A stretch of 29,115 bases of DNA from a virus (taxonomy: Duplodnaviria > Heunggongvirae > Uroviricota > Caudoviricetes). The stretch lies in the IMG/VR virus record IMGVR_UViG_2547132281_000011. The stretch is one strand, 5' to 3'. Below the pieces are notes generated by a model that was not told where the DNA came from, searched no databases, and was given only the letters and a program-made list of their open reading frames with translations. The position numbers were made by a program, and so were the translations under genes. Positions 1 through 29,115 of the stretch are shown here, one piece after another (positions within the stretch are counted from its first letter, which is position 1; each line of letters starts with the position of its first letter).

Positions 1-573
1 TTACAACTTAGCTTGAGTTTGGAGTTCCTCTACAGGGTGATAACGATAAATCGTCGATATACCGATATCGTAAATAATTGCCAACTGTTTCCTGCTATAG
101 CCATTTTTGATCAGCCTTGCTATTTGTTCATGTTGCTCTTTTGTCAGTTTCGGACGGCGTCCGCCAATACGCCCCTGTGCACGTGCTGCCTCAAGTCCGG
201 CCAGTGTTCGTTCAACTATTAATTCGCGCTCCATTTCCGCTAAAGCCCCCATGACGTGAAAAAAGAAACGTCCCATGGGTGTTGACGTATCAATGCTGTC
301 TGTAAGACTACGGAAATTAACCCCTTTTCCCCGCAGTTCCTCAATAAGAGTGATAAGGTGTTTCATGCTTCTGCCCAGCCTATCCAGCTTCCAGACAACG
401 AGCGTATCTCCTTCTGATAACGTTCTGAGCAGCTTTTTCAATCCCGGTCGGGCTGACTTTGTTCCGCTGATTTTATCCTCAAAAATCAGTTCACATCCTG
501 CGCAGTTCAGTGCGTTTCGTTGTAAATCTGTATTCTGGTCATTTGTTGACACACGAATGTAGCCAATTTGCAT
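1..573 (-). CDS. gin: Serine-recombinase DNA invertase (Gin/Hin/Pin/Cin family), 190 aa
   Basis: N-terminal small serine recombinase motif GYIRVSTNDQ and C-terminal HTH in the translation; AGAGGA RBS before ATG at 573; sits beside an invertible tail-fibre segment as gin does in Mu. Confidence 0.9.
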   Translation of the reverse strand: MQIGYIRVSTNDQNTDLQRNALNCAGCELIFEDKISGTKSARPGLKKLLRTLSEGDTLVVWKLDRLGRSMKHLITLIEELRGKGVNFRSLTDSIDTSTPMGRFFFHVMGALAEMERELIVERTLAGLEAARAQGRIGGRRPKLTKEQHEQIARLIKNGYSRKQLAIIYDIGISTIYRYHPVEELQTQAKL

Positions 574-625
574 GAAAAATATCCTCTTTGTTTTGTTAAA
601 AATACATAGCTGGTATAGGTGGGAG

Positions 626-653
626 TTAAGACGAAAACGTTGGTTTGGGAGAA
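626..653. repeat. Invertase crossover site (gix/hix-like), gin-proximal copy
   Basis: TTAAGACGAAAACG-TT-GGTTTGGGAGAA; inner half-site plus flanking bases is an exact inverted copy of TTCTCCCAAACCAA at 2445-2458; lies between gin start and the segment, overlapping the likely gin promoter. Confidence 0.75.
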
Positions 654-1001
654 GCGGCGAAAAGGGATGTGGGTACAGGAGAAAATCAGATACCGGATAT
701 GTCAGCCTGGAAAAGAAATCCGAGTTCTAATCGCTGGAGAAAATTGCCTGATGGAACCATCATTCAAATGGGAATATCAGCATCAGGGCCATTAGGCTCA
801 CCTGTAAATATCACCCTGCCGATATCTTTCAGCAATACCAATTATTGTGTTGTTGCATCGTACGATAATGCACGGTCAGGTGTGTCAACAATGGTTAGTT
901 TTGCAGCATTACCTGTTTCACCATCGCAATTTTCCCTGATGTCATCTGTGACTGAGCAAGGAATAAATCCTTTTGCTTACTGGATTGCTTTTGGAGATTG
1001 A
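642..1001 (+). CDS. Alternative tail-fibre variable C-terminal domain (S'v-like); no independent start, expressed only after inversion fuses it to the constant N-terminus
   Basis: Frame reads GLGEAAKRD... directly from the crossover core (ORF track start is a TTG at 645); same GLGE junction as residues FVKNLGLGEGS of the fibre gene at 2445-2470. Confidence 0.65.
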   Translation, partial: GLGEAAKRDVGTGENQIPDMSAWKRNPSSNRWRKLPDGTIIQMGISASGPLGSPVNITLPISFSNTNYCVVASYDNARSGVSTMVSFAALPVSPSQFSLMSSVTEQGINPFAYWIAFGD

Positions 1002-1004
1002 TAA

Positions 1005-1424
1005 ATGGACAGATACTTCTATTCACAAAAAGAAAATGGTTTTTTTACCGATTTAAATAAAGCACCTTCAGATGCTGTTGAGATAACCACGGATGAATGG
1101 CTATCACTACTGGATGGACAGGATAATGGCATGAAAATAGTCAGCAATCAGGAGGGATATCCGGTTTTGACAGAGCAACCACCTTTATCAAAAGAAAACC
1201 TTATTGCATTGGCAGAGTTGAAAAAAGGAAAACTTATTAATGAAGCCAACGAGCACATGAACAGCAGGCAATGGCCTGGTAAAGCGGCTATTGGTCGTCT
1301 GAAAGGTGAGGAACTGGCGCAATATAATTTGTGGCTGGATTATCTGGACGCACTGGAACTGGTTGATTCCTCCAGTGCGCCAGATATTGAATGGCCTACG
1401 CCTCCGGCAGTTCAGGCCAGATGA
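1005..1424 (+). CDS. Tail fibre assembly protein, alternative copy (U'-like)
   Basis: 139 aa; C-terminus LWLDYLDALELVDSSSAPDIEWPTPP parallels the C-terminus of the opposite-strand assembly protein (LNAVLDYIDAVTATDTSTAPDVIWPELP); ATG 1005 follows S'v stop. Confidence 0.7.
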   Translation: MDRYFYSQKENGFFTDLNKAPSDAVEITTDEWLSLLDGQDNGMKIVSNQEGYPVLTEQPPLSKENLIALAELKKGKLINEANEHMNSRQWPGKAAIGRLKGEELAQYNLWLDYLDALELVDSSSAPDIEWPTPPAVQAR

Positions 1425-1998
1425 CATCCGGCGCGGTGCTGGTATCTGTTGCCGTCACCGCGTCAATGTAATCCAGCACAGCGTTAAGTCGGGTGGTTTC
1501 TGCCTGCGTCAGCTTCCGTCCGGCCTGTAGTTTCAGTTGAATCAGACTAATGGAAGCCATTGCTGCATCAATAAGTGACTGGCGCAGTGCTTCTGCCGCG
1601 TCTACTGCGGCATTATGCTGTGCCTCAGTATCTGTCACCCATTTCTCACCATCCCATTTATCGTATGGCGTTAACGGGGCGATAGTGGTTGTATTATCAG
1701 GGTAATCACCCGGAGCTGTGATTTCTTTTGATTCTCCTGTTTCGGTGCTAAAGACGATTTCACCGCGATGGTCTGGCACATATTCCCATGAGTTAAAATC
1801 TGCAGATCGGCAGATTGCATAACCAGTTTTGTATGAGCCAGGAGCATCTAAACAGGAACATGCCGGAATGCCGACACCCACAGCAAGATATTCAGTTGAT
1901 GTGAAAATATATTCCCGTGTTTCACCATCATAGTTATAAACCGTAATATTTCCTGCCTGGGTGGCGATAAATTCGTTATTTAATACAGCGTAATCCAT
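1396..1998 (-). CDS. Tail fibre assembly protein (U-like), currently in expressed orientation
   Basis: 200 aa immediately downstream of the tail-fibre gene (TAATG overlap at 1998); conserved Tfa-type C-terminus; 3' end overlaps U' convergently by 29 bp. Confidence 0.75.
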   Translation of the reverse strand: MDYAVLNNEFIATQAGNITVYNYDGETREYIFTSTEYLAVGVGIPACSCLDAPGSYKTGYAICRSADFNSWEYVPDHRGEIVFSTETGESKEITAPGDYPDNTTTIAPLTPYDKWDGEKWVTDTEAQHNAAVDAAEALRQSLIDAAMASISLIQLKLQAGRKLTQAETTRLNAVLDYIDAVTATDTSTAPDVIWPELPEA

Positions 1999-2945
1999 TA
2001 TGCAGCCCTCACGATATAATTAAAGGCAATGTTTCGAGGACGGTTTTCGTTTGCAGTTGGAACAACTCTGGAAGCATCAAATGTTACTCGCTTTGCATAA
2101 CCACCTTTAATTGAATCAGATGAAGCATCTCCGATGACGCTGGTTGTAAAAACGCCAGAATCAGAAGGATAGGTATTAAACCTGACATCTACTAATGCAC
2201 CAATTATATTTCGAATGGCATCGCCCTGTGATGCAAGCAAGCTACGGTTAGTATCAATTCCTCTTCCGTCATCCCAGCCACGAATAAACTCACCACGTAA
2301 ATCAGGTAATTTATTTGTCGGGTAAGCCTTTGCCAGTTCCGGGTATTCTTCAGCAGAAAAAGCCGCACCATTGCATTTCAGCCAGCCTGTTGGCGGAGTG
2401 GCTGAAGGCCACGGAACAGGGACACCAACAGGTAATGCAGAGCCTTCTCCCAAACCAAGGTTTTTGACAAACAGCGCAGGATCAGGAATATCTGCGCCGT
2501 TCTGGTCTTTAGCCAGCTTTTCCGCCAGCTTGTTCAGTACCGTAGTCGCAAAGTTTGGATCATTACCGAGAGCGTCAGCCAGCTCTTTAAGCGTATCCAG
2601 TGTCTCAGGGGCGCTGCCTGCAAGCGCCGCAAGTGCTTTGGCCACAAACTCCGTCGTCGCCAGCTTTTTGCTGTTATCGCCATTTGCAGGTGTAGGTGCT
2701 GTTGGTGTGCCGGTGAATGCCGGACTGGCTTTCGGTGCATACTGGGCATGCGGGTCTGCTGCCGCGATGTGTTTCGCAAGGTCAGCCCCGCCTTTTTCAA
2801 CCTGTTGCTTCAGGTACAGCGTGCGGCTGGCCAGTTGTTTACCCTGACGGTTAGAAATTCCGTCAGGCCCGCCCAGAACGGGGTCAGAGACCTCAATCTG
2901 GTAGATGCCGTCTTCCCACTGTGGGGTTTCAGGTAGATTTGCCAT
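1998..2945 (-). CDS. Tail fibre protein (S-like): constant N-terminal part (2945 to ~2458) plus currently joined variable C-terminal part (~2457 to 1998)
   Basis: 315 aa, Ala/Gly/Pro-rich fibre-like N-terminus; crossover site lies inside the gene at codons FVKNLGLGE; followed by assembly-protein gene. Confidence 0.8.
   Translation of the reverse strand: MANLPETPQWEDGIYQIEVSDPVLGGPDGISNRQGKQLASRTLYLKQQVEKGGADLAKHIAAADPHAQYAPKASPAFTGTPTAPTPANGDNSKKLATTEFVAKALAALAGSAPETLDTLKELADALGNDPNFATTVLNKLAEKLAKDQNGADIPDPALFVKNLGLGEGSALPVGVPVPWPSATPPTGWLKCNGAAFSAEEYPELAKAYPTNKLPDLRGEFIRGWDDGRGIDTNRSLLASQGDAIRNIIGALVDVRFNTYPSDSGVFTTSVIGDASSDSIKGGYAKRVTFDASRVVPTANENRPRNIAFNYIVRAA
2445..2470. repeat. Invertase crossover site (gix/hix-like) inside the tail-fibre gene at the constant/variable junction
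   Basis: TTCTCCCAAACC-AA-GGTTTTTGACAA: two 12-bp imperfect inverted half-sites around a 2-bp core, the organisation of hix/gix sites; 14-nt inverted match to 640-653. Confidence 0.8.
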
Positions 2946-2947
2946 AA

Positions 2948-3526
2948 TTAACTGCTCCCGTGGTTGTAACTACCGTCATAACGGGTAGTACTGTTGTATC
3001 GAATGGCGACAGACTGATATTCCAGGCTTGCCAGATGGCAGCGAGCCGGAGCAAAGGCAGCGAGCGTCTGACGTAACAGCGCTGCCTGATCATTAGTGAT
3101 GGGCTGTTGAAGGATGACCCGATAGACTGCCCAGGCTTGTGCATCGCCATGGACGAAAAGTCCGTTGTAACTGTGTTTACCGTCGTAGCCGATCTGCCCC
3201 GTACCTTCTATCAGCTCTACTTCGCCAAAGCCAAAACGGCGGATAATTTCCCGGATTGACCACGGCGTTCCTTTATAGCGGTGTAGCTCGATAGCGGATT
3301 TGATAAGCATGCGGCGTACATCGTCCGATTCCGCCAGTTCCCAGCCATCGCCGAACAACGAGAACTGCTCGCCCAGCCATGGCAGCGCGGAACTGTCGAC
3401 GATATCGACGAGACAGACCATCAGTACGCTCAGGTCGATGTTATCCAGCCGTTCGGCCAGTCTTCCCAGCGTTTTGAGACTGATATCACCCTCAAGCGGT
3501 GGCGGTAGTCGTAGCGCCTCAGCCAT
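2948..3526 (-). CDS. Tail/baseplate protein of the P2 gpI / Mu gp48 family
   Basis: 192 aa; motif SALPWLGEQFSLFGDGWELAE...HRYKGTPWSIREIIRRFGFGEV resembles the conserved LPWLAW...HR.KGT core of phage tail protein I; directly upstream of the fibre gene. Confidence 0.65.
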   Translation of the reverse strand: MAEALRLPPPLEGDISLKTLGRLAERLDNIDLSVLMVCLVDIVDSSALPWLGEQFSLFGDGWELAESDDVRRMLIKSAIELHRYKGTPWSIREIIRRFGFGEVELIEGTGQIGYDGKHSYNGLFVHGDAQAWAVYRVILQQPITNDQAALLRQTLAAFAPARCHLASLEYQSVAIRYNSTTRYDGSYNHGSS

Positions 3527-3543
3527 CGGACACCCCTGTCACG

Positions 3544-3720
3544 TTAAGAGTGATTGCCGTACAGTTTGCCCATTCGTTTTAAGGCATTCTGGCGTTCCTG
3601 CAGACGGCGGGAGGTATCACCAAGGGAATCAAGGGCGCGTCGGGTGCCACTGACGGCTGAGCGGAAGCTGCTCCCGACAATGCCGCCAATAATGACGCCG
3701 ACTGAAAATTCACTGGCCAC
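3544..3720 (-). pseudogene. Possible 5' remnant of the tape-measure gene (58 codons from GTG 3720) left by an internal deletion
   Basis: Frame after the chaperone genes reads VASEFSVGVIIGGIVGSSFRSAVSGTRRALDSLGDTSRRLQERQNALKRMGKLYGNHS, compositionally like a tape-measure N-terminus; GAGGA upstream of GTG; stops 18 bp before the gpI-like gene. Confidence 0.3.
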
Positions 3721-3812
3721 GGTGGCTATCCTCTGAAAGCAAAAAAACGGAAGGGAAGTGTCTGAACCCCATGCAGAACAGCCGCGACTGGCGGCTGTTA
3801 AGTGATACGTTG

Positions 3813-4070
3813 TTACTGATTGTCGCCGAACTCGCTTTTGATTTGCTCTTCAGCCTGCTCCAGCCACATCTCCAGATCGTCAGTATCGAGGGCATCAATC
3901 TCCCCCGGCTGAAACCTGAACCATCTCGCCAGCAGGCCCTGCGCCTGCATCAGTGTTTTTGTCGCTCTTGCCCAGCCCAGTGATTTTCTGAAATCGTTTC
4001 TGCAGCTCCATATAGTCGGCAAGATCCATGTTATCGAGGTCTTCCGGGAGGATACCGGTGCTACGGGCAA
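3813..4070 (-). CDS. Overlapping alternate-frame ORF of the tail assembly chaperone (E'/GT-type extension reached by frameshift)
   Basis: Overlaps the last 176 nt of the chaperone gene and extends 82 nt past its stop; lies in the +1 (equivalently -2) frame relative to it. Confidence 0.5.
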   Translation of the reverse strand: MPVAPVSSRKTSITWILPTIWSCRNDFRKSLGWARATKTLMQAQGLLARWFRFQPGEIDALDTDDLEMWLEQAEEQIKSEFGDNQ

Positions 4071-4236
4071 TCAGTGGTTCGTCCCAGTCTGCCGGGTCTT
4101 TGTTGATTTTGCGCACCTGCTTCAGGTCTTTTACTGTCAGGCGTTTCAGTTCAATCTGTTCAATTCTGGTACCTGCAGCAGTGGTGAAAGGATAAGACAG
4201 CGTAAAAGTATCGGACTGGGTCTGTGACATGATCAT
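3895..4236 (-). CDS. Tail assembly chaperone (P2 gpE / lambda G-like)
   Basis: 113 aa, acidic C-terminal half, positioned after sheath and tube with an overlapping alternate-frame ORF. Confidence 0.6.
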   Translation of the reverse strand: MIMSQTQSDTFTLSYPFTTAAGTRIEQIELKRLTVKDLKQVRKINKDPADWDEPLIARSTGILPEDLDNMDLADYMELQKRFQKITGLGKSDKNTDAGAGPAGEMVQVSAGGD

Positions 4237-4291
4237 ACTCCTTTGTAAATTCAGAGCAGTATGTCTGGCGGTGGACGTGACGGATATTAAA

Positions 4292-4320
4292 GGAGATTAA
4301 GAAGAAGGGGCCGGAGCCCC
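4292..4320 (-). terminator. Putative intrinsic terminator after the sheath-tube transcription unit
   Basis: GC hairpin GGGGC-tccg-GCCCC (minus-strand sense, plus-strand 4307-4320) followed on the minus strand by TTCTTCTTAATCTCC. Confidence 0.4.
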
Positions 4321-4327
4321 TGTGATG

Positions 4328-4609
4328 TCAGCAAGTGCGAAAACCCTTGCAGTTACGCAGGAAAGCGATGAGAAGCGCCTTTCCCTCAGATTTGCCGATG
4401 CCGGAGAACCAGTGGTCGGGCGGCTCCCATGCTTCAATCAAATCGGCCAGTTTGCGGGCCTTTGAACGTGTGCAGTCAATCGGGTCATTGGTTTTACGGG
4501 TATTAAAAAGGGTTTCCACCCCCGGAATATCAAGGAGGGTAAACCACGTACCATTTGACATGCCCAGTGACGCACATCGCCCTCCTTTGTCAGTCAGTTC
4601 AACACTCAC
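4328..4609 (-). CDS. Hypothetical protein downstream of the tube gene
   Basis: 93-aa ORF starting 3 nt after tube stop; no recognisable motif. Confidence 0.4.
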   Translation of the reverse strand: MSVELTDKGGRCASLGMSNGTWFTLLDIPGVETLFNTRKTNDPIDCTRSKARKLADLIEAWEPPDHWFSGIGKSEGKALLIAFLRNCKGFRTC

Positions 4610-4611
4610 CG

Positions 4612-5133
4612 TCAGCCCCCGATATTGATCCGATAGTCAGTCAGTTGATCAACGCCACCGACGCGGAAGATGTTGGCCAGATAGTCCAGTTGCAGCAACT
4701 CTTCACCATCCAGTACCTGTCTGATATACGTGCAGGTGAAGCTACTGGAGAACTCGGCGTTCTCGTGCTGTTTAAACGTCCCCAGCGGGTTCTTCTTGAA
4801 CATAATTGTCAGGAAGGTGACCAGCGGGATTTCGTCGATCAGCCCCTGCGAGCTGTAGCGCTGGACGCTGGAGCGACACTGCAGCGCCAGCGACTTGTAC
4901 GGGTTCGCGGCAGACAGCATCGCATCGCGGTAAAAGCTGTTCCATTTGATTTCGCCTTCCAGTTTGTCAAAACCAGCCGGGAGTTCCACCTTACCCACCA
5001 TCCCCAGTGCCTTGTGTTCCTGCATAATCATGGAGACATCGGGGAGTTTAACCTCCTCAGCCCGTCCCAGCAGGTTAGTACCATCCAGATAGATGTTGGC
5101 ATTCGTGATTCGGTTTATCTCAATCTTTGACAT
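4612..5133 (-). CDS. Tail tube protein
   Basis: 173 aa directly after sheath (1-nt overlap); size and position as P2 FII / Mu M. Confidence 0.7.
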   Translation of the reverse strand: MSKIEINRITNANIYLDGTNLLGRAEEVKLPDVSMIMQEHKALGMVGKVELPAGFDKLEGEIKWNSFYRDAMLSAANPYKSLALQCRSSVQRYSSQGLIDEIPLVTFLTIMFKKNPLGTFKQHENAEFSSSFTCTYIRQVLDGEELLQLDYLANIFRVGGVDQLTDYRINIGG

Positions 5134-6560
5134 CAGTTGCCCCCTTTCAGGGTTAACAGGTATTCCGAGGTGATCTCAGTCTCAAACGTCAGTCGCTCCA
5201 GCGGCGGTGGTGGCGTATATTTGTAGCTCAGCAACAGGTGCCCGGCGGCCAGCTCCGTTTCCGGATTGCGGGCCGGATCAAACCAGCAACGGAAGCCCAG
5301 TACCGCGCCATCACCAGTCATTTTGCGACCGTAGGCGTTGACCGACTCCGTCAGTGCATCAATCAGCGCCTGAGTAATCGGCATGTCGATGTACTGCTGG
5401 CTGAAGTAACGAATGGACTCATTGATCACATCACCGGTGCGGCGAACGTTCTCAAAGTTACGCATATGGGTGACCGTTGGCCATGCTGCCGTCCGGTTAC
5501 CCCACAGACGAAGGCCGCTGCCGTAACTGCTGAATACCGTGGTGATCCCCTGTTCGTTAAGCAGGTTCACCTCGCTCTGCGGATCGTCAATCATTGCCGA
5601 CAGCTGGCGCTCCACGCCGGTGATCCCCAGAATTTCCTGATTTGAGGATGACCACCAGTACCCTTTGTCCAGGTCGACTTTGGCACGCAGGCCCGCCGCA
5701 CGCTGGCTCAGTGGCTCCAGACGTTCCGTGTTCGTCACCGGGTCATATACCTTCACATGCGGGTAGCACAGGCGGACACGGTCAGAGCTGGTATTAAAGT
5801 TAATGGTGCCTTCCGGGCCTCGTCCCGCCAGAGCCTGCGCAAAAGTGGTACCAACCGGCGCATCAATATAGGTTACTGCTCCCAGTTTCTCAGCCATGGC
5901 GATAAGCTCAACCGAGACGCTGTTCTGGGTGCAGAATACCGGAGCAATCAGGATTTTGGCGAAGTAGCCAAACAGGTTAAAACTGTCGTTAAGCAGCTTC
6001 ATGCCGGTACGGTTGCCTGCAGCGTTAACGGTACCGATGATATCAGCCGGGGTGACTTTGGTCGGATCAGCATAGTTATAGCTGGCCTTCACCGTTGCAT
6101 CTGCAGCAATGCTTTTACCCAGGTTAGTAATCACCCCGGTCTGTGCATCAAGCGAGTAGTCCTGACCTTCAACATAAGGCTGACCGTCGCTGTCCGGTTT
6201 CAGTACCAGCTGCGCGACCACCGGATTAGCCAGCCGGGCTCTGCCTGTCGCCTTGTCGAACGACACATTCTCACTGACCACAGCGGTTTTATGCACAGAC
6301 GGATCGAGTACGTTAATGACCAGAACGGTGCCTGCACCATGGTCATAAATCGCATCCAGCGCCTGTGGAATGGTAAAGCCGGTGAACTGGCTGCCAAATG
6401 CCGCAGCGTCTTTCTCAGACAGGCACTGTACCAGCGTATTGACATCCCCCATTGGTGCGGTACCAATCAGGCCAATAACGGCAGATTTCACCGTTTTAAC
6501 CGGGCGGGCACCGTTTTCCACTTCAATGGTTTCCGGACCATGCAGATAGTTAGCTGACAT
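5133..6560 (-). CDS. Contractile tail sheath protein
   Basis: 475 aa, N-terminus MSANYLHGPETIEVENGARPVKTVKSAVIGLIGTA resembles the Mu L sheath N-terminus as recalled; followed by tube gene. Confidence 0.8.
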   Translation of the reverse strand: MSANYLHGPETIEVENGARPVKTVKSAVIGLIGTAPMGDVNTLVQCLSEKDAAAFGSQFTGFTIPQALDAIYDHGAGTVLVINVLDPSVHKTAVVSENVSFDKATGRARLANPVVAQLVLKPDSDGQPYVEGQDYSLDAQTGVITNLGKSIAADATVKASYNYADPTKVTPADIIGTVNAAGNRTGMKLLNDSFNLFGYFAKILIAPVFCTQNSVSVELIAMAEKLGAVTYIDAPVGTTFAQALAGRGPEGTINFNTSSDRVRLCYPHVKVYDPVTNTERLEPLSQRAAGLRAKVDLDKGYWWSSSNQEILGITGVERQLSAMIDDPQSEVNLLNEQGITTVFSSYGSGLRLWGNRTAAWPTVTHMRNFENVRRTGDVINESIRYFSQQYIDMPITQALIDALTESVNAYGRKMTGDGAVLGFRCWFDPARNPETELAAGHLLLSYKYTPPPPLERLTFETEITSEYLLTLKGGN

Positions 6561-6804
6561 GGGCGTCCTCCGTTTTCACCTCGCTGTCACCGCCGTTCCT
6601 GCGCTTTGGTGACTGCACAGCCGGTGTGCCGGCGGGTTTAATTTCTTCAGATACCGGCGTCAGATGCTTCAGCGCCACCAGTACCTTCACGTAGTCATGC
6701 TCCTCCGGCAGGGAAACAGTCTTCCCCGGCCAGAGCAGGATTTCGGTTCCGTCCGACAGCGTGACGCCGCTGGCCGGGCCGGAATAGCGGTATTCTTTCA
6801 TCAC
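6550..6804 (-). CDS. Small protein at the Mu gp38 position (head-tail region)
   Basis: 84 aa, overlaps sheath start by 11 nt; assigned by synteny only. Confidence 0.5.
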   Translation of the reverse strand: MMKEYRYSGPASGVTLSDGTEILLWPGKTVSLPEEHDYVKVLVALKHLTPVSEEIKPAGTPAVQSPKRRNGGDSEVKTEDAHVS

Positions 6805-7265
6805 TCGCTTTCCTCATAGTTCACTTCAGTTAACAGCGGGCCGGACGGTAAATCGCTGTCTTCGATAAAGACGCTTTCAGTCGCGAAGTCGAGGGCGTAC
6901 TGCCACAGCCCCCTGACTTCACCGATAAACACCTCGCGGGTCAGCCAGATACGGCGGCGGCACCCGGGCGGGGTGTAGCCACCAAGAATGCGGCGGACAG
7001 CATCCAGGACATTAATCGCCCCTTTTTTACCGTTGAGCTGTCGGAAGACCACCGTGACGCAGAGCTGGATAGTCTGAGGCTGGATCACCGCACCGGTATC
7101 ATCCGGCCTGTCGAAACGCGATCCTGCATAGCTCAGCAGCAACGCCCCGACAGAATGATTGAGGCGGTATTCGGACGGCTTTTCCGGGAAGTACTCAACC
7201 TGCAGCTGAGGCAGCTTCTCGCGCAACCGGGCCAGCACCGCATCAAGGACGGGCAGAACATTCAT
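6801..7265 (-). CDS. Mu gp37-like head-tail protein
   Basis: 154 aa, ATGA-coupled to neighbours; assigned by synteny. Confidence 0.5.
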   Translation of the reverse strand: MNVLPVLDAVLARLREKLPQLQVEYFPEKPSEYRLNHSVGALLLSYAGSRFDRPDDTGAVIQPQTIQLCVTVVFRQLNGKKGAINVLDAVRRILGGYTPPGCRRRIWLTREVFIGEVRGLWQYALDFATESVFIEDSDLPSGPLLTEVNYEESE

Positions 7266-7711
7266 CAGTATTTCTCCAGTAAGCCGTCACGACCGCCGAA
7301 AGTGGCCGGGCGGCTGCGTACACGAAACTCTCCTGGCTCAGGCATATCTTTCTGAGTGGACGGCAGCCCCAGCGTAAGCCTGTTATCACGTAACTCCTTC
7401 AGTTGCCGCAGCGCTTCTTTGTGGTCATCCTTCACCGTATCCGGGAGGTCACCTTCCGGGCGGCGGGCGTAGAGCCGGTAACGGACCAGCGTGATGGCAA
7501 TGTCCCGCAGAACGGTCGGTATCTCCGCCAGCGGCAGGATATAGCGTCCGCGCAGATGGGCATCAATCAGCTCGTCGGCATAGCGGATACAGCTCTCCAC
7601 CACACGGGTATTCACTGTCGCAGGCGAGTCGAAGTCCATCTCTTCACTGGTGAGCTCGATCAGCGTTCGTTCCGGCACCTGCTCAAGCAAATCCTCCAGG
7701 GTGCAGTACAT
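7265..7711 (-). CDS. Mu gp36-like head-tail connector protein
   Basis: 148 aa from ATG at 7711 (MYCTLEDLL...); the ORF-track upstream extension overlaps the preceding gene; assigned by synteny. Confidence 0.5.
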   Translation of the reverse strand: MYCTLEDLLEQVPERTLIELTSEEMDFDSPATVNTRVVESCIRYADELIDAHLRGRYILPLAEIPTVLRDIAITLVRYRLYARRPEGDLPDTVKDDHKEALRQLKELRDNRLTLGLPSTQKDMPEPGEFRVRSRPATFGGRDGLLEKY

Positions 7712-7712
7712 G

Positions 7713-8051
7713 TCACACCCCGCGCAGGATACGAATGACGTCGCCTTCACCCCCGGCTTCATCAAGTGCAATACCACAGGATTTACCGTCGCCGGACTGC
7801 GGCACGGCTCTGGCCTGAGCATCTGACTGAACAGCCACACCACGGCTGACCGCAGCACCGGCCTCAACAGCAATAATGCCCAGAACGCTCACCGGCGTGC
7901 TGTCGCCGGTAACAGCATCCACTTCGGCAACCCCGAGCGCTGCGGCACCGGCTTTACAGGGGGTATTATCTGCCCCGACAAAACGCTGCTGTGCCAGTTC
8001 TGCCCCTGCCGTTACGGTTGTAATCAGAATGACCTGCTGAGTGGTTCCCAT
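7713..8051 (-). CDS. Hypothetical small head protein
   Basis: 112-aa Ala/Gly/Val-rich ORF directly after the major capsid gene. Confidence 0.4.
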   Translation of the reverse strand: MGTTQQVILITTVTAGAELAQQRFVGADNTPCKAGAAALGVAEVDAVTGDSTPVSVLGIIAVEAGAAVSRGVAVQSDAQARAVPQSGDGKSCGIALDEAGGEGDVIRILRGV

Positions 8052-8060
8052 AACGCCTCC

Positions 8061-9014
8061 TTATTTACTGATACCGGTGATGAGATACCCGGCATCGCCA
8101 CCAACCACGGCGACTTTGTAGATATCGGTATAACGGCAGTACTTCACCTTGCCACCGGCACCGTCGTATTTGTCTGCAACAGGCATCCCCTTACGGCGCA
8201 GGGTGTAGCCGAAGGACGGCTCGTTCTCGTCCGCGCTGTCCGCCCCCGGCTGCGGCTTGCCGACGTAGTGCAGCATCAGGTTGTCTCCCCAGATATCCGC
8301 CGGCACGCTGTCCTTATCCATTGCCGCTTTCATGGATGGCAGGGAGACAGGGGCACCGATGACGATCTCTTCGATCTGAAAGAGGTCCTGCAGGATCTCC
8401 GTGGTGATGCGCTTGCGTTCGTTGGCTCCGATGGCAGCCTGAATCGCCGGGTGGAACTTCAGCAGCGCCATCACGCTGGCACCCATAGTCATCAGGTTAG
8501 GACGCAGCCCCGTGGCCGTACGGACCGCTTCCATACCGGCTTCAATCACCCCGATGGGGTCCCCCTTACCACCGGCCCAGCGATCACTGGCTGTCAGTTT
8601 TTTAACGTGCCCGGTACGGTAGACCTTTTCATCCTGAGCCAGACGGGCGGCGATAAGTTCACGGCGCAGATTCACGCCATTCGTGGCGCGACGGATGGCC
8701 TTGCTCTCCTCGTTAAACATGGACTCCGCCTGCTCGCGATAGTCCACCGGCGCAGCCAGATCGTGCTCACCCAGCACCAGATCAAGCGTGCCGGTTTTCT
8801 CACGGACCAGAACATTGCTGTCCGCCCCGACGGCACGCTCAGTGTCATATTCCACAAAGGCGGTTTTCCCGAAGGTCGGCACACGCACGCCTTCCTTGTC
8901 CGTCAGCACGACGGGGAAAATACGTTCGCCAATGAATGCGGCATTTTTATAGCCTCGGGCGATACTGGTCAGTACCGGATCAACGACACGTTTACCTTTT
9001 AAGTAATCAGACAT
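8061..9014 (-). CDS. Major capsid protein (Mu T-like)
   Basis: 317 aa, immediately after protease/scaffold gene; size and position as Mu major head subunit. Confidence 0.8.
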   Translation of the reverse strand: MSDYLKGKRVVDPVLTSIARGYKNAAFIGERIFPVVLTDKEGVRVPTFGKTAFVEYDTERAVGADSNVLVREKTGTLDLVLGEHDLAAPVDYREQAESMFNEESKAIRRATNGVNLRRELIAARLAQDEKVYRTGHVKKLTASDRWAGGKGDPIGVIEAGMEAVRTATGLRPNLMTMGASVMALLKFHPAIQAAIGANERKRITTEILQDLFQIEEIVIGAPVSLPSMKAAMDKDSVPADIWGDNLMLHYVGKPQPGADSADENEPSFGYTLRRKGMPVADKYDGAGGKVKYCRYTDIYKVAVVGGDAGYLITGISK

Positions 9015-9028
9015 GATTTCTCCTTAAA

Positions 9029-10144
9029 TTACAGGCAGCGTGCGACAGCAGCCTCATAGCTGATGCCTTCTTTTTTGGACAGGGCCACTGCTTTCTGATG
9101 CAGGGCCAGACGCTCAGGATCGGCTTCCGCAAACTCCGCCACATCCACCTTCACCGTGTCGCCGACACGCTCCTTTGTGGCCTGTTCGGCGAAATTCATC
9201 ACCGGCTCCCCGTCGGAGAGCAATGAACGGAAGGCGGTGGCCAGCGGCGTGCGGCTTTCCCCCTCAGCAAACTCCACCGGCTTGTCGCCACCGGCGACGG
9301 CATCCAGCAGGGCAACCACCACGGAGGAGGCGCGGGGAGCCAGACGCCCCTCTGCGACCAGTTTTTCTGCAAAGGCCACATTGTCCTTATGCAGTTGCTC
9401 CTGTCTGGCCTGTGCATCACGCGCATCGCGATCAGCAGCCTGCTGCTTCAGGCGGCGGTTCTCCTCCTGAAGGGCTTCAATCTCTTCTTTTGTCATCGAT
9501 GATTCCTCGTTACTTGCGGAAGACGGCACCTGGCCTGTCTCACTGAATTGTGCACCTGCTGCATCCTGCGACGGTGTGTCGCGGTACGCCTCTTCGCGCA
9601 GATTGTTGAGCTGCCATTCCGGCAGGACTTTTTCTGCTTCGTCCAGACTGAAGCGGGCGATCAGAAAATCGCGCAGCTTTCCCCACAGGGAGGCATTCGT
9701 GATGGCCTGCCAGTCGGCGAACTCCACCACACCTTCTTCCTGCTCACTGAAGGACACCTGTTTCAGCCCCTTGACGGAAGGTGGCTGTGCCCCGAGAAAG
9801 CCCACATGGCGCAGGTAGAGCACGCCGGGCTTCGGATTGGACGGTGAATCCGGGAGGTAGAAAGAGGCGGACACTTTTTTGAATCGTCCGTCGGTGACCA
9901 TCTCAGCAAACTGCGGGTCCAACTGGGCAGGCTCTGCCATCAGATCGACGCCGCTGAGCGACAGGGCTTTCACCCAGCCCCACGCCGGGTCTTCCGTTCT
10001 GGGATGACCAATCACGAGTGGTGCTTCATGGACGGACGGGTCATAGGCTTTCACGCAGGCGGCAAGATCGTCTGGCGTGAACGGCAGTTTTTTGCCGTGC
10101 ATATCGGTATGAGTACCGGCTTTAAAAATGTGAATGGCTGACAT
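9029..10144 (-). CDS. Head maturation protease / scaffold (Mu I-like)
   Basis: 371 aa; C-terminal half is charged and coiled-coil-like (EEIEALQEENRRLKQQAADRDARDAQARQEQLHKD), as in scaffold domains; precedes capsid gene. Confidence 0.75.
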   Translation of the reverse strand: MSAIHIFKAGTHTDMHGKKLPFTPDDLAACVKAYDPSVHEAPLVIGHPRTEDPAWGWVKALSLSGVDLMAEPAQLDPQFAEMVTDGRFKKVSASFYLPDSPSNPKPGVLYLRHVGFLGAQPPSVKGLKQVSFSEQEEGVVEFADWQAITNASLWGKLRDFLIARFSLDEAEKVLPEWQLNNLREEAYRDTPSQDAAGAQFSETGQVPSSASNEESSMTKEEIEALQEENRRLKQQAADRDARDAQARQEQLHKDNVAFAEKLVAEGRLAPRASSVVVALLDAVAGGDKPVEFAEGESRTPLATAFRSLLSDGEPVMNFAEQATKERVGDTVKVDVAEFAEADPERLALHQKAVALSKKEGISYEAAVARCL

Positions 10145-10270
10145 TTTGCTGTCCCGCGTTATGTTGTCGGAGACAGTTTGTGAGAAATGCAGGCCCGGCG
10201 ATTTTAATCTGCTTTAGAAAACATCAGGGGAGAAGGACAGGGAAAGCAATGCGGTGAACCGGAAGCGGTT

Positions 10271-10312
10271 ATAAAACAGAGGCTGTAAAGCCTTTATAAA
10301 GGTAATACAGCC
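10271..10312 (-). terminator. Hairpin plus T-tract between G-like and I-like genes (putative terminator ahead of a late promoter)
   Basis: 32-bp near-palindrome GGCTGTAAAGCCTTTATAAAGGTAATACAGCC (10281-10312) followed on the minus strand by TCTGTTTTAT. Confidence 0.35.
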
Positions 10313-10358
10313 CCTCATTCGCTGGCAATGATAAATCACCCGCCTGAAGAGAGAAAAC

Positions 10359-10817
10359 TCAGCGACGGGCCGCTGATTCAAGATGGCGGACAATGGTATC
10401 GAGGATGGGGATTACCACTTCAGGCTGTAGTTCTCCATCCCCCGTCACCGGCAGGAACGGGCGGGCCGGAAGTTCAACAGACTCATTACGCCCCGTTTTA
10501 CCCCCGAACTGGTGAATGGCACCGTAAACAACGTTGGTCCCCACAACAGCCTGCCGGTCGTCATGGTCGGTTGATACTGACCCCATCAGACGCCCGGTAT
10601 CCTGCAGTGTCTGCCCGTCACGTTCTTCCGCTGCCAGCGAGGGCATCCACCCCGGACGCCCCTCATCAAGAAAGTTAAACTGTGTTTCCGCCAGCAGGGT
10701 TCCGGCGATTTTGCGCATCGCGGGCTCCAGGTCTGTGGCAGCAAGATCCAGCGCACGGAGGCTCCGGCGCAGGGATTTATCGTTAATGGTGATACTGACC
10801 AGGTTATCGGAAGCCAT
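10359..10817 (-). CDS. Virion morphogenesis protein (Mu G-like)
   Basis: 152 aa, between F-like and I-like genes; assigned by synteny and size. Confidence 0.65.
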   Translation of the reverse strand: MASDNLVSITINDKSLRRSLRALDLAATDLEPAMRKIAGTLLAETQFNFLDEGRPGWMPSLAAEERDGQTLQDTGRLMGSVSTDHDDRQAVVGTNVVYGAIHQFGGKTGRNESVELPARPFLPVTGDGELQPEVVIPILDTIVRHLESAARR

Positions 10818-10819
10818 TG

Positions 10820-11641
10820 TTATCCTCTCAGTTCCTGTTGTGCCAGTGGCTGAAACGTACCCTGATAGCGGGCCAGGTCGGGACGGTATGCTGCCCCCGG
10901 TGCATAAGACCAGCCGACGTCGGTGGTCACCTTCGTGGTGCCGGTATTAAAGGTGGCCACGTTCCGCATTTCGCCGGTTTTCTCTGAGACCAGTTTCAGT
11001 TCCTGGCCCATGACAGAGCCGGAGCTGATAACCTTCAGGCCACGGGCACGTACATCCGCCGCACTCAGGGCAATCACACTACAGCGGCAGCGCCAGCCGT
11101 TCGGCGGGTAAAATGCCTGCCAGAACGGGTCATTCCAGCGCAGCACCAGACCATGCAGCGCCAGATGGCTCCTGCGGGTATGGCTGTCGTTGATGCCGGT
11201 ATACATCCAGTACGGCCTGTCGTCGACGTTTTCCATCTGCTCCGCCCAACGACCGGCGCTGTAGAGTACGGACATATTGGTGCGAAAGATGGTATCGAGC
11301 CGCCACGGACTGCCCTGCTGAATGGTGACCGGCTCACCCGTTACCGGGTCAGTCGTGTCACGTGGTCCCCACCATCCCTTACGCTTCAGCACCGGCTCCA
11401 GCGCCTGCCGGAACCAGCGATCGGTTTTTCCTTCATCGACAGCCTGCTGCAGTGCCCCGCGAATATCTTCCAGGATATCCAGGCGGGTCACTTTAGCGAC
11501 GGTAAAGGCGCGGGCATGGGCTTCCTGCCACATCTCCTCCCAGTCCCAGGTAATCTGATACCCTTTGGACTTCAGGTAGCTGACTGCCCGCTTCGGGGGA
11601 AGCGTCATGCAGTACGCCAGTTCAGCCGTTGTCACGCTCAT
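10820..11641 (-). CDS. Head morphogenesis protein (Mu F-like)
   Basis: Follows portal gene; start uncertain (ATG 11641 behind a GGGGG stretch, or ATG 11608); ORF track gives 11668. Confidence 0.7.
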   Translation of the reverse strand: MSVTTAELAYCMTLPPKRAVSYLKSKGYQITWDWEEMWQEAHARAFTVAKVTRLDILEDIRGALQQAVDEGKTDRWFRQALEPVLKRKGWWGPRDTTDPVTGEPVTIQQGSPWRLDTIFRTNMSVLYSAGRWAEQMENVDDRPYWMYTGINDSHTRRSHLALHGLVLRWNDPFWQAFYPPNGWRCRCSVIALSAADVRARGLKVISSGSVMGQELKLVSEKTGEMRNVATFNTGTTKVTTDVGWSYAPGAAYRPDLARYQGTFQPLAQQELRG

Positions 11642-13115
11642 GCAGACGCCCCCAGATATTTGCCACAAAGAGAATGCGGGCCAGCCGCTCCTGCAGATCG
11701 TCCGTGTTCATCTGAGGGTAGAGCTCCGCCAGTTCGCCCAGCAGCTCAGACGGGTTAACCCCGTTTTCGACCCGCCTGAACAGAGGTGCCAGGACGGGTT
11801 CCAGCGTGCCATTTAACACACCTCCGTTCATCAGAATGTCCAGCGCGTCGTCAAGCTGCTGTTGTGCATCATGATCGGCGCTTATCGCCTCGGCAAACTC
11901 CGCAGGCACTGCCCCGTCCGCAACCGGTGCATCAGAGAGGTCAATATCCCCCTCCTGCAGCTGGTACTCCCGCATGAAGTACTGCGGGGTCAGGCGTAGT
12001 CCCGCGCGGGTGAGTTTTTCGTCGCGGGTGGCACGGGTGTCATCAATGGCCTCCTGTTCCCACATGGCCCAGACTGGACACGGCACATCGCCGAAGTTCA
12101 GGGTGACCACCGTTCTGATGACCTGATTCACTGCCGCCTGAATGATGTCCGCATCCGCATCGCGGATATCAGCCGTCACCTCCAGCCCGGCCTGTGCAGA
12201 GGCCTTGTTACTGTTCGCTTCCGTGGTCTGATTCTGACCGAGTAATGCAATGGAGATCTCACTGCGTGACAGCGTGATCAGCTCGCGGAATACCTCGCTG
12301 CTGTCCGCCTTGCCATCCGCGGCTTTGAGTTCAATGCTGCTGTCATCGGGGATGGCGGCCACAGCGTCCTCCACCATCTGCTCCATGGAGTCCAGCAGTT
12401 TTTCAATCTCTGCATCATTTGCACCCCTCGGGTGCTTACCGATCACCCACGGGGAGCCAAACTTTTCGGCAAAGCGGAGCCAGAATTTCATCCCGCCTTT
12501 CTTGAAGGCGACCGGCCAGAAGCACATGGACAGGTCCGGGAAACCGTAAGGATTGTCATACGAGGCATCCTGTGCCGGCACCACGAATTTTGACGGTGAC
12601 AGCAGCTCACCCTCCACACCCGCATCACGCGCCCGGAAGCGCAGGCAGTTGTCCGTATCAAACTGAAACCACTCAGGCGGTTTGCCGACAATATCCGTCA
12701 CCGCCCACGCCCTGACCGAACGGCCCCACATGATTTCACAGGGCTGATACCCGTAGAGCACGGCATCGCTCATCTCACCGATGATGCGGGACAGATCCAG
12801 ATCGTCGAGCATGTCGCGGATGAAACGGAAGACCCGGGCAGAAGCGTGACCGCGCTCCAGTCCACGCTCCAGCGATTTGAGCGCTGCTTTACGTCTGCGG
12901 ATACAGCCTCCGACCAGCGGGTCGGTGCGCAGTTCGCGGTAGATACGGATATCCCGTCCCTGAGCCTTGAGAATGGGATCAGGATTGGGCAGATACATGC
13001 CCAGTCCGTAAAAGTCGATCGCGCGGCTGCGGGAGGCAATCTGCGCGGTCAGTGATTTCTGAGGCTCAGAAAAAGCAACAAATTCATCGGGTGAAACCCA
13101 GATACCCCTCGCCAT
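11622..13115 (-). CDS. Portal protein (Mu gp29-like)
   Basis: 497 aa directly downstream of the terminase large subunit gene (1-nt overlap). Confidence 0.8.
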   Translation of the reverse strand: MARGIWVSPDEFVAFSEPQKSLTAQIASRSRAIDFYGLGMYLPNPDPILKAQGRDIRIYRELRTDPLVGGCIRRRKAALKSLERGLERGHASARVFRFIRDMLDDLDLSRIIGEMSDAVLYGYQPCEIMWGRSVRAWAVTDIVGKPPEWFQFDTDNCLRFRARDAGVEGELLSPSKFVVPAQDASYDNPYGFPDLSMCFWPVAFKKGGMKFWLRFAEKFGSPWVIGKHPRGANDAEIEKLLDSMEQMVEDAVAAIPDDSSIELKAADGKADSSEVFRELITLSRSEISIALLGQNQTTEANSNKASAQAGLEVTADIRDADADIIQAAVNQVIRTVVTLNFGDVPCPVWAMWEQEAIDDTRATRDEKLTRAGLRLTPQYFMREYQLQEGDIDLSDAPVADGAVPAEFAEAISADHDAQQQLDDALDILMNGGVLNGTLEPVLAPLFRRVENGVNPSELLGELAELYPQMNTDDLQERLARILFVANIWGRLHERDNG

Positions 13116-14710
13116 CAGAATCCCTCCAGCATACGGGCCGCCTGACGACGACGGCGTGAGCTTGCCTTCACCGGCCCTTTGTTAATTTCACGGCTGGCGA
13201 AATACGCCAGCGCCAGTGCGATGGCTGAATCCCCGTGGCGTTTACCACCGTCAGCCTTTGCTTTTGAGCGTTGCTCCGGTACGCGGGGGACACCGTTCAC
13301 CACCTGAACGGCCCGCAGGTCATCCAGTGTGTCTTCATCCTTTGGTAAGTCCACCAGGTTACCGTCTTCCAGTGCAGCTTTGACCGGAGGCATATGCTCC
13401 CTGTACCAGCCTTCGGTTGGCATCACCTGCTGAATCCGGCTGGAGCCGTAGCGCTGCATGGCGTATTCAGCCAGATAGGCACCATTACCACGGGCATCAA
13501 ACGCTGCACCCAGCAGACCGGGCAGGCCATCCATCAGATACCAGGTGATTTGCTCCTGCTGTCTGAACGGCACGTTACGCAGCTCCAGTACGAATGGCAC
13601 GCGTCGTACCAGGTTCTTCTCCTGCAGCAGGGGATAGTCCACCGACAAATCACCGCTACGGCCAAAGTCGCGCCCCAGGAAAGAGCGGGCATCAGTGGGG
13701 AGTGCCTCCAGCAATGGTTTCAGATACTCATCAAGCCAGTCCTGCGTCTCGCGGAAGCGAACCTCATCAGACAGCAGTTCATAACCTTCCTTGCAGGTCA
13801 GACGCAATACCGGCGTATCAGCGGACATGCGGGACTCTATCAGGGCACGGGACAGCCAGGCACCGCCACCGTTGGCCGGAATACAGTCAAGCTCTTCGGA
13901 TGCGCCGGCACCGTAGAATTTGTACACCGATGCCATCCAGGCCTGCTCGGAGGCCTCCGACCATTCCTTCCCGGTGCGCAGACAGACGCGCCGGAACAGC
14001 CCCTCAGATACGGCTTCCCGGAAAGTGATGCGATGTATGCTGCCTCCCTGACGTCCGGCACGGATATCCCCGATAAGCGTATTGAACGGATTGTCGTCAC
14101 CGTTATGGGTGGAGATAACGTGTACCTTCCCCCCCCAGATAAGCATCGCCAGCGCCGCTTTCAGCAGTTCGTCCAGTTGCTCATGGAACGCCGCTTCGTC
14201 GATAACAATAATACCCTGACGGCCACGCAGGTTAGACGGGCGGCTGGAGAGCGCAACAATACGAAAGCCGGAGTCAGGAAATTTGATGGTGTAAGTCCTG
14301 ATGTGTTTGTCGTCGTCGTCCTCTTCCCAGAATCCTTCTTCAATTTCACTGGCCGCATAGTTGAATGCCCGTGCCCACATCGCACACGCCTGAATGTATT
14401 CGACGGTCATGTCCTGGTTATAAGCGATGTAATACACATTCATCCCGCCTGCTGGCGCAGAAGAGGCGGCGGTCAGTACGTTATCGGATGCCTCAGCCCA
14501 TGTAATACCGGTACGACGGCTCTTTTCTATCACCTTAAGCGGAGAGGTGTCTGCCACCCAGCGCTGCTGGTAAGGCAACAGAACGGGAGGGGCATCCAGC
14601 GCCGAGGTATCAGGCAAAACGGGAGCAAGGTTATTCCTCCCGTCCATGGGACTCATCCCTTCGGGGCCGCCGCCAGCGGCGTTTAAAATCACTCCGGATG
14701 ATTTTGTCAT
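13115..14710 (-). CDS. Terminase large subunit
   Basis: 531 aa, ATGA-coupled to the upstream small-subunit-like gene and followed by portal. Confidence 0.8.
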   Translation of the reverse strand: MTKSSGVILNAAGGGPEGMSPMDGRNNLAPVLPDTSALDAPPVLLPYQQRWVADTSPLKVIEKSRRTGITWAEASDNVLTAASSAPAGGMNVYYIAYNQDMTVEYIQACAMWARAFNYAASEIEEGFWEEDDDDKHIRTYTIKFPDSGFRIVALSSRPSNLRGRQGIIVIDEAAFHEQLDELLKAALAMLIWGGKVHVISTHNGDDNPFNTLIGDIRAGRQGGSIHRITFREAVSEGLFRRVCLRTGKEWSEASEQAWMASVYKFYGAGASEELDCIPANGGGAWLSRALIESRMSADTPVLRLTCKEGYELLSDEVRFRETQDWLDEYLKPLLEALPTDARSFLGRDFGRSGDLSVDYPLLQEKNLVRRVPFVLELRNVPFRQQEQITWYLMDGLPGLLGAAFDARGNGAYLAEYAMQRYGSSRIQQVMPTEGWYREHMPPVKAALEDGNLVDLPKDEDTLDDLRAVQVVNGVPRVPEQRSKAKADGGKRHGDSAIALALAYFASREINKGPVKASSRRRRQAARMLEGF

Positions 14711-15252
14711 GTGGCAATCCCCAGAATCTCGCGACGAAGCGCCTGTACTGCGTCGCTTGACAGTCCGCCCTTACGGGCAATTTTCTCTGCGTTGCTGGCT
14801 GCCTGCTGCGCTCTGGCCCGCACTTCAGACTGGAACTTTTTGAGGTTGACGGACGCGCGTGACAGCGTAGCCACATTCTTCGCCACCTTCGACAGCAGGG
14901 CCACGCGTTCTTTAGGATCGACTTCGCCTTCTTCCGCCTCCTGCAACTGGACAATACTCTCGAACAGCTCGGTCTGAATAAGGGCTATCACAGCCTCCGA
15001 ACGCGCATCCAGATCGTCTGCTGCGCCTTCGGTCAGCATGCGGGCCGCTTCTGTCGCCGCACGGATAGCACCATAGCGGCGCTCAATCTTCTGTCCATAG
15101 CGATGGATAGCGGATTTGCTGATGACGTACCCCCGCTCACGCAGCAGGGACTCCAGCTCGTTATACCCGCTGAAGCCGGATTCAGTCAGCGCCCGTTCAA
15201 GCCAGCGGCGCACGTCTTCCGGCAGCTTTTCTATTGTGCTGCGTCTGGCCAT
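14707..15252 (-). CDS. Terminase small subunit-like protein (Mu gp27 position)
   Basis: 181 aa, helical and charged; translationally coupled to the large subunit gene. Confidence 0.55.
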   Translation of the reverse strand: MARRSTIEKLPEDVRRWLERALTESGFSGYNELESLLRERGYVISKSAIHRYGQKIERRYGAIRAATEAARMLTEGAADDLDARSEAVIALIQTELFESIVQLQEAEEGEVDPKERVALLSKVAKNVATLSRASVNLKKFQSEVRARAQQAASNAEKIARKGGLSSDAVQALRREILGIAT

Positions 15253-15563
15253 TATTCACTCCAGTACTTTTCCGGGCGGGCAATACCCGGACCACATTCC
15301 ACGGTGTATTCCACCAGGTCTACGCCGAGGCGGGTCAGGTCAGCAAACCAGTCACCAGAAGGTTTTTTCTCCAGCTCAACCATTTTACGGTCAGCCAGAT
15401 AATCCAGTTCGCGGCGCAGCTCCAGCGGTGTGGTGTCCGGGTAGATGGCACGGGACACATCCAGCAGCAGCGTCTCGCTGGCGGTGTAAGGGCGGGTCTT
15501 GTTCAGGGCAACCAGCAGACTCCAGCGCAGGGATTCGCGGCGTACTCGGGTAATATCGACCAT
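15252..15563 (-). CDS. Hypothetical protein (Mu gp26 position)
   Basis: 103 aa, by synteny. Confidence 0.45.
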   Translation of the reverse strand: MVDITRVRRESLRWSLLVALNKTRPYTASETLLLDVSRAIYPDTTPLELRRELDYLADRKMVELEKKPSGDWFADLTRLGVDLVEYTVECGPGIARPEKYWSE

Positions 15564-15889
15564 TATTGACCTCCGGTATTGCGGTACTGCTGTACCACTT
15601 CCAGTTTGTTATAAAGCGCGTCCAGTTTGGCCTCAATGACTGTCTGGCCACGGATATAATCCTCTCGACGGACATAATTCAGCGGTAAATCCGCTTTAAA
15701 TCGCATAAATTCTTTTTCCAGCTCGCCCCAGTTGGAGGCGGATTGTTGCAGGGCCTGTTCAAGGGAGGCGAATCGTGCCGCCTGGCGTTCTTCTGTTTTA
15801 CTGAACAACCATTTGGCGAGCCCTCCCACAAACCCCATGAAGGTGAGCAGAAAACTCACCACCGTCCAGAATTCAACCTGCAGTGTCAT
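15563..15889 (-). CDS. Small membrane protein (Mu gp25 position)
   Basis: 108 aa with N-terminal hydrophobic helix (FWTVVSFLLTFMGFVGGLAKWLF). Confidence 0.5.
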   Translation of the reverse strand: MTLQVEFWTVVSFLLTFMGFVGGLAKWLFSKTEERQAARFASLEQALQQSASNWGELEKEFMRFKADLPLNYVRREDYIRGQTVIEAKLDALYNKLEVVQQYRNTGGQ

Positions 15890-16536
15890 TTCTGTAATCC
15901 TTCCCGTTCATCCAGCAGCGCGTTTATCTGGTTCCGCCAGCGACGACATTGCCATGCGTTGTCGATGATGTTGGCGAGAACGTCACGCTGGGAGACACCC
16001 GAATCGCGTAACCGGGTGTCAGTGGTTTCAGGTTGCCCGGTCGCTGTGCCAGAGCGGGTGCCAGTGGCGGCAACTGAGTCTGAATGACCGGTGTCGACGG
16101 ATGCGTTGTCATATCCGAGTGCGGCGTTGTACTGGCGCACGAAACCGCGAGTAAACACGCACTCAATGGGATGGCTCTTACCTTTTTCATCAATCCAGCG
16201 CTGTGTGACATCGTTAATTTGCCCCTGTAGTTGTTTATTCCGGCTCTCCAGTTGAGCAATCTGCTCAAGATAACCGGCTTCAGCCCGCTGCCCGGCGGCC
16301 ACCTGCTCCTGATACCGTCTGGCCCAGGCCCGCAGCGCAGCATTCTCAAGCGTTGCCTGCGCCGTTTTGTACGCGTCAAATGCTGACTGCAACTGACTGA
16401 GCGCGGTATTACCGTCACGCTTTGCAGAGTCATGACCACTTCTGTATCCCATGGCATACAGGCCGATCAGAAAGGCATTGATAAGAATGGCCAGCAGAAT
16501 GCCGCGCCACGGCAGCTTTTTAACCAGATGCCACAC
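15886..16536 (-). CDS. Inner-membrane spanin (Rz-like)
   Basis: N-terminal TM (WRGILLAILINAFLIGLYAMG) then coiled-coil periplasmic domain; probable GTG start at 16536 behind GGGAGG (ORF track start 16638 overlaps the endolysin gene). Confidence 0.6.
   Translation of the reverse strand: MWHLVKKLPWRGILLAILINAFLIGLYAMGYRSGHDSAKRDGNTALSQLQSAFDAYKTAQATLENAALRAWARRYQEQVAAGQRAEAGYLEQIAQLESRNKQLQGQINDVTQRWIDEKGKSHPIECVFTRGFVRQYNAALGYDNASVDTGHSDSVAATGTRSGTATGQPETTDTRLRDSGVSQRDVLANIIDNAWQCRRWRNQINALLDEREGLQK
15924..16190 (-). CDS. Outer-membrane lipoprotein spanin (Rz1-like) embedded in the +1 frame of Rz
   Basis: MKKVRAIPLSAC... with lipobox LSAC and proline-rich mature part; entirely inside the Rz-like gene. 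Confidence 0.6.
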   Translation of the reverse strand: MKKVRAIPLSACLLAVSCASTTPHSDMTTHPSTPVIQTQLPPLAPALAQRPGNLKPLTPGYAIRVSPSVTFSPTSSTTHGNVVAGGTR

Positions 16537-17254
16537 AACTGCTGCCTCCCCATGTGAGATATCGCGGTGCCAGTTCGCGCAGGATGCGCTGCGGATAATG
16601 GCGGTTCTCCCGCCAGCTGGCCGCATTGCGTCCGGCATTCACCGTGGCGACATGTCCGAACCAGCGGGTGCTGTCCAGACCTTTCTGTGATGCAAGCCGC
16701 CTGTCCCGTTGTACCCAGCCCAGACCACCGTTATAGCCTGACAGTGTCATGGCCATACGCTCGCAGTCGTTGGCGGCGCTGACGCGCTGCCACAGCCAGC
16801 GGTCATAGCTGACCAGCGCCCGGATGGCCCATGCCGGATTAAACGGCTCACGGCTGTTAAGTCCCGGCATCAGCTGACTTATCCAGTCGGCAGTGGCAGG
16901 CATGAACTGCGCCAGTCCCTGAGCACCAGCCGGCGAGACCGCATCAGGTCGCCAGCCGCTTTCCTGATGCAGTTGCGCGGCGAAATCTGCCACCGGCGCA
17001 GACAGTCCCCATTCAAGCCGGGCATTACGGATCACATCATCGCGATACTGCAGCGCAGCCTGCGGAGGCTGCGCTGCGCGGGCCTGACTGAAGAAGCCAC
17101 CACACCAGAGCAGCCAGACAATCACCAGGTTGCCAGCAAGCTGCCACCAGAAGCTGTATTTATCGTTACGTGGTTCGCCGTGTCTGATGGCGGTTACGCC
17201 CAGACCAAAGGCGAACAGAATAATGAGGGTGATTTGAGGCCAGTTCATGGTCAC
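16520..17254 (-). CDS. Membrane-anchored (SAR-type) endolysin with lytic transglycosylase domain
   Basis: N-terminal TM (WPQITLIILFAFGLGVTAI) then SLT motif AAQLHQESGWRPDAVSPAGAQGLAQFMPATA. Confidence 0.8.
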   Translation of the reverse strand: MTMNWPQITLIILFAFGLGVTAIRHGEPRNDKYSFWWQLAGNLVIVWLLWCGGFFSQARAAQPPQAALQYRDDVIRNARLEWGLSAPVADFAAQLHQESGWRPDAVSPAGAQGLAQFMPATADWISQLMPGLNSREPFNPAWAIRALVSYDRWLWQRVSAANDCERMAMTLSGYNGGLGWVQRDRRLASQKGLDSTRWFGHVATVNAGRNAASWRENRHYPQRILRELAPRYLTWGGSSCVASG

Positions 17255-17601
17255 AGTCCTGTTGCCACAGCCAGACAGACCGCTGCAACAATCAGTGCAC
17301 GGCGGATTAACGCAGCAGAAAATACAAGGTGAAGGCCGGTCTGCACAGGGAAACGCCCTTCAGCCATCAGCCTGTCTTCATGTTTCAGGTACTGACCGGG
17401 ACGGGCTTTGGGGAAGAGCGAACGGTCAAGCCAGTAACCCAGCACTGCTGCCAGCGTGATGAGTGCCAGCTTGTAGATCACAACAGGCAACTGCTGTGGC
17501 GAGACCAGAGCGATGGTGCCCAGCAACAGCACTGAGGTCAGCAGCCAGCCGCTGAGGCGAGGTTTTTTAACAGGGGGAATGAATTTTTTCAGGCTTTTCA
17601 T
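17251..17601 (-). CDS. Holin-like small membrane protein, first gene of the lysis/late operon
   Basis: 116 aa from ATG 17601 behind AAGGAG; multiple hydrophobic helices; ATGA overlap with endolysin gene. Confidence 0.5.
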   Translation of the reverse strand: MKSLKKFIPPVKKPRLSGWLLTSVLLLGTIALVSPQQLPVVIYKLALITLAAVLGYWLDRSLFPKARPGQYLKHEDRLMAEGRFPVQTGLHLVFSAALIRRALIVAAVCLAVATGL

Positions 17602-17687
17602 GTGTGTCTCCTTGTTTGGTGGAGACAGCATCACAAATGTGGCGGGATACGGATTTTAAAGCGCGTTATAAGTGTTCGCAGAGGGAA

Positions 17688-17704
17688 GCGACCAGAATGG
17701 TCGC
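17688..17704. promoter_or_regulatory. Perfect 7-3-7 dyad GCGACCAgaaTGGTCGC upstream of the lysis operon (candidate activator/operator site)
   Basis: Exact inverted repeat about 85 bp upstream of the holin-like start, in the divergent intergenic region. Confidence 0.3.
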
Positions 17705-17731
17705 ACACAAAACATAGGGGAGGCAAGCACA

Positions 17732-18055
17732 ATGACTGAACCGAAACAGTCTGGTATTAAAAAAGGGTTCCTCTTTGGGAGCAGAATCGGAGAGCAGAAT
17801 AAAACTTACACGCTAAGCTTGGATGCATGTTGTCCAACCGAAGCGATTATAGAGCTGAAAAACGTTCTGGTTGCACTTGAAGAGAGAAGAAGTCATTTCG
17901 CCAGCGGAGAAAACAATGTCATGCTAATTGGCGATGTGGCGGCGACATCACGATATAAAACCGCACCTAATCCTGCGATTCAGTTATCCTTCGACCAACG
18001 AATACTGGAAGCGGAATCAGCAGTTCCCAGAACGGTTCGTCCTCACCAGTCTTAA
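17732..18055 (+). CDS. Hypothetical protein
   Basis: 107 aa from ATG 17732 behind GGGGAGG; 3' end overlaps the convergent ORF 17967-18542 by 89 nt, so one of the two may be spurious. Confidence 0.35.
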   Translation: MTEPKQSGIKKGFLFGSRIGEQNKTYTLSLDACCPTEAIIELKNVLVALEERRSHFASGENNVMLIGDVAATSRYKTAPNPAIQLSFDQRILEAESAVPRTVRPHQS

Positions 18056-18542
18056 CTGGGGCTGCTTCACCCGACCAGTAAAGCCAAGCACGGTGATACA
18101 GTTCCAGCACCGGGCAATCACTGTTCAATAACCTCATATCTCCGCGATGCACCTGCTCATTTGTGATGACTTCATATATCGGTGCCGTTCTTATTTCGTC
18201 TTCGCCTCTCTCATCAGCCAGTAATTCCCTGAACTTCCTGACTTCACTCAGATGCTGACAGGCAAACAGTGACTGATAGCGGGAAGGTTTATCAGGAAAA
18301 TGGCTACGGCGAACTAACTCAAACACCAGACCGACCAGCAGACTTCTGCTGATTCCACTGTCATCTTCCATTTTAGGGCCGGGGTTATAGAGATAGTTAT
18401 ACCCGTGACTCGAAAGGCCATTGGGATACATCTGATGAAGAAAAGCGGCCAGTTCTGGCATTTCAGGCTCGTATTTTCCGGTAATTACATGACAAGGCGA
18501 AGGCAGACGACTAGCGGAATCAAGTGTGTAATACGTTCCCAT
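17967..18542 (-). CDS. Hypothetical protein, 191 aa
   Basis: Long ORF with AAGGA upstream; no motif I can recognise. Confidence 0.45.
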   Translation of the reverse strand: MGTYYTLDSASRLPSPCHVITGKYEPEMPELAAFLHQMYPNGLSSHGYNYLYNPGPKMEDDSGISRSLLVGLVFELVRRSHFPDKPSRYQSLFACQHLSEVRKFRELLADERGEDEIRTAPIYEVITNEQVHRGDMRLLNSDCPVLELYHRAWLYWSGEAAPVKTGEDEPFWELLIPLPVFVGRRITESQD

Positions 18543-18657
18543 TCAGAAAACAATCCTTATCGAACAAACACTGCACGTAGGTAATACATCCAGTAAATCG
18601 CGTTAATAGAAATCATGTATCTCAAAACTTCACTCTGAACTCTGACAGTGAAAGAAC

Positions 18658-18689
18658 GACCAGCCCGGTACCCGAACTCCGGGCTGGTC
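18658..18689 (-). terminator. Strong hairpin, putative terminator of the repressor-linked operon
   Basis: Perfect 11-bp stem GACCAGCCCGG / CCGGGCTGGTC with 10-nt loop; on the minus strand followed by GTTCTTTCACTG. Confidence 0.4.
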
Positions 18690-18951
18690 ATCGCCCCACA
18701 GGAATGCACTGTGAGCCGACCGAGGTTCAGTCAGTCTCGCGAGACCAGACTAGCCTGCCATATTTTTTATAATTATAAAAGGGTTACAGATTATGAAAAT
18801 GCAGACATTCCCCATCGCTCCATGGATTGGTTGTAAACGCCGCCATGCCAGACATATTCTGGCCGATGTTTCCTAGCACGCACGAATATGAGGCAACTGA
18901 CGAGAATAAATGATGCGTCAGAATGAACCGTCGACACCGTGCTTTCAGGTT

Positions 18952-19563
18952 TCAAAAATCTGGAGAAGGTATATCTATCTGACCGACGTTTCGTAACCAC
19001 ATCTCTTGCTTTGTTTCTTTATTGGTTCGGGCGATATCATTAGCATTGTATCTGCATGTTTTAACCGCAACCTCACGAACTCGTGCTATAGGAGTATTTG
19101 TGTAGAATTTAAGATCTTCCTCTACCGCTCGTATGGCGATAAGCCCTCCACTCTGAAAACCGCTGGTTACTTTTAAAAGATCAACTCCTTGGTTATAAAC
19201 GGCATTACATACGTTAGGGAACTCATCTTCTACAGTTTTGGGGATCATCAGCATATCAGGAAGACCCTGTAACACGTTATCTTCCTTTGGCCTCCATGCC
19301 CTTCCCAAAAAAGCTGTTATAGGTTGTGGTGTAGAAAGAAATGCCAATTCTATATAAAACAAACCACTGTAGTGATCGCGTAACGAATAGACTAGTAAAT
19401 GATCTTTTCCAGTTTTACTTGCATTGCTAAGTTTTATATCAAATGGTTTTTTCTGGTACTTAAGCAATCCATCAACTCCCGCATAATAATGCTTTGAAAC
19501 AGCAACAGAAAGTTGATGTACTTGGTTCGGATAATCTGTTCTATATCGTTTAATTAGCCCCAT
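18952..19563 (-). CDS. Hypothetical 203-aa protein, second gene of repressor-linked accessory operon
   Basis: ATG 19563 with GAGG 6-7 nt upstream, 20 nt after the upstream gene; AT-rich; no recognisable motif. Confidence 0.6.
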   Translation of the reverse strand: MGLIKRYRTDYPNQVHQLSVAVSKHYYAGVDGLLKYQKKPFDIKLSNASKTGKDHLLVYSLRDHYSGLFYIELAFLSTPQPITAFLGRAWRPKEDNVLQGLPDMLMIPKTVEDEFPNVCNAVYNQGVDLLKVTSGFQSGGLIAIRAVEEDLKFYTNTPIARVREVAVKTCRYNANDIARTNKETKQEMWLRNVGQIDIPSPDF

Positions 19564-19583
19564 AATAGCCTCGCAGTTATTTT

Positions 19584-20570
19584 CTATTTCAAAATATAAC
19601 GATATTTACTATCTGGAGTGTTTTGTTGGTCAAGTAATAGAGCTCTACATGGGGCGGTCAAAACACGGGCATAACGACCATCGGGGTTTATGTTGATGTA
19701 ACAAGTTTTCCCTTTAACACCATAAGATTCAGGTATTATTGCCTGTGTAGACACCGTGAATTTAAGGGTATGCCAGCCCGATTTTTGCTTGTAGCTTGAA
19801 ACCGAATGGAAATCATCTGAGTACTTATTTAACCCTGGAAACATGCTGCGTAATGCTGGGATGGAATCTTCTATTATTTTGTCGTTGGTTTTAATGTTAA
19901 AAACGCTGGTTTCAGTAGATGCTACTGCTTTAGCATTTCCCCATTTACCAGCGAACACAATCATTCCCACGAAAAATATTGCGACAAGAACTAACGCTCC
20001 CCCCAACACTACTACATGAGGCTTCCGGCTTCTGGTTGGTACAGTCGCGACTGATTTTGCCCCGCTGTCCGATGGAGGTGATAGAGTTTTACTCTCATCA
20101 CGAATATTCAGCAGATCATCAAAATAACCAAACACAGCCTGCAACTGCTCTTTGTCCAGGCCTTTAAGATGGGTTGTACCGAAATGCTTCAGACAGTATC
20201 TGTCACGGTCAAGACGATACCTAGGGTCAGTAAGCACCATTATTTTGCTGACCAGAAGATTACAGTCCTTCATATTCTGGATCTGTTGTGCATATCTCTG
20301 GAGGATCTCAACCGCACCATGATAATCAGCCGCAGTCATTTCATTAACTGTTTTGGTATTAAGTTTCGTGTGGATCGTCATCCATAGTTCGCGCTTACTT
20401 TCCCCCAGATCAACCAATTCATCCATCAATCTGTGTAAATCGCGTTTTTGCAGCAACGAAATTGGTTGCTGGGCAGAGGGAAGTATGTCAGCAGAATAGT
20501 TATGAATGGTAACATCACCGCTGACAACGTTACCCACATCTCCGTTAACTGTTTGCTTCTCTTTACTCAT
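19584..20570 (-). CDS. Single-pass membrane protein (cytoplasmic ~190-aa N-domain, one TM, ~115-aa C-domain), translationally coupled to repressor gene
   Basis: TM segment VVVLGGALVLVAIFFVGMIVFAG; start ATG overlaps repressor stop (ATGA at 20567-20570); N-terminus NGDVGNVVSGDVTIH echoes the repressor C-terminus. Confidence 0.65.
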   Translation of the reverse strand: MSKEKQTVNGDVGNVVSGDVTIHNYSADILPSAQQPISLLQKRDLHRLMDELVDLGESKRELWMTIHTKLNTKTVNEMTAADYHGAVEILQRYAQQIQNMKDCNLLVSKIMVLTDPRYRLDRDRYCLKHFGTTHLKGLDKEQLQAVFGYFDDLLNIRDESKTLSPPSDSGAKSVATVPTRSRKPHVVVLGGALVLVAIFFVGMIVFAGKWGNAKAVASTETSVFNIKTNDKIIEDSIPALRSMFPGLNKYSDDFHSVSSYKQKSGWHTLKFTVSTQAIIPESYGVKGKTCYININPDGRYARVLTAPCRALLLDQQNTPDSKYRYILK

Positions 20571-21028
20571 TTTCTCTTTGTATTTTTGTTCATTATTCCA
20601 CCTGTTCCTATGGTTACGTTACCTTTGATAACATTCCCCAGAACATCTCCATGAATAACCTGTTCCGCCCGTTCTCTGGAGGAGCCAGTCGTCAATGCCG
20701 ACAAAACTGAACCTTTGACTTGTAACGGTGCTTGCCGGTAGTGCTGAAGTAACTCCATTTCATCACGTGATAAAGTTATACCTGATGATTCCCCAGTAAG
20801 AATGAACTGTACGTTGGCCCCAATTCTTGCAAAGGCTGCAAGTAACTCACCTCCGGGAACTGCAACCCCTCGTTCATATTTCCCCCACATTTCTCTTGAA
20901 ACGCCACAAAGGGCTGCTACTTCAGCCTGCTTGAGTGATAACCGCGAACGCTCAGCTTTGAACCGCGACGCGCAAAGAGAATCAAAATTCACATAAACCT
21001 CATTGACAATGAGAACAATAGTTCTCAT
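20567..21028 (-). CDS. Prophage repressor, XRE/Cro-CI-type HTH (functional analogue of Mu c)
   Basis: HTH motif LSLKQAEVAALCGVSREMWGKYERG; divergent from the early operon; start codon lies within the early-promoter operator region, leader apparently very short. Confidence 0.75.
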   Translation of the reverse strand: MRTIVLIVNEVYVNFDSLCASRFKAERSRLSLKQAEVAALCGVSREMWGKYERGVAVPGGELLAAFARIGANVQFILTGESSGITLSRDEMELLQHYRQAPLQVKGSVLSALTTGSSRERAEQVIHGDVLGNVIKGNVTIGTGGIMNKNTKRK

Positions 21029-21031
21029 AAT
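21004..21031 (+). promoter_or_regulatory. Early promoter (Pe-like), sigma70-type
   Basis: TTGACA (21004-21009), 16-nt spacer, CATAAT (21026-21031), about 45 nt upstream of the ner-like ATG. Confidence 0.55.
21010..21027. promoter_or_regulatory. Operator: perfect 18-bp palindrome TGAGAACAATAGTTCTCA
   Basis: Exact 7-4-7 dyad filling the spacer of the early promoter and abutting the repressor start codon. Confidence 0.55.
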
Positions 21032-21078
21032 CTATCACATATAAAACAAACATCATTGCATCAACAAAGGAGACAACA

Positions 21079-21267
21079 ATGACTTCCGAACAAGTTAAAA
21101 CTCTCTTCCGTCAGCGTGGTATCACGTTTACCCGCTGGGCCGAAGAACACGGCTACAGCCGCAATGAGGTCTATCGTGTTCTCAATGGACAGACCAAAGC
21201 TCGTTACGGCAAAGCCCATGAAATTGCCGTAAAGCTGGGATTAAAACCCACGTCAAATGCGGCATAA
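21079..21267 (+). CDS. Small Ner/Cro-like DNA-binding protein, first gene of early operon
   Basis: 62 aa, AAGGAG RBS, HTH-like FTRWAEEHGYSRNEVYRVLNG; position as Mu ner. Confidence 0.55.
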   Translation: MTSEQVKTLFRQRGITFTRWAEEHGYSRNEVYRVLNGQTKARYGKAHEIAVKLGLKPTSNAA

Positions 21268-21319
21268 ATTTTCCATATATGCAACAGGTTATCACATATT
21301 GCAAAAATGGAAATGTGAC

Positions 21320-21628
21320 ATGAGTAAAGTAAATATCTCCAGTTCCGGGACCCGCATCCTACGTGTACTCAAAGCTCTACGCGGTCACTCTCTGAACGGT
21401 GTTTCTAACGGTGAACTGGCATCAGCCCTAGATGAGTCCCCGGCGAACATCAATCGAGCACTCAATACCCTTATCGAAGAGGGACTAGCCCTGAAACTGG
21501 AAAACGGGCGTTTCGCACCAGGCATCCAGTTGCTGCAGATCGCCATGGCCCACAGTAACGAGATGGCACGTGCACAGGATCGCATTAACGAAATCAACCA
21601 ACGTGTTATTTCAGGTAGTCGTTTGTAA
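21320..21628 (+). CDS. Winged-helix-like DNA-binding protein
   Basis: 102 aa from ATG 21320; TRILRVLKALRGHSLNGVSNGELASALDESPANINRALNTLIEEGL resembles wHTH regulators; start uncertain. Confidence 0.45.
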   Translation: MSKVNISSSGTRILRVLKALRGHSLNGVSNGELASALDESPANINRALNTLIEEGLALKLENGRFAPGIQLLQIAMAHSNEMARAQDRINEINQRVISGSRL

Positions 21629-21638
21629 GGAGTAATCA

Positions 21639-22550
21639 ATGGGACGCACCAAATCACCGGTTAGCACTGAACTGAACGTCGAGGTACCGCTGTCGGATGA
21701 TCTCAATGTCAGTCTAAACGCCATGACACAGCATCGCATGGAAATCATGCAACAGTTCGGCGATGGTCTGCCCTATGAGCGCGATCGTGTTGTCCATGAG
21801 GCACGCTTTTATATGGCACAGAGCGCTGAGGCCATGCTGGAGGCAGGTAAGCGGCTGATAATCCTTAAGGAAAATGAACCACACGGGGAGTTTATAAAGA
21901 TTCTTGAAAGTGAGTTGGGGCTGGCATACCGGACATCTGTGAGAATGATGCAAGCATCGACAAAATACTTATCCCCGGCGCTGAAACCAAATGTGCCAAC
22001 GTTGGCACATTTGGGAAAAGCCAAACTTTTCGAATTAATGACAGAAGACGACGAAGAGCTTGCCGAACTGGCCGACGGCGGCACAGTTGCCGGCATGACG
22101 CTTGACGATGTTGATCGCATGTCAGTACGTGAATTGCGTCAGGCCCTGCGTGAAGCGCGCGAAACCAACGCAGCACAACAGCGTGTTCTCGCCGATAAAA
22201 ATGAAAAAATAGACTCACTCTCCACCAGACTGGAGAAGAAATCCCGTATTCAGCCACCTGAGCCTGATGAAGAGGTGAAGAAACTGCGGGCGGAAGTGAC
22301 CGCGTTAGCGGTTGAGGCGGAATCTGCCATCGCCGTTCGACTGTCCAGCGCTTTTGAGACACTGTGCGCATATTGTGCTGAAAACATGATTGATACCCCC
22401 AGAGACTTCATGGCAGGCCTGGTCTGTCAACTGGAAAGCACAGCGCGTAGCCTGCGCTCCACATTTGACCTGCCGGACGAGCCAACAGGCGATGTCGCGC
22501 CTTCATGGCTGACTGAGCCGACGCCACAGATTAACGGGCTGGAGGCATAA
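21639..22550 (+). CDS. Hypothetical early protein, 303 aa (possibly DUF3102-like), with coiled-coil C-terminal half
   Basis: Strong AAGGAG RBS; charged helical region (RELRQALREARETNAAQQRVLADKNEKIDSL); not present at this position in Mu itself. Confidence 0.55.
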   Translation: MGRTKSPVSTELNVEVPLSDDLNVSLNAMTQHRMEIMQQFGDGLPYERDRVVHEARFYMAQSAEAMLEAGKRLIILKENEPHGEFIKILESELGLAYRTSVRMMQASTKYLSPALKPNVPTLAHLGKAKLFELMTEDDEELAELADGGTVAGMTLDDVDRMSVRELRQALREARETNAAQQRVLADKNEKIDSLSTRLEKKSRIQPPEPDEEVKKLRAEVTALAVEAESAIAVRLSSAFETLCAYCAENMIDTPRDFMAGLVCQLESTARSLRSTFDLPDEPTGDVAPSWLTEPTPQINGLEA

Positions 22551-22553
22551 CCA

Positions 22554-24323
22554 ATGAATGCTGCCCTGACTGAACGACTGGTTTATGTCGCCCGCGCGGC
22601 ACGTGACGCGGGGCATGGTAAACGCGGTGCAATATACGACGCGGCCTGTGCTGAACTTGGCATGTCCCGCGCCACTCTGCTGCGCAGGCTGAAGGAGGTA
22701 TCTGTGACTGATAAACGCAAAAAACGCGCCGATGCCGGGCGCAGCGCCCTGACCCGCGACGAAGCCGCGCTGATATCTGCCACACTGCGTGAGGCCACCC
22801 GCAAGAACGGTAAGCGTCTCTATTCCATCGCAGATGCAGTGGAAACCCTGCGGGCTAACGGCTTTATCTCCGCAGGCAGAACAGATGAAACCACCGGTGA
22901 GTTTTTCCCGTTGTCCGAAGATGCCATCAGTCGTGCCTTGCGTAACTATGGCCTGCACCCGGAACAACTGGATGCCCCTGCGCCGCATACCGAAGTGGCC
23001 AGTCTGCATCCCAATCACGTCTGGCAGATTGATGCCTCGCTCTGCACGCTTTACTACCTGAGCAATGGACACAAAGGGCTGCAGGTGATGGACAGCGCGA
23101 AGTTCTACAAGAACAAACCCGCTAACCTTGCCCGTATCGCCAGTGACCGCGTGTGGAGTTACGAGATTACCGACCATGCCAGCGGCTGGATTTACGTTGA
23201 GTATGTGACGGGTGCGGAATCCGGTGAGAACCTGTGTTCTGTGCTTATCAACGCCATGCAGGAGCGTGGCGGCGCAGACGTGCTGCACGGCGTGCCGAAA
23301 ATACTCTATCTCGACCCCGGCTCGGCAAACACCGCGGGTATGACGAAAAACATGTGCCGCTCACTGGGCATCGACCTGATAGCGCACAAGCCGCATAACG
23401 CCCGCGCCACCGGACAGGTGGAAAAGGCGCGTGACATTATCGAACGCAAGCTGGAGCCGGGTCTGAAGTTCCGGCCGGTTCACAGTCTGGAAGAACTCAA
23501 CGCGCTGGCCGCGAAATGGCGCAGCCACTTTAACGCCACGGCTGTTCACAGCCGCCACGGTAAAACCCGCACGGATATCTGGCTGAAGATTACTGCTGAG
23601 CAGCTGAAAAAAGCGCCTTCCGTTGAGGTATGTCGTGAACTGGCTGTGGCGGCACCAGAACTCCGCAAAGTCACGCCAAAACTTCGTGTCTCGTTCCGGG
23701 GCACTGAATTTGACGTATCAACGGTACCGGGCGTACTGGTTGGTGAAAAACTGATGATTACCCGTAACCCATGGCGCAGCGATGTGGCACAGGTGGTTCT
23801 GACCGGTGAGGACGGCCACGAGACGTTCTTCCTGGTCGAAGAGGTCAGAAAGAACGAGTTTGGCTTTGCTGAAGGCGCGGCGGTATTTGGCGAAAGTTAC
23901 AAAGCCCTGCCGGAAACCCCGGCACAGATGGCGGCAAAAGAAACCGAAGCGCTGGTTACCGGTACAGACAACGCCGCAGATGCAGCCGCCGCACGCAAGG
24001 CGAAGGCGCTGCCGTTCGGCGGGCGGCTTGACCCGTATAAACATATCGACGACACCACACTTCCGGCCTATATGCCGAAGCGTGGTCAGGCCTCTGACGT
24101 ACGCGGGCCGCGCACTGAACAACGTCCCATGACTCATGTGGAGGCCGCGAAAGCCCTGCGCGATAAGTTCAGCGCCGACGGCCTTACCTGGACGCCGGAA
24201 CATTACCGCCAGTTAACGGCACAGTACCCGGACGGCGTACCGGAAGCCGCACTGGATGAAGTCATGGCCACGCTGACCACACCGGCCCGCAGCAGTGTTA
24301 TCAGCATTGTTAACGGCAACTGA
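22554..24323 (+). CDS. DDE transposase, Mu-type (MuA-like)
   Basis: 589 aa; rve-type core with candidate DDE residues (HVWQIDAS ... LYLDPGSANT ... downstream Glu); GGAGG RBS; followed by overlapping AAA+ ATPase gene. Confidence 0.85.
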   Translation: MNAALTERLVYVARAARDAGHGKRGAIYDAACAELGMSRATLLRRLKEVSVTDKRKKRADAGRSALTRDEAALISATLREATRKNGKRLYSIADAVETLRANGFISAGRTDETTGEFFPLSEDAISRALRNYGLHPEQLDAPAPHTEVASLHPNHVWQIDASLCTLYYLSNGHKGLQVMDSAKFYKNKPANLARIASDRVWSYEITDHASGWIYVEYVTGAESGENLCSVLINAMQERGGADVLHGVPKILYLDPGSANTAGMTKNMCRSLGIDLIAHKPHNARATGQVEKARDIIERKLEPGLKFRPVHSLEELNALAAKWRSHFNATAVHSRHGKTRTDIWLKITAEQLKKAPSVEVCRELAVAAPELRKVTPKLRVSFRGTEFDVSTVPGVLVGEKLMITRNPWRSDVAQVVLTGEDGHETFFLVEEVRKNEFGFAEGAAVFGESYKALPETPAQMAAKETEALVTGTDNAADAAAARKAKALPFGGRLDPYKHIDDTTLPAYMPKRGQASDVRGPRTEQRPMTHVEAAKALRDKFSADGLTWTPEHYRQLTAQYPDGVPEAALDEVMATLTTPARSSVISIVNGN

Positions 24324-24333
24324 GGAGGGAAAC

Positions 24334-25500
24334 ATGCTGGTACTGAAGCAGCAACTGAAAGAGGCCCGTATTCCACAGGCGGTGGTGGCGAGAGCTGTCG
24401 ATGTTTCTGAGGCCACGCTGGCCCAGATTGTGAATCATAACGCGTGGCCCCGCACCAGCCCCGGAGAAGTGCGCCGGCGTCTTGCGTCCTGGCTGGAAAG
24501 TCAGGGGATTGATACAACGAAGAGTTTTGATGCTGTACAGGGCGCGGCCACGCCCCGTACAGCGGGTACCACAGATAAAACGAGCCTCAGTGAGGAAGAG
24601 AATATGTTACTCAAAAAACAGGTGTTATTTCCAGCAACCAAAAAAGCGTTTGGTCTTTTCCGTGACCCGTTCGCCGACGAAGCCATGCAGGGTTCTGATG
24701 ATGTGTTCACCACCCCGGACATTCGCTACGTGCGTGAGGCGCTGTACCAGACAGCCCGTCATGGTGGGTTTATGGCCGTCATCGGTGAGTCCGGTGCGGG
24801 TAAATCCACGCTGCGCCGCGACCTGACTGAACGTATCAACCGCGAGAATGCGCCGGTAATTGTTATCGAGCCATACATCATCGCTATGGAAGACAACGAT
24901 GTGAAAGGGAAAACCCTGAAGGCAGCAGCTATTGCCGAAGCCATTATCAGTACCATCGCACCACTGGAAAGCATCAGACGCAGTCAGGACGCCCGTTTTC
25001 GCCAGTTGCATCGCGTCCTGAAAGACAGCAGCCAGGCGGGGTTCAGCCACGTTCTGGTGATTGAGGAGGCCCACAGTCTGCCCATTCCGACACTGAAACA
25101 CCTCAAACGCTTTTTTGAGCTGGAGTCCGGTTTCAAAAAACTGCTGTCCATCGTGCTGATTGGCCAGCCGGAACTGGCGACAAAACTGTCTGAACGCAAT
25201 ATGGAAGTCCGTGAAGTCGTTCAGCGCTGTGAGGTGGTCGAACTTCTGCCTCTGGACAATAACCTTGAAGAATTTCTGACGTTCAAACTGCAACGGGCCG
25301 GTAAACAGCTGACGGACATTATGGACGCCGGTGCAGTGGATGCCATACGTGCCCGCCTGAGCAATCCGGGAAGTCACCGTAAAAATATGGTCAGCCTGCT
25401 GTATCCGCTGGCCGTCAGTAACCTGGTAATAGCCGCCATGAATCTGGCCGCTGAAATCGGGGTTCCACAGGTCAACGCTGACGTTGTCAAAGGGGTTTAA
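24334..25500 (+). CDS. Transposition AAA+ ATPase (MuB/TniB-like)
   Basis: Walker A GESGAGKST; start ATG 24334 behind GAGGAGGG, just after transposase stop (ORF-track start 24295 is an upstream extension). Confidence 0.85.
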   Translation: MLVLKQQLKEARIPQAVVARAVDVSEATLAQIVNHNAWPRTSPGEVRRRLASWLESQGIDTTKSFDAVQGAATPRTAGTTDKTSLSEEENMLLKKQVLFPATKKAFGLFRDPFADEAMQGSDDVFTTPDIRYVREALYQTARHGGFMAVIGESGAGKSTLRRDLTERINRENAPVIVIEPYIIAMEDNDVKGKTLKAAAIAEAIISTIAPLESIRRSQDARFRQLHRVLKDSSQAGFSHVLVIEEAHSLPIPTLKHLKRFFELESGFKKLLSIVLIGQPELATKLSERNMEVREVVQRCEVVELLPLDNNLEEFLTFKLQRAGKQLTDIMDAGAVDAIRARLSNPGSHRKNMVSLLYPLAVSNLVIAAMNLAAEIGVPQVNADVVKGV

Positions 25501-25502
25501 TA

Positions 25503-25766
25503 ATGAAATCCACCACAGGTATCAACCAGCAAATCAGCAAAGTGCAGTCAGCCATTATGGCGCTTAAGGCGACGAACACGGATGTACAAAGCATCACCAT
25601 CAGGGGTAACAAACCTGTCATCCGCGTTTCCCGGAGTGCGCATTGCATGCGCATGCTTGAGCAGGGAAAGGCCTGTTATACCGGACATGACCACAGGGGA
25701 TATTTCCGTCAGGGCGTTTTCGAACTGCACGGCTGTCGCGTCGTGTGGCCGGAATCTTTGTGGTAA
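25503..25766 (+). CDS. Hypothetical early protein (Kil position)
   Basis: 87 aa directly after the ATPase gene; function not recognisable. Confidence 0.45.
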   Translation: MKSTTGINQQISKVQSAIMALKATNTDVQSITIRGNKPVIRVSRSAHCMRMLEQGKACYTGHDHRGYFRQGVFELHGCRVVWPESLW

Positions 25767-25793
25767 TCAGCACAACTGGAGAAATCATAAGAT

Positions 25794-26324
25794 ATGGCAA
25801 AAAGTACAAAAGGGGCAAAACGTATCAAGTCCGCAGCGGCACTCTGGGTACCGGGGACACGCGAAGAGGTCATTGAGGGAATCAGACTGCTCGGTGACGC
25901 ACAACGTGAACTGGTCAGGGCTGAAACAGAAATGAATGACGCCATTGGCGATATCACCGCACGTTATGCCCCGCTCACCGAGAGCCTAAAAAAACGCATG
26001 GCCGAACTGCAGTCCGGTATTCAGACATGGTGTGAGGCACACCGTGATGAACTGACCGGCAACGGGAAGGTGAAGTTCGCTAACCTCACCACCGGCGAGG
26101 TGCAGTGGCGAAACCGTCCGCCATCAGTCAGTATCCGTGGAGCGGATAATGTTATTGAACTACTGAGACGTCTGGGGCTTGAGCGCTTTATTCGTGTAAA
26201 AGAGGAAATAAATAAAGATTCCATTCTGAATGAAAAAGAGGCCGTGAAAAATATTCCCGGTATTACCATAAAAAGTGATATTGAGGATTTTTCAATAATT
26301 CCTTTTGAGCAGGATGTGCAGTAA
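25794..26324 (+). CDS. gam: Gam-like DNA-end binding / host nuclease inhibitor protein
   Basis: 176 aa; MAKSTKGAKRIKSAAALWVP... and ...VQWRNRPPSVSIRG...IEDFSIIPFEQ closely resemble Mu Gam as recalled. Confidence 0.85.
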   Translation: MAKSTKGAKRIKSAAALWVPGTREEVIEGIRLLGDAQRELVRAETEMNDAIGDITARYAPLTESLKKRMAELQSGIQTWCEAHRDELTGNGKVKFANLTTGEVQWRNRPPSVSIRGADNVIELLRRLGLERFIRVKEEINKDSILNEKEAVKNIPGITIKSDIEDFSIIPFEQDVQ

Positions 26325-26421
26325 ACACACCACGTTAATTATTTAATAAAAACATTTTCTTTTTTATTCCGGCGTCAGCGCCGTGGGCTTCTGCACGCCG
26401 GAAACAGAGGAGAATTAAATT

Positions 26422-26616
26422 ATGATATTTAAATGTATTCAGTGCGAGAGGGATATAACAGCCCTGCGTTTTCACAGCGCCATCGCCGTGATGTCCGGTA
26501 AGTACCACGTACCTGCAGTACGTGTCACCCTGGTCTGTCCGTACTGCAGCCAGCATTTTTCGGCGGACGTGCCCGTCATGGAATTCTTCCGCCCTGACAG
26601 GGAGGACGCGCAATGA
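26422..26616 (+). CDS. Small zinc-ribbon protein
   Basis: 64 aa with CxxC ... CPYC pairs; GAGGAG RBS. Confidence 0.45.
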   Translation: MIFKCIQCERDITALRFHSAIAVMSGKYHVPAVRVTLVCPYCSQHFSADVPVMEFFRPDREDAQ

Positions 26617-26885
26617 TTACCCCACAGGACGCAGAAAAACGGACCCGCGAAATTGTCGCGGAATATATCCGTGAATGTGGTTGTAAAACCCCCAACCATA
26701 TCCGGCTGGTATTAACCAAATTAATCAGCATGGCCGCGCAGGCTATTGTGGCGACCAACGGAAAGGAGGCTGCCCTGCAGGTACTGGTGAACACACTCAC
26801 CCACACGGCAGAGCATGAGGTGCCGTACCGGATGGAAACTACTGCAGAAGGCGGCCTGCACATCACCGTCGACCGGAAGCACTGA
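26613..26885 (+). CDS. Hypothetical early protein
   Basis: 90 aa, ATGA-coupled to the upstream gene. Confidence 0.45.
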   Translation: MITPQDAEKRTREIVAEYIRECGCKTPNHIRLVLTKLISMAAQAIVATNGKEAALQVLVNTLTHTAEHEVPYRMETTAEGGLHITVDRKH

Positions 26886-26894
26886 GGGCGCGAC

Positions 26895-27200
26895 ATGACA
26901 CGAAACACCGAACTCACCCGCACCGCCCTCTACCGTCTGGCTCTGCAGCGTTTCGGGCCGGATGCACAGGCCCTGAAACTGACAGAAGAGGCCGCCGAAC
27001 TGGCGGCCAGTGCCGCCCGCAACCTGAACGGACAGGGCAGCGAAAGTGACCTCGCGGCAGAGCTGGCAGACGTGGAAATCATGACAGAGCAGTTGCGCCT
27101 TCAGGGGATGGACCGGCTGATTGACTTCCACAAACAGAAAAAACTGGAACGCCTTGCCGCACGGCTGGGCGTCATGTACACCGGAGATACTGAACAATGA
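26895..27200 (+). CDS. MazG-like nucleotide pyrophosphohydrolase-fold protein
   Basis: 101 aa with paired acidic helices LTEEAAELAASAARNL and LAAELADVEIMTEQL typical of the MazG/all-alpha NTP-PPase fold. Confidence 0.5.
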   Translation: MTRNTELTRTALYRLALQRFGPDAQALKLTEEAAELAASAARNLNGQGSESDLAAELADVEIMTEQLRLQGMDRLIDFHKQKKLERLAARLGVMYTGDTEQ

Positions 27201-27880
27201 CAGACCAGGATAAACACATTGAGAAACTGAAAAAGTTGCTGGCGCTGGCCGCATCCGGCAACCCTCACGAGGCCGCTCTGGCACTGCGCCGTGCCCGTAA
27301 ACTGATGGATGTTCACGGCATCACACATTCCGACATCGCCATGAGTGATATTGATGAAACCATCAGTCACTACTGGCCGACAGGCAGCCTCCGTCCACCG
27401 CGCTACATGCTGGGCCTGATGAACATCATCCGCGAGGCATTTGGTGTTAACTCCATCATTCACCCCGGCACATATCCGGGTGTGGGGTTCTACGGCAACC
27501 GGGAACGGGCTGCACTGGCTGCGTACACCTGGGAAGTGCTGGCCCGCCAGCTGAAAAAGGCGCGTCAGCAATATATCAGCGCACAGAACAAAAGAATAAA
27601 AACTGCCACCCGTACCAGCCGTGGTGACCAGTTTGCTGAAGGCTGGGTGCTGGCCGTTATCAGTGAAATACAGTCCTTCGCCCTGACCGATGACGAACGT
27701 GAACTGATGCAGCAGTGGCTGGAACATAAATACCCGCAAACGCAAACCACCAGGGCGCGTAAACCGGGAAGAAGCCGCAATGGCGACGCCTCGCGCTATG
27801 CGGGGTTTCGTGAAGGGCAGAACGTCAGACTGCACCGCCCGGTCAGTGGGCAGGAACAACAGAAACTGGAGGCCAGATGA
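27197..27880 (+). CDS. Early protein with DUF2786-like N-terminus
   Basis: 227 aa; HIEKLKKLLALAASGNPHEAALALRRARKLMDVHGIT matches the pattern of that family as recalled; ATGA-coupled. Confidence 0.55.
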   Translation: MTDQDKHIEKLKKLLALAASGNPHEAALALRRARKLMDVHGITHSDIAMSDIDETISHYWPTGSLRPPRYMLGLMNIIREAFGVNSIIHPGTYPGVGFYGNRERAALAAYTWEVLARQLKKARQQYISAQNKRIKTATRTSRGDQFAEGWVLAVISEIQSFALTDDERELMQQWLEHKYPQTQTTRARKPGRSRNGDASRYAGFREGQNVRLHRPVSGQEQQKLEAR

Positions 27881-28107
27881 TTACGCTATCAGGTAACAGC
27901 CGGAAATTAAAAGCCTGCCGAATATCTGCCAGATACCTTTTTGCCCGCGCCTTTTTTAAGAACGTCAGGCCGGGGATCACAATTGGTGTTATTGCCGGAC
28001 GCGAACAGGTTGAAAAATACATGTCAGGTGCATGGTGGAATAACGACCCTGTCATTGCTGCCCGTAATATTCATATCAGTTGGGGGGATATTCAGAATGA
28101 CTGCTGA
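27877..28107 (+). CDS. Hypothetical early protein
   Basis: 76 aa, ATGA-coupled. Confidence 0.4.
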   Translation: MITLSGNSRKLKACRISARYLFARAFFKNVRPGITIGVIAGREQVEKYMSGAWWNNDPVIAARNIHISWGDIQNDC

Positions 28108-28312
28108 ATCTGTTGTATGTGCCATGTTCTGGTATTGTTTTGTCGGTTGGTGTACTGCTGAACTGCACCGCCGTTCAGGGTTTTATTCACGTTACAGTGG
28201 TGCCGGCTACTGGATTAGCTGGTCGGTGATGTTCCTGTGCTGGCCTGTGGCGCTTCCTTTATATGTCGATTATATCGGTGGCGCAGGTAAAAGGAGCAAC
28301 GATGATGATTAA
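28097..28312 (+). CDS. Small hydrophobic membrane protein
   Basis: 71 aa from ATG 28097; two hydrophobic stretches rich in W/C/F. Confidence 0.4.
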   Translation: MTAESVVCAMFWYCFVGWCTAELHRRSGFYSRYSGAGYWISWSVMFLCWPVALPLYVDYIGGAGKRSNDDD

Positions 28313-28754
28313 ACAACGTCTTATCCAGCTCATTCATATTGCCCGTAATGAACTGGGTATGGATGAAGACACCTACCGCCAGATGTTACAGGGGCTGACC
28401 GGTAAAGCCTCAACCAAAGGAATGGATACCACACAACTAAACTGCGTGCTGGAATCCATGAAAAGGAAAGGCTTTCGCGTTAAGCCTGCCGGAAAAGCCA
28501 GCTCCGGTTTACCGCTGGATAACCATCCGCAGTCCAGGAAAATCCGTGCGCTATGGATTGAAATGGCTGCTGCCGGCATTGTTCGTGACCGTTCAGAAAA
28601 TGCATTAGCGCGGTGGATCAAGCGGGAAACGGGCATCAGCGCCCTGCGCTGGCTCAATACTGAACAGGCAAGCAGTGTTATTGAGAAACTGAAGAAGTGG
28701 CAGCGCAGAGCTGCGGGAGTAAAACATGAGCGACCTGAATCAGTTTCGAAGTAA
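28302..28754 (+). CDS. gemA: GemA-like early regulatory protein (Mu gp16 family)
   Basis: 150 aa from ATG 28302 behind AAGGAG; position immediately upstream of the Mor-like gene; family assignment from recall only. Confidence 0.65.
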   Translation: MMIKQRLIQLIHIARNELGMDEDTYRQMLQGLTGKASTKGMDTTQLNCVLESMKRKGFRVKPAGKASSGLPLDNHPQSRKIRALWIEMAAAGIVRDRSENALARWIKRETGISALRWLNTEQASSVIEKLKKWQRRAAGVKHERPESVSK

Positions 28755-29115
28755 AGGGCCGGAACTCCTGGTGGAACTGGCACAGCATACCTCTGAGACC
28801 GTTCGCGAGATTATTGATATTGAGCCCGCAATTGCCGACCAGATTGGTCAGGCTGTCGCGAACCGAATGATGCAGGTCTGGGGCGGGCAAAACGTTTATT
28901 TCCCAATGGGCATGGTATGGAAGGTCAGTCAGCGCGACCGGGAAATCTTCAGGGAGTTTAACGGACGCAACCACCACGAACTGGCCCGCAAATTTGGTGT
29001 TTCGCTTCAGTGGGTCTACAGCGTGGTTAAGCGGGTAAGAAAAGAAGAACTGGATCGGATGCAGGGCAAGCTATTTGCTGATGAACCCGATGCAGATACG
29101 GAGAAAAAAGAGTAA
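28726..29115 (+). CDS. mor: Mor-like middle-operon transcriptional activator (Mor/C family)
   Basis: 129 aa; C-terminal HTH ELARKFGVSLQWVYSVVKR and FNGRN motif as in Mu Mor; overlaps GemA-like gene. Confidence 0.75.
   Translation: MSDLNQFRSKGPELLVELAQHTSETVREIIDIEPAIADQIGQAVANRMMQVWGGQNVYFPMGMVWKVSQRDREIFREFNGRNHHELARKFGVSLQWVYSVVKRVRKEELDRMQGKLFADEPDADTEKKE

What the first reader, a model, noticed from the sequence alone, without database searches (positions are those of the whole stretch)
20502..20653. Same short peptide motif at the repressor C-terminus and the N-terminus of the coupled membrane protein
The repressor ends ...HGDVLGNVIKGNVTIGTGG and the next protein begins MSKEKQTVNGDVGNVVSGDVTIHN. 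The underlying DNA is also similar (GGAGATGT..GG.AA.GTT...GGT.A.GT.ACCAT), as if a ~45-bp segment straddling the gene junction was duplicated. This could be a shared interaction or oligomerisation handle linking repressor and membrane protein, or a scar of gene fission or duplication.
Basis: seen in the sequence. Interest (0 to 1): 0.45.

Follow-up and report, generated by a model that had tools for sequence, protein, structure and literature searches.

The report
Repressor tail matches membrane partner's N-terminus
A prophage repressor ends in a short glycine/asparagine/valine-rich peptide that reappears at the start of the membrane-anchored protein encoded next to it, and this matched pair changes together across many phages, which points to a physical link between repressor and membrane that has not been described in the papers I could search.

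Summary
It is also one case of a general rule.

**In the window.** This is a BcepMu-like transposable prophage of E. coli. The XRE-type repressor (20567-21028, minus strand) ends ..HGDVLGNVIKGNVTIGTGG-IMNKNTKRK. The gene that overlaps it by ATGA (19584-20570) begins MSKEKQTVNGDVGNVVSGDVTI. The alignment scores 58, against 21±4 for shuffled sequences (0 of 20,000 reached it).

**In other loci.** I compared 62 non-redundant repressor/next-gene pairs from Enterobacterales, Pasteurellales, Pseudomonas, Francisella, Burkholderiales and viral contigs.
- The tail motif takes many forms (NRVAGRDY.E, FHG.VGQV..GDI.N, HGGQF..INNY, GGVQVG.V.G.V and others).
- The next gene starts with the matching form. 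Cognate pairs average 35.7 against 21.9±1.0 for permuted pairs (z=14).

**The partners.** Nearly all are membrane proteins: an Flk_N helical domain plus a C-terminal anchor, or a zinc ribbon plus two membrane helices.

**What maintains the match.** Synonymous codons show no excess identity (128 observed, 124 expected). So the match is kept at the protein level and is not a recent duplication.

**Other properties.** Both motifs are predicted disordered in monomer models. Their composition resembles amyloid-signalling motifs.

**Best reading.** The motif is a cognate same-on-same handle that couples the repressor to a co-expressed membrane-anchored regulator, probably as an inactivation switch that does not depend on SOS. 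No interaction has been shown.

The parts
20567..21028 (-). XRE-family (HTH_31/HTH_3) prophage repressor, 153 aa as annotated. The true start is probably the GTG at 20992 (141 aa, MNFDSL..).
   Evidence: Most homologues start MNFDSL. GAGG lies 5 nt upstream of the GTG, and the annotated ATG sits inside the operator palindrome. The AF2 model is confident for the HTH plus two helices up to about residue 114.
20597..20653 (-). Repressor C-terminal motif HGDVLGNVIKGNVTIGTGG (residues 126-144)
   Evidence: pLDDT is below 50 in the AF2 monomer model. The motif is 80-95% conserved in repressors whose HTH domain is only 35-55% identical.
20570..20596 (-). Basic C-terminal end IMNKNTKRK that follows the motif
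   Evidence: At least 2 K/R in the last six residues occur in 26 of 28 paired repressors, against 18 of 34 unpaired ones.
20567..20570 (-). ATGA overlap of the repressor stop and the partner start (translational coupling)
   Evidence: The same overlap is seen in L122 and L044-L056.
19584..20570 (-). Partner protein, 328 aa: N-terminal motif, Flk_N helical domain, one transmembrane segment, then a C-terminal (probably periplasmic) alpha/beta domain
   Evidence: phrog_10002 matched end to end. Precomputed PF27202 Flk_N. NCBIfam Flk PRK10715 E=1.6e-11 over residues 19-147. AF2 model. TM at 182-213.
20493..20546 (-). Partner N-terminal motif NGDVGNVVSGDVTIHNYS (residues 9-26)
   Evidence: Nearly invariant in 20 homologues down to 44% identity. 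pLDDT is about 40 in the AF2 monomer model.
20091..20486 (-). Flk_N-like helical cytoplasmic domain (about residues 29-160)
   Evidence: AF2 helices 31-159 with pLDDT above 90. Flk profile match. No solved fold beyond generic three-helix bundles.
19932..20027 (-). Transmembrane segment (about residues 182-213), with R/K residues on its N-terminal side
   Evidence: Hydropathy scan; sequence.
19587..19898 (-). C-terminal alpha/beta domain (residues 225-328) with two conserved cysteines (C290, C308); probably periplasmic and a possible sensor
   Evidence: AF2 pLDDT above 90. Conserved columns. The domain is absent from the tail-anchored relatives of 185-225 aa.
21002..21035 (.). Palindrome ATTGACAATGAGAAC-AATA-GTTCTCATAATCTAT overlapping the rightward sigma-70-like promoter TTGACA-17-CATAAT (21003-21031); probable operator over the early promoter
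   Evidence: I3; 11 of 12 promoter match.
18952..19563 (-). 203-aa hypothetical protein 20 nt downstream of the partner, probably on the same transcript. It is not conserved in other loci that carry the module.
   Evidence: The third genes differ in L002, L004 and L122.

Best explanation
The two motif copies are a cognate, same-on-same interaction handle. The repressor's disordered C-terminal tail and the disordered N-terminus of the co-transcribed, translationally coupled membrane-anchored protein carry the same beta-prone peptide of about 20 residues. I propose that they pair with each other by beta-strand association or stacking, on the cytoplasmic face of the inner membrane.

Shown here:
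- The motif pair exists.
- It is under protein-level selection.
- It changes form in step between the two genes across many phages.
- It is inherited with the partner gene rather than with the HTH domain.
- The partners share only the motif and a membrane anchor.

Inferred:
- The pairing lets the membrane protein capture or co-assemble with the repressor and so control how much active repressor is available.
- That would give a post-translational inactivation (induction) input independent of SOS. The architecture resembles a sigma/anti-sigma operon: a transcription factor gene followed by a single-pass membrane antagonist, which in this window also has an extracytoplasmic domain.
- The variety of motif forms would keep co-resident prophages from interfering with one another.
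For: 1. The window pair is far above chance.

2. The partner motif KQTVNGDVGNVVSGDVTI is nearly invariant while the rest of the protein drops to 44-60% identity.

3. The two ends covary. Examples, repressor tail / partner start:
- L002: ..NRVAGRDYHEKKK / ..NKIAGRDYKE
- L015: NRVAGRDFNENKK / NRVAGRDFNENK
- L004: FNGDVSGQFAGNQIIN / FNGTAQGQFSSRDIIN
- L085: HRFALGDYHE / HRIALGDYYE
- L105: HGGQFSTGTINNY / HGGQFGQVINNY
- L101: GGVQVGYVGGSV / GGVQVGKVDGDV
. Over 62 non-redundant pairs the cognate mean is 35.7 against 21.9±1.0 for permuted pairs (z=14, 0 of 20,000). 28 of 62 exceed the 95th percentile of non-cognate scores. 26 of 28 beat every partner from other motif clusters.

4. A reverse test starting from Flk_N proteins found an upstream HTH gene with a matching tail in 3 of 3 informative contexts.

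5. There is no excess of shared codons (128 observed, 124 expected), so the match is held by selection on the peptide.

6. The parts are modular. The same tail and partner occur with an HTH domain only about 35% identical (L122). Repressors with 72-79% identical HTH domains carry a different tail. L071 has two tandem HTH genes with the same tail type, followed by one partner.

7. The partners are unrelated apart from the motif and membrane segments: Flk_N plus an anchor, a zinc ribbon plus 2 TM, or others plus 2 TM.

8. Both motifs are predicted unstructured in monomers, as expected for segments that fold on binding.

9. In the same HTH family, other members carry a LexA-like S24 peptidase domain in place of the tail (P0092, P0093, P0102). 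That suggests the tail plus partner occupies the 'inactivation module' position.

10. The genes are adjacent or overlapping, with gaps of -4 to +35 nt in most loci.
Against: - No physical interaction was tested, and the two proteins could not be co-folded with the tools allowed.
- Monomer AF2 models give no structure for the motif.
- The functional outcome (sequestration, stabilisation or activation) is inferred only from architecture.
- Both genes are expressed together in the lysogen, so a simple 1:1 antagonist would defeat repression unless it is signal-gated.
- Some tail-bearing repressors have no matching neighbour in the DNA held (L022, L024, L027/28, L032).
- In L123 an 88-aa gene lies between the two genes.
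- Within the AGRDY class the fine match is imperfect, with Y on one side and F on the other in L063, L070 and L073.
- Repressors with a helical C-terminal domain lack the tail, yet their partners still carry an internal beta motif. So the motif also has a role within the partner itself.
Confidence: 0.62

Rival explanations
1. Toxin-antitoxin-like or abortive-infection logic. The membrane protein is a harmful effector (membrane-damaging or exclusion protein) held inactive by the repressor's tail. Loss or inactivation of the repressor frees it.
For: The order 'HTH gene first, second gene overlapping by ATGA' is typical of type II toxin-antitoxin operons, and the repressor's HTH weakly matches antitoxin profiles (HipB-, MqsA- and PezA-type). 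Some partners are small 2-TM proteins of about 120-170 aa. Membrane proteins made from the repressor operon of prophages are often exclusion or abortive-infection factors (established knowledge: lambda RexB, P22 SieB). The E. coli Bab/Agp system uses a shared amyloid motif to fire a membrane effector.
Against: No partner matches any PADLOC defence model or known toxin family. The membrane parts are highly diverse (tail anchor, TM hairpin, TM plus extracytoplasmic domain). That fits an anchor better than a conserved pore or enzyme. The Flk_N relative Flk is a non-toxic tail-anchored regulator.
Confidence: 0.17
2. Both termini carry the same tag for a third factor, such as a protease, chaperone or adaptor, and do not bind each other.
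For: The basic end after the motif is almost universal (26 of 28). It recalls the basic C-terminal ClpX signal of MuA and Mu repressor (from memory, not tested here). Both motifs are exposed and disordered.
Against: At least 8 divergent motif clusters exist, and each is matched within its own locus. A conserved host factor would hold the motif constant, not let it diversify in step. No third gene is conserved in the module.
Confidence: 0.08
3. An evolutionary scar. A segment straddling the junction was duplicated, or a single HTH-membrane gene was split, and the similarity has no present function.
For: Direct repeats in the same reading frame, 107 nt apart, 29 of 38 bases identical. Recombination between them would give an in-frame fusion (my reading of the sequence).
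Against: Synonymous sites carry no excess identity (128 observed, 124 expected in 28 loci). The motif is the best-conserved part of both proteins. Many divergent motif forms stay matched. No fused homologue appeared among 48 representative clusters.
Confidence: 0.03
4. Programmed -1 frameshifting near the A-rich end of the repressor gene makes a repressor-partner fusion that carries both motif copies in tandem.
For: Read by eye from the minus-strand sequence (not machine-translated): the -1 frame appears open from about 20619 into the partner's frame, and the sequence AAC AAA AAT ACA AAG AGA AAA is A-rich.
Against: There is no canonical slippery heptamer. In other loci the two genes are separated by +1 to +35 nt in various frames, or by a whole gene, yet the motifs still match.
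Confidence: 0.02

Closest known systems
Amyloid signalling motif pairs (fungal HET-s/NWD2; bacterial BASS1-10 in Bell/NLR pairs; E. coli Bab/Agp BASS11)
   Same: A short motif of about 20 residues sits at the C-terminus of one protein and at the N-terminus of the protein encoded by the adjacent gene. There are many motif families, each matched within its own pair. The composition is rich in G/N/Q/V and poor in P/L, and the segments lie at the termini and are unstructured in monomers.
   Different: The protein with the N-terminal motif is not an NLR/STAND or TPR sensor. It is a membrane-anchored Flk_N or small TM protein. The protein with the C-terminal motif is not a cell-death effector but a prophage repressor. 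K is not depleted in the motif. The hosts are unicellular Proteobacteria and their phages. Fibril formation or templating has not been shown.
Flk (Fluke/RflH) of Salmonella and E. coli, and Pfam PF27202 Flk_N
   Same: A homologous N-terminal helical domain (E=1.6e-11), and a cytoplasmic bulk held at the inner membrane by a C-terminal hydrophobic segment. Flk acts by holding a cytoplasmic partner in one state.
   Different: The score is far below the Flk equivalog cut-off (44 against 353 bits). The gene lies in a prophage immunity operon. The protein has the N-terminal beta motif and, in this window, an extra domain of about 110 aa after the TM segment. There is no link to flagella.
ECF sigma / membrane anti-sigma operons
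   Same: A transcription factor gene is followed by, and translationally coupled to, a single-pass membrane protein. That protein's N-terminal cytoplasmic part would bind the factor, and its C-terminal part lies outside the cytoplasm.
   Different: There is no anti-sigma domain. Recognition would be through a duplicated short peptide rather than a globular domain wrapping the factor. The direction of control is unknown.
Antirepressors that inactivate phage repressors by aggregation (RstC on CTX-phi RstR; Qtip on VP882 cI). Recalled from memory, not checked here.
   Same: The repressor is inactivated without cleavage, by capture into assemblies.
   Different: Those are small soluble proteins made only on induction, and they share no motif with the repressor. 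Here the partner is membrane-anchored and sits in the repressor's own operon.

Membership tests
Amyloid signalling motif pair (FASS/BASS type) | The same short motif at the C-terminus of one protein and the N-terminus of the adjacent gene's product | tested here: met
   Window pair. 28 of 62 non-redundant loci lie above the 95th percentile of non-cognate scores. Mean aligned length is about 20 columns at about 54% identity.
Amyloid signalling motif pair (FASS/BASS type) | Several motif families, each matched within its own gene pair | tested here: met
   At least 8 tail clusters. The cognate partner beats every partner from other clusters in 26 of 28 loci.
Amyloid signalling motif pair (FASS/BASS type) | Composition enriched in Q, N, G, V, I and depleted in K, P, L (Dyrka et al.) | tested here: inconclusive
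   Relative to the rest of the proteins: G 2.1x, N 2.6x, Q 1.6x, V 1.45x, I 1.2x, L 0.12x, P 0.14x. K is not depleted (0.92x).
Amyloid signalling motif pair (FASS/BASS type) | The N-terminal motif sits on an NLR/STAND or other ligand-activated oligomerising sensor | tested here: not met
   The partner is Flk_N plus TM. No NTPase or repeat domain was found.
Amyloid signalling motif pair (FASS/BASS type) | The C-terminal motif sits on a cell-death effector (HeLo, Bell or similar) | tested here: not met
   The carrier is an XRE HTH repressor.
Amyloid signalling motif pair (FASS/BASS type) | The motif forms amyloid fibrils and templates its partner | not testable with these tools
   This needs peptides, ThT or EM assays, or in-cell foci assays. 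AF2 monomer models only show disorder.
Flk / Flk_N (PF27202, NCBIfam PRK10715) | Homology to the N-terminal helical domain of Flk | tested here: met
   PRK10715 E=1.6e-11, residues 19-147 against profile positions 14-143. Precomputed PF27202 on homologues and on partners in L002 and L004.
Flk / Flk_N (PF27202, NCBIfam PRK10715) | Full-length equivalog score (Flk orthologue) | tested here: not met
   44.1 bits against a cut-off of 353.
Flk / Flk_N (PF27202, NCBIfam PRK10715) | Tail-anchored topology (cytoplasmic bulk, C-terminal TM) | tested here: inconclusive
   Relatives of 185-225 aa end in the TM segment. The window protein has the TM at 182-213 followed by a 110-aa domain.
CI-type prophage repressor | An HTH DNA-binding domain, with the gene divergent from the early lytic operon and an operator over the early promoter | tested here: met
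   HTH_31/HTH_3. The gene is divergent from BcepMu_gp16 and the transposase. A palindrome lies over a promoter with an 11 of 12 match. Operator function is inferred.
CI-type prophage repressor | LexA-like S24 autocleavage domain (SOS-inducible type) | tested here: not met
   No Peptidase_S24 domain. Some relatives sharing the HTH do carry one (P0092, P0093, P0102).
Type II toxin-antitoxin module | The downstream gene belongs to a known toxin family | tested here: not met
   No Pfam, PADLOC or NCBIfam toxin hit for this partner or for ten other partner types.

The most novel reading that the evidence does not exclude
Prophage induction by amyloid-like templating. In the lysogen both motifs stay unfolded and do not interact. 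A membrane or envelope cue, possibly sensed by the extracytoplasmic or Flk_N domain, clusters the anchored partner. Its N-terminal motifs then fold into a cross-beta nucleus that recruits and polymerises the repressor tails. That would remove the repressor from its operators in an all-or-none, self-propagating way. The different motif forms would act as orthogonal 'channels' that keep co-resident prophages independent. If so, amyloid signalling would extend from cell-death control to transcriptional switching in phages.
Probability: 0.22. Interest if true: 0.9.

Novelty: new variant of a known kind. Interest (0 to 1): 0.74.

Why it matters
Most textbook prophage switches are thrown by RecA-stimulated repressor cleavage or by small soluble antirepressors.

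Here, repressors in one HTH family have neither an S24 peptidase domain nor any known antirepressor, and in about half of the non-redundant loci sampled they are tied by a co-evolving peptide to a membrane-anchored neighbour. These phages are transposable, lambdoid and P2-like, and their hosts include Enterobacterales, Pasteurellales, Pseudomonas, Francisella and Burkholderiales.

If the link is physical, three things follow:
- It gives a route by which membrane or envelope state could reach the lysis-lysogeny switch.
- It explains how co-resident prophages with similar DNA-binding domains could stay insulated from one another.
- It offers a set of short, naturally orthogonal peptide pairs.

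It would also be the first case I could find of an amyloid-signalling-like gene-pair arrangement attached to a transcription factor. The module is present in 126 of 5,426 complete E. coli genomes, including the ETEC strain B7A, so it can be tested directly.

Tried and rejected
- **Chance or low complexity.** Rejected by shuffles that keep composition and by the non-cognate control.
- **Recent DNA duplication or gene conversion.** Rejected by the codon test.
- **Gene fission.** No HTH-Flk_N fusion among 48 representative clusters; every hit places the domain within 20-55 residues of the N-terminus.
- **Frameshift fusion.** The -1 frame is open in this window, but gene spacing varies elsewhere.
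- **RNA-level element.** The copies are direct repeats, not inverted, and there is no nucleotide conservation beyond the codons.
- **Known defence or toxin gene.** No PADLOC, Pfam or NCBIfam hit.
- **Retrieving loci with a diverse Flk_N alignment.** The alignment was too divergent to search with.
- **A laboratory phage carrying the module.** The window partner has no tblastn match in 50,697 phage records. The AGRDY-type partner matches only Escherichia phage 520873, where the gene is broken by frameshifts, as is that record's integrase.
- **Literature.** Seven full-text searches plus term look-ups inside two amyloid-signalling papers found nothing that links repressor tails to membrane partners, Flk_N or amyloid signalling.
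Full report
**Context**

The window is the interior of a BcepMu-like transposable prophage of E. coli. The 1.9-kb stretch around the finding is 100% identical to strains B7A, TW10573, ATCC 43896 and others. At least 80% of it is present in 126 of 5,426 complete genomes.

On the minus strand the genes run in this order:
- an XRE-type HTH protein (20567-21028);
- a 328-aa protein (19584-20570);
- a 203-aa hypothetical protein;
- a DUF2441 protein;
- the lysis cassette and structural genes.

Divergently, on the plus strand, lie a BcepMu_gp16 (Ner-like) gene, an HTH gene, a DUF3102 gene and an rve-type transposase.

A near-perfect palindrome (21002-21035) overlaps a rightward promoter with an 11 of 12 consensus match. 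So the HTH protein is well placed to be the lysogeny repressor. It has no LexA-like S24 domain.

**The observation**

The repressor ends ..AEQVIHGDVLGNVIKGNVTIGTGG and then continues IMNKNTKRK. Its stop overlaps the next start (ATGA). The next protein begins MSKEKQTVNGDVGNVVSGDVTIHNYS.

The peptide match scores 58. Shuffles give 20.9±4.3, and none of 20,000 reach 58, whether the whole N-terminus is shuffled or only the motif itself. A six-frame scan finds this motif pattern nowhere else in the window.

The DNA similarity is 29 of 38 bases with one codon gap. It is no more than the shared residues require.

**Is the motif conserved in each gene?**

It is. In 20 homologues of the membrane protein, the segment KQTVNGDVGNVVSGDVTI is almost invariant while overall identity falls to 44-60%.

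In the repressors, the tail (motif plus basic end) stays 80-95% identical even where the HTH domain is only 35-55% identical. Conversely, repressors with 72-79% identical HTH domains carry a different tail.

L122 shows such a divergent-HTH repressor with the type-A tail. It is again overlapped (ATGA) by a 328-aa partner. The tail therefore travels with the neighbouring gene, not with the DNA-binding domain.

**Covariation: the key result**

Homologous repressors end in quite different short peptides. In each case the next gene starts with the matching peptide.

| Locus | Source | Repressor tail | Partner start |
|---|---|---|---|
| L002 | Salmonella, lambdoid | INVSGSGNRVAGRDYHEKKK | MNLNSNGDKNKIAGRDYKE |
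| L004 | Pectobacterium, BcepMu-like | QIFNGDVSGQFAGNQIIN..KKNK | MRQEFNGTAQGQFSSRDIIN |
| L015 | Izhakiella | NRVAGRDFNENKK | NRVAGRDFNENK |
| L016 | Pseudomonas | VGQYIHGSVNQSGVTFNV | VGQVAEGDINNYGININL |
| L021 | Francisella | KFHGNTIGQVVDGDIKN | LFQHSQIGQVAAGDIIN |
| L105 | Mannheimia type | HGGQFSTGTINNY | HGGQFGQVINNY |
| L085 | viral contig | HRFALGDYHEN | HRIALGDYYEH |
| L101 | viral contig | GGVQVGYVGGSV | GGVQVGKVDGDV |

Statistics over 62 non-redundant repressor/next-gene pairs:
- Cognate tail/N-terminus scores average 35.7, against 21.9±1.0 for permuted partners (z=14; 0 of 20,000 permutations reach the observed mean).
- 28 pairs exceed the 95th percentile of non-cognate scores.
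- The 28 fall into at least 8 tail clusters, and 26 of 28 score higher with their own partner than with any partner from another cluster.
- Several pairs below the threshold are matched on inspection (L008, L029, L034, L093, and L071 by way of a second HTH gene).

A reverse test started from divergent Flk_N proteins. It found an upstream HTH gene with a matching tail in all three informative contexts, one of them in a P2-like prophage with an 88-aa gene in between.

**Selection, not duplication**

At 293 identical, degenerate residues in the 28 aligned motif pairs, 128 use the same codon. Each locus's own codon usage predicts 124. The match is therefore maintained on the peptide, and recent duplication or gene conversion is not the cause.

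A phmmer search of 1.8 billion representative proteins with the cytoplasmic part of the partner found 48 clusters. Every one has the architecture 'N-terminal beta motif, Flk_N, C-terminal TM', and none has an HTH fused in front. Gene fission is thus unsupported.

**What the partners are**

The window protein has four parts:
- the motif (residues 1-28, AF2 pLDDT about 40);
- a confident helical domain (31-159) homologous to the N-terminal domain of the flagellar regulator Flk (PRK10715 E=1.6e-11; Pfam PF27202 precomputed);
- a TM segment (182-213);
- a confident alpha/beta domain (225-328) with two conserved cysteines, probably periplasmic.

The score is far below the Flk equivalog cut-off, so the protein is not Flk. 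Flk itself is a tail-anchored cytoplasmic protein that holds the flagellar export gate in its early state.

Most relatives are 185-225 aa and end in the TM anchor. Other matched partners are unrelated proteins:
- motif plus a double CxxC zinc ribbon plus two TM helices (L014, L060, L067, L029);
- motif plus other short cytoplasmic segments plus two TM helices (L021, L039, L076, L085, L105).

None of these matches a known family. The only constants are the matching N-terminal motif and the membrane anchor.

No defence or toxin model matches. No solved structure resembles the domains beyond generic helical bundles.

**Properties of the motif**

- Aligned length is about 20 residues at about 54% identity between the two sides.
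- It lies within a median of 3.5 residues of the repressor's C-terminus and 4 residues of the partner's N-terminus.
- Composition relative to the rest of the proteins: G 2.1x, N 2.6x, Q 1.6x, V 1.45x, L 0.12x, P 0.14x.
- A basic end follows it in 26 of 28 repressors.
- It is predicted disordered in both monomer models.

This resembles what Dyrka et al. report for bacterial amyloid signalling sequences. It also fits the gene-pair logic of HET-s/NWD2 and of the E. coli Bab/Agp abortive-infection system.

The carrier proteins, however, are not an NLR-type sensor and a death effector. Amyloid formation cannot be tested here. So I treat amyloid signalling as the closest working analogue and not as an established family assignment.

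**Mechanism**

*Shown:* a co-evolving, protein-level matched peptide pair that links a prophage repressor to the adjacent, co-translated membrane-anchored protein. The link is modular with respect to the HTH domain.

*Inferred:* the two peptides bind each other on the cytoplasmic face of the membrane, which gives the membrane protein control over the repressor.

Three points favour a role in inactivation or induction:
- The repressors lack an S24 domain, whereas some relatives sharing the HTH have one at the same position.
- The operon layout mirrors sigma/anti-sigma pairs.
- Repressor aggregation by antirepressors is a known induction route (from memory).

Co-expression in the lysogen argues that the interaction must be gated. 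A conformational, templating-type switch would provide that. This is the most novel reading still open; I put it at about 0.2.

The main rivals are:
- a toxin-antitoxin or abortive-infection arrangement, in which the repressor tail restrains a harmful membrane protein (0.17);
- a shared tag for a third factor (0.08), which the locus-specific diversification of the motif argues against;
- an evolutionary scar or a frameshift fusion, both unlikely.

**Known or new**

Seven full-text searches, plus term look-ups inside two amyloid-signalling papers, found nothing that connects repressor tails with membrane partners, Flk_N or amyloid signalling. The library is incomplete, so this is absence of evidence only.

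I rate the finding a new variant of a known kind: matched terminal motifs in adjacent genes, here in a new functional setting (transcription factor plus membrane anchor in phage immunity regions).

**Verdict**

- The interaction-handle reading is well supported by comparative evidence but has not been shown physically.
- The duplication-scar reading is rejected.
- Interest is 0.74.

Noticed in passing
window 21002-21035 (also 21177-21187): Palindrome ATTGACAATGAGAAC-AATA-GTTCTCATAATCTAT lies exactly over a strong rightward promoter-like site (TTGACA-17-CATAAT, 21003-21031). A third copy of the half-site (TGTTCTCAATG) sits inside the gp16/Ner-like gene. These are probably repressor operators.
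   Followed up: partly
window 20990-21028: The annotated ATG of the repressor (21028) lies inside the operator palindrome. Most homologues begin MNFDSL, which corresponds to the GTG at 20992 with GAGG 5 nt upstream. The repressor is probably 141 aa, not 153.
   Followed up: partly
window 21033-21042 and 21290-21299: The exact 10-mer TATCACATAT occurs twice, once before each of the first two rightward genes. The second copy lies within a 20-nt imperfect inverted repeat (21270-21313). It may be a second regulator's site.
   Followed up: no
L071 3001-4520 (IMGVR_UViG_2778261154_000006): Two tandem HTH genes with different DNA-binding domains both end in AGRDY-type tails (..HRIAGRDYNETKG and ..NRIAGCDYNETKGR). 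A single Flk_N partner starting MAVNSNGSNNRVAGRDFHE follows them. So several regulators may plug into one partner.
   Followed up: partly
L009-L013, L019, L020, L023, L025, L072, L074, L082, L083, L090 (Lonsdalea, Pseudomonas): Repressors of the same HTH family with a helical C-terminal domain (..VLKLVVNR) have no tail motif. Their membrane partners start with an extra helix (DELVAKLS.RLTEEI.NLP) and carry the beta motif internally (LIVKIKGDYGNINLGTQNFEI). This may be a different coupling mode.
   Followed up: no
P0140, P0141, P0142, P0146; L002 4458-5132: AGRDY-class partners carry a second, degenerate copy of the motif 10-20 residues further in (for example ..NRVAGNDFHEERITAENYIARDFVNI). These resemble the pseudo-repeats seen in some amyloid signalling motifs.
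   Followed up: no
window 20570-20596 and repressor C-termini: Nearly all paired repressors end in a K/R cluster straight after the motif (KRK, KKK, NKKNK, RKRK). This recalls the basic C-terminal ClpX recognition signal of MuA and Mu repressor (from memory). It could equally contact lipid head groups or DNA.
   Followed up: partly
window 17967-18542 and 18952-19563: Two further minus-strand genes lie between the immunity pair and the lysis cassette: DUF2441 (191 aa) and a 203-aa protein with no family. A 409-nt gap between them holds a promoter-like site and a terminator-like site. They are probably accessory genes and are replaced by unrelated genes in related prophages.
   Followed up: partly
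L127 2081-3113 (Escherichia phage 520873, NC_049344.1): The only match in the phage collection (found with the AGRDY-type partner; the window's own partner had none) is a P2-like phage record. Its repressor has an AGRDY tail, but the partner gene is unannotated and broken into three frames, and the integrase is also split. The record may contain sequencing frameshifts.
   Followed up: partly

What the first reader, a model, noticed from the sequence alone, without database searches (positions are those of the whole stretch)
21004..21081. Near-consensus early promoter with a perfect 18-bp palindromic operator in its spacer; repressor start overlaps it
TTGACA-16 nt-CATAAT drives the ner-like gene. 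The spacer is filled by TGAGAACAATAGTTCTCA (perfect 7-4-7 dyad), an ideal site for a dimeric HTH repressor. The repressor ATG (minus strand, 21028) is immediately adjacent, so its mRNA must be nearly leaderless and its promoter must overlap the early-transcript leader, giving a compact face-to-face switch. Only one operator copy is evident, unlike the multi-site O1-O3 of Mu.
Basis: partly seen in the sequence, partly recalled or inferred. Interest (0 to 1): 0.4.

Follow-up and report, generated by a model that had tools for sequence, protein, structure and literature searches.

The report
Prophage early promoter with repressor operator

Summary
TTGACA (21003-21008), a 17-nt spacer (not 16) and CATAAT (21026-21031) form the best sigma-70 match in about 20 kb. 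The perfect dyad TGAGAAC-AATA-GTTCTCA (21010-21027) fills the spacer.

Comparison of about 115 related loci supports it as the operator of the divergently encoded repressor, whose HTH resembles those of P22 C2 and 434:
- Relatives have a dyad in the same spacer (43 of 63 promoters; 4.2 expected).
- Dyad type follows repressor type, not the conserved ner-like gene.
- Searching with the motif alone recovered 24 viral contigs that all encode the same repressor HTH, 8 of them without ner.

- The repressor starts at GTG 20992 (141 aa) with Shine-Dalgarno GAGG at 20998-21001, not at ATG 21028. The dyad ATG is out of frame in the relatives checked, and one has a stop codon just upstream of its start. 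The mRNA is therefore not leaderless.
- A second, degenerate operator (AGAGAATCAAAATTCACA, 20976-20993) probably lies 34 bp upstream. Own-versus-other matching and codon fixation support it.

The repressor's promoter remains unlocated. This is a new member of a known kind, of modest interest. A conserved 28-bp perfect palindrome inside the DUF3102 gene, seen in passing, is odder.

The parts
21003..21008 (+). Pe -35 hexamer TTGACA
   Evidence: Promoter scan, 11 of 12 matches with a 17-nt spacer. The same position is occupied in 63 non-identical related promoters.
21026..21031 (+). Pe -10 hexamer CATAAT. This is also the right-hand boundary of the exchangeable immunity module.
   Evidence: Homology to heteroimmune phage PhiKM begins at 21027. 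Sequence to the right of the -10 is unrelated among contigs that share this operator.
21010..21027 (.). Operator O1: perfect dyad TGAGAAC-AATA-GTTCTCA (8-nt arms if extended to 21009-21028). It fills the spacer and overlaps the -10 by 2 bp.
   Evidence: The half-sites GAGAAC/GTTCTC are conserved and the central 4 nt vary in Serratia, Pseudomonas and viral relatives that encode the same HTH.
20976..20993 (.). Probable second operator O2, AGAGAATCAAAATTCACA. It matches O1 at 10 of 14 outer positions, lies 34 bp from O1 centre to centre, and overlaps the repressor start codon.
   Evidence: Own-versus-other O1 matching across 41 promoter types, Wilcoxon p=1.4e-6, with distances of 29-35 bp. Codons 5-6 are fixed as TCT-CTT in 12 of 13 and 10 of 11 homologues, p about 1e-6. 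Binding itself is inferred.
20567..20992 (-). Repressor gene, 141 aa from GTG 20992. N-terminal Cro/CI-type HTH, C-terminal domain of unknown fold.
   Evidence: Pfam HTH_31 at 30.5 bits and HTH_3 at 23 bits. P22 C2 N-terminal domain at E=1e-4 and 434 repressor. Start codon established by homologue comparison.
20998..21001 (-). Repressor Shine-Dalgarno GAGG, 5 nt before GTG 20992 and 1 nt from the Pe -35 hexamer
   Evidence: Read from the sequence. The equivalent AAGGGG or AAGGTG is present in all same-type relatives, and B3 has the same geometry.
21026..21028 (-). It is not the conserved start.
   Evidence: Out of frame in L058, L023, L025, L040 and L053, and followed by stop codons in four of them. 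No Shine-Dalgarno precedes it.
21038..21078 (+). Predicted Pe leader (transcription start inferred at about 21037-21039) with Shine-Dalgarno AAGGAG at 21067-21072
   Evidence: Inferred from the -10 position. Leader length and sequence are conserved across immunity types.
21047..21063 (+). Conserved leader box CAAACATCATTGCATCA, independent of immunity type. It is a candidate site for the conserved ner-like protein; its function is not shown.
   Evidence: Alignment of 38 distinct leaders.
21079..21267 (+). First early gene: ner-like small HTH protein of the BcepMu gp16 family
   Evidence: TIGR04111 at 93.9 bits against a cutoff of 34. phrog_925. Pfam HTH_35 (Mu Ner family) at only 15.4 bits against a cutoff of 25.
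19584..20570 (-). 328-aa accessory gene. Its ATG overlaps the repressor stop (ATGA), so it is probably co-transcribed and translationally coupled with the repressor.
   Evidence: phrog_10002. In Fc02 an accessory gene likewise follows the repressor gene on the lysogenic transcript (PMC9936078).

Best explanation
The region is the immunity switch of a BcepMu/B3-like transposable prophage of E. coli.

1. Pe (TTGACA, 17 nt, CATAAT; 21003-21031) is a strong sigma-70 promoter. It starts the early operon: the ner-like gp16-family gene, an IclR-like HTH gene, DUF3102, the DDE transposase, an ExeA/MuB-like ATPase, and on to Gam and Mor.
2. The divergent gene encodes a 141-aa repressor that starts at GTG 20992. 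Its N-terminal domain is a Cro/CI-type HTH related to those of P22 C2 and 434.
3. A repressor dimer binds the 18-bp dyad O1 (21010-21027). O1 occupies the whole spacer and touches both hexamers, so RNA polymerase cannot bind and the transposition and lytic genes stay off.
4. A weaker copy, O2 (20976-20993), lies 34 bp away on roughly the same face of the helix and over the repressor's own start codon. It probably binds a second dimer cooperatively, which would tighten repression and may feed back on repressor expression.
5. The repressor's ribosome-binding site abuts the -35 hexamer, so its mRNA must start to the right of 21001 and run leftwards across O1 and Pe. Repressor and early transcription are therefore mutually interfering.
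6. Repressor, O2, O1 and the promoter form a portable cassette whose right edge is the -10 hexamer.

Shown here: the sequence anatomy, the family-wide conservation of the architecture, the covariation of operator with repressor, and the start codon. Inferred: physical binding, cooperativity, the transcription start sites, and the promoter of the repressor.
For: Promoter and dyad.

Identity of the element:
- 100% DNA identity to prophages of E. coli B7A and others.
- Related to Bcepmuvirus PhiKM and to B3.

Architecture in relatives:
- A dyad sits in the spacer in 43 of 63 non-identical promoters, against 4.2 expected from shuffles.
- B3 itself has TTGACA-GGTGCAATATTTGGCACC-ACTAT, with a GTG repressor start 11 nt from the -35.

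Specificity:
- The loci whose repressors score highest against the window's (99-129 bits) are exactly the GAGAAC-dyad loci. All other types score 83 bits or less.
- Half-site identity is 4.62 of 7 within repressor clusters and 2.29 of 7 between them. None of 5000 permutations reached this difference.
- PhiKM and L004 have ner proteins 85-87% identical to the window's but a different dyad and a different repressor. Pseudomonas loci have ner proteins only about 70% identical but the same dyad and the same HTH.
- GAGAAC-type repressors share the recognition helix CGVSRE(M/I)WG(K/R)YERG even where their C-terminal domains differ.
- Reverse test: the pattern GAGAACNNNNGTTCTCATAAT hit 34 IMG/VR contigs. 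All 24 with a -35 at the right offset and enough flank encode the repressor HTH (51-99% identity) at the same position. The 9 without a -35 encode neither the repressor nor ner. Eight true hits lack ner, the IclR-like gene, DUF3102 and the transposase.

Fold relatives: P22 C2 at E=1e-4 and 434 repressor. From established knowledge, both bind 14-18-bp dyads with non-contacted centres.

Start codon.

O2.

Related experiment: in the B3-like phage Fc02, inactivating the repressor fires pE into ner and the early genes. The repressor mRNA in lysogens comes from a distal promoter, and a proximal promoter overlapping pE becomes active only after induction (PMC9936078).
Against: - No binding, footprint or transcript mapping exists for this phage or any same-type relative, so everything about binding is comparative inference.
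- Loci are phylogenetically related, so the permutation and codon p-values overstate independence.
- O2 lies in coding sequence (codons 1-6) and shifts with the start codon (33 versus 34 bp). Coding or translation-initiation constraints could contribute to its conservation. In L040 and a few other immunity types no clear O2 is seen.
- No consensus-like promoter for the repressor was found. There is no minus-strand hit of at least 9 of 12 between 21000 and 24800, and no conserved -35 opposite the complement of Pe's -10.
- The palindrome would also form a -13.9 kcal/mol hairpin in a leftward transcript, so an added RNA-level role cannot be excluded.
- No Peptidase_S24 domain was found in the repressor, so the induction route is unknown.
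Confidence: 0.82

Rival explanations
1. The repressor is translated from ATG 21028 on a nearly leaderless mRNA, a single operator controls the switch, and the repressor promoter lies in the early leader.
For: The ATG at 21028 is in frame with the HTH ORF in E. coli, and PGAP annotates that start (153 aa). The repressor promoter must indeed lie to the right of the operator.
Against: - In five same-type genome loci the dyad ATG is out of frame, and in four it runs into a stop within 13 codons.
- Serratia L058 has a stop one codon before its ATG, and its protein begins MNF.
- L086 and L096 have an ATG exactly where the window has GTG, encoding MNFDS.
- A Shine-Dalgarno 5-6 nt upstream of that codon is conserved in every locus. 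None precedes 21028.
- No -10 hexamer is placed to start transcription at 21028.
- In Fc02 the repressor mRNA has a long leader (PMC9936078).
- There is evidence for O2.
Confidence: 0.05
2. The palindrome acts mainly as an RNA hairpin in the 5' leader of the repressor mRNA, affecting stability or translation, and not as a protein-binding site.
For: The leftward transcript must cross it. It folds at -13.9 kcal/mol, z=-3.4, and lies 8 nt before the Shine-Dalgarno. Palindromes recur at this place in relatives.
Against: - The half-site sequence, not just the pairing, is conserved from E. coli to Pseudomonas, while the centre varies.
- Dyad type tracks the HTH recognition helix.
- Many relatives have zero-loop palindromes whose centres are also symmetric, which a hairpin does not need.
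- O2 copies share half-sites but are not self-complementary.
- The dyad is locked to the -35 and -10 hexamers of Pe, not to the Shine-Dalgarno.
Confidence: 0.06
3. The dyad is the site of an early-operon regulator, either the ner-like gp16 protein or the IclR-like HTH protein, which would autoregulate Pe. It is not the site of the divergent repressor.
For: Both are small HTH proteins made from Pe. Cro and Ner proteins do bind at early promoters.
Against: - PhiKM shares 87% (ner) and 93% (IclR-like) protein identity with the window but has a completely different dyad.
- Eight viral contigs carry the same dyad and the same repressor with no ner-like, IclR-like, DUF3102 or transposase homologue.
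- What tracks the ner-like gene is the leader box at 21047-21063, not the dyad.
Confidence: 0.03
4. A chance palindrome beside a chance promoter-like match, with no regulatory meaning.
For: Perfect dyads with arms of at least 7 nt occur 20 times in the window against about 11 expected, and promoter-like hits are no more frequent than in shuffles.
Against: This is the best promoter match in 20 kb, placed exactly between divergent regulator genes. A spacer dyad is present in 43 of 63 related promoters against 4.2 expected. The reverse search recovers the repressor.
Confidence: 0.01

Closest known systems
P22 C2 / 434 cI / lambda CI-Cro type immunity switches (Cro/CI-type HTH repressor with dyad operators over the lytic promoter)
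   Same: The N-terminal HTH domain is detectably related to P22 C2 and 434 repressor. The operator is an 18-bp dyad with conserved arms and a free 4-bp centre, and it overlaps the lytic promoter. The repressor and the first lytic regulator are divergent. A second operator nearby is suited to pairwise cooperativity. Immunity modules are exchanged between phages.
   Different: Two sites, not three, and they flank the -35 hexamer instead of lying between two back-to-back promoters. O1 sits entirely within the spacer. The repressor's Shine-Dalgarno and start lie between O2 and the -35, so there is no room for a PRM-type promoter activated from OR2. There is no Peptidase_S24 autocleavage domain. 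The phage is transposable, not lambdoid.
Phage Mu c (Rep) / Ner / Pe-PcM with operators O1-O3
   Same: Same genetic logic and gene order: a divergent repressor, then Pe, a small Ner-position regulator, and the transposase A and B genes (Mu layout from PMC3820752).
   Different: Mu Rep is homologous to the N-terminus of the MuA transposase and also binds the Mu ends (PMC3820752), whereas this repressor is a Cro/CI-type HTH. Mu has three composite operators with an IHF site that double as the transposition enhancer, whereas here there is one perfect and one degenerate simple dyad. The ner-like protein matches the Mu Ner family only below threshold.
B3-like Pseudomonas phages (B3, Fc02): repc / pE / pC2 / pC1
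   Same: Homologous early region: the ner-like gene, the IclR-like gene, DUF3102 and the transposase. Identical geometry, with TTGACA, a dyad in a 17-nt spacer, and a GTG repressor start 11 nt from the -35. Fc02 RNA-seq shows pE firing when the repressor is inactivated (PMC9936078).
   Different: The operator half-sites and the recognition helix differ: B3 has the GTGCA/GCAC type. B3 and Fc02 have two extra genes after ner, and these host the distal repressor promoter pC1. The E. coli phage lacks them, so its maintenance promoter is unknown. No operator is described in the Fc02 paper. The B3 genome paper could not be read.
P22 immI Arc operator in Pant (from established knowledge)
   Same: A dyad operator placed between the -35 and -10 hexamers of a strong promoter represses by occluding RNA polymerase.
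   Different: Arc is a ribbon-helix-helix tetramer, and immI is a secondary immunity region. There is no sequence relationship.

Membership tests
Cro/CI-type (XRE, HTH_3/HTH_31) phage repressor with dyad operator | N-terminal Cro/CI-type helix-turn-helix domain | tested here: met
   Pfam HTH_31 at 30.5 bits (cutoff 27) and HTH_3 at 23.0 bits (cutoff 23). phmmer hits to P22 C2 at E=1e-4 and 434 repressor at E=0.02.
Cro/CI-type (XRE, HTH_3/HTH_31) phage repressor with dyad operator | Dyad-symmetric operator of 14-20 bp overlapping the lytic promoter and specific to the repressor type | tested here: met
   Perfect 7-4-7 dyad in the Pe spacer. Covariation with repressor type. Reverse search.
Cro/CI-type (XRE, HTH_3/HTH_31) phage repressor with dyad operator | Several adjacent operators bound cooperatively | tested here: inconclusive
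   A degenerate O2 lies 34 bp upstream, supported by family-wide statistics and codon fixation. It is in coding sequence, and cooperativity was not tested.
Cro/CI-type (XRE, HTH_3/HTH_31) phage repressor with dyad operator | C-terminal Peptidase_S24 domain for RecA-stimulated autocleavage (lambda, P22 and 434 subgroup) | tested here: not met
   No S24 hit at E<=0.01. The C-terminal 70 aa have no family assignment and differ among same-operator relatives.
Cro/CI-type (XRE, HTH_3/HTH_31) phage repressor with dyad operator | Physical binding of the repressor dimer to the operator and repression of the promoter | not testable with these tools
   Needs EMSA or footprinting and reporter assays.
Mu-type switch (Rep / Ner / O1-O3) | Repressor homologous to the MuA N-terminal DNA-binding domain | tested here: not met
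   Only HTH_31 and HTH_3 were found. The closest solved structures are P22 C2 and 434, not Mu proteins. The Mu property is taken from PMC3820752.
Mu-type switch (Rep / Ner / O1-O3) | First early gene is a member of the Ner/Nlp family (Pfam HTH_35) | tested here: not met
   HTH_35 at 15.4 bits, E=0.019, against a cutoff of 25. No Mu Ner structure was hit at E<=10. A weak resemblance spans most of the profile, so a distant relationship is not excluded.
Mu-type switch (Rep / Ner / O1-O3) | Three composite operators with an IHF site that double as the transposition enhancer | tested here: not met
   Only O1 and a degenerate O2 were found. There are no further copies or enriched half-sites in the window. 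The internal site at 23226-23241 is coding conservation shared with heteroimmune PhiKM.
BcepMu/B3-like transposable phages (Bcepmuvirus / Beetrevirus) | BcepMu gp16-family protein as the first early gene | tested here: met
   TIGR04111 at 93.9 bits against a cutoff of 34.
BcepMu/B3-like transposable phages (Bcepmuvirus / Beetrevirus) | Early operon with IclR-like HTH, DUF3102, DDE (rve) transposase and an ExeA/MuB-like ATPase, with homology to classified members | tested here: met
   Pfam and RefSeq annotation. 78.9% DNA identity to Bcepmuvirus PhiKM over 1.4 kb, and a transposase 98.8% identical. B3 match.

The most novel reading that the evidence does not exclude
The switch may not work like lambda. 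The repressor's ribosome-binding site is wedged between O2 and the -35 hexamer, and the exchangeable cassette ends inside the -10 hexamer. The cassette therefore carries no complete repressor promoter of its own. Repressor supply in the lysogen would depend on leftward transcription that starts in or beyond the early leader and reads through the occupied operator, as the distal pC1 transcript does in Fc02. Any proximal promoter would share Pe's -10 on the opposite strand and be shut by the same O1. The decision would then rest on one operator gating two overlapping promoters, plus transcriptional interference with antisense RNA across ner. In that case the portable unit of phage immunity is 'repressor, two operators and half a promoter'.
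Probability: 0.25. Interest if true: 0.5.

Novelty: new member of a known kind. Interest (0 to 1): 0.3.

Why it matters
- It gives a concrete, testable operator (GAGAAC-N4-GTTCTC) and a corrected repressor start for a prophage found, at least in part, in 634 of 5426 complete E. coli genomes, including ETEC strains such as B7A.
- No operator for the BcepMu/B3-like transposable phages turned up in the literature I could search, so this may be the first proposed for the group.
- The comparison yields a catalogue of repressor and operator pairs at a fixed promoter geometry. That is useful for predicting heteroimmunity among these prophages and as orthogonal repressor/promoter parts.
- It flags a likely 12-codon over-extension in the RefSeq protein WP_001259267.1.
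- Conceptually it is an ordinary phage immunity switch.

Tried and rejected
- Extra operators elsewhere. Searches for the full dyad and for half-sites found no enrichment. The 1-mismatch dyad inside the transposase gene (23226-23241) is also present in heteroimmune PhiKM and encodes G-E-N-L-C-S, so it was rejected as an operator.
- A 92%-identical E. coli variant (SCU-101) is identical across the immunity region, so it gave no polymorphism information.
- Repressor promoter. There is no minus-strand sigma-70 match of at least 9 of 12 between 21000 and 24800. The complement of Pe's -10 gives a -10-like hexamer, but no -35 is conserved at 16-18 nt from it. An extended -10, TGaTAGATT (21037 to 21029), is seen in enterobacterial loci by eye but not in Pseudomonas, so I did not rely on it.
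- Rfam gave only a sub-threshold chance hit, mir-450 at 25 bits against a cutoff of 60, on the ner/IclR intergenic inverted repeat.
- Literature. I found no paper on the BcepMu or E. coli Bcepmuvirus operator. The B3 genome paper (PMC516594) is not held.
- My first start-codon script assumed a fixed 11-nt offset and was one base off for the relatives. It was corrected.
- DUF3102 side path. The single-sequence AlphaFold model was unusable at pLDDT 46. All listed homologues are at least 89% identical, too shallow for an alignment. Profile searches of the PDB and Pfam gave only coiled-coil noise.
Full report
WHAT IS THERE

The window lies wholly inside a prophage. It is 100% identical to prophages in E. 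coli B7A and about 25 other complete genomes, and partial matches occur in 634 of 5426 genomes. The gene content marks it as a BcepMu/B3-like transposable phage. Tail, head and lysis genes lie on one side. On the other side lies an early operon: a BcepMu gp16-family small HTH protein in the 'ner' position, an IclR-like HTH protein, DUF3102, an rve-type DDE transposase, an ExeA/MuB-like ATPase, Gam and Mor. The closest isolated phages are Bcepmuvirus PhiKM, KP12 and Phi06_2974 B. Pseudomonas phage B3 is a more distant relative.

CHECK OF THE OBSERVATION

- The promoter is real and slightly mis-measured. TTGACA is at 21003-21008, the spacer is 17 nt (not 16), and CATAAT is at 21026-21031. It matches 11 of 12 consensus positions.
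- It is the only promoter-like hit in 20400-21700 and the best in 9200-29115.
- The dyad TGAGAAC-AATA-GTTCTCA is perfect at 21010-21027, with 8-nt arms if extended to 21009-21028.
- A perfect dyad with arms of at least 7 nt is not unusual in 29 kb: 20 were found against 11.2 in shuffles. What makes this one significant is where it sits and what relatives show.

COMPARATIVE EVIDENCE THAT THE DYAD IS THE REPRESSOR'S OPERATOR

I used the conserved ner-like protein as an anchor and collected 80 loci from Gamma- and Betaproteobacteria.

- Nearly all have a near-consensus promoter 75-105 nt upstream of the ner start, with a dyad in its spacer.
- Of 63 non-identical promoters, 43 have a perfect spacer dyad with arms of at least 5 nt, against 4.2 after shuffling the spacers. 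27 have arms of at least 7 nt, against 0.3.
- The dyads fall into types: GAGAAC-N4-GTTCTC, TGCTCA-N6-TGAGCA, TCCCA-N6-TGGGA, GGTAxC…GxTACC, GTGCCA-N4-TGGCAC and others.
- The type follows the divergently encoded repressor. The loci whose repressors score highest against the window's (99-129 bits) are exactly the GAGAAC loci, and every other type scores 83 bits or less.
- Half-site identity is 4.62 of 7 within repressor clusters and 2.29 of 7 between them. None of 5000 label permutations reached this difference.

There is a clean double dissociation. PhiKM shares 87% (ner), 93% (IclR-like) and 99% (transposase) protein identity with the window. Its DNA homology nevertheless stops at window position 21027, inside the -10 hexamer. 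To the left it has a different, unannotated HTH repressor and a different perfect 18-bp palindrome in the same spacer: TTGATA-TGCTCATAATTATGAGCA-ATAAT. Conversely, Pseudomonas loci whose ner protein is only about 70% identical have the GAGAAC dyad and the same repressor HTH, with the recognition helix CGVSRE(M/I)WG(K/R)YERG invariant. Within the GAGAAC group the central 4 bp vary freely (AATA, TATA, TAGA, CAAA, TTAA, TTTG…). The C-terminal domains fall into two unrelated types. Specificity therefore maps to the HTH domain and the arms.

A reverse test gave the same answer. The pattern GAGAACNNNNGTTCTCATAAT alone hit 34 IMG/VR contigs.
- 25 have a TTGACA-like hexamer at the right offset. All 24 of these with enough flank encode a homologue of the repressor HTH (51-99% identity) at the same position.
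- The 9 without a -35 encode neither the repressor nor ner, and are the expected chance hits.
- Eight of the true hits have no ner-like, IclR-like, DUF3102 or transposase homologue, and carry different first genes. One of these is a true Mu-Ner-type protein ending in LWPSRY.

So the dyad belongs to the repressor and not to any early protein. The cassette's right edge is the -10 hexamer.

The repressor's nearest solved relatives are the N-terminal domains of P22 C2 (E=1e-4) and 434 repressor. From established knowledge, both bind as dimers to 14-18-bp dyads with non-contacted centres, which is the anatomy seen here.

THE REPRESSOR START

That ATG is the complement of the CAT in CATAAT and the right operator arm. 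Several lines place the real start at GTG 20992 instead.

- In Serratia L058, Pseudomonas L023, L025, L040 and L053, and about 15 further viral contigs, the repressor begins at ATG, GTG or TTG 10-12 nt left of the -35. Each start is preceded at 5-6 nt by AAGGGG, AAGGTG or GAGG, and the proteins begin M-(N/S/T/D)-F-x-S-L.
- In the five genome loci the dyad ATG is out of frame, and in four it meets a stop within 13 codons.
- L058 has a stop one codon upstream of its ATG.
- L086 and L096 have an ATG exactly where the window has GTG, and encode MNFDSQCA.
- B3's annotated repressor also starts at a GTG 11 nt from the -35.

The window's repressor therefore starts at GTG 20992 (141 aa) with Shine-Dalgarno GAGG at 20998-21001. 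The 12 extra codons (MRTIVLIVNEVY) are promoter and operator DNA that happens to be in frame in E. coli because of a 1-nt spacing difference. The mRNA is not leaderless.

Because the Shine-Dalgarno abuts the -35, the repressor transcript must begin to the right of 21001 and cross O1.

A SECOND OPERATOR

I scored each promoter's own O1 against its flanks, and compared that with O1s of other types scored against the same flanks.

- A degenerate copy appears upstream of the -35, mostly 29-35 bp from O1 centre to centre (Wilcoxon p=1.4e-6).
- Almost nothing appears downstream (p=0.03).
- In the window this copy is AGAGAATCAAAATTCACA at 20976-20993. It matches at 10 of 14 outer positions, lies 34 bp from O1, and overlaps the GTG start.
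- Because it lies in codons 1-6, I tested codon choice. In GAGAAC-type homologues of 50-70% identity, Ser5 is TCT in 12 of 13 and Leu6 is CTT in 10 of 11. Elsewhere in the same genes these codons are used 25% and 18% of the time (p about 7e-7 and 4e-7).
- This points to DNA-level constraint on the AGAGAA half-site.

Caveats: the sequences are related, the site shifts with the start codon, and constraints on translation initiation could contribute. I rate O2 as probable, at about 0.6.

HOW IT MOST LIKELY WORKS

- Shown: Pe is the strongest promoter match in the region. It faces the early operon, and O1 fills its spacer.
- Inferred: a repressor dimer on O1 excludes RNA polymerase. A second dimer on O2, about three helical turns away, binds cooperatively.
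- Supported by a relative: in B3-like Fc02, heat-inactivating the repressor fires pE into ner and the transposition genes. In the lysogen the repressor mRNA comes from a distal promoter, pC1, that runs antisense through ner. A proximal pC2 overlapping pE becomes active only after induction (PMC9936078). That is what one expects if the same operator also covers the proximal promoter.
- Unresolved: the repressor promoter in the E. coli phage.
  - There is no minus-strand match of at least 9 of 12 between 21000 and 24800.
  - The complement of Pe's -10 gives GATTAT (21032 to 21027). That is a trivial consequence of the near-palindromic consensus, and no -35 is conserved opposite it.
  - The B3 genes that host pC1 are absent here.
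- The leader between the -10 and the ner start is conserved in length and sequence in all immunity types: …CACAxA…CAAACATC(A/T)TTGCATCA…GGAG (box at 21047-21063). It tracks the conserved ner-like gene and is the obvious candidate for that protein's site. This is inference only.
- The palindrome would also fold in a leftward transcript at -13.9 kcal/mol. I treat that as, at most, a secondary role.

COMPARISON WITH KNOWN SYSTEMS

By mechanism and by its HTH domain, this is a P22/434/lambda-type repressor and operator. By gene order it is a Mu-type early region.

It is not a member of the Mu Rep/Ner/O1-O3 system:
- The repressor is not MuA-like (Mu properties from PMC3820752).
- The ner-like protein reaches only 15.4 bits on HTH_35 against a cutoff of 25.
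- There are no three composite operators.

It differs from lambda-type switches:
- It has two sites flanking the -35.
- There is no room for a PRM-type promoter.
- There is no S24 autocleavage domain.

It is a clear member of the BcepMu/B3-like group. The Fc02 paper predicts promoters for that group but describes no operator.

VERDICT

The leaderless start and the single operator are not supported. This is a new member of a known kind and of modest interest.

SEEN IN PASSING

The most unusual thing I saw is a 28-bp perfect palindrome at 21987-22014 inside the DUF3102 gene.
- At the homologous codon position, 29 of 37 mapped relatives have a perfect palindrome with arms of at least 7 nt (median arm 13).
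- The outer bases are conserved, CAAA(A/T)…(A/T)TTTG. The inner core varies but always stays self-complementary, with a CG-containing symmetric centre. The encoded peptide changes with it.
- That pattern points to DNA-level dyad recognition, not to an RNA hairpin or to protein constraint.
- I found no function for it.

Noticed in passing
window 21987-22014 (inside the DUF3102 gene, 21639-22550); homologous positions in L003, L084, L006, L008, L022, L028, L031, L046, L049, L051, L060, L061, L072, L076, L081 and others: A 28-bp perfect palindrome, CCAAATGTGCCAACGTTGGCACATTTGG, lies in coding sequence (peptide PNVPTLAHLG). At the same codon position, 29 of 37 mapped relatives have a perfect palindrome with arms of at least 7 nt (median arm 13). 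The outer bases CAAA(A/T)...(A/T)TTTG are conserved. The inner core varies but stays self-complementary (PhiKM ...ACGCTCAGCGCTGAGCGT..., B3 ...ACGGACAACGTTGTCCGT...), always with a symmetric centre containing CG, and the peptide changes with it. The same types recur in distant hosts. The local protein segment (about aa 95-160) follows the palindrome type. There are no other copies in the window, no literature on DUF3102, and no informative PDB or Pfam relatives. It looks like a self-encoded DNA site of unknown function.
   Followed up: partly
window 21047-21063; also 21033-21042 and 21290-21299; inverted repeat 21270-21289 / 21294-21313: The leader box CAAACATCATTGCATCA just before the ner Shine-Dalgarno is conserved in all immunity types and hosts. 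TATCACATAT occurs both at the predicted Pe start and again between ner and the IclR-like gene, and both copies are conserved in PhiKM. The ner/IclR spacer is an imperfect 20-nt inverted repeat that folds better on the minus strand (-16.6 kcal/mol, z=-2.95). These are candidate sites for the ner-like protein or an antisense-RNA element; neither idea was tested.
   Followed up: partly
window 19584-20570 (-) and 20567-20640 (-): The repressor stop overlaps the ATG of a 328-aa ORF (ATGA). That ORF has a C-terminal hydrophobic segment. Its N-terminal 130 aa weakly resemble the flagellar regulator Flk (44 bits, far below the cutoff), and it matches phrog_10002. Its N-terminus (NGDVGNVVSGDVTIHN) resembles the repressor's C-terminus (HGDVLGNVIKGNVTIG). 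It is probably a lysogen-expressed accessory or exclusion gene, like e4 of Fc02.
   Followed up: no
L003 (PhiKM, PQ738613) about 2590-2959, minus strand: The GenBank record of phage PhiKM leaves its divergent HTH repressor unannotated (MSKDIGERVISVRKKAGLNQREFAARLGISNG...). It annotates a 41-aa ORF on the opposite strand instead.
   Followed up: partly
window 23226-23241 (inside the transposase gene): GAGAAC-CTGT-GTTCTG differs from the operator consensus by one mismatch. The identical sequence is present in heteroimmune PhiKM, so it reflects coding conservation (G-E-N-L-C-S) and is not an operator.
   Followed up: yes
L040 and L053/L054, position 2738 (inside the repressor gene, 175 bp from O1): Pseudomonas GAGAAC-type loci carry a third operator-like dyad within the repressor coding sequence (GGAGAACAAAACTTCTCC, 1 mismatch), encoding PGGEVLFS. 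The window has no equivalent. It could be a distal site for looping or a coincidence.
   Followed up: no
L086, L089, L090, L092, L096, L099, L110, L113 (IMG/VR contigs): The same repressor/O2/O1/Pe cassette is joined to unrelated early genes in other phages. In L092 the early gene is a true Mu-Ner-type protein (...LWPSRY). This shows the cassette is exchanged as a unit that ends at the -10 hexamer.
   Followed up: partly
window 20999-21013; 17050-17077; 18765-18780: Other perfect dyads are present. CTCATTGACAATGAG is centred on the Pe -35 and overlaps the repressor Shine-Dalgarno; this one is specific to the window. A GC-rich hairpin with 12-nt arms lies at 17050-17077. TTTTATAATTATAAAA lies beside a 10-of-12 minus-strand promoter-like site at 18799-18772, in the 400-nt gap upstream of the 203-aa ORF.
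   Followed up: no

What the first reader, a model, noticed from the sequence alone, without database searches (positions are those of the whole stretch)
26895..27200. MazG-like nucleotide pyrophosphohydrolase-fold gene in the semi-essential early region
The 101-aa protein has the paired acidic-helix signature (EExxE ... ELADV) of MazG-type NTP-PPases. Such enzymes could alter nucleotide or alarmone pools on induction, or counter nucleotide-based defence signalling. It is translationally coupled to the downstream gene.
Basis: partly seen in the sequence, partly recalled or inferred. Interest (0 to 1): 0.35.

Follow-up and report, generated by a model that had tools for sequence, protein, structure and literature searches.

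The report
Small MazG-type nucleotide pyrophosphatase, Mu-like prophage
The 101-codon gene is real and belongs to a large phage family of small MazG-type enzymes that most likely cleave nucleoside triphosphates; this is an ordinary, already catalogued kind of phage gene whose substrate is still unknown.

Summary
The ORF at 26895-27200 (+) is a real, conserved gene. It lies in the early operon of a BcepMu-like transposable prophage of E. coli, between gam and gemA/mor. These residues are 98-100% conserved across 142 diverse relatives, as are Q25, Q66, K83 and R86.

Evidence for family membership:
- It matches PHROG 2245, annotated "nucleoside triphosphate pyrophosphohydrolase", at E = 3.8e-34.
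- A profile comparison with bona fide Pfam-MazG proteins aligns both motifs in register (hhalign 71% probability, E = 3.6e-5).
- 17 of 65 relatives hit Pfam MazG.
- The structure model (pLDDT 95) matches predicted viral NTP pyrophosphohydrolases at TM 0.72-0.80.

Two caveats apply. The protein itself fails the Pfam and NCBIfam cut-offs, and RefSeq calls it hypothetical. The model matches solved MazG structures only weakly (TM about 0.45-0.49).

The gene is under purifying selection (dN/dS 0.08-0.15). In 70 of the 80 closest viral loci it sits upstream of gemA.

The ATGA overlap with the downstream DUF2786 gene is real but derived. A deletion of about 225 bp removed a 72-codon membrane-protein gene that is present in most relatives.

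The substrate and biological role are untested. Verdict: a new member of a known kind, of low interest.

The parts
26895..27200 (+). MazG-like small NTP pyrophosphohydrolase gene (101 aa, stop included)
   Evidence: ORF listed; PHROG 2245 at E = 3.8e-34; family of 10,544 representative clusters at E <= 1e-3; dN/dS 0.08-0.15.
26884..26888 (+). Shine-Dalgarno GAGGG, 6 nt upstream of the ATG, overlapping the stop of the upstream 90-aa gene
   Evidence: Read directly from the sequence.
26985..26999 (+). Codons for E31-E32-A-A-E35, the first metal-binding motif (EExxE)
   Evidence: E31 100%, E32 98% and E35 98% conserved in 142 representatives; aligned to the EExxE of Bacillus and E. coli MazG.
27060..27074 (+). 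Codons for E56-L-A-D59-V, the second metal-binding motif (ExxD)
   Evidence: E56 99%, A58 99%, D59 99% and V60 92% conserved; aligned to the EELGDV of bona fide MazG.
27132..27152 (+). Codons for K80...K83-L-E-R86, conserved basic residues of the last helix (putative triphosphate contacts)
   Evidence: K83 96%, R86 96% and L87 97% conserved. A relaxed hhalign run places K83 and R86 on the K and R of 'KFxTRD' in Bacillus MazG, at low confidence.
27197..27200 (+). ATGA stop/start overlap with the downstream DUF2786/DUF7168 gene
   Evidence: Read from the sequence and ORF coordinates.
27179..27196 (+). Last six codons (TGDTEQ), inherited from a deleted 72-aa membrane-protein gene; the deletion junction lies at about 27178-27183
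   Evidence: The PhiKM 72-aa ORF ends ...NTGDTEQ*. The 98-aa form followed by the extra gene is seen in most relatives.
27197..27880 (+). Downstream gene, DUF2786 + DUF7168 protein (227 aa); context only, function unknown
   Evidence: Pfam DUF7168 at 5.4e-26 and DUF2786 at 4.4e-11; PHROG 421.
26613..26885 (+). Upstream 90-aa gene of unknown function (PHROG 3691); context only

Best explanation
The gene encodes a minimal, single-domain member of the MazG / all-alpha nucleoside-triphosphate pyrophosphohydrolase superfamily. It is inferred to work as a homo-oligomer. The carboxylates E31/E32/E35 on one helix and E56/D59 on the antiparallel helix would hold Mg2+ ions, and K83/R86 of the last helix would contact the phosphates. 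The enzyme would cut a (deoxy)nucleoside triphosphate between the alpha and beta phosphates, giving the monophosphate plus pyrophosphate. It is transcribed as part of the long early operon of a BcepMu-like transposable prophage, so it would act at induction or infection, while the phage replicates by transposition using host polymerase. The most likely role is to sanitise or reshape the dNTP pool, for example by removing dUTP or damaged dNTPs, in support of phage DNA synthesis. What is shown: the gene is real, it is conserved, it is homologous to MazG-type enzymes, the catalytic motif is retained, and its genomic context is as described. What is inferred: catalysis, oligomeric state, substrate and biological role. 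I put about 0.75 on 'active NTP pyrophosphohydrolase' and about 0.45 on the dNTP-pool role specifically.
For: PHROG 2245 'nucleoside triphosphate pyrophosphohydrolase' matches at E = 3.8e-34 over residues 1-100, with weaker hits to phrog_4856, phrog_1992 and phrog_715, all annotated NTP-PPase or MazG-like. Pfam PRA-PH (E = 0.035) and TIGR03188 hisE (E = 0.034) hit in register. A profile of close homologues finds 10,544 representative clusters at E <= 1e-3. Of 65 diverse members, 17 hit Pfam MazG (best 2.2e-5), 3 hit MazG-like and 3 hit PRA-PH. The family profile against PDB gives 5ie9 Bacillus MazG at 0.0089, plus iMazG 2q73/2q5z, YpjD 2gta and SSO 1vmg. hhalign of the family against PF03819-annotated Bacillus proteins plus both E. 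coli MazG domains gives 71% probability and E = 3.6e-5, with EExxE and ExxD aligned. The motif residues, K83 and R86 are 96-100% conserved in 142 representatives. AlphaFold2 with the 65-sequence alignment gives pLDDT 94.9 and pTM 0.80, all-helical. BFVD top hits are named NTP pyrophosphohydrolase, at TM 0.72-0.80 and E = 1e-4 to 6e-4. The top PDB structural hits include DCTPP1, the HisN2 PRA-PH domain, 5ie9, YpjD, AF1178 pyrophosphatase and cyanophage S-2L MazG. dN/dS is 0.08-0.15. More distant members in non-Mu phages sit beside thymidylate synthase, an HD phosphohydrolase, a RecE-like exonuclease and a primase-helicase, that is, in nucleotide and DNA metabolism modules. No + strand promoter-like site and no nearby + strand terminator-like site separates it from its neighbours.
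Against: The window protein does not reach any curated Pfam or NCBIfam threshold (PRA-PH 14.9 bits against a 21.3 cut-off; no MazG hit). Foldseek matches to solved MazG structures are weak (E >= 0.12, TM 0.45-0.49), because the model is two long helices (9-44 and 50-90) rather than a compact four-helix bundle. Position 55, which is E in 77% of the family (the first E of 'EExxD'), is Ala in this protein. Nothing in the sequence identifies the substrate. The neighbour evidence for a dNTP role comes from distant relatives, not from Mu-like phages.
Confidence: 0.72

Rival explanations
1. The fold and chemistry are the same, but the physiological substrate is the alarmone (p)ppGpp, or another signalling nucleotide. 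On this reading the protein is an anti-abortive-infection or host-takeover factor like Atd1 of Pectobacterium phage PcCB7V, keeping the host metabolically active and blunting alarmone-dependent toxin activation during phage development.
For: [quoted passage not shown] The gene sits in the Mu-type semi-essential early region alongside the host-nuclease inhibitor Gam. By my own knowledge of phage Mu, that region carries other host-interaction functions.
Against: No sequence relationship to Atd1 was shown, because the Atd1 sequence was not on hand. tblastn of this protein against 50,697 phage records found only five records, all Escherichia or Klebsiella phages or an uncultured phage, and none from Pectobacterium. 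A characterised cyanophage MazG is a pyrophosphohydrolase that cannot hydrolyse magic-spot nucleotides (PMC6850273, title and abstract). Distant family members neighbour dNTP-metabolism genes rather than anti-defence genes.
Confidence: 0.17
2. A non-catalytic helical protein: a helical hairpin that dimerises and serves as a regulator, scaffold or protein-binding partner, in which the acidic residues are conserved for a reason other than metal-dependent hydrolysis.
For: The high-confidence AlphaFold2 model is a two-helix hairpin rather than the canonical compact bundle. Structural matches to solved enzymes are statistically weak. The best single PDB sequence-profile hit is a non-enzymatic RsbR-type N-terminal helical domain, 3zta, at E = 0.0017. 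Curated family thresholds are not reached.
Against: All five motif carboxylates plus K83 and R86 are near-invariant across a family whose 65-member sample alignment has 35% mean column identity, which is the pattern expected of an active site. The 3zta alignment does not conserve the EExxE residues, and 3zta does not appear among the listed structural hits. Both motifs align in register with bona fide enzymes. An insertion-tolerant region at residues 70-75 in relatives suggests a loop there, which would restore the four-helix topology.
Confidence: 0.08
3. A prophage-encoded defence gene that depletes nucleotides in the lysogen to block superinfecting phages.
For: Nucleotide-depleting enzymes are known defence effectors (general knowledge). 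The prophage is widespread, occurring in 643 of 5,426 complete E. coli genomes.
Against: There is no PADLOC match. The gene is embedded in the lytic early operon, downstream of the transposase genes and co-directional with them, with no promoter-like site of its own, so it should be repressed in the lysogen. In 70 of the 80 closest viral loci it keeps this early-operon position.
Confidence: 0.03

Closest known systems
PHROG 2245 ('nucleoside triphosphate pyrophosphohydrolase') and the viral proteins of that name in BFVD/UniProt (e.g. A0A8S5UYQ2, A0A8S5TW21)
   Same: Direct family membership: E = 3.8e-34 over the whole protein. Predicted structures superpose at TM 0.72-0.80 with 25-31% identity.
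   Different: The PHROG profile is 218 positions long and this protein covers only positions 113-214, so some members carry an extra N-terminal part that is absent here. The family name is an annotation by homology. I found no experimental work on this subfamily.
Single-domain bacterial MazG proteins: Bacillus BA1554-type (PDB 5ie9), B. subtilis YpjD (2gta), integron iMazG (2q5z/2q73), S. solfataricus SSO3215 (1vmg)
   Same: Size of about 100 aa, all-helical, EExxE ... ExxD motifs in the same order and with similar spacing, and conserved K/R in the last helix. Both motifs align in register.
   Different: Sequence similarity is marginal (E = 0.009-0.3 for profile against sequence). Family-specific invariants Q25, Q66 and the 'ADVEIMxEQ' block are not present in the Bacillus or E. 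coli sequences aligned here. The model is a long hairpin with TM of only 0.35-0.45 to these structures.
E. coli MazG (263 aa, mazEFG operon)
   Same: Same superfamily and the same metal-binding motif type.
   Different: E. coli MazG has two tandem MazG domains, whereas this is a single 101-aa domain. hhalign against the single E. coli sequence was uninformative.
Atd1 (MazG-like pyrophosphatase of Pectobacterium phage PcCB7V)
   Same: A phage-encoded protein described as a minimal MazG catalytic domain with twin catalytic motifs. It is a plausible functional analogue.
   Different: No Pectobacterium phage record matched this protein by tblastn at E <= 0.01. The Atd1 substrate, ppGpp, is untested for this family.
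Cyanophage MazG proteins (S-PM2 type; S-2L MazG, PDB 7ody) and human/mouse DCTPP1 (7mu5)
   Same: All are all-alpha NTP-PPases acting on dNTPs. DCTPP1 is the top solved-structure hit (prob 0.97, TM 0.49), and S-2L MazG also appears in the list.
   Different: They are distant, at 20-24% identity over the structural alignment with E > 0.1. Their substrates are dCTP analogues, or dATP/dGTP in a specialised genome-modification pathway for which there is no evidence in this prophage.

Membership tests
MazG / all-alpha NTP pyrophosphohydrolase superfamily (Pfam MazG PF03819, MazG-like PF12643, PRA-PH PF01503) | Metal-binding signature E-x-x-E, then 12-28 residues, then E-x-x-D on two consecutive helices | tested here: met
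   The signature is E32-x-x-E35, 20 residues, E56-x-x-D59, with an additional E31. These residues are 98-100% conserved in 142 representatives and align to the motifs of 5ie9, Bacillus MazG and E. coli MazG. The motif definition is from my knowledge of the MazG literature.
MazG / all-alpha NTP pyrophosphohydrolase superfamily | Score above the curated threshold of a family model | tested here: not met
   For the window protein, Pfam PRA-PH scores 14.9 bits against a 21.3 cut-off and there is no MazG hit at E <= 1. NCBIfam hisE scores 14.4 bits against 42.7. Indirect support exists: 17 of 65 relatives hit Pfam MazG at E <= 0.01, and hhalign against PF03819 proteins gives 71% probability and E = 3.6e-5.
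MazG / all-alpha NTP pyrophosphohydrolase superfamily | All-alpha four-helix-bundle fold, with the motif helices antiparallel | tested here: inconclusive
   The model (pLDDT 94.9) is all-helical, with the two motif helices antiparallel across the 45-49 loop, but DSSP gives two long helices rather than four. TM to solved MazG-type structures is 0.35-0.49 with E >= 0.12, although such structures are prominent among the top hits. TM to predicted viral NTP-PPases is 0.72-0.80.
MazG / all-alpha NTP pyrophosphohydrolase superfamily | Conserved basic residues (K, R) in the C-terminal helix for phosphate binding | tested here: inconclusive
   K83 and R86 are 96% conserved. They fall on the invariant K and R of Bacillus and E. 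coli MazG only in a relaxed, low-confidence hhalign extension.
MazG / all-alpha NTP pyrophosphohydrolase superfamily | Homo-dimer or homo-tetramer forming the active sites | not testable with these tools
MazG / all-alpha NTP pyrophosphohydrolase superfamily | Mg2+-dependent hydrolysis of NTP to NMP + PPi | not testable with these tools
   This needs a biochemical assay.
PHROG 2245 (phage NTP pyrophosphohydrolase) | Significant full-length match to the family profile | tested here: met
   E = 3.8e-34, 119.4 bits, residues 1-100 on profile positions 113-214 of 218.
E. coli-type MazG (two-domain) | Tandem MazG domains, about 260 aa | tested here: not met
   The protein is a single 101-aa domain; E. 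coli MazG is 263 aa.
Atd1-like (p)ppGpp-depleting phage MazG | Sequence relationship to Atd1 and ppGpp hydrolysis | not tested
   The Atd1 sequence and accession are not given in the preprint text. No Pectobacterium phage appears among the five tblastn hits. Activity cannot be tested here.
Dimeric all-alpha dUTPase (Pfam dUTPase_2) | Match to the family model | tested here: not met
   The family is not among the Pfam hits at E <= 1 for the window protein, nor among the families hit by the 65 relatives.

The most novel reading that the evidence does not exclude
This could be a distinct MazG subfamily, marked by the invariant Q25, Q66 and 'ADVEIMxEQ' block and by a domain-swapped helical-hairpin architecture. 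It would have been recruited as a standard early-operon gene of Mu-like transposable phages, with a real substrate that is a regulatory or immune nucleotide ((p)ppGpp, a cyclic oligonucleotide or similar) rather than a dNTP. On that reading it would be a conserved anti-defence or host-takeover enzyme of transposable phages.
Probability: 0.15. Interest if true: 0.5.

Novelty: new member of a known kind. Interest (0 to 1): 0.2.

Why it matters
The practical value is in annotation. RefSeq calls this protein (WP_000197789.1) 'hypothetical' in a prophage carried by about 12% of complete E. coli genomes, and neither Pfam nor NCBIfam captures it. It can be named a MazG-like NTP pyrophosphohydrolase with reasonable confidence. 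Biologically, it shows that BcepMu-type transposable phages routinely carry a nucleotide pyrophosphatase between gam and gemA. These phages have no polymerase of their own that I could see here. The enzyme is an inexpensive target for biochemical assay, and the result could show whether such phages sanitise dNTP pools or interfere with alarmone signalling. It does not open a new class of system.

Tried and rejected
1. Single-sequence phmmer against PDB gave only spurious helical matches (IWS1, EsrB; E >= 0.05).
2. The best hit of the family profile against PDB was 3zta, an RsbR-type N-terminal helical domain (E = 0.0017), followed by designed coiled coils. I rejected these because the catalytic residues are not matched and 3zta does not appear among the listed structural hits.
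3. hhalign of the family against the single E. coli MazG sequence was uninformative (probability 0.5%). It became informative only with an alignment of PF03819 proteins.
4. The homologue search seeded with the 5ie9 fragment returned only sequences of 82-100% identity, so the reference profile is shallow (Neff 2.5).
5. Looking up three distant homologues in assemblies gave contigs of only 0.5-1.2 kb with no usable context.
6. I tried to locate Atd1 or PcCB7V by tblastn with the E. coli MazG C-terminal domain. It found only Salmonella mazG fragments, and the preprint gives no accession.
7. Pfam scans of ten longer relatives, to look for informative domain fusions, gave only sub-threshold hits, for example a weak HAD-like N-terminus in P0182.
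8. PADLOC gave no match for this protein or its neighbours, apart from one insignificant hit (Drt6, E = 0.05) for the upstream 90-aa protein.
9. A spurious-ORF explanation is rejected on conservation and dN/dS.

Full report
**Observation.** The window contains an ATG-initiated ORF at 26895-27200 on the + strand, encoding 101 residues. From the sequence itself, a GAGGG Shine-Dalgarno at 26884-26888 lies 6 nt upstream and overlaps the TGA of the preceding 90-codon gene. The ORF's own TGA (27198-27200) overlaps the ATG (27197-27199) of the next gene, as ATGA. The protein reads ...KLT-EEAAE-LAASAARNLNGQGSESDLAA-ELADV-EIM....

**Context.** Pfam and RefSeq annotation identify the surrounding + strand genes as follows:
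- HTH proteins and a DUF3102 protein;
- a DDE transposase (22554-24323);
- a MuB-like AAA ATPase (24295-25500);
- Gam (25794-26324);
- a 64-aa zinc-ribbon protein and a 90-aa protein;
- the ORF in question;
- a DUF2786/DUF7168 protein (27197-27880);
- two small ORFs;
- GemA (28263-28754) and Mor (28726-29115).

The only close phage record, Escherichia phage PhiKM, is classified as Bcepmuvirus. The region is present in 643 of 5,426 complete E. coli genomes. In strain WS3294A the prophage ends just after mor, next to aes-hemH-adk. The 'semi-essential early region' label is therefore appropriate by analogy with Mu. No + strand promoter-like site and no nearby + strand terminator-like site separates the ORF from its neighbours.

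**Is it a real gene?** Yes. Homologues of 57-98% identity occur in Escherichia, Salmonella, Citrobacter, Enterobacter, Klebsiella, Proteus, Yersinia, Dickeya and Erwinia. A profile of them recovers 10,544 representative clusters at E <= 1e-3 and 2,025 at E <= 1e-10 from 1.84 billion representatives. Against diverged loci, pN is far below pS. Where dS can be estimated, dN/dS is 0.08-0.15.

**What family?**
- The protein matches PHROG 2245 'nucleoside triphosphate pyrophosphohydrolase' at E = 3.8e-34, and three other PHROGs annotated NTP-PPase or MazG-like more weakly.
- It misses the curated thresholds of Pfam and NCBIfam (PRA-PH 14.9 bits against 21.3; hisE 14.4 against 42.7), although those weak hits are in register.
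- Of 65 diverse members of about 95 aa (alignment A3), 17 hit Pfam MazG (best 2.2e-5), 3 hit MazG-like and 3 hit PRA-PH.
- The A3 profile against PDB sequences retrieves 5ie9 (Bacillus MazG, E = 0.0089), iMazG 2q73/2q5z, YpjD 2gta and SSO3215 1vmg. It also retrieves designed helical bundles and one RsbR-type domain, which I reject.
- As a formal test I collected PF03819-annotated Bacillus MazG proteins and aligned them with the two domains of E. coli MazG. hhalign of A3 against that alignment gave 71% probability and E = 3.6e-5, with EExxEL on EExxEL and EEIADV on EELGDV. A relaxed alignment extends this so that K83 and R86 fall on the invariant K and R of the MazG last helix, but at low confidence.

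**Conservation.** In 142 representatives aligned to the family HMM, conservation is:

| Residue | Conserved |
|---|---|
| E31 | 100% |
| E32 | 98% |
| E35 | 98% |
| E56 | 99% |
| D59 | 99% |
| K83 | 96% |
| R86 | 96% |
| A16 | 97% |
| G21 | 99% |
| Q25 | 99% |
| A58 | 99% |
| I62 | 96% |
| M63 | 95% |
| Q66 | 98% |
| L87 | 97% |

The last eight rows are family-specific invariants. Position 55, which is E in 77% of the family, is Ala here. That position is the non-essential first E of the second pair, as far as I know from other MazG proteins.

**Structure.** AlphaFold2 with 16 close homologues gave pLDDT 86.7. With the 65-sequence alignment it gave pLDDT 94.9 and pTM 0.80. The model is all-helical, with helices 9-44 and 50-90 by DSSP. 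Relatives carry insertions at about residues 70-75, so a four-helix topology (9-20, 22-44, 50-70, 75-91) is plausible.

Foldseek against PDB gives no significant E-value. However, MazG-superfamily enzymes are prominent among the top hits: DCTPP1 7mu5 (prob 0.97, TM 0.49), the HisN2 PRA-PH domain, 5ie9, YpjD, AF1178 pyrophosphatase and S-2L MazG. Against BFVD, the top nine hits but one are named NTP pyrophosphohydrolase, with TM 0.61-0.78 and E from 1e-4. The fold criterion is therefore met in kind but not quantitatively against solved structures. A domain-swapped dimer of hairpins is possible and could not be tested.

**Distribution and neighbours.** An IMG/VR scan found at least 399 confirmed relatives. 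Among the best 80 loci, 70 have a GemA homologue downstream on the same strand, nearly all with Mor as well. This includes relatives of only 41-51% identity. A 53%-identical homologue likewise sits between DUF3164-type early genes and GemA-Mor in another Mu-like element. The gene is thus a recurrent component of Mu-like early operons.

The ten most distant loci lack GemA and Mor. In L083 the gene lies among a RecE-like exonuclease, an HD phosphohydrolase, a PAPS-reductase-like protein and thymidylate synthase. In L080 it lies next to a primase-helicase and a DNA methyltransferase/ParB nuclease. Those neighbours favour a nucleotide or DNA metabolism role.

**The coupling claim.** The ATGA overlap is real but derived. 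In PhiKM and most E. coli relatives the ORF is 98 aa (...GVIYTNE*). It is followed by a 72-codon gene for a single-pass membrane protein that ends ...NTGDTEQ*, and the stop of that gene overlaps the DUF2786 start. The window lacks about 225 bp, which joins the MazG-like ORF in frame to the last six codons of that gene. Only 4 of the 22 near-identical viral loci share this form.

**Mechanism and rivals.** I commit to a Mg2+-dependent (d)NTP pyrophosphohydrolase, expressed early, that sanitises or reshapes the dNTP pool during replicative transposition. I put about 0.75 on the enzyme claim and about 0.45 on that role.

The main rival keeps the chemistry but changes the substrate to (p)ppGpp or a signalling nucleotide, as reported for Atd1. 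Two points temper this. A cyanophage MazG does not hydrolyse magic-spot nucleotides (PMC6850273). No link to Atd1 could be shown here.

A non-catalytic helical protein and a lysogen defence gene are both unlikely.

**Novelty.** The family is already catalogued and named by homology in PHROGs and UniProt. I found no paper on this subfamily or on MazG in Mu-like phages. The finding is a new member of a known kind. Its value is mainly better annotation of a widespread E. coli prophage gene and a simple, testable enzyme. Interest is low (0.2).

Noticed in passing
window 27170-27200; L001 6496-7022: The window's MazG-like gene is a deletion variant. Most relatives have a 98-aa ORF followed by a 72-codon gene for a small single-pass membrane protein (MADILREITAWTLILTGLATCLSAGAALAALLMHI...NTGDTEQ). 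About 225 bp are missing here, and the last six codons and the ATGA overlap come from that lost gene.
   Followed up: yes
P0011/P0030/P0031 (169 aa); L055-L077 MazG-like ORFs of about 167 aa: In a clade of Mu-like phages the MazG-like domain carries a C-terminal extension of about 70 aa with a conserved LPxRELLEDWCGAVP motif. The extension has no Pfam match and its function is unknown.
   Followed up: partly
window 17967-21028, - strand: Three ORFs lie between the late genes and the divergent early operon, co-oriented with the HTH repressor-like gene (20567-21028): 191 aa (DUF2441), 203 aa and 328 aa. The latter two have no Pfam or PADLOC hit. Their position suggests lysogen-expressed cargo, possibly a defence or moron module.
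   Followed up: partly
window 26422-26885, + strand: Two small conserved early genes of unknown function lie just upstream: a 64-aa protein with CxxC...CxxC zinc-ribbon spacing (PHROG 3401) and a 90-aa protein (PHROG 3691). In some relatives the 90-aa gene is absent and the zinc-ribbon ORF is called as fused to the MazG-like ORF (P0025, P0037).
   Followed up: partly
window 27197-27880, + strand: The downstream DUF2786 + DUF7168 protein (PHROG 421, unknown function) usually, but not always, follows the MazG-like gene in the enterobacterial Mu-like prophages. It is missing or replaced in several loci (for example L031, L038, L049).
   Followed up: partly
whole window; L002: The prophage is BcepMu-like in layout, with late genes on the - strand and the early operon on the + strand running to the element end about 140 bp after mor. 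It is present in 643 of 5,426 complete E. coli genomes. In WS3294A it abuts aes-hemH-adk.
   Followed up: partly
L083 3638-8816: A distant family member (37% identity) sits in a non-Mu phage module with a RecE-like exonuclease, an HD phosphohydrolase, a PAPS-reductase-like protein and thymidylate synthase. This cluster looks like nucleotide metabolism or possibly DNA modification.
   Followed up: no
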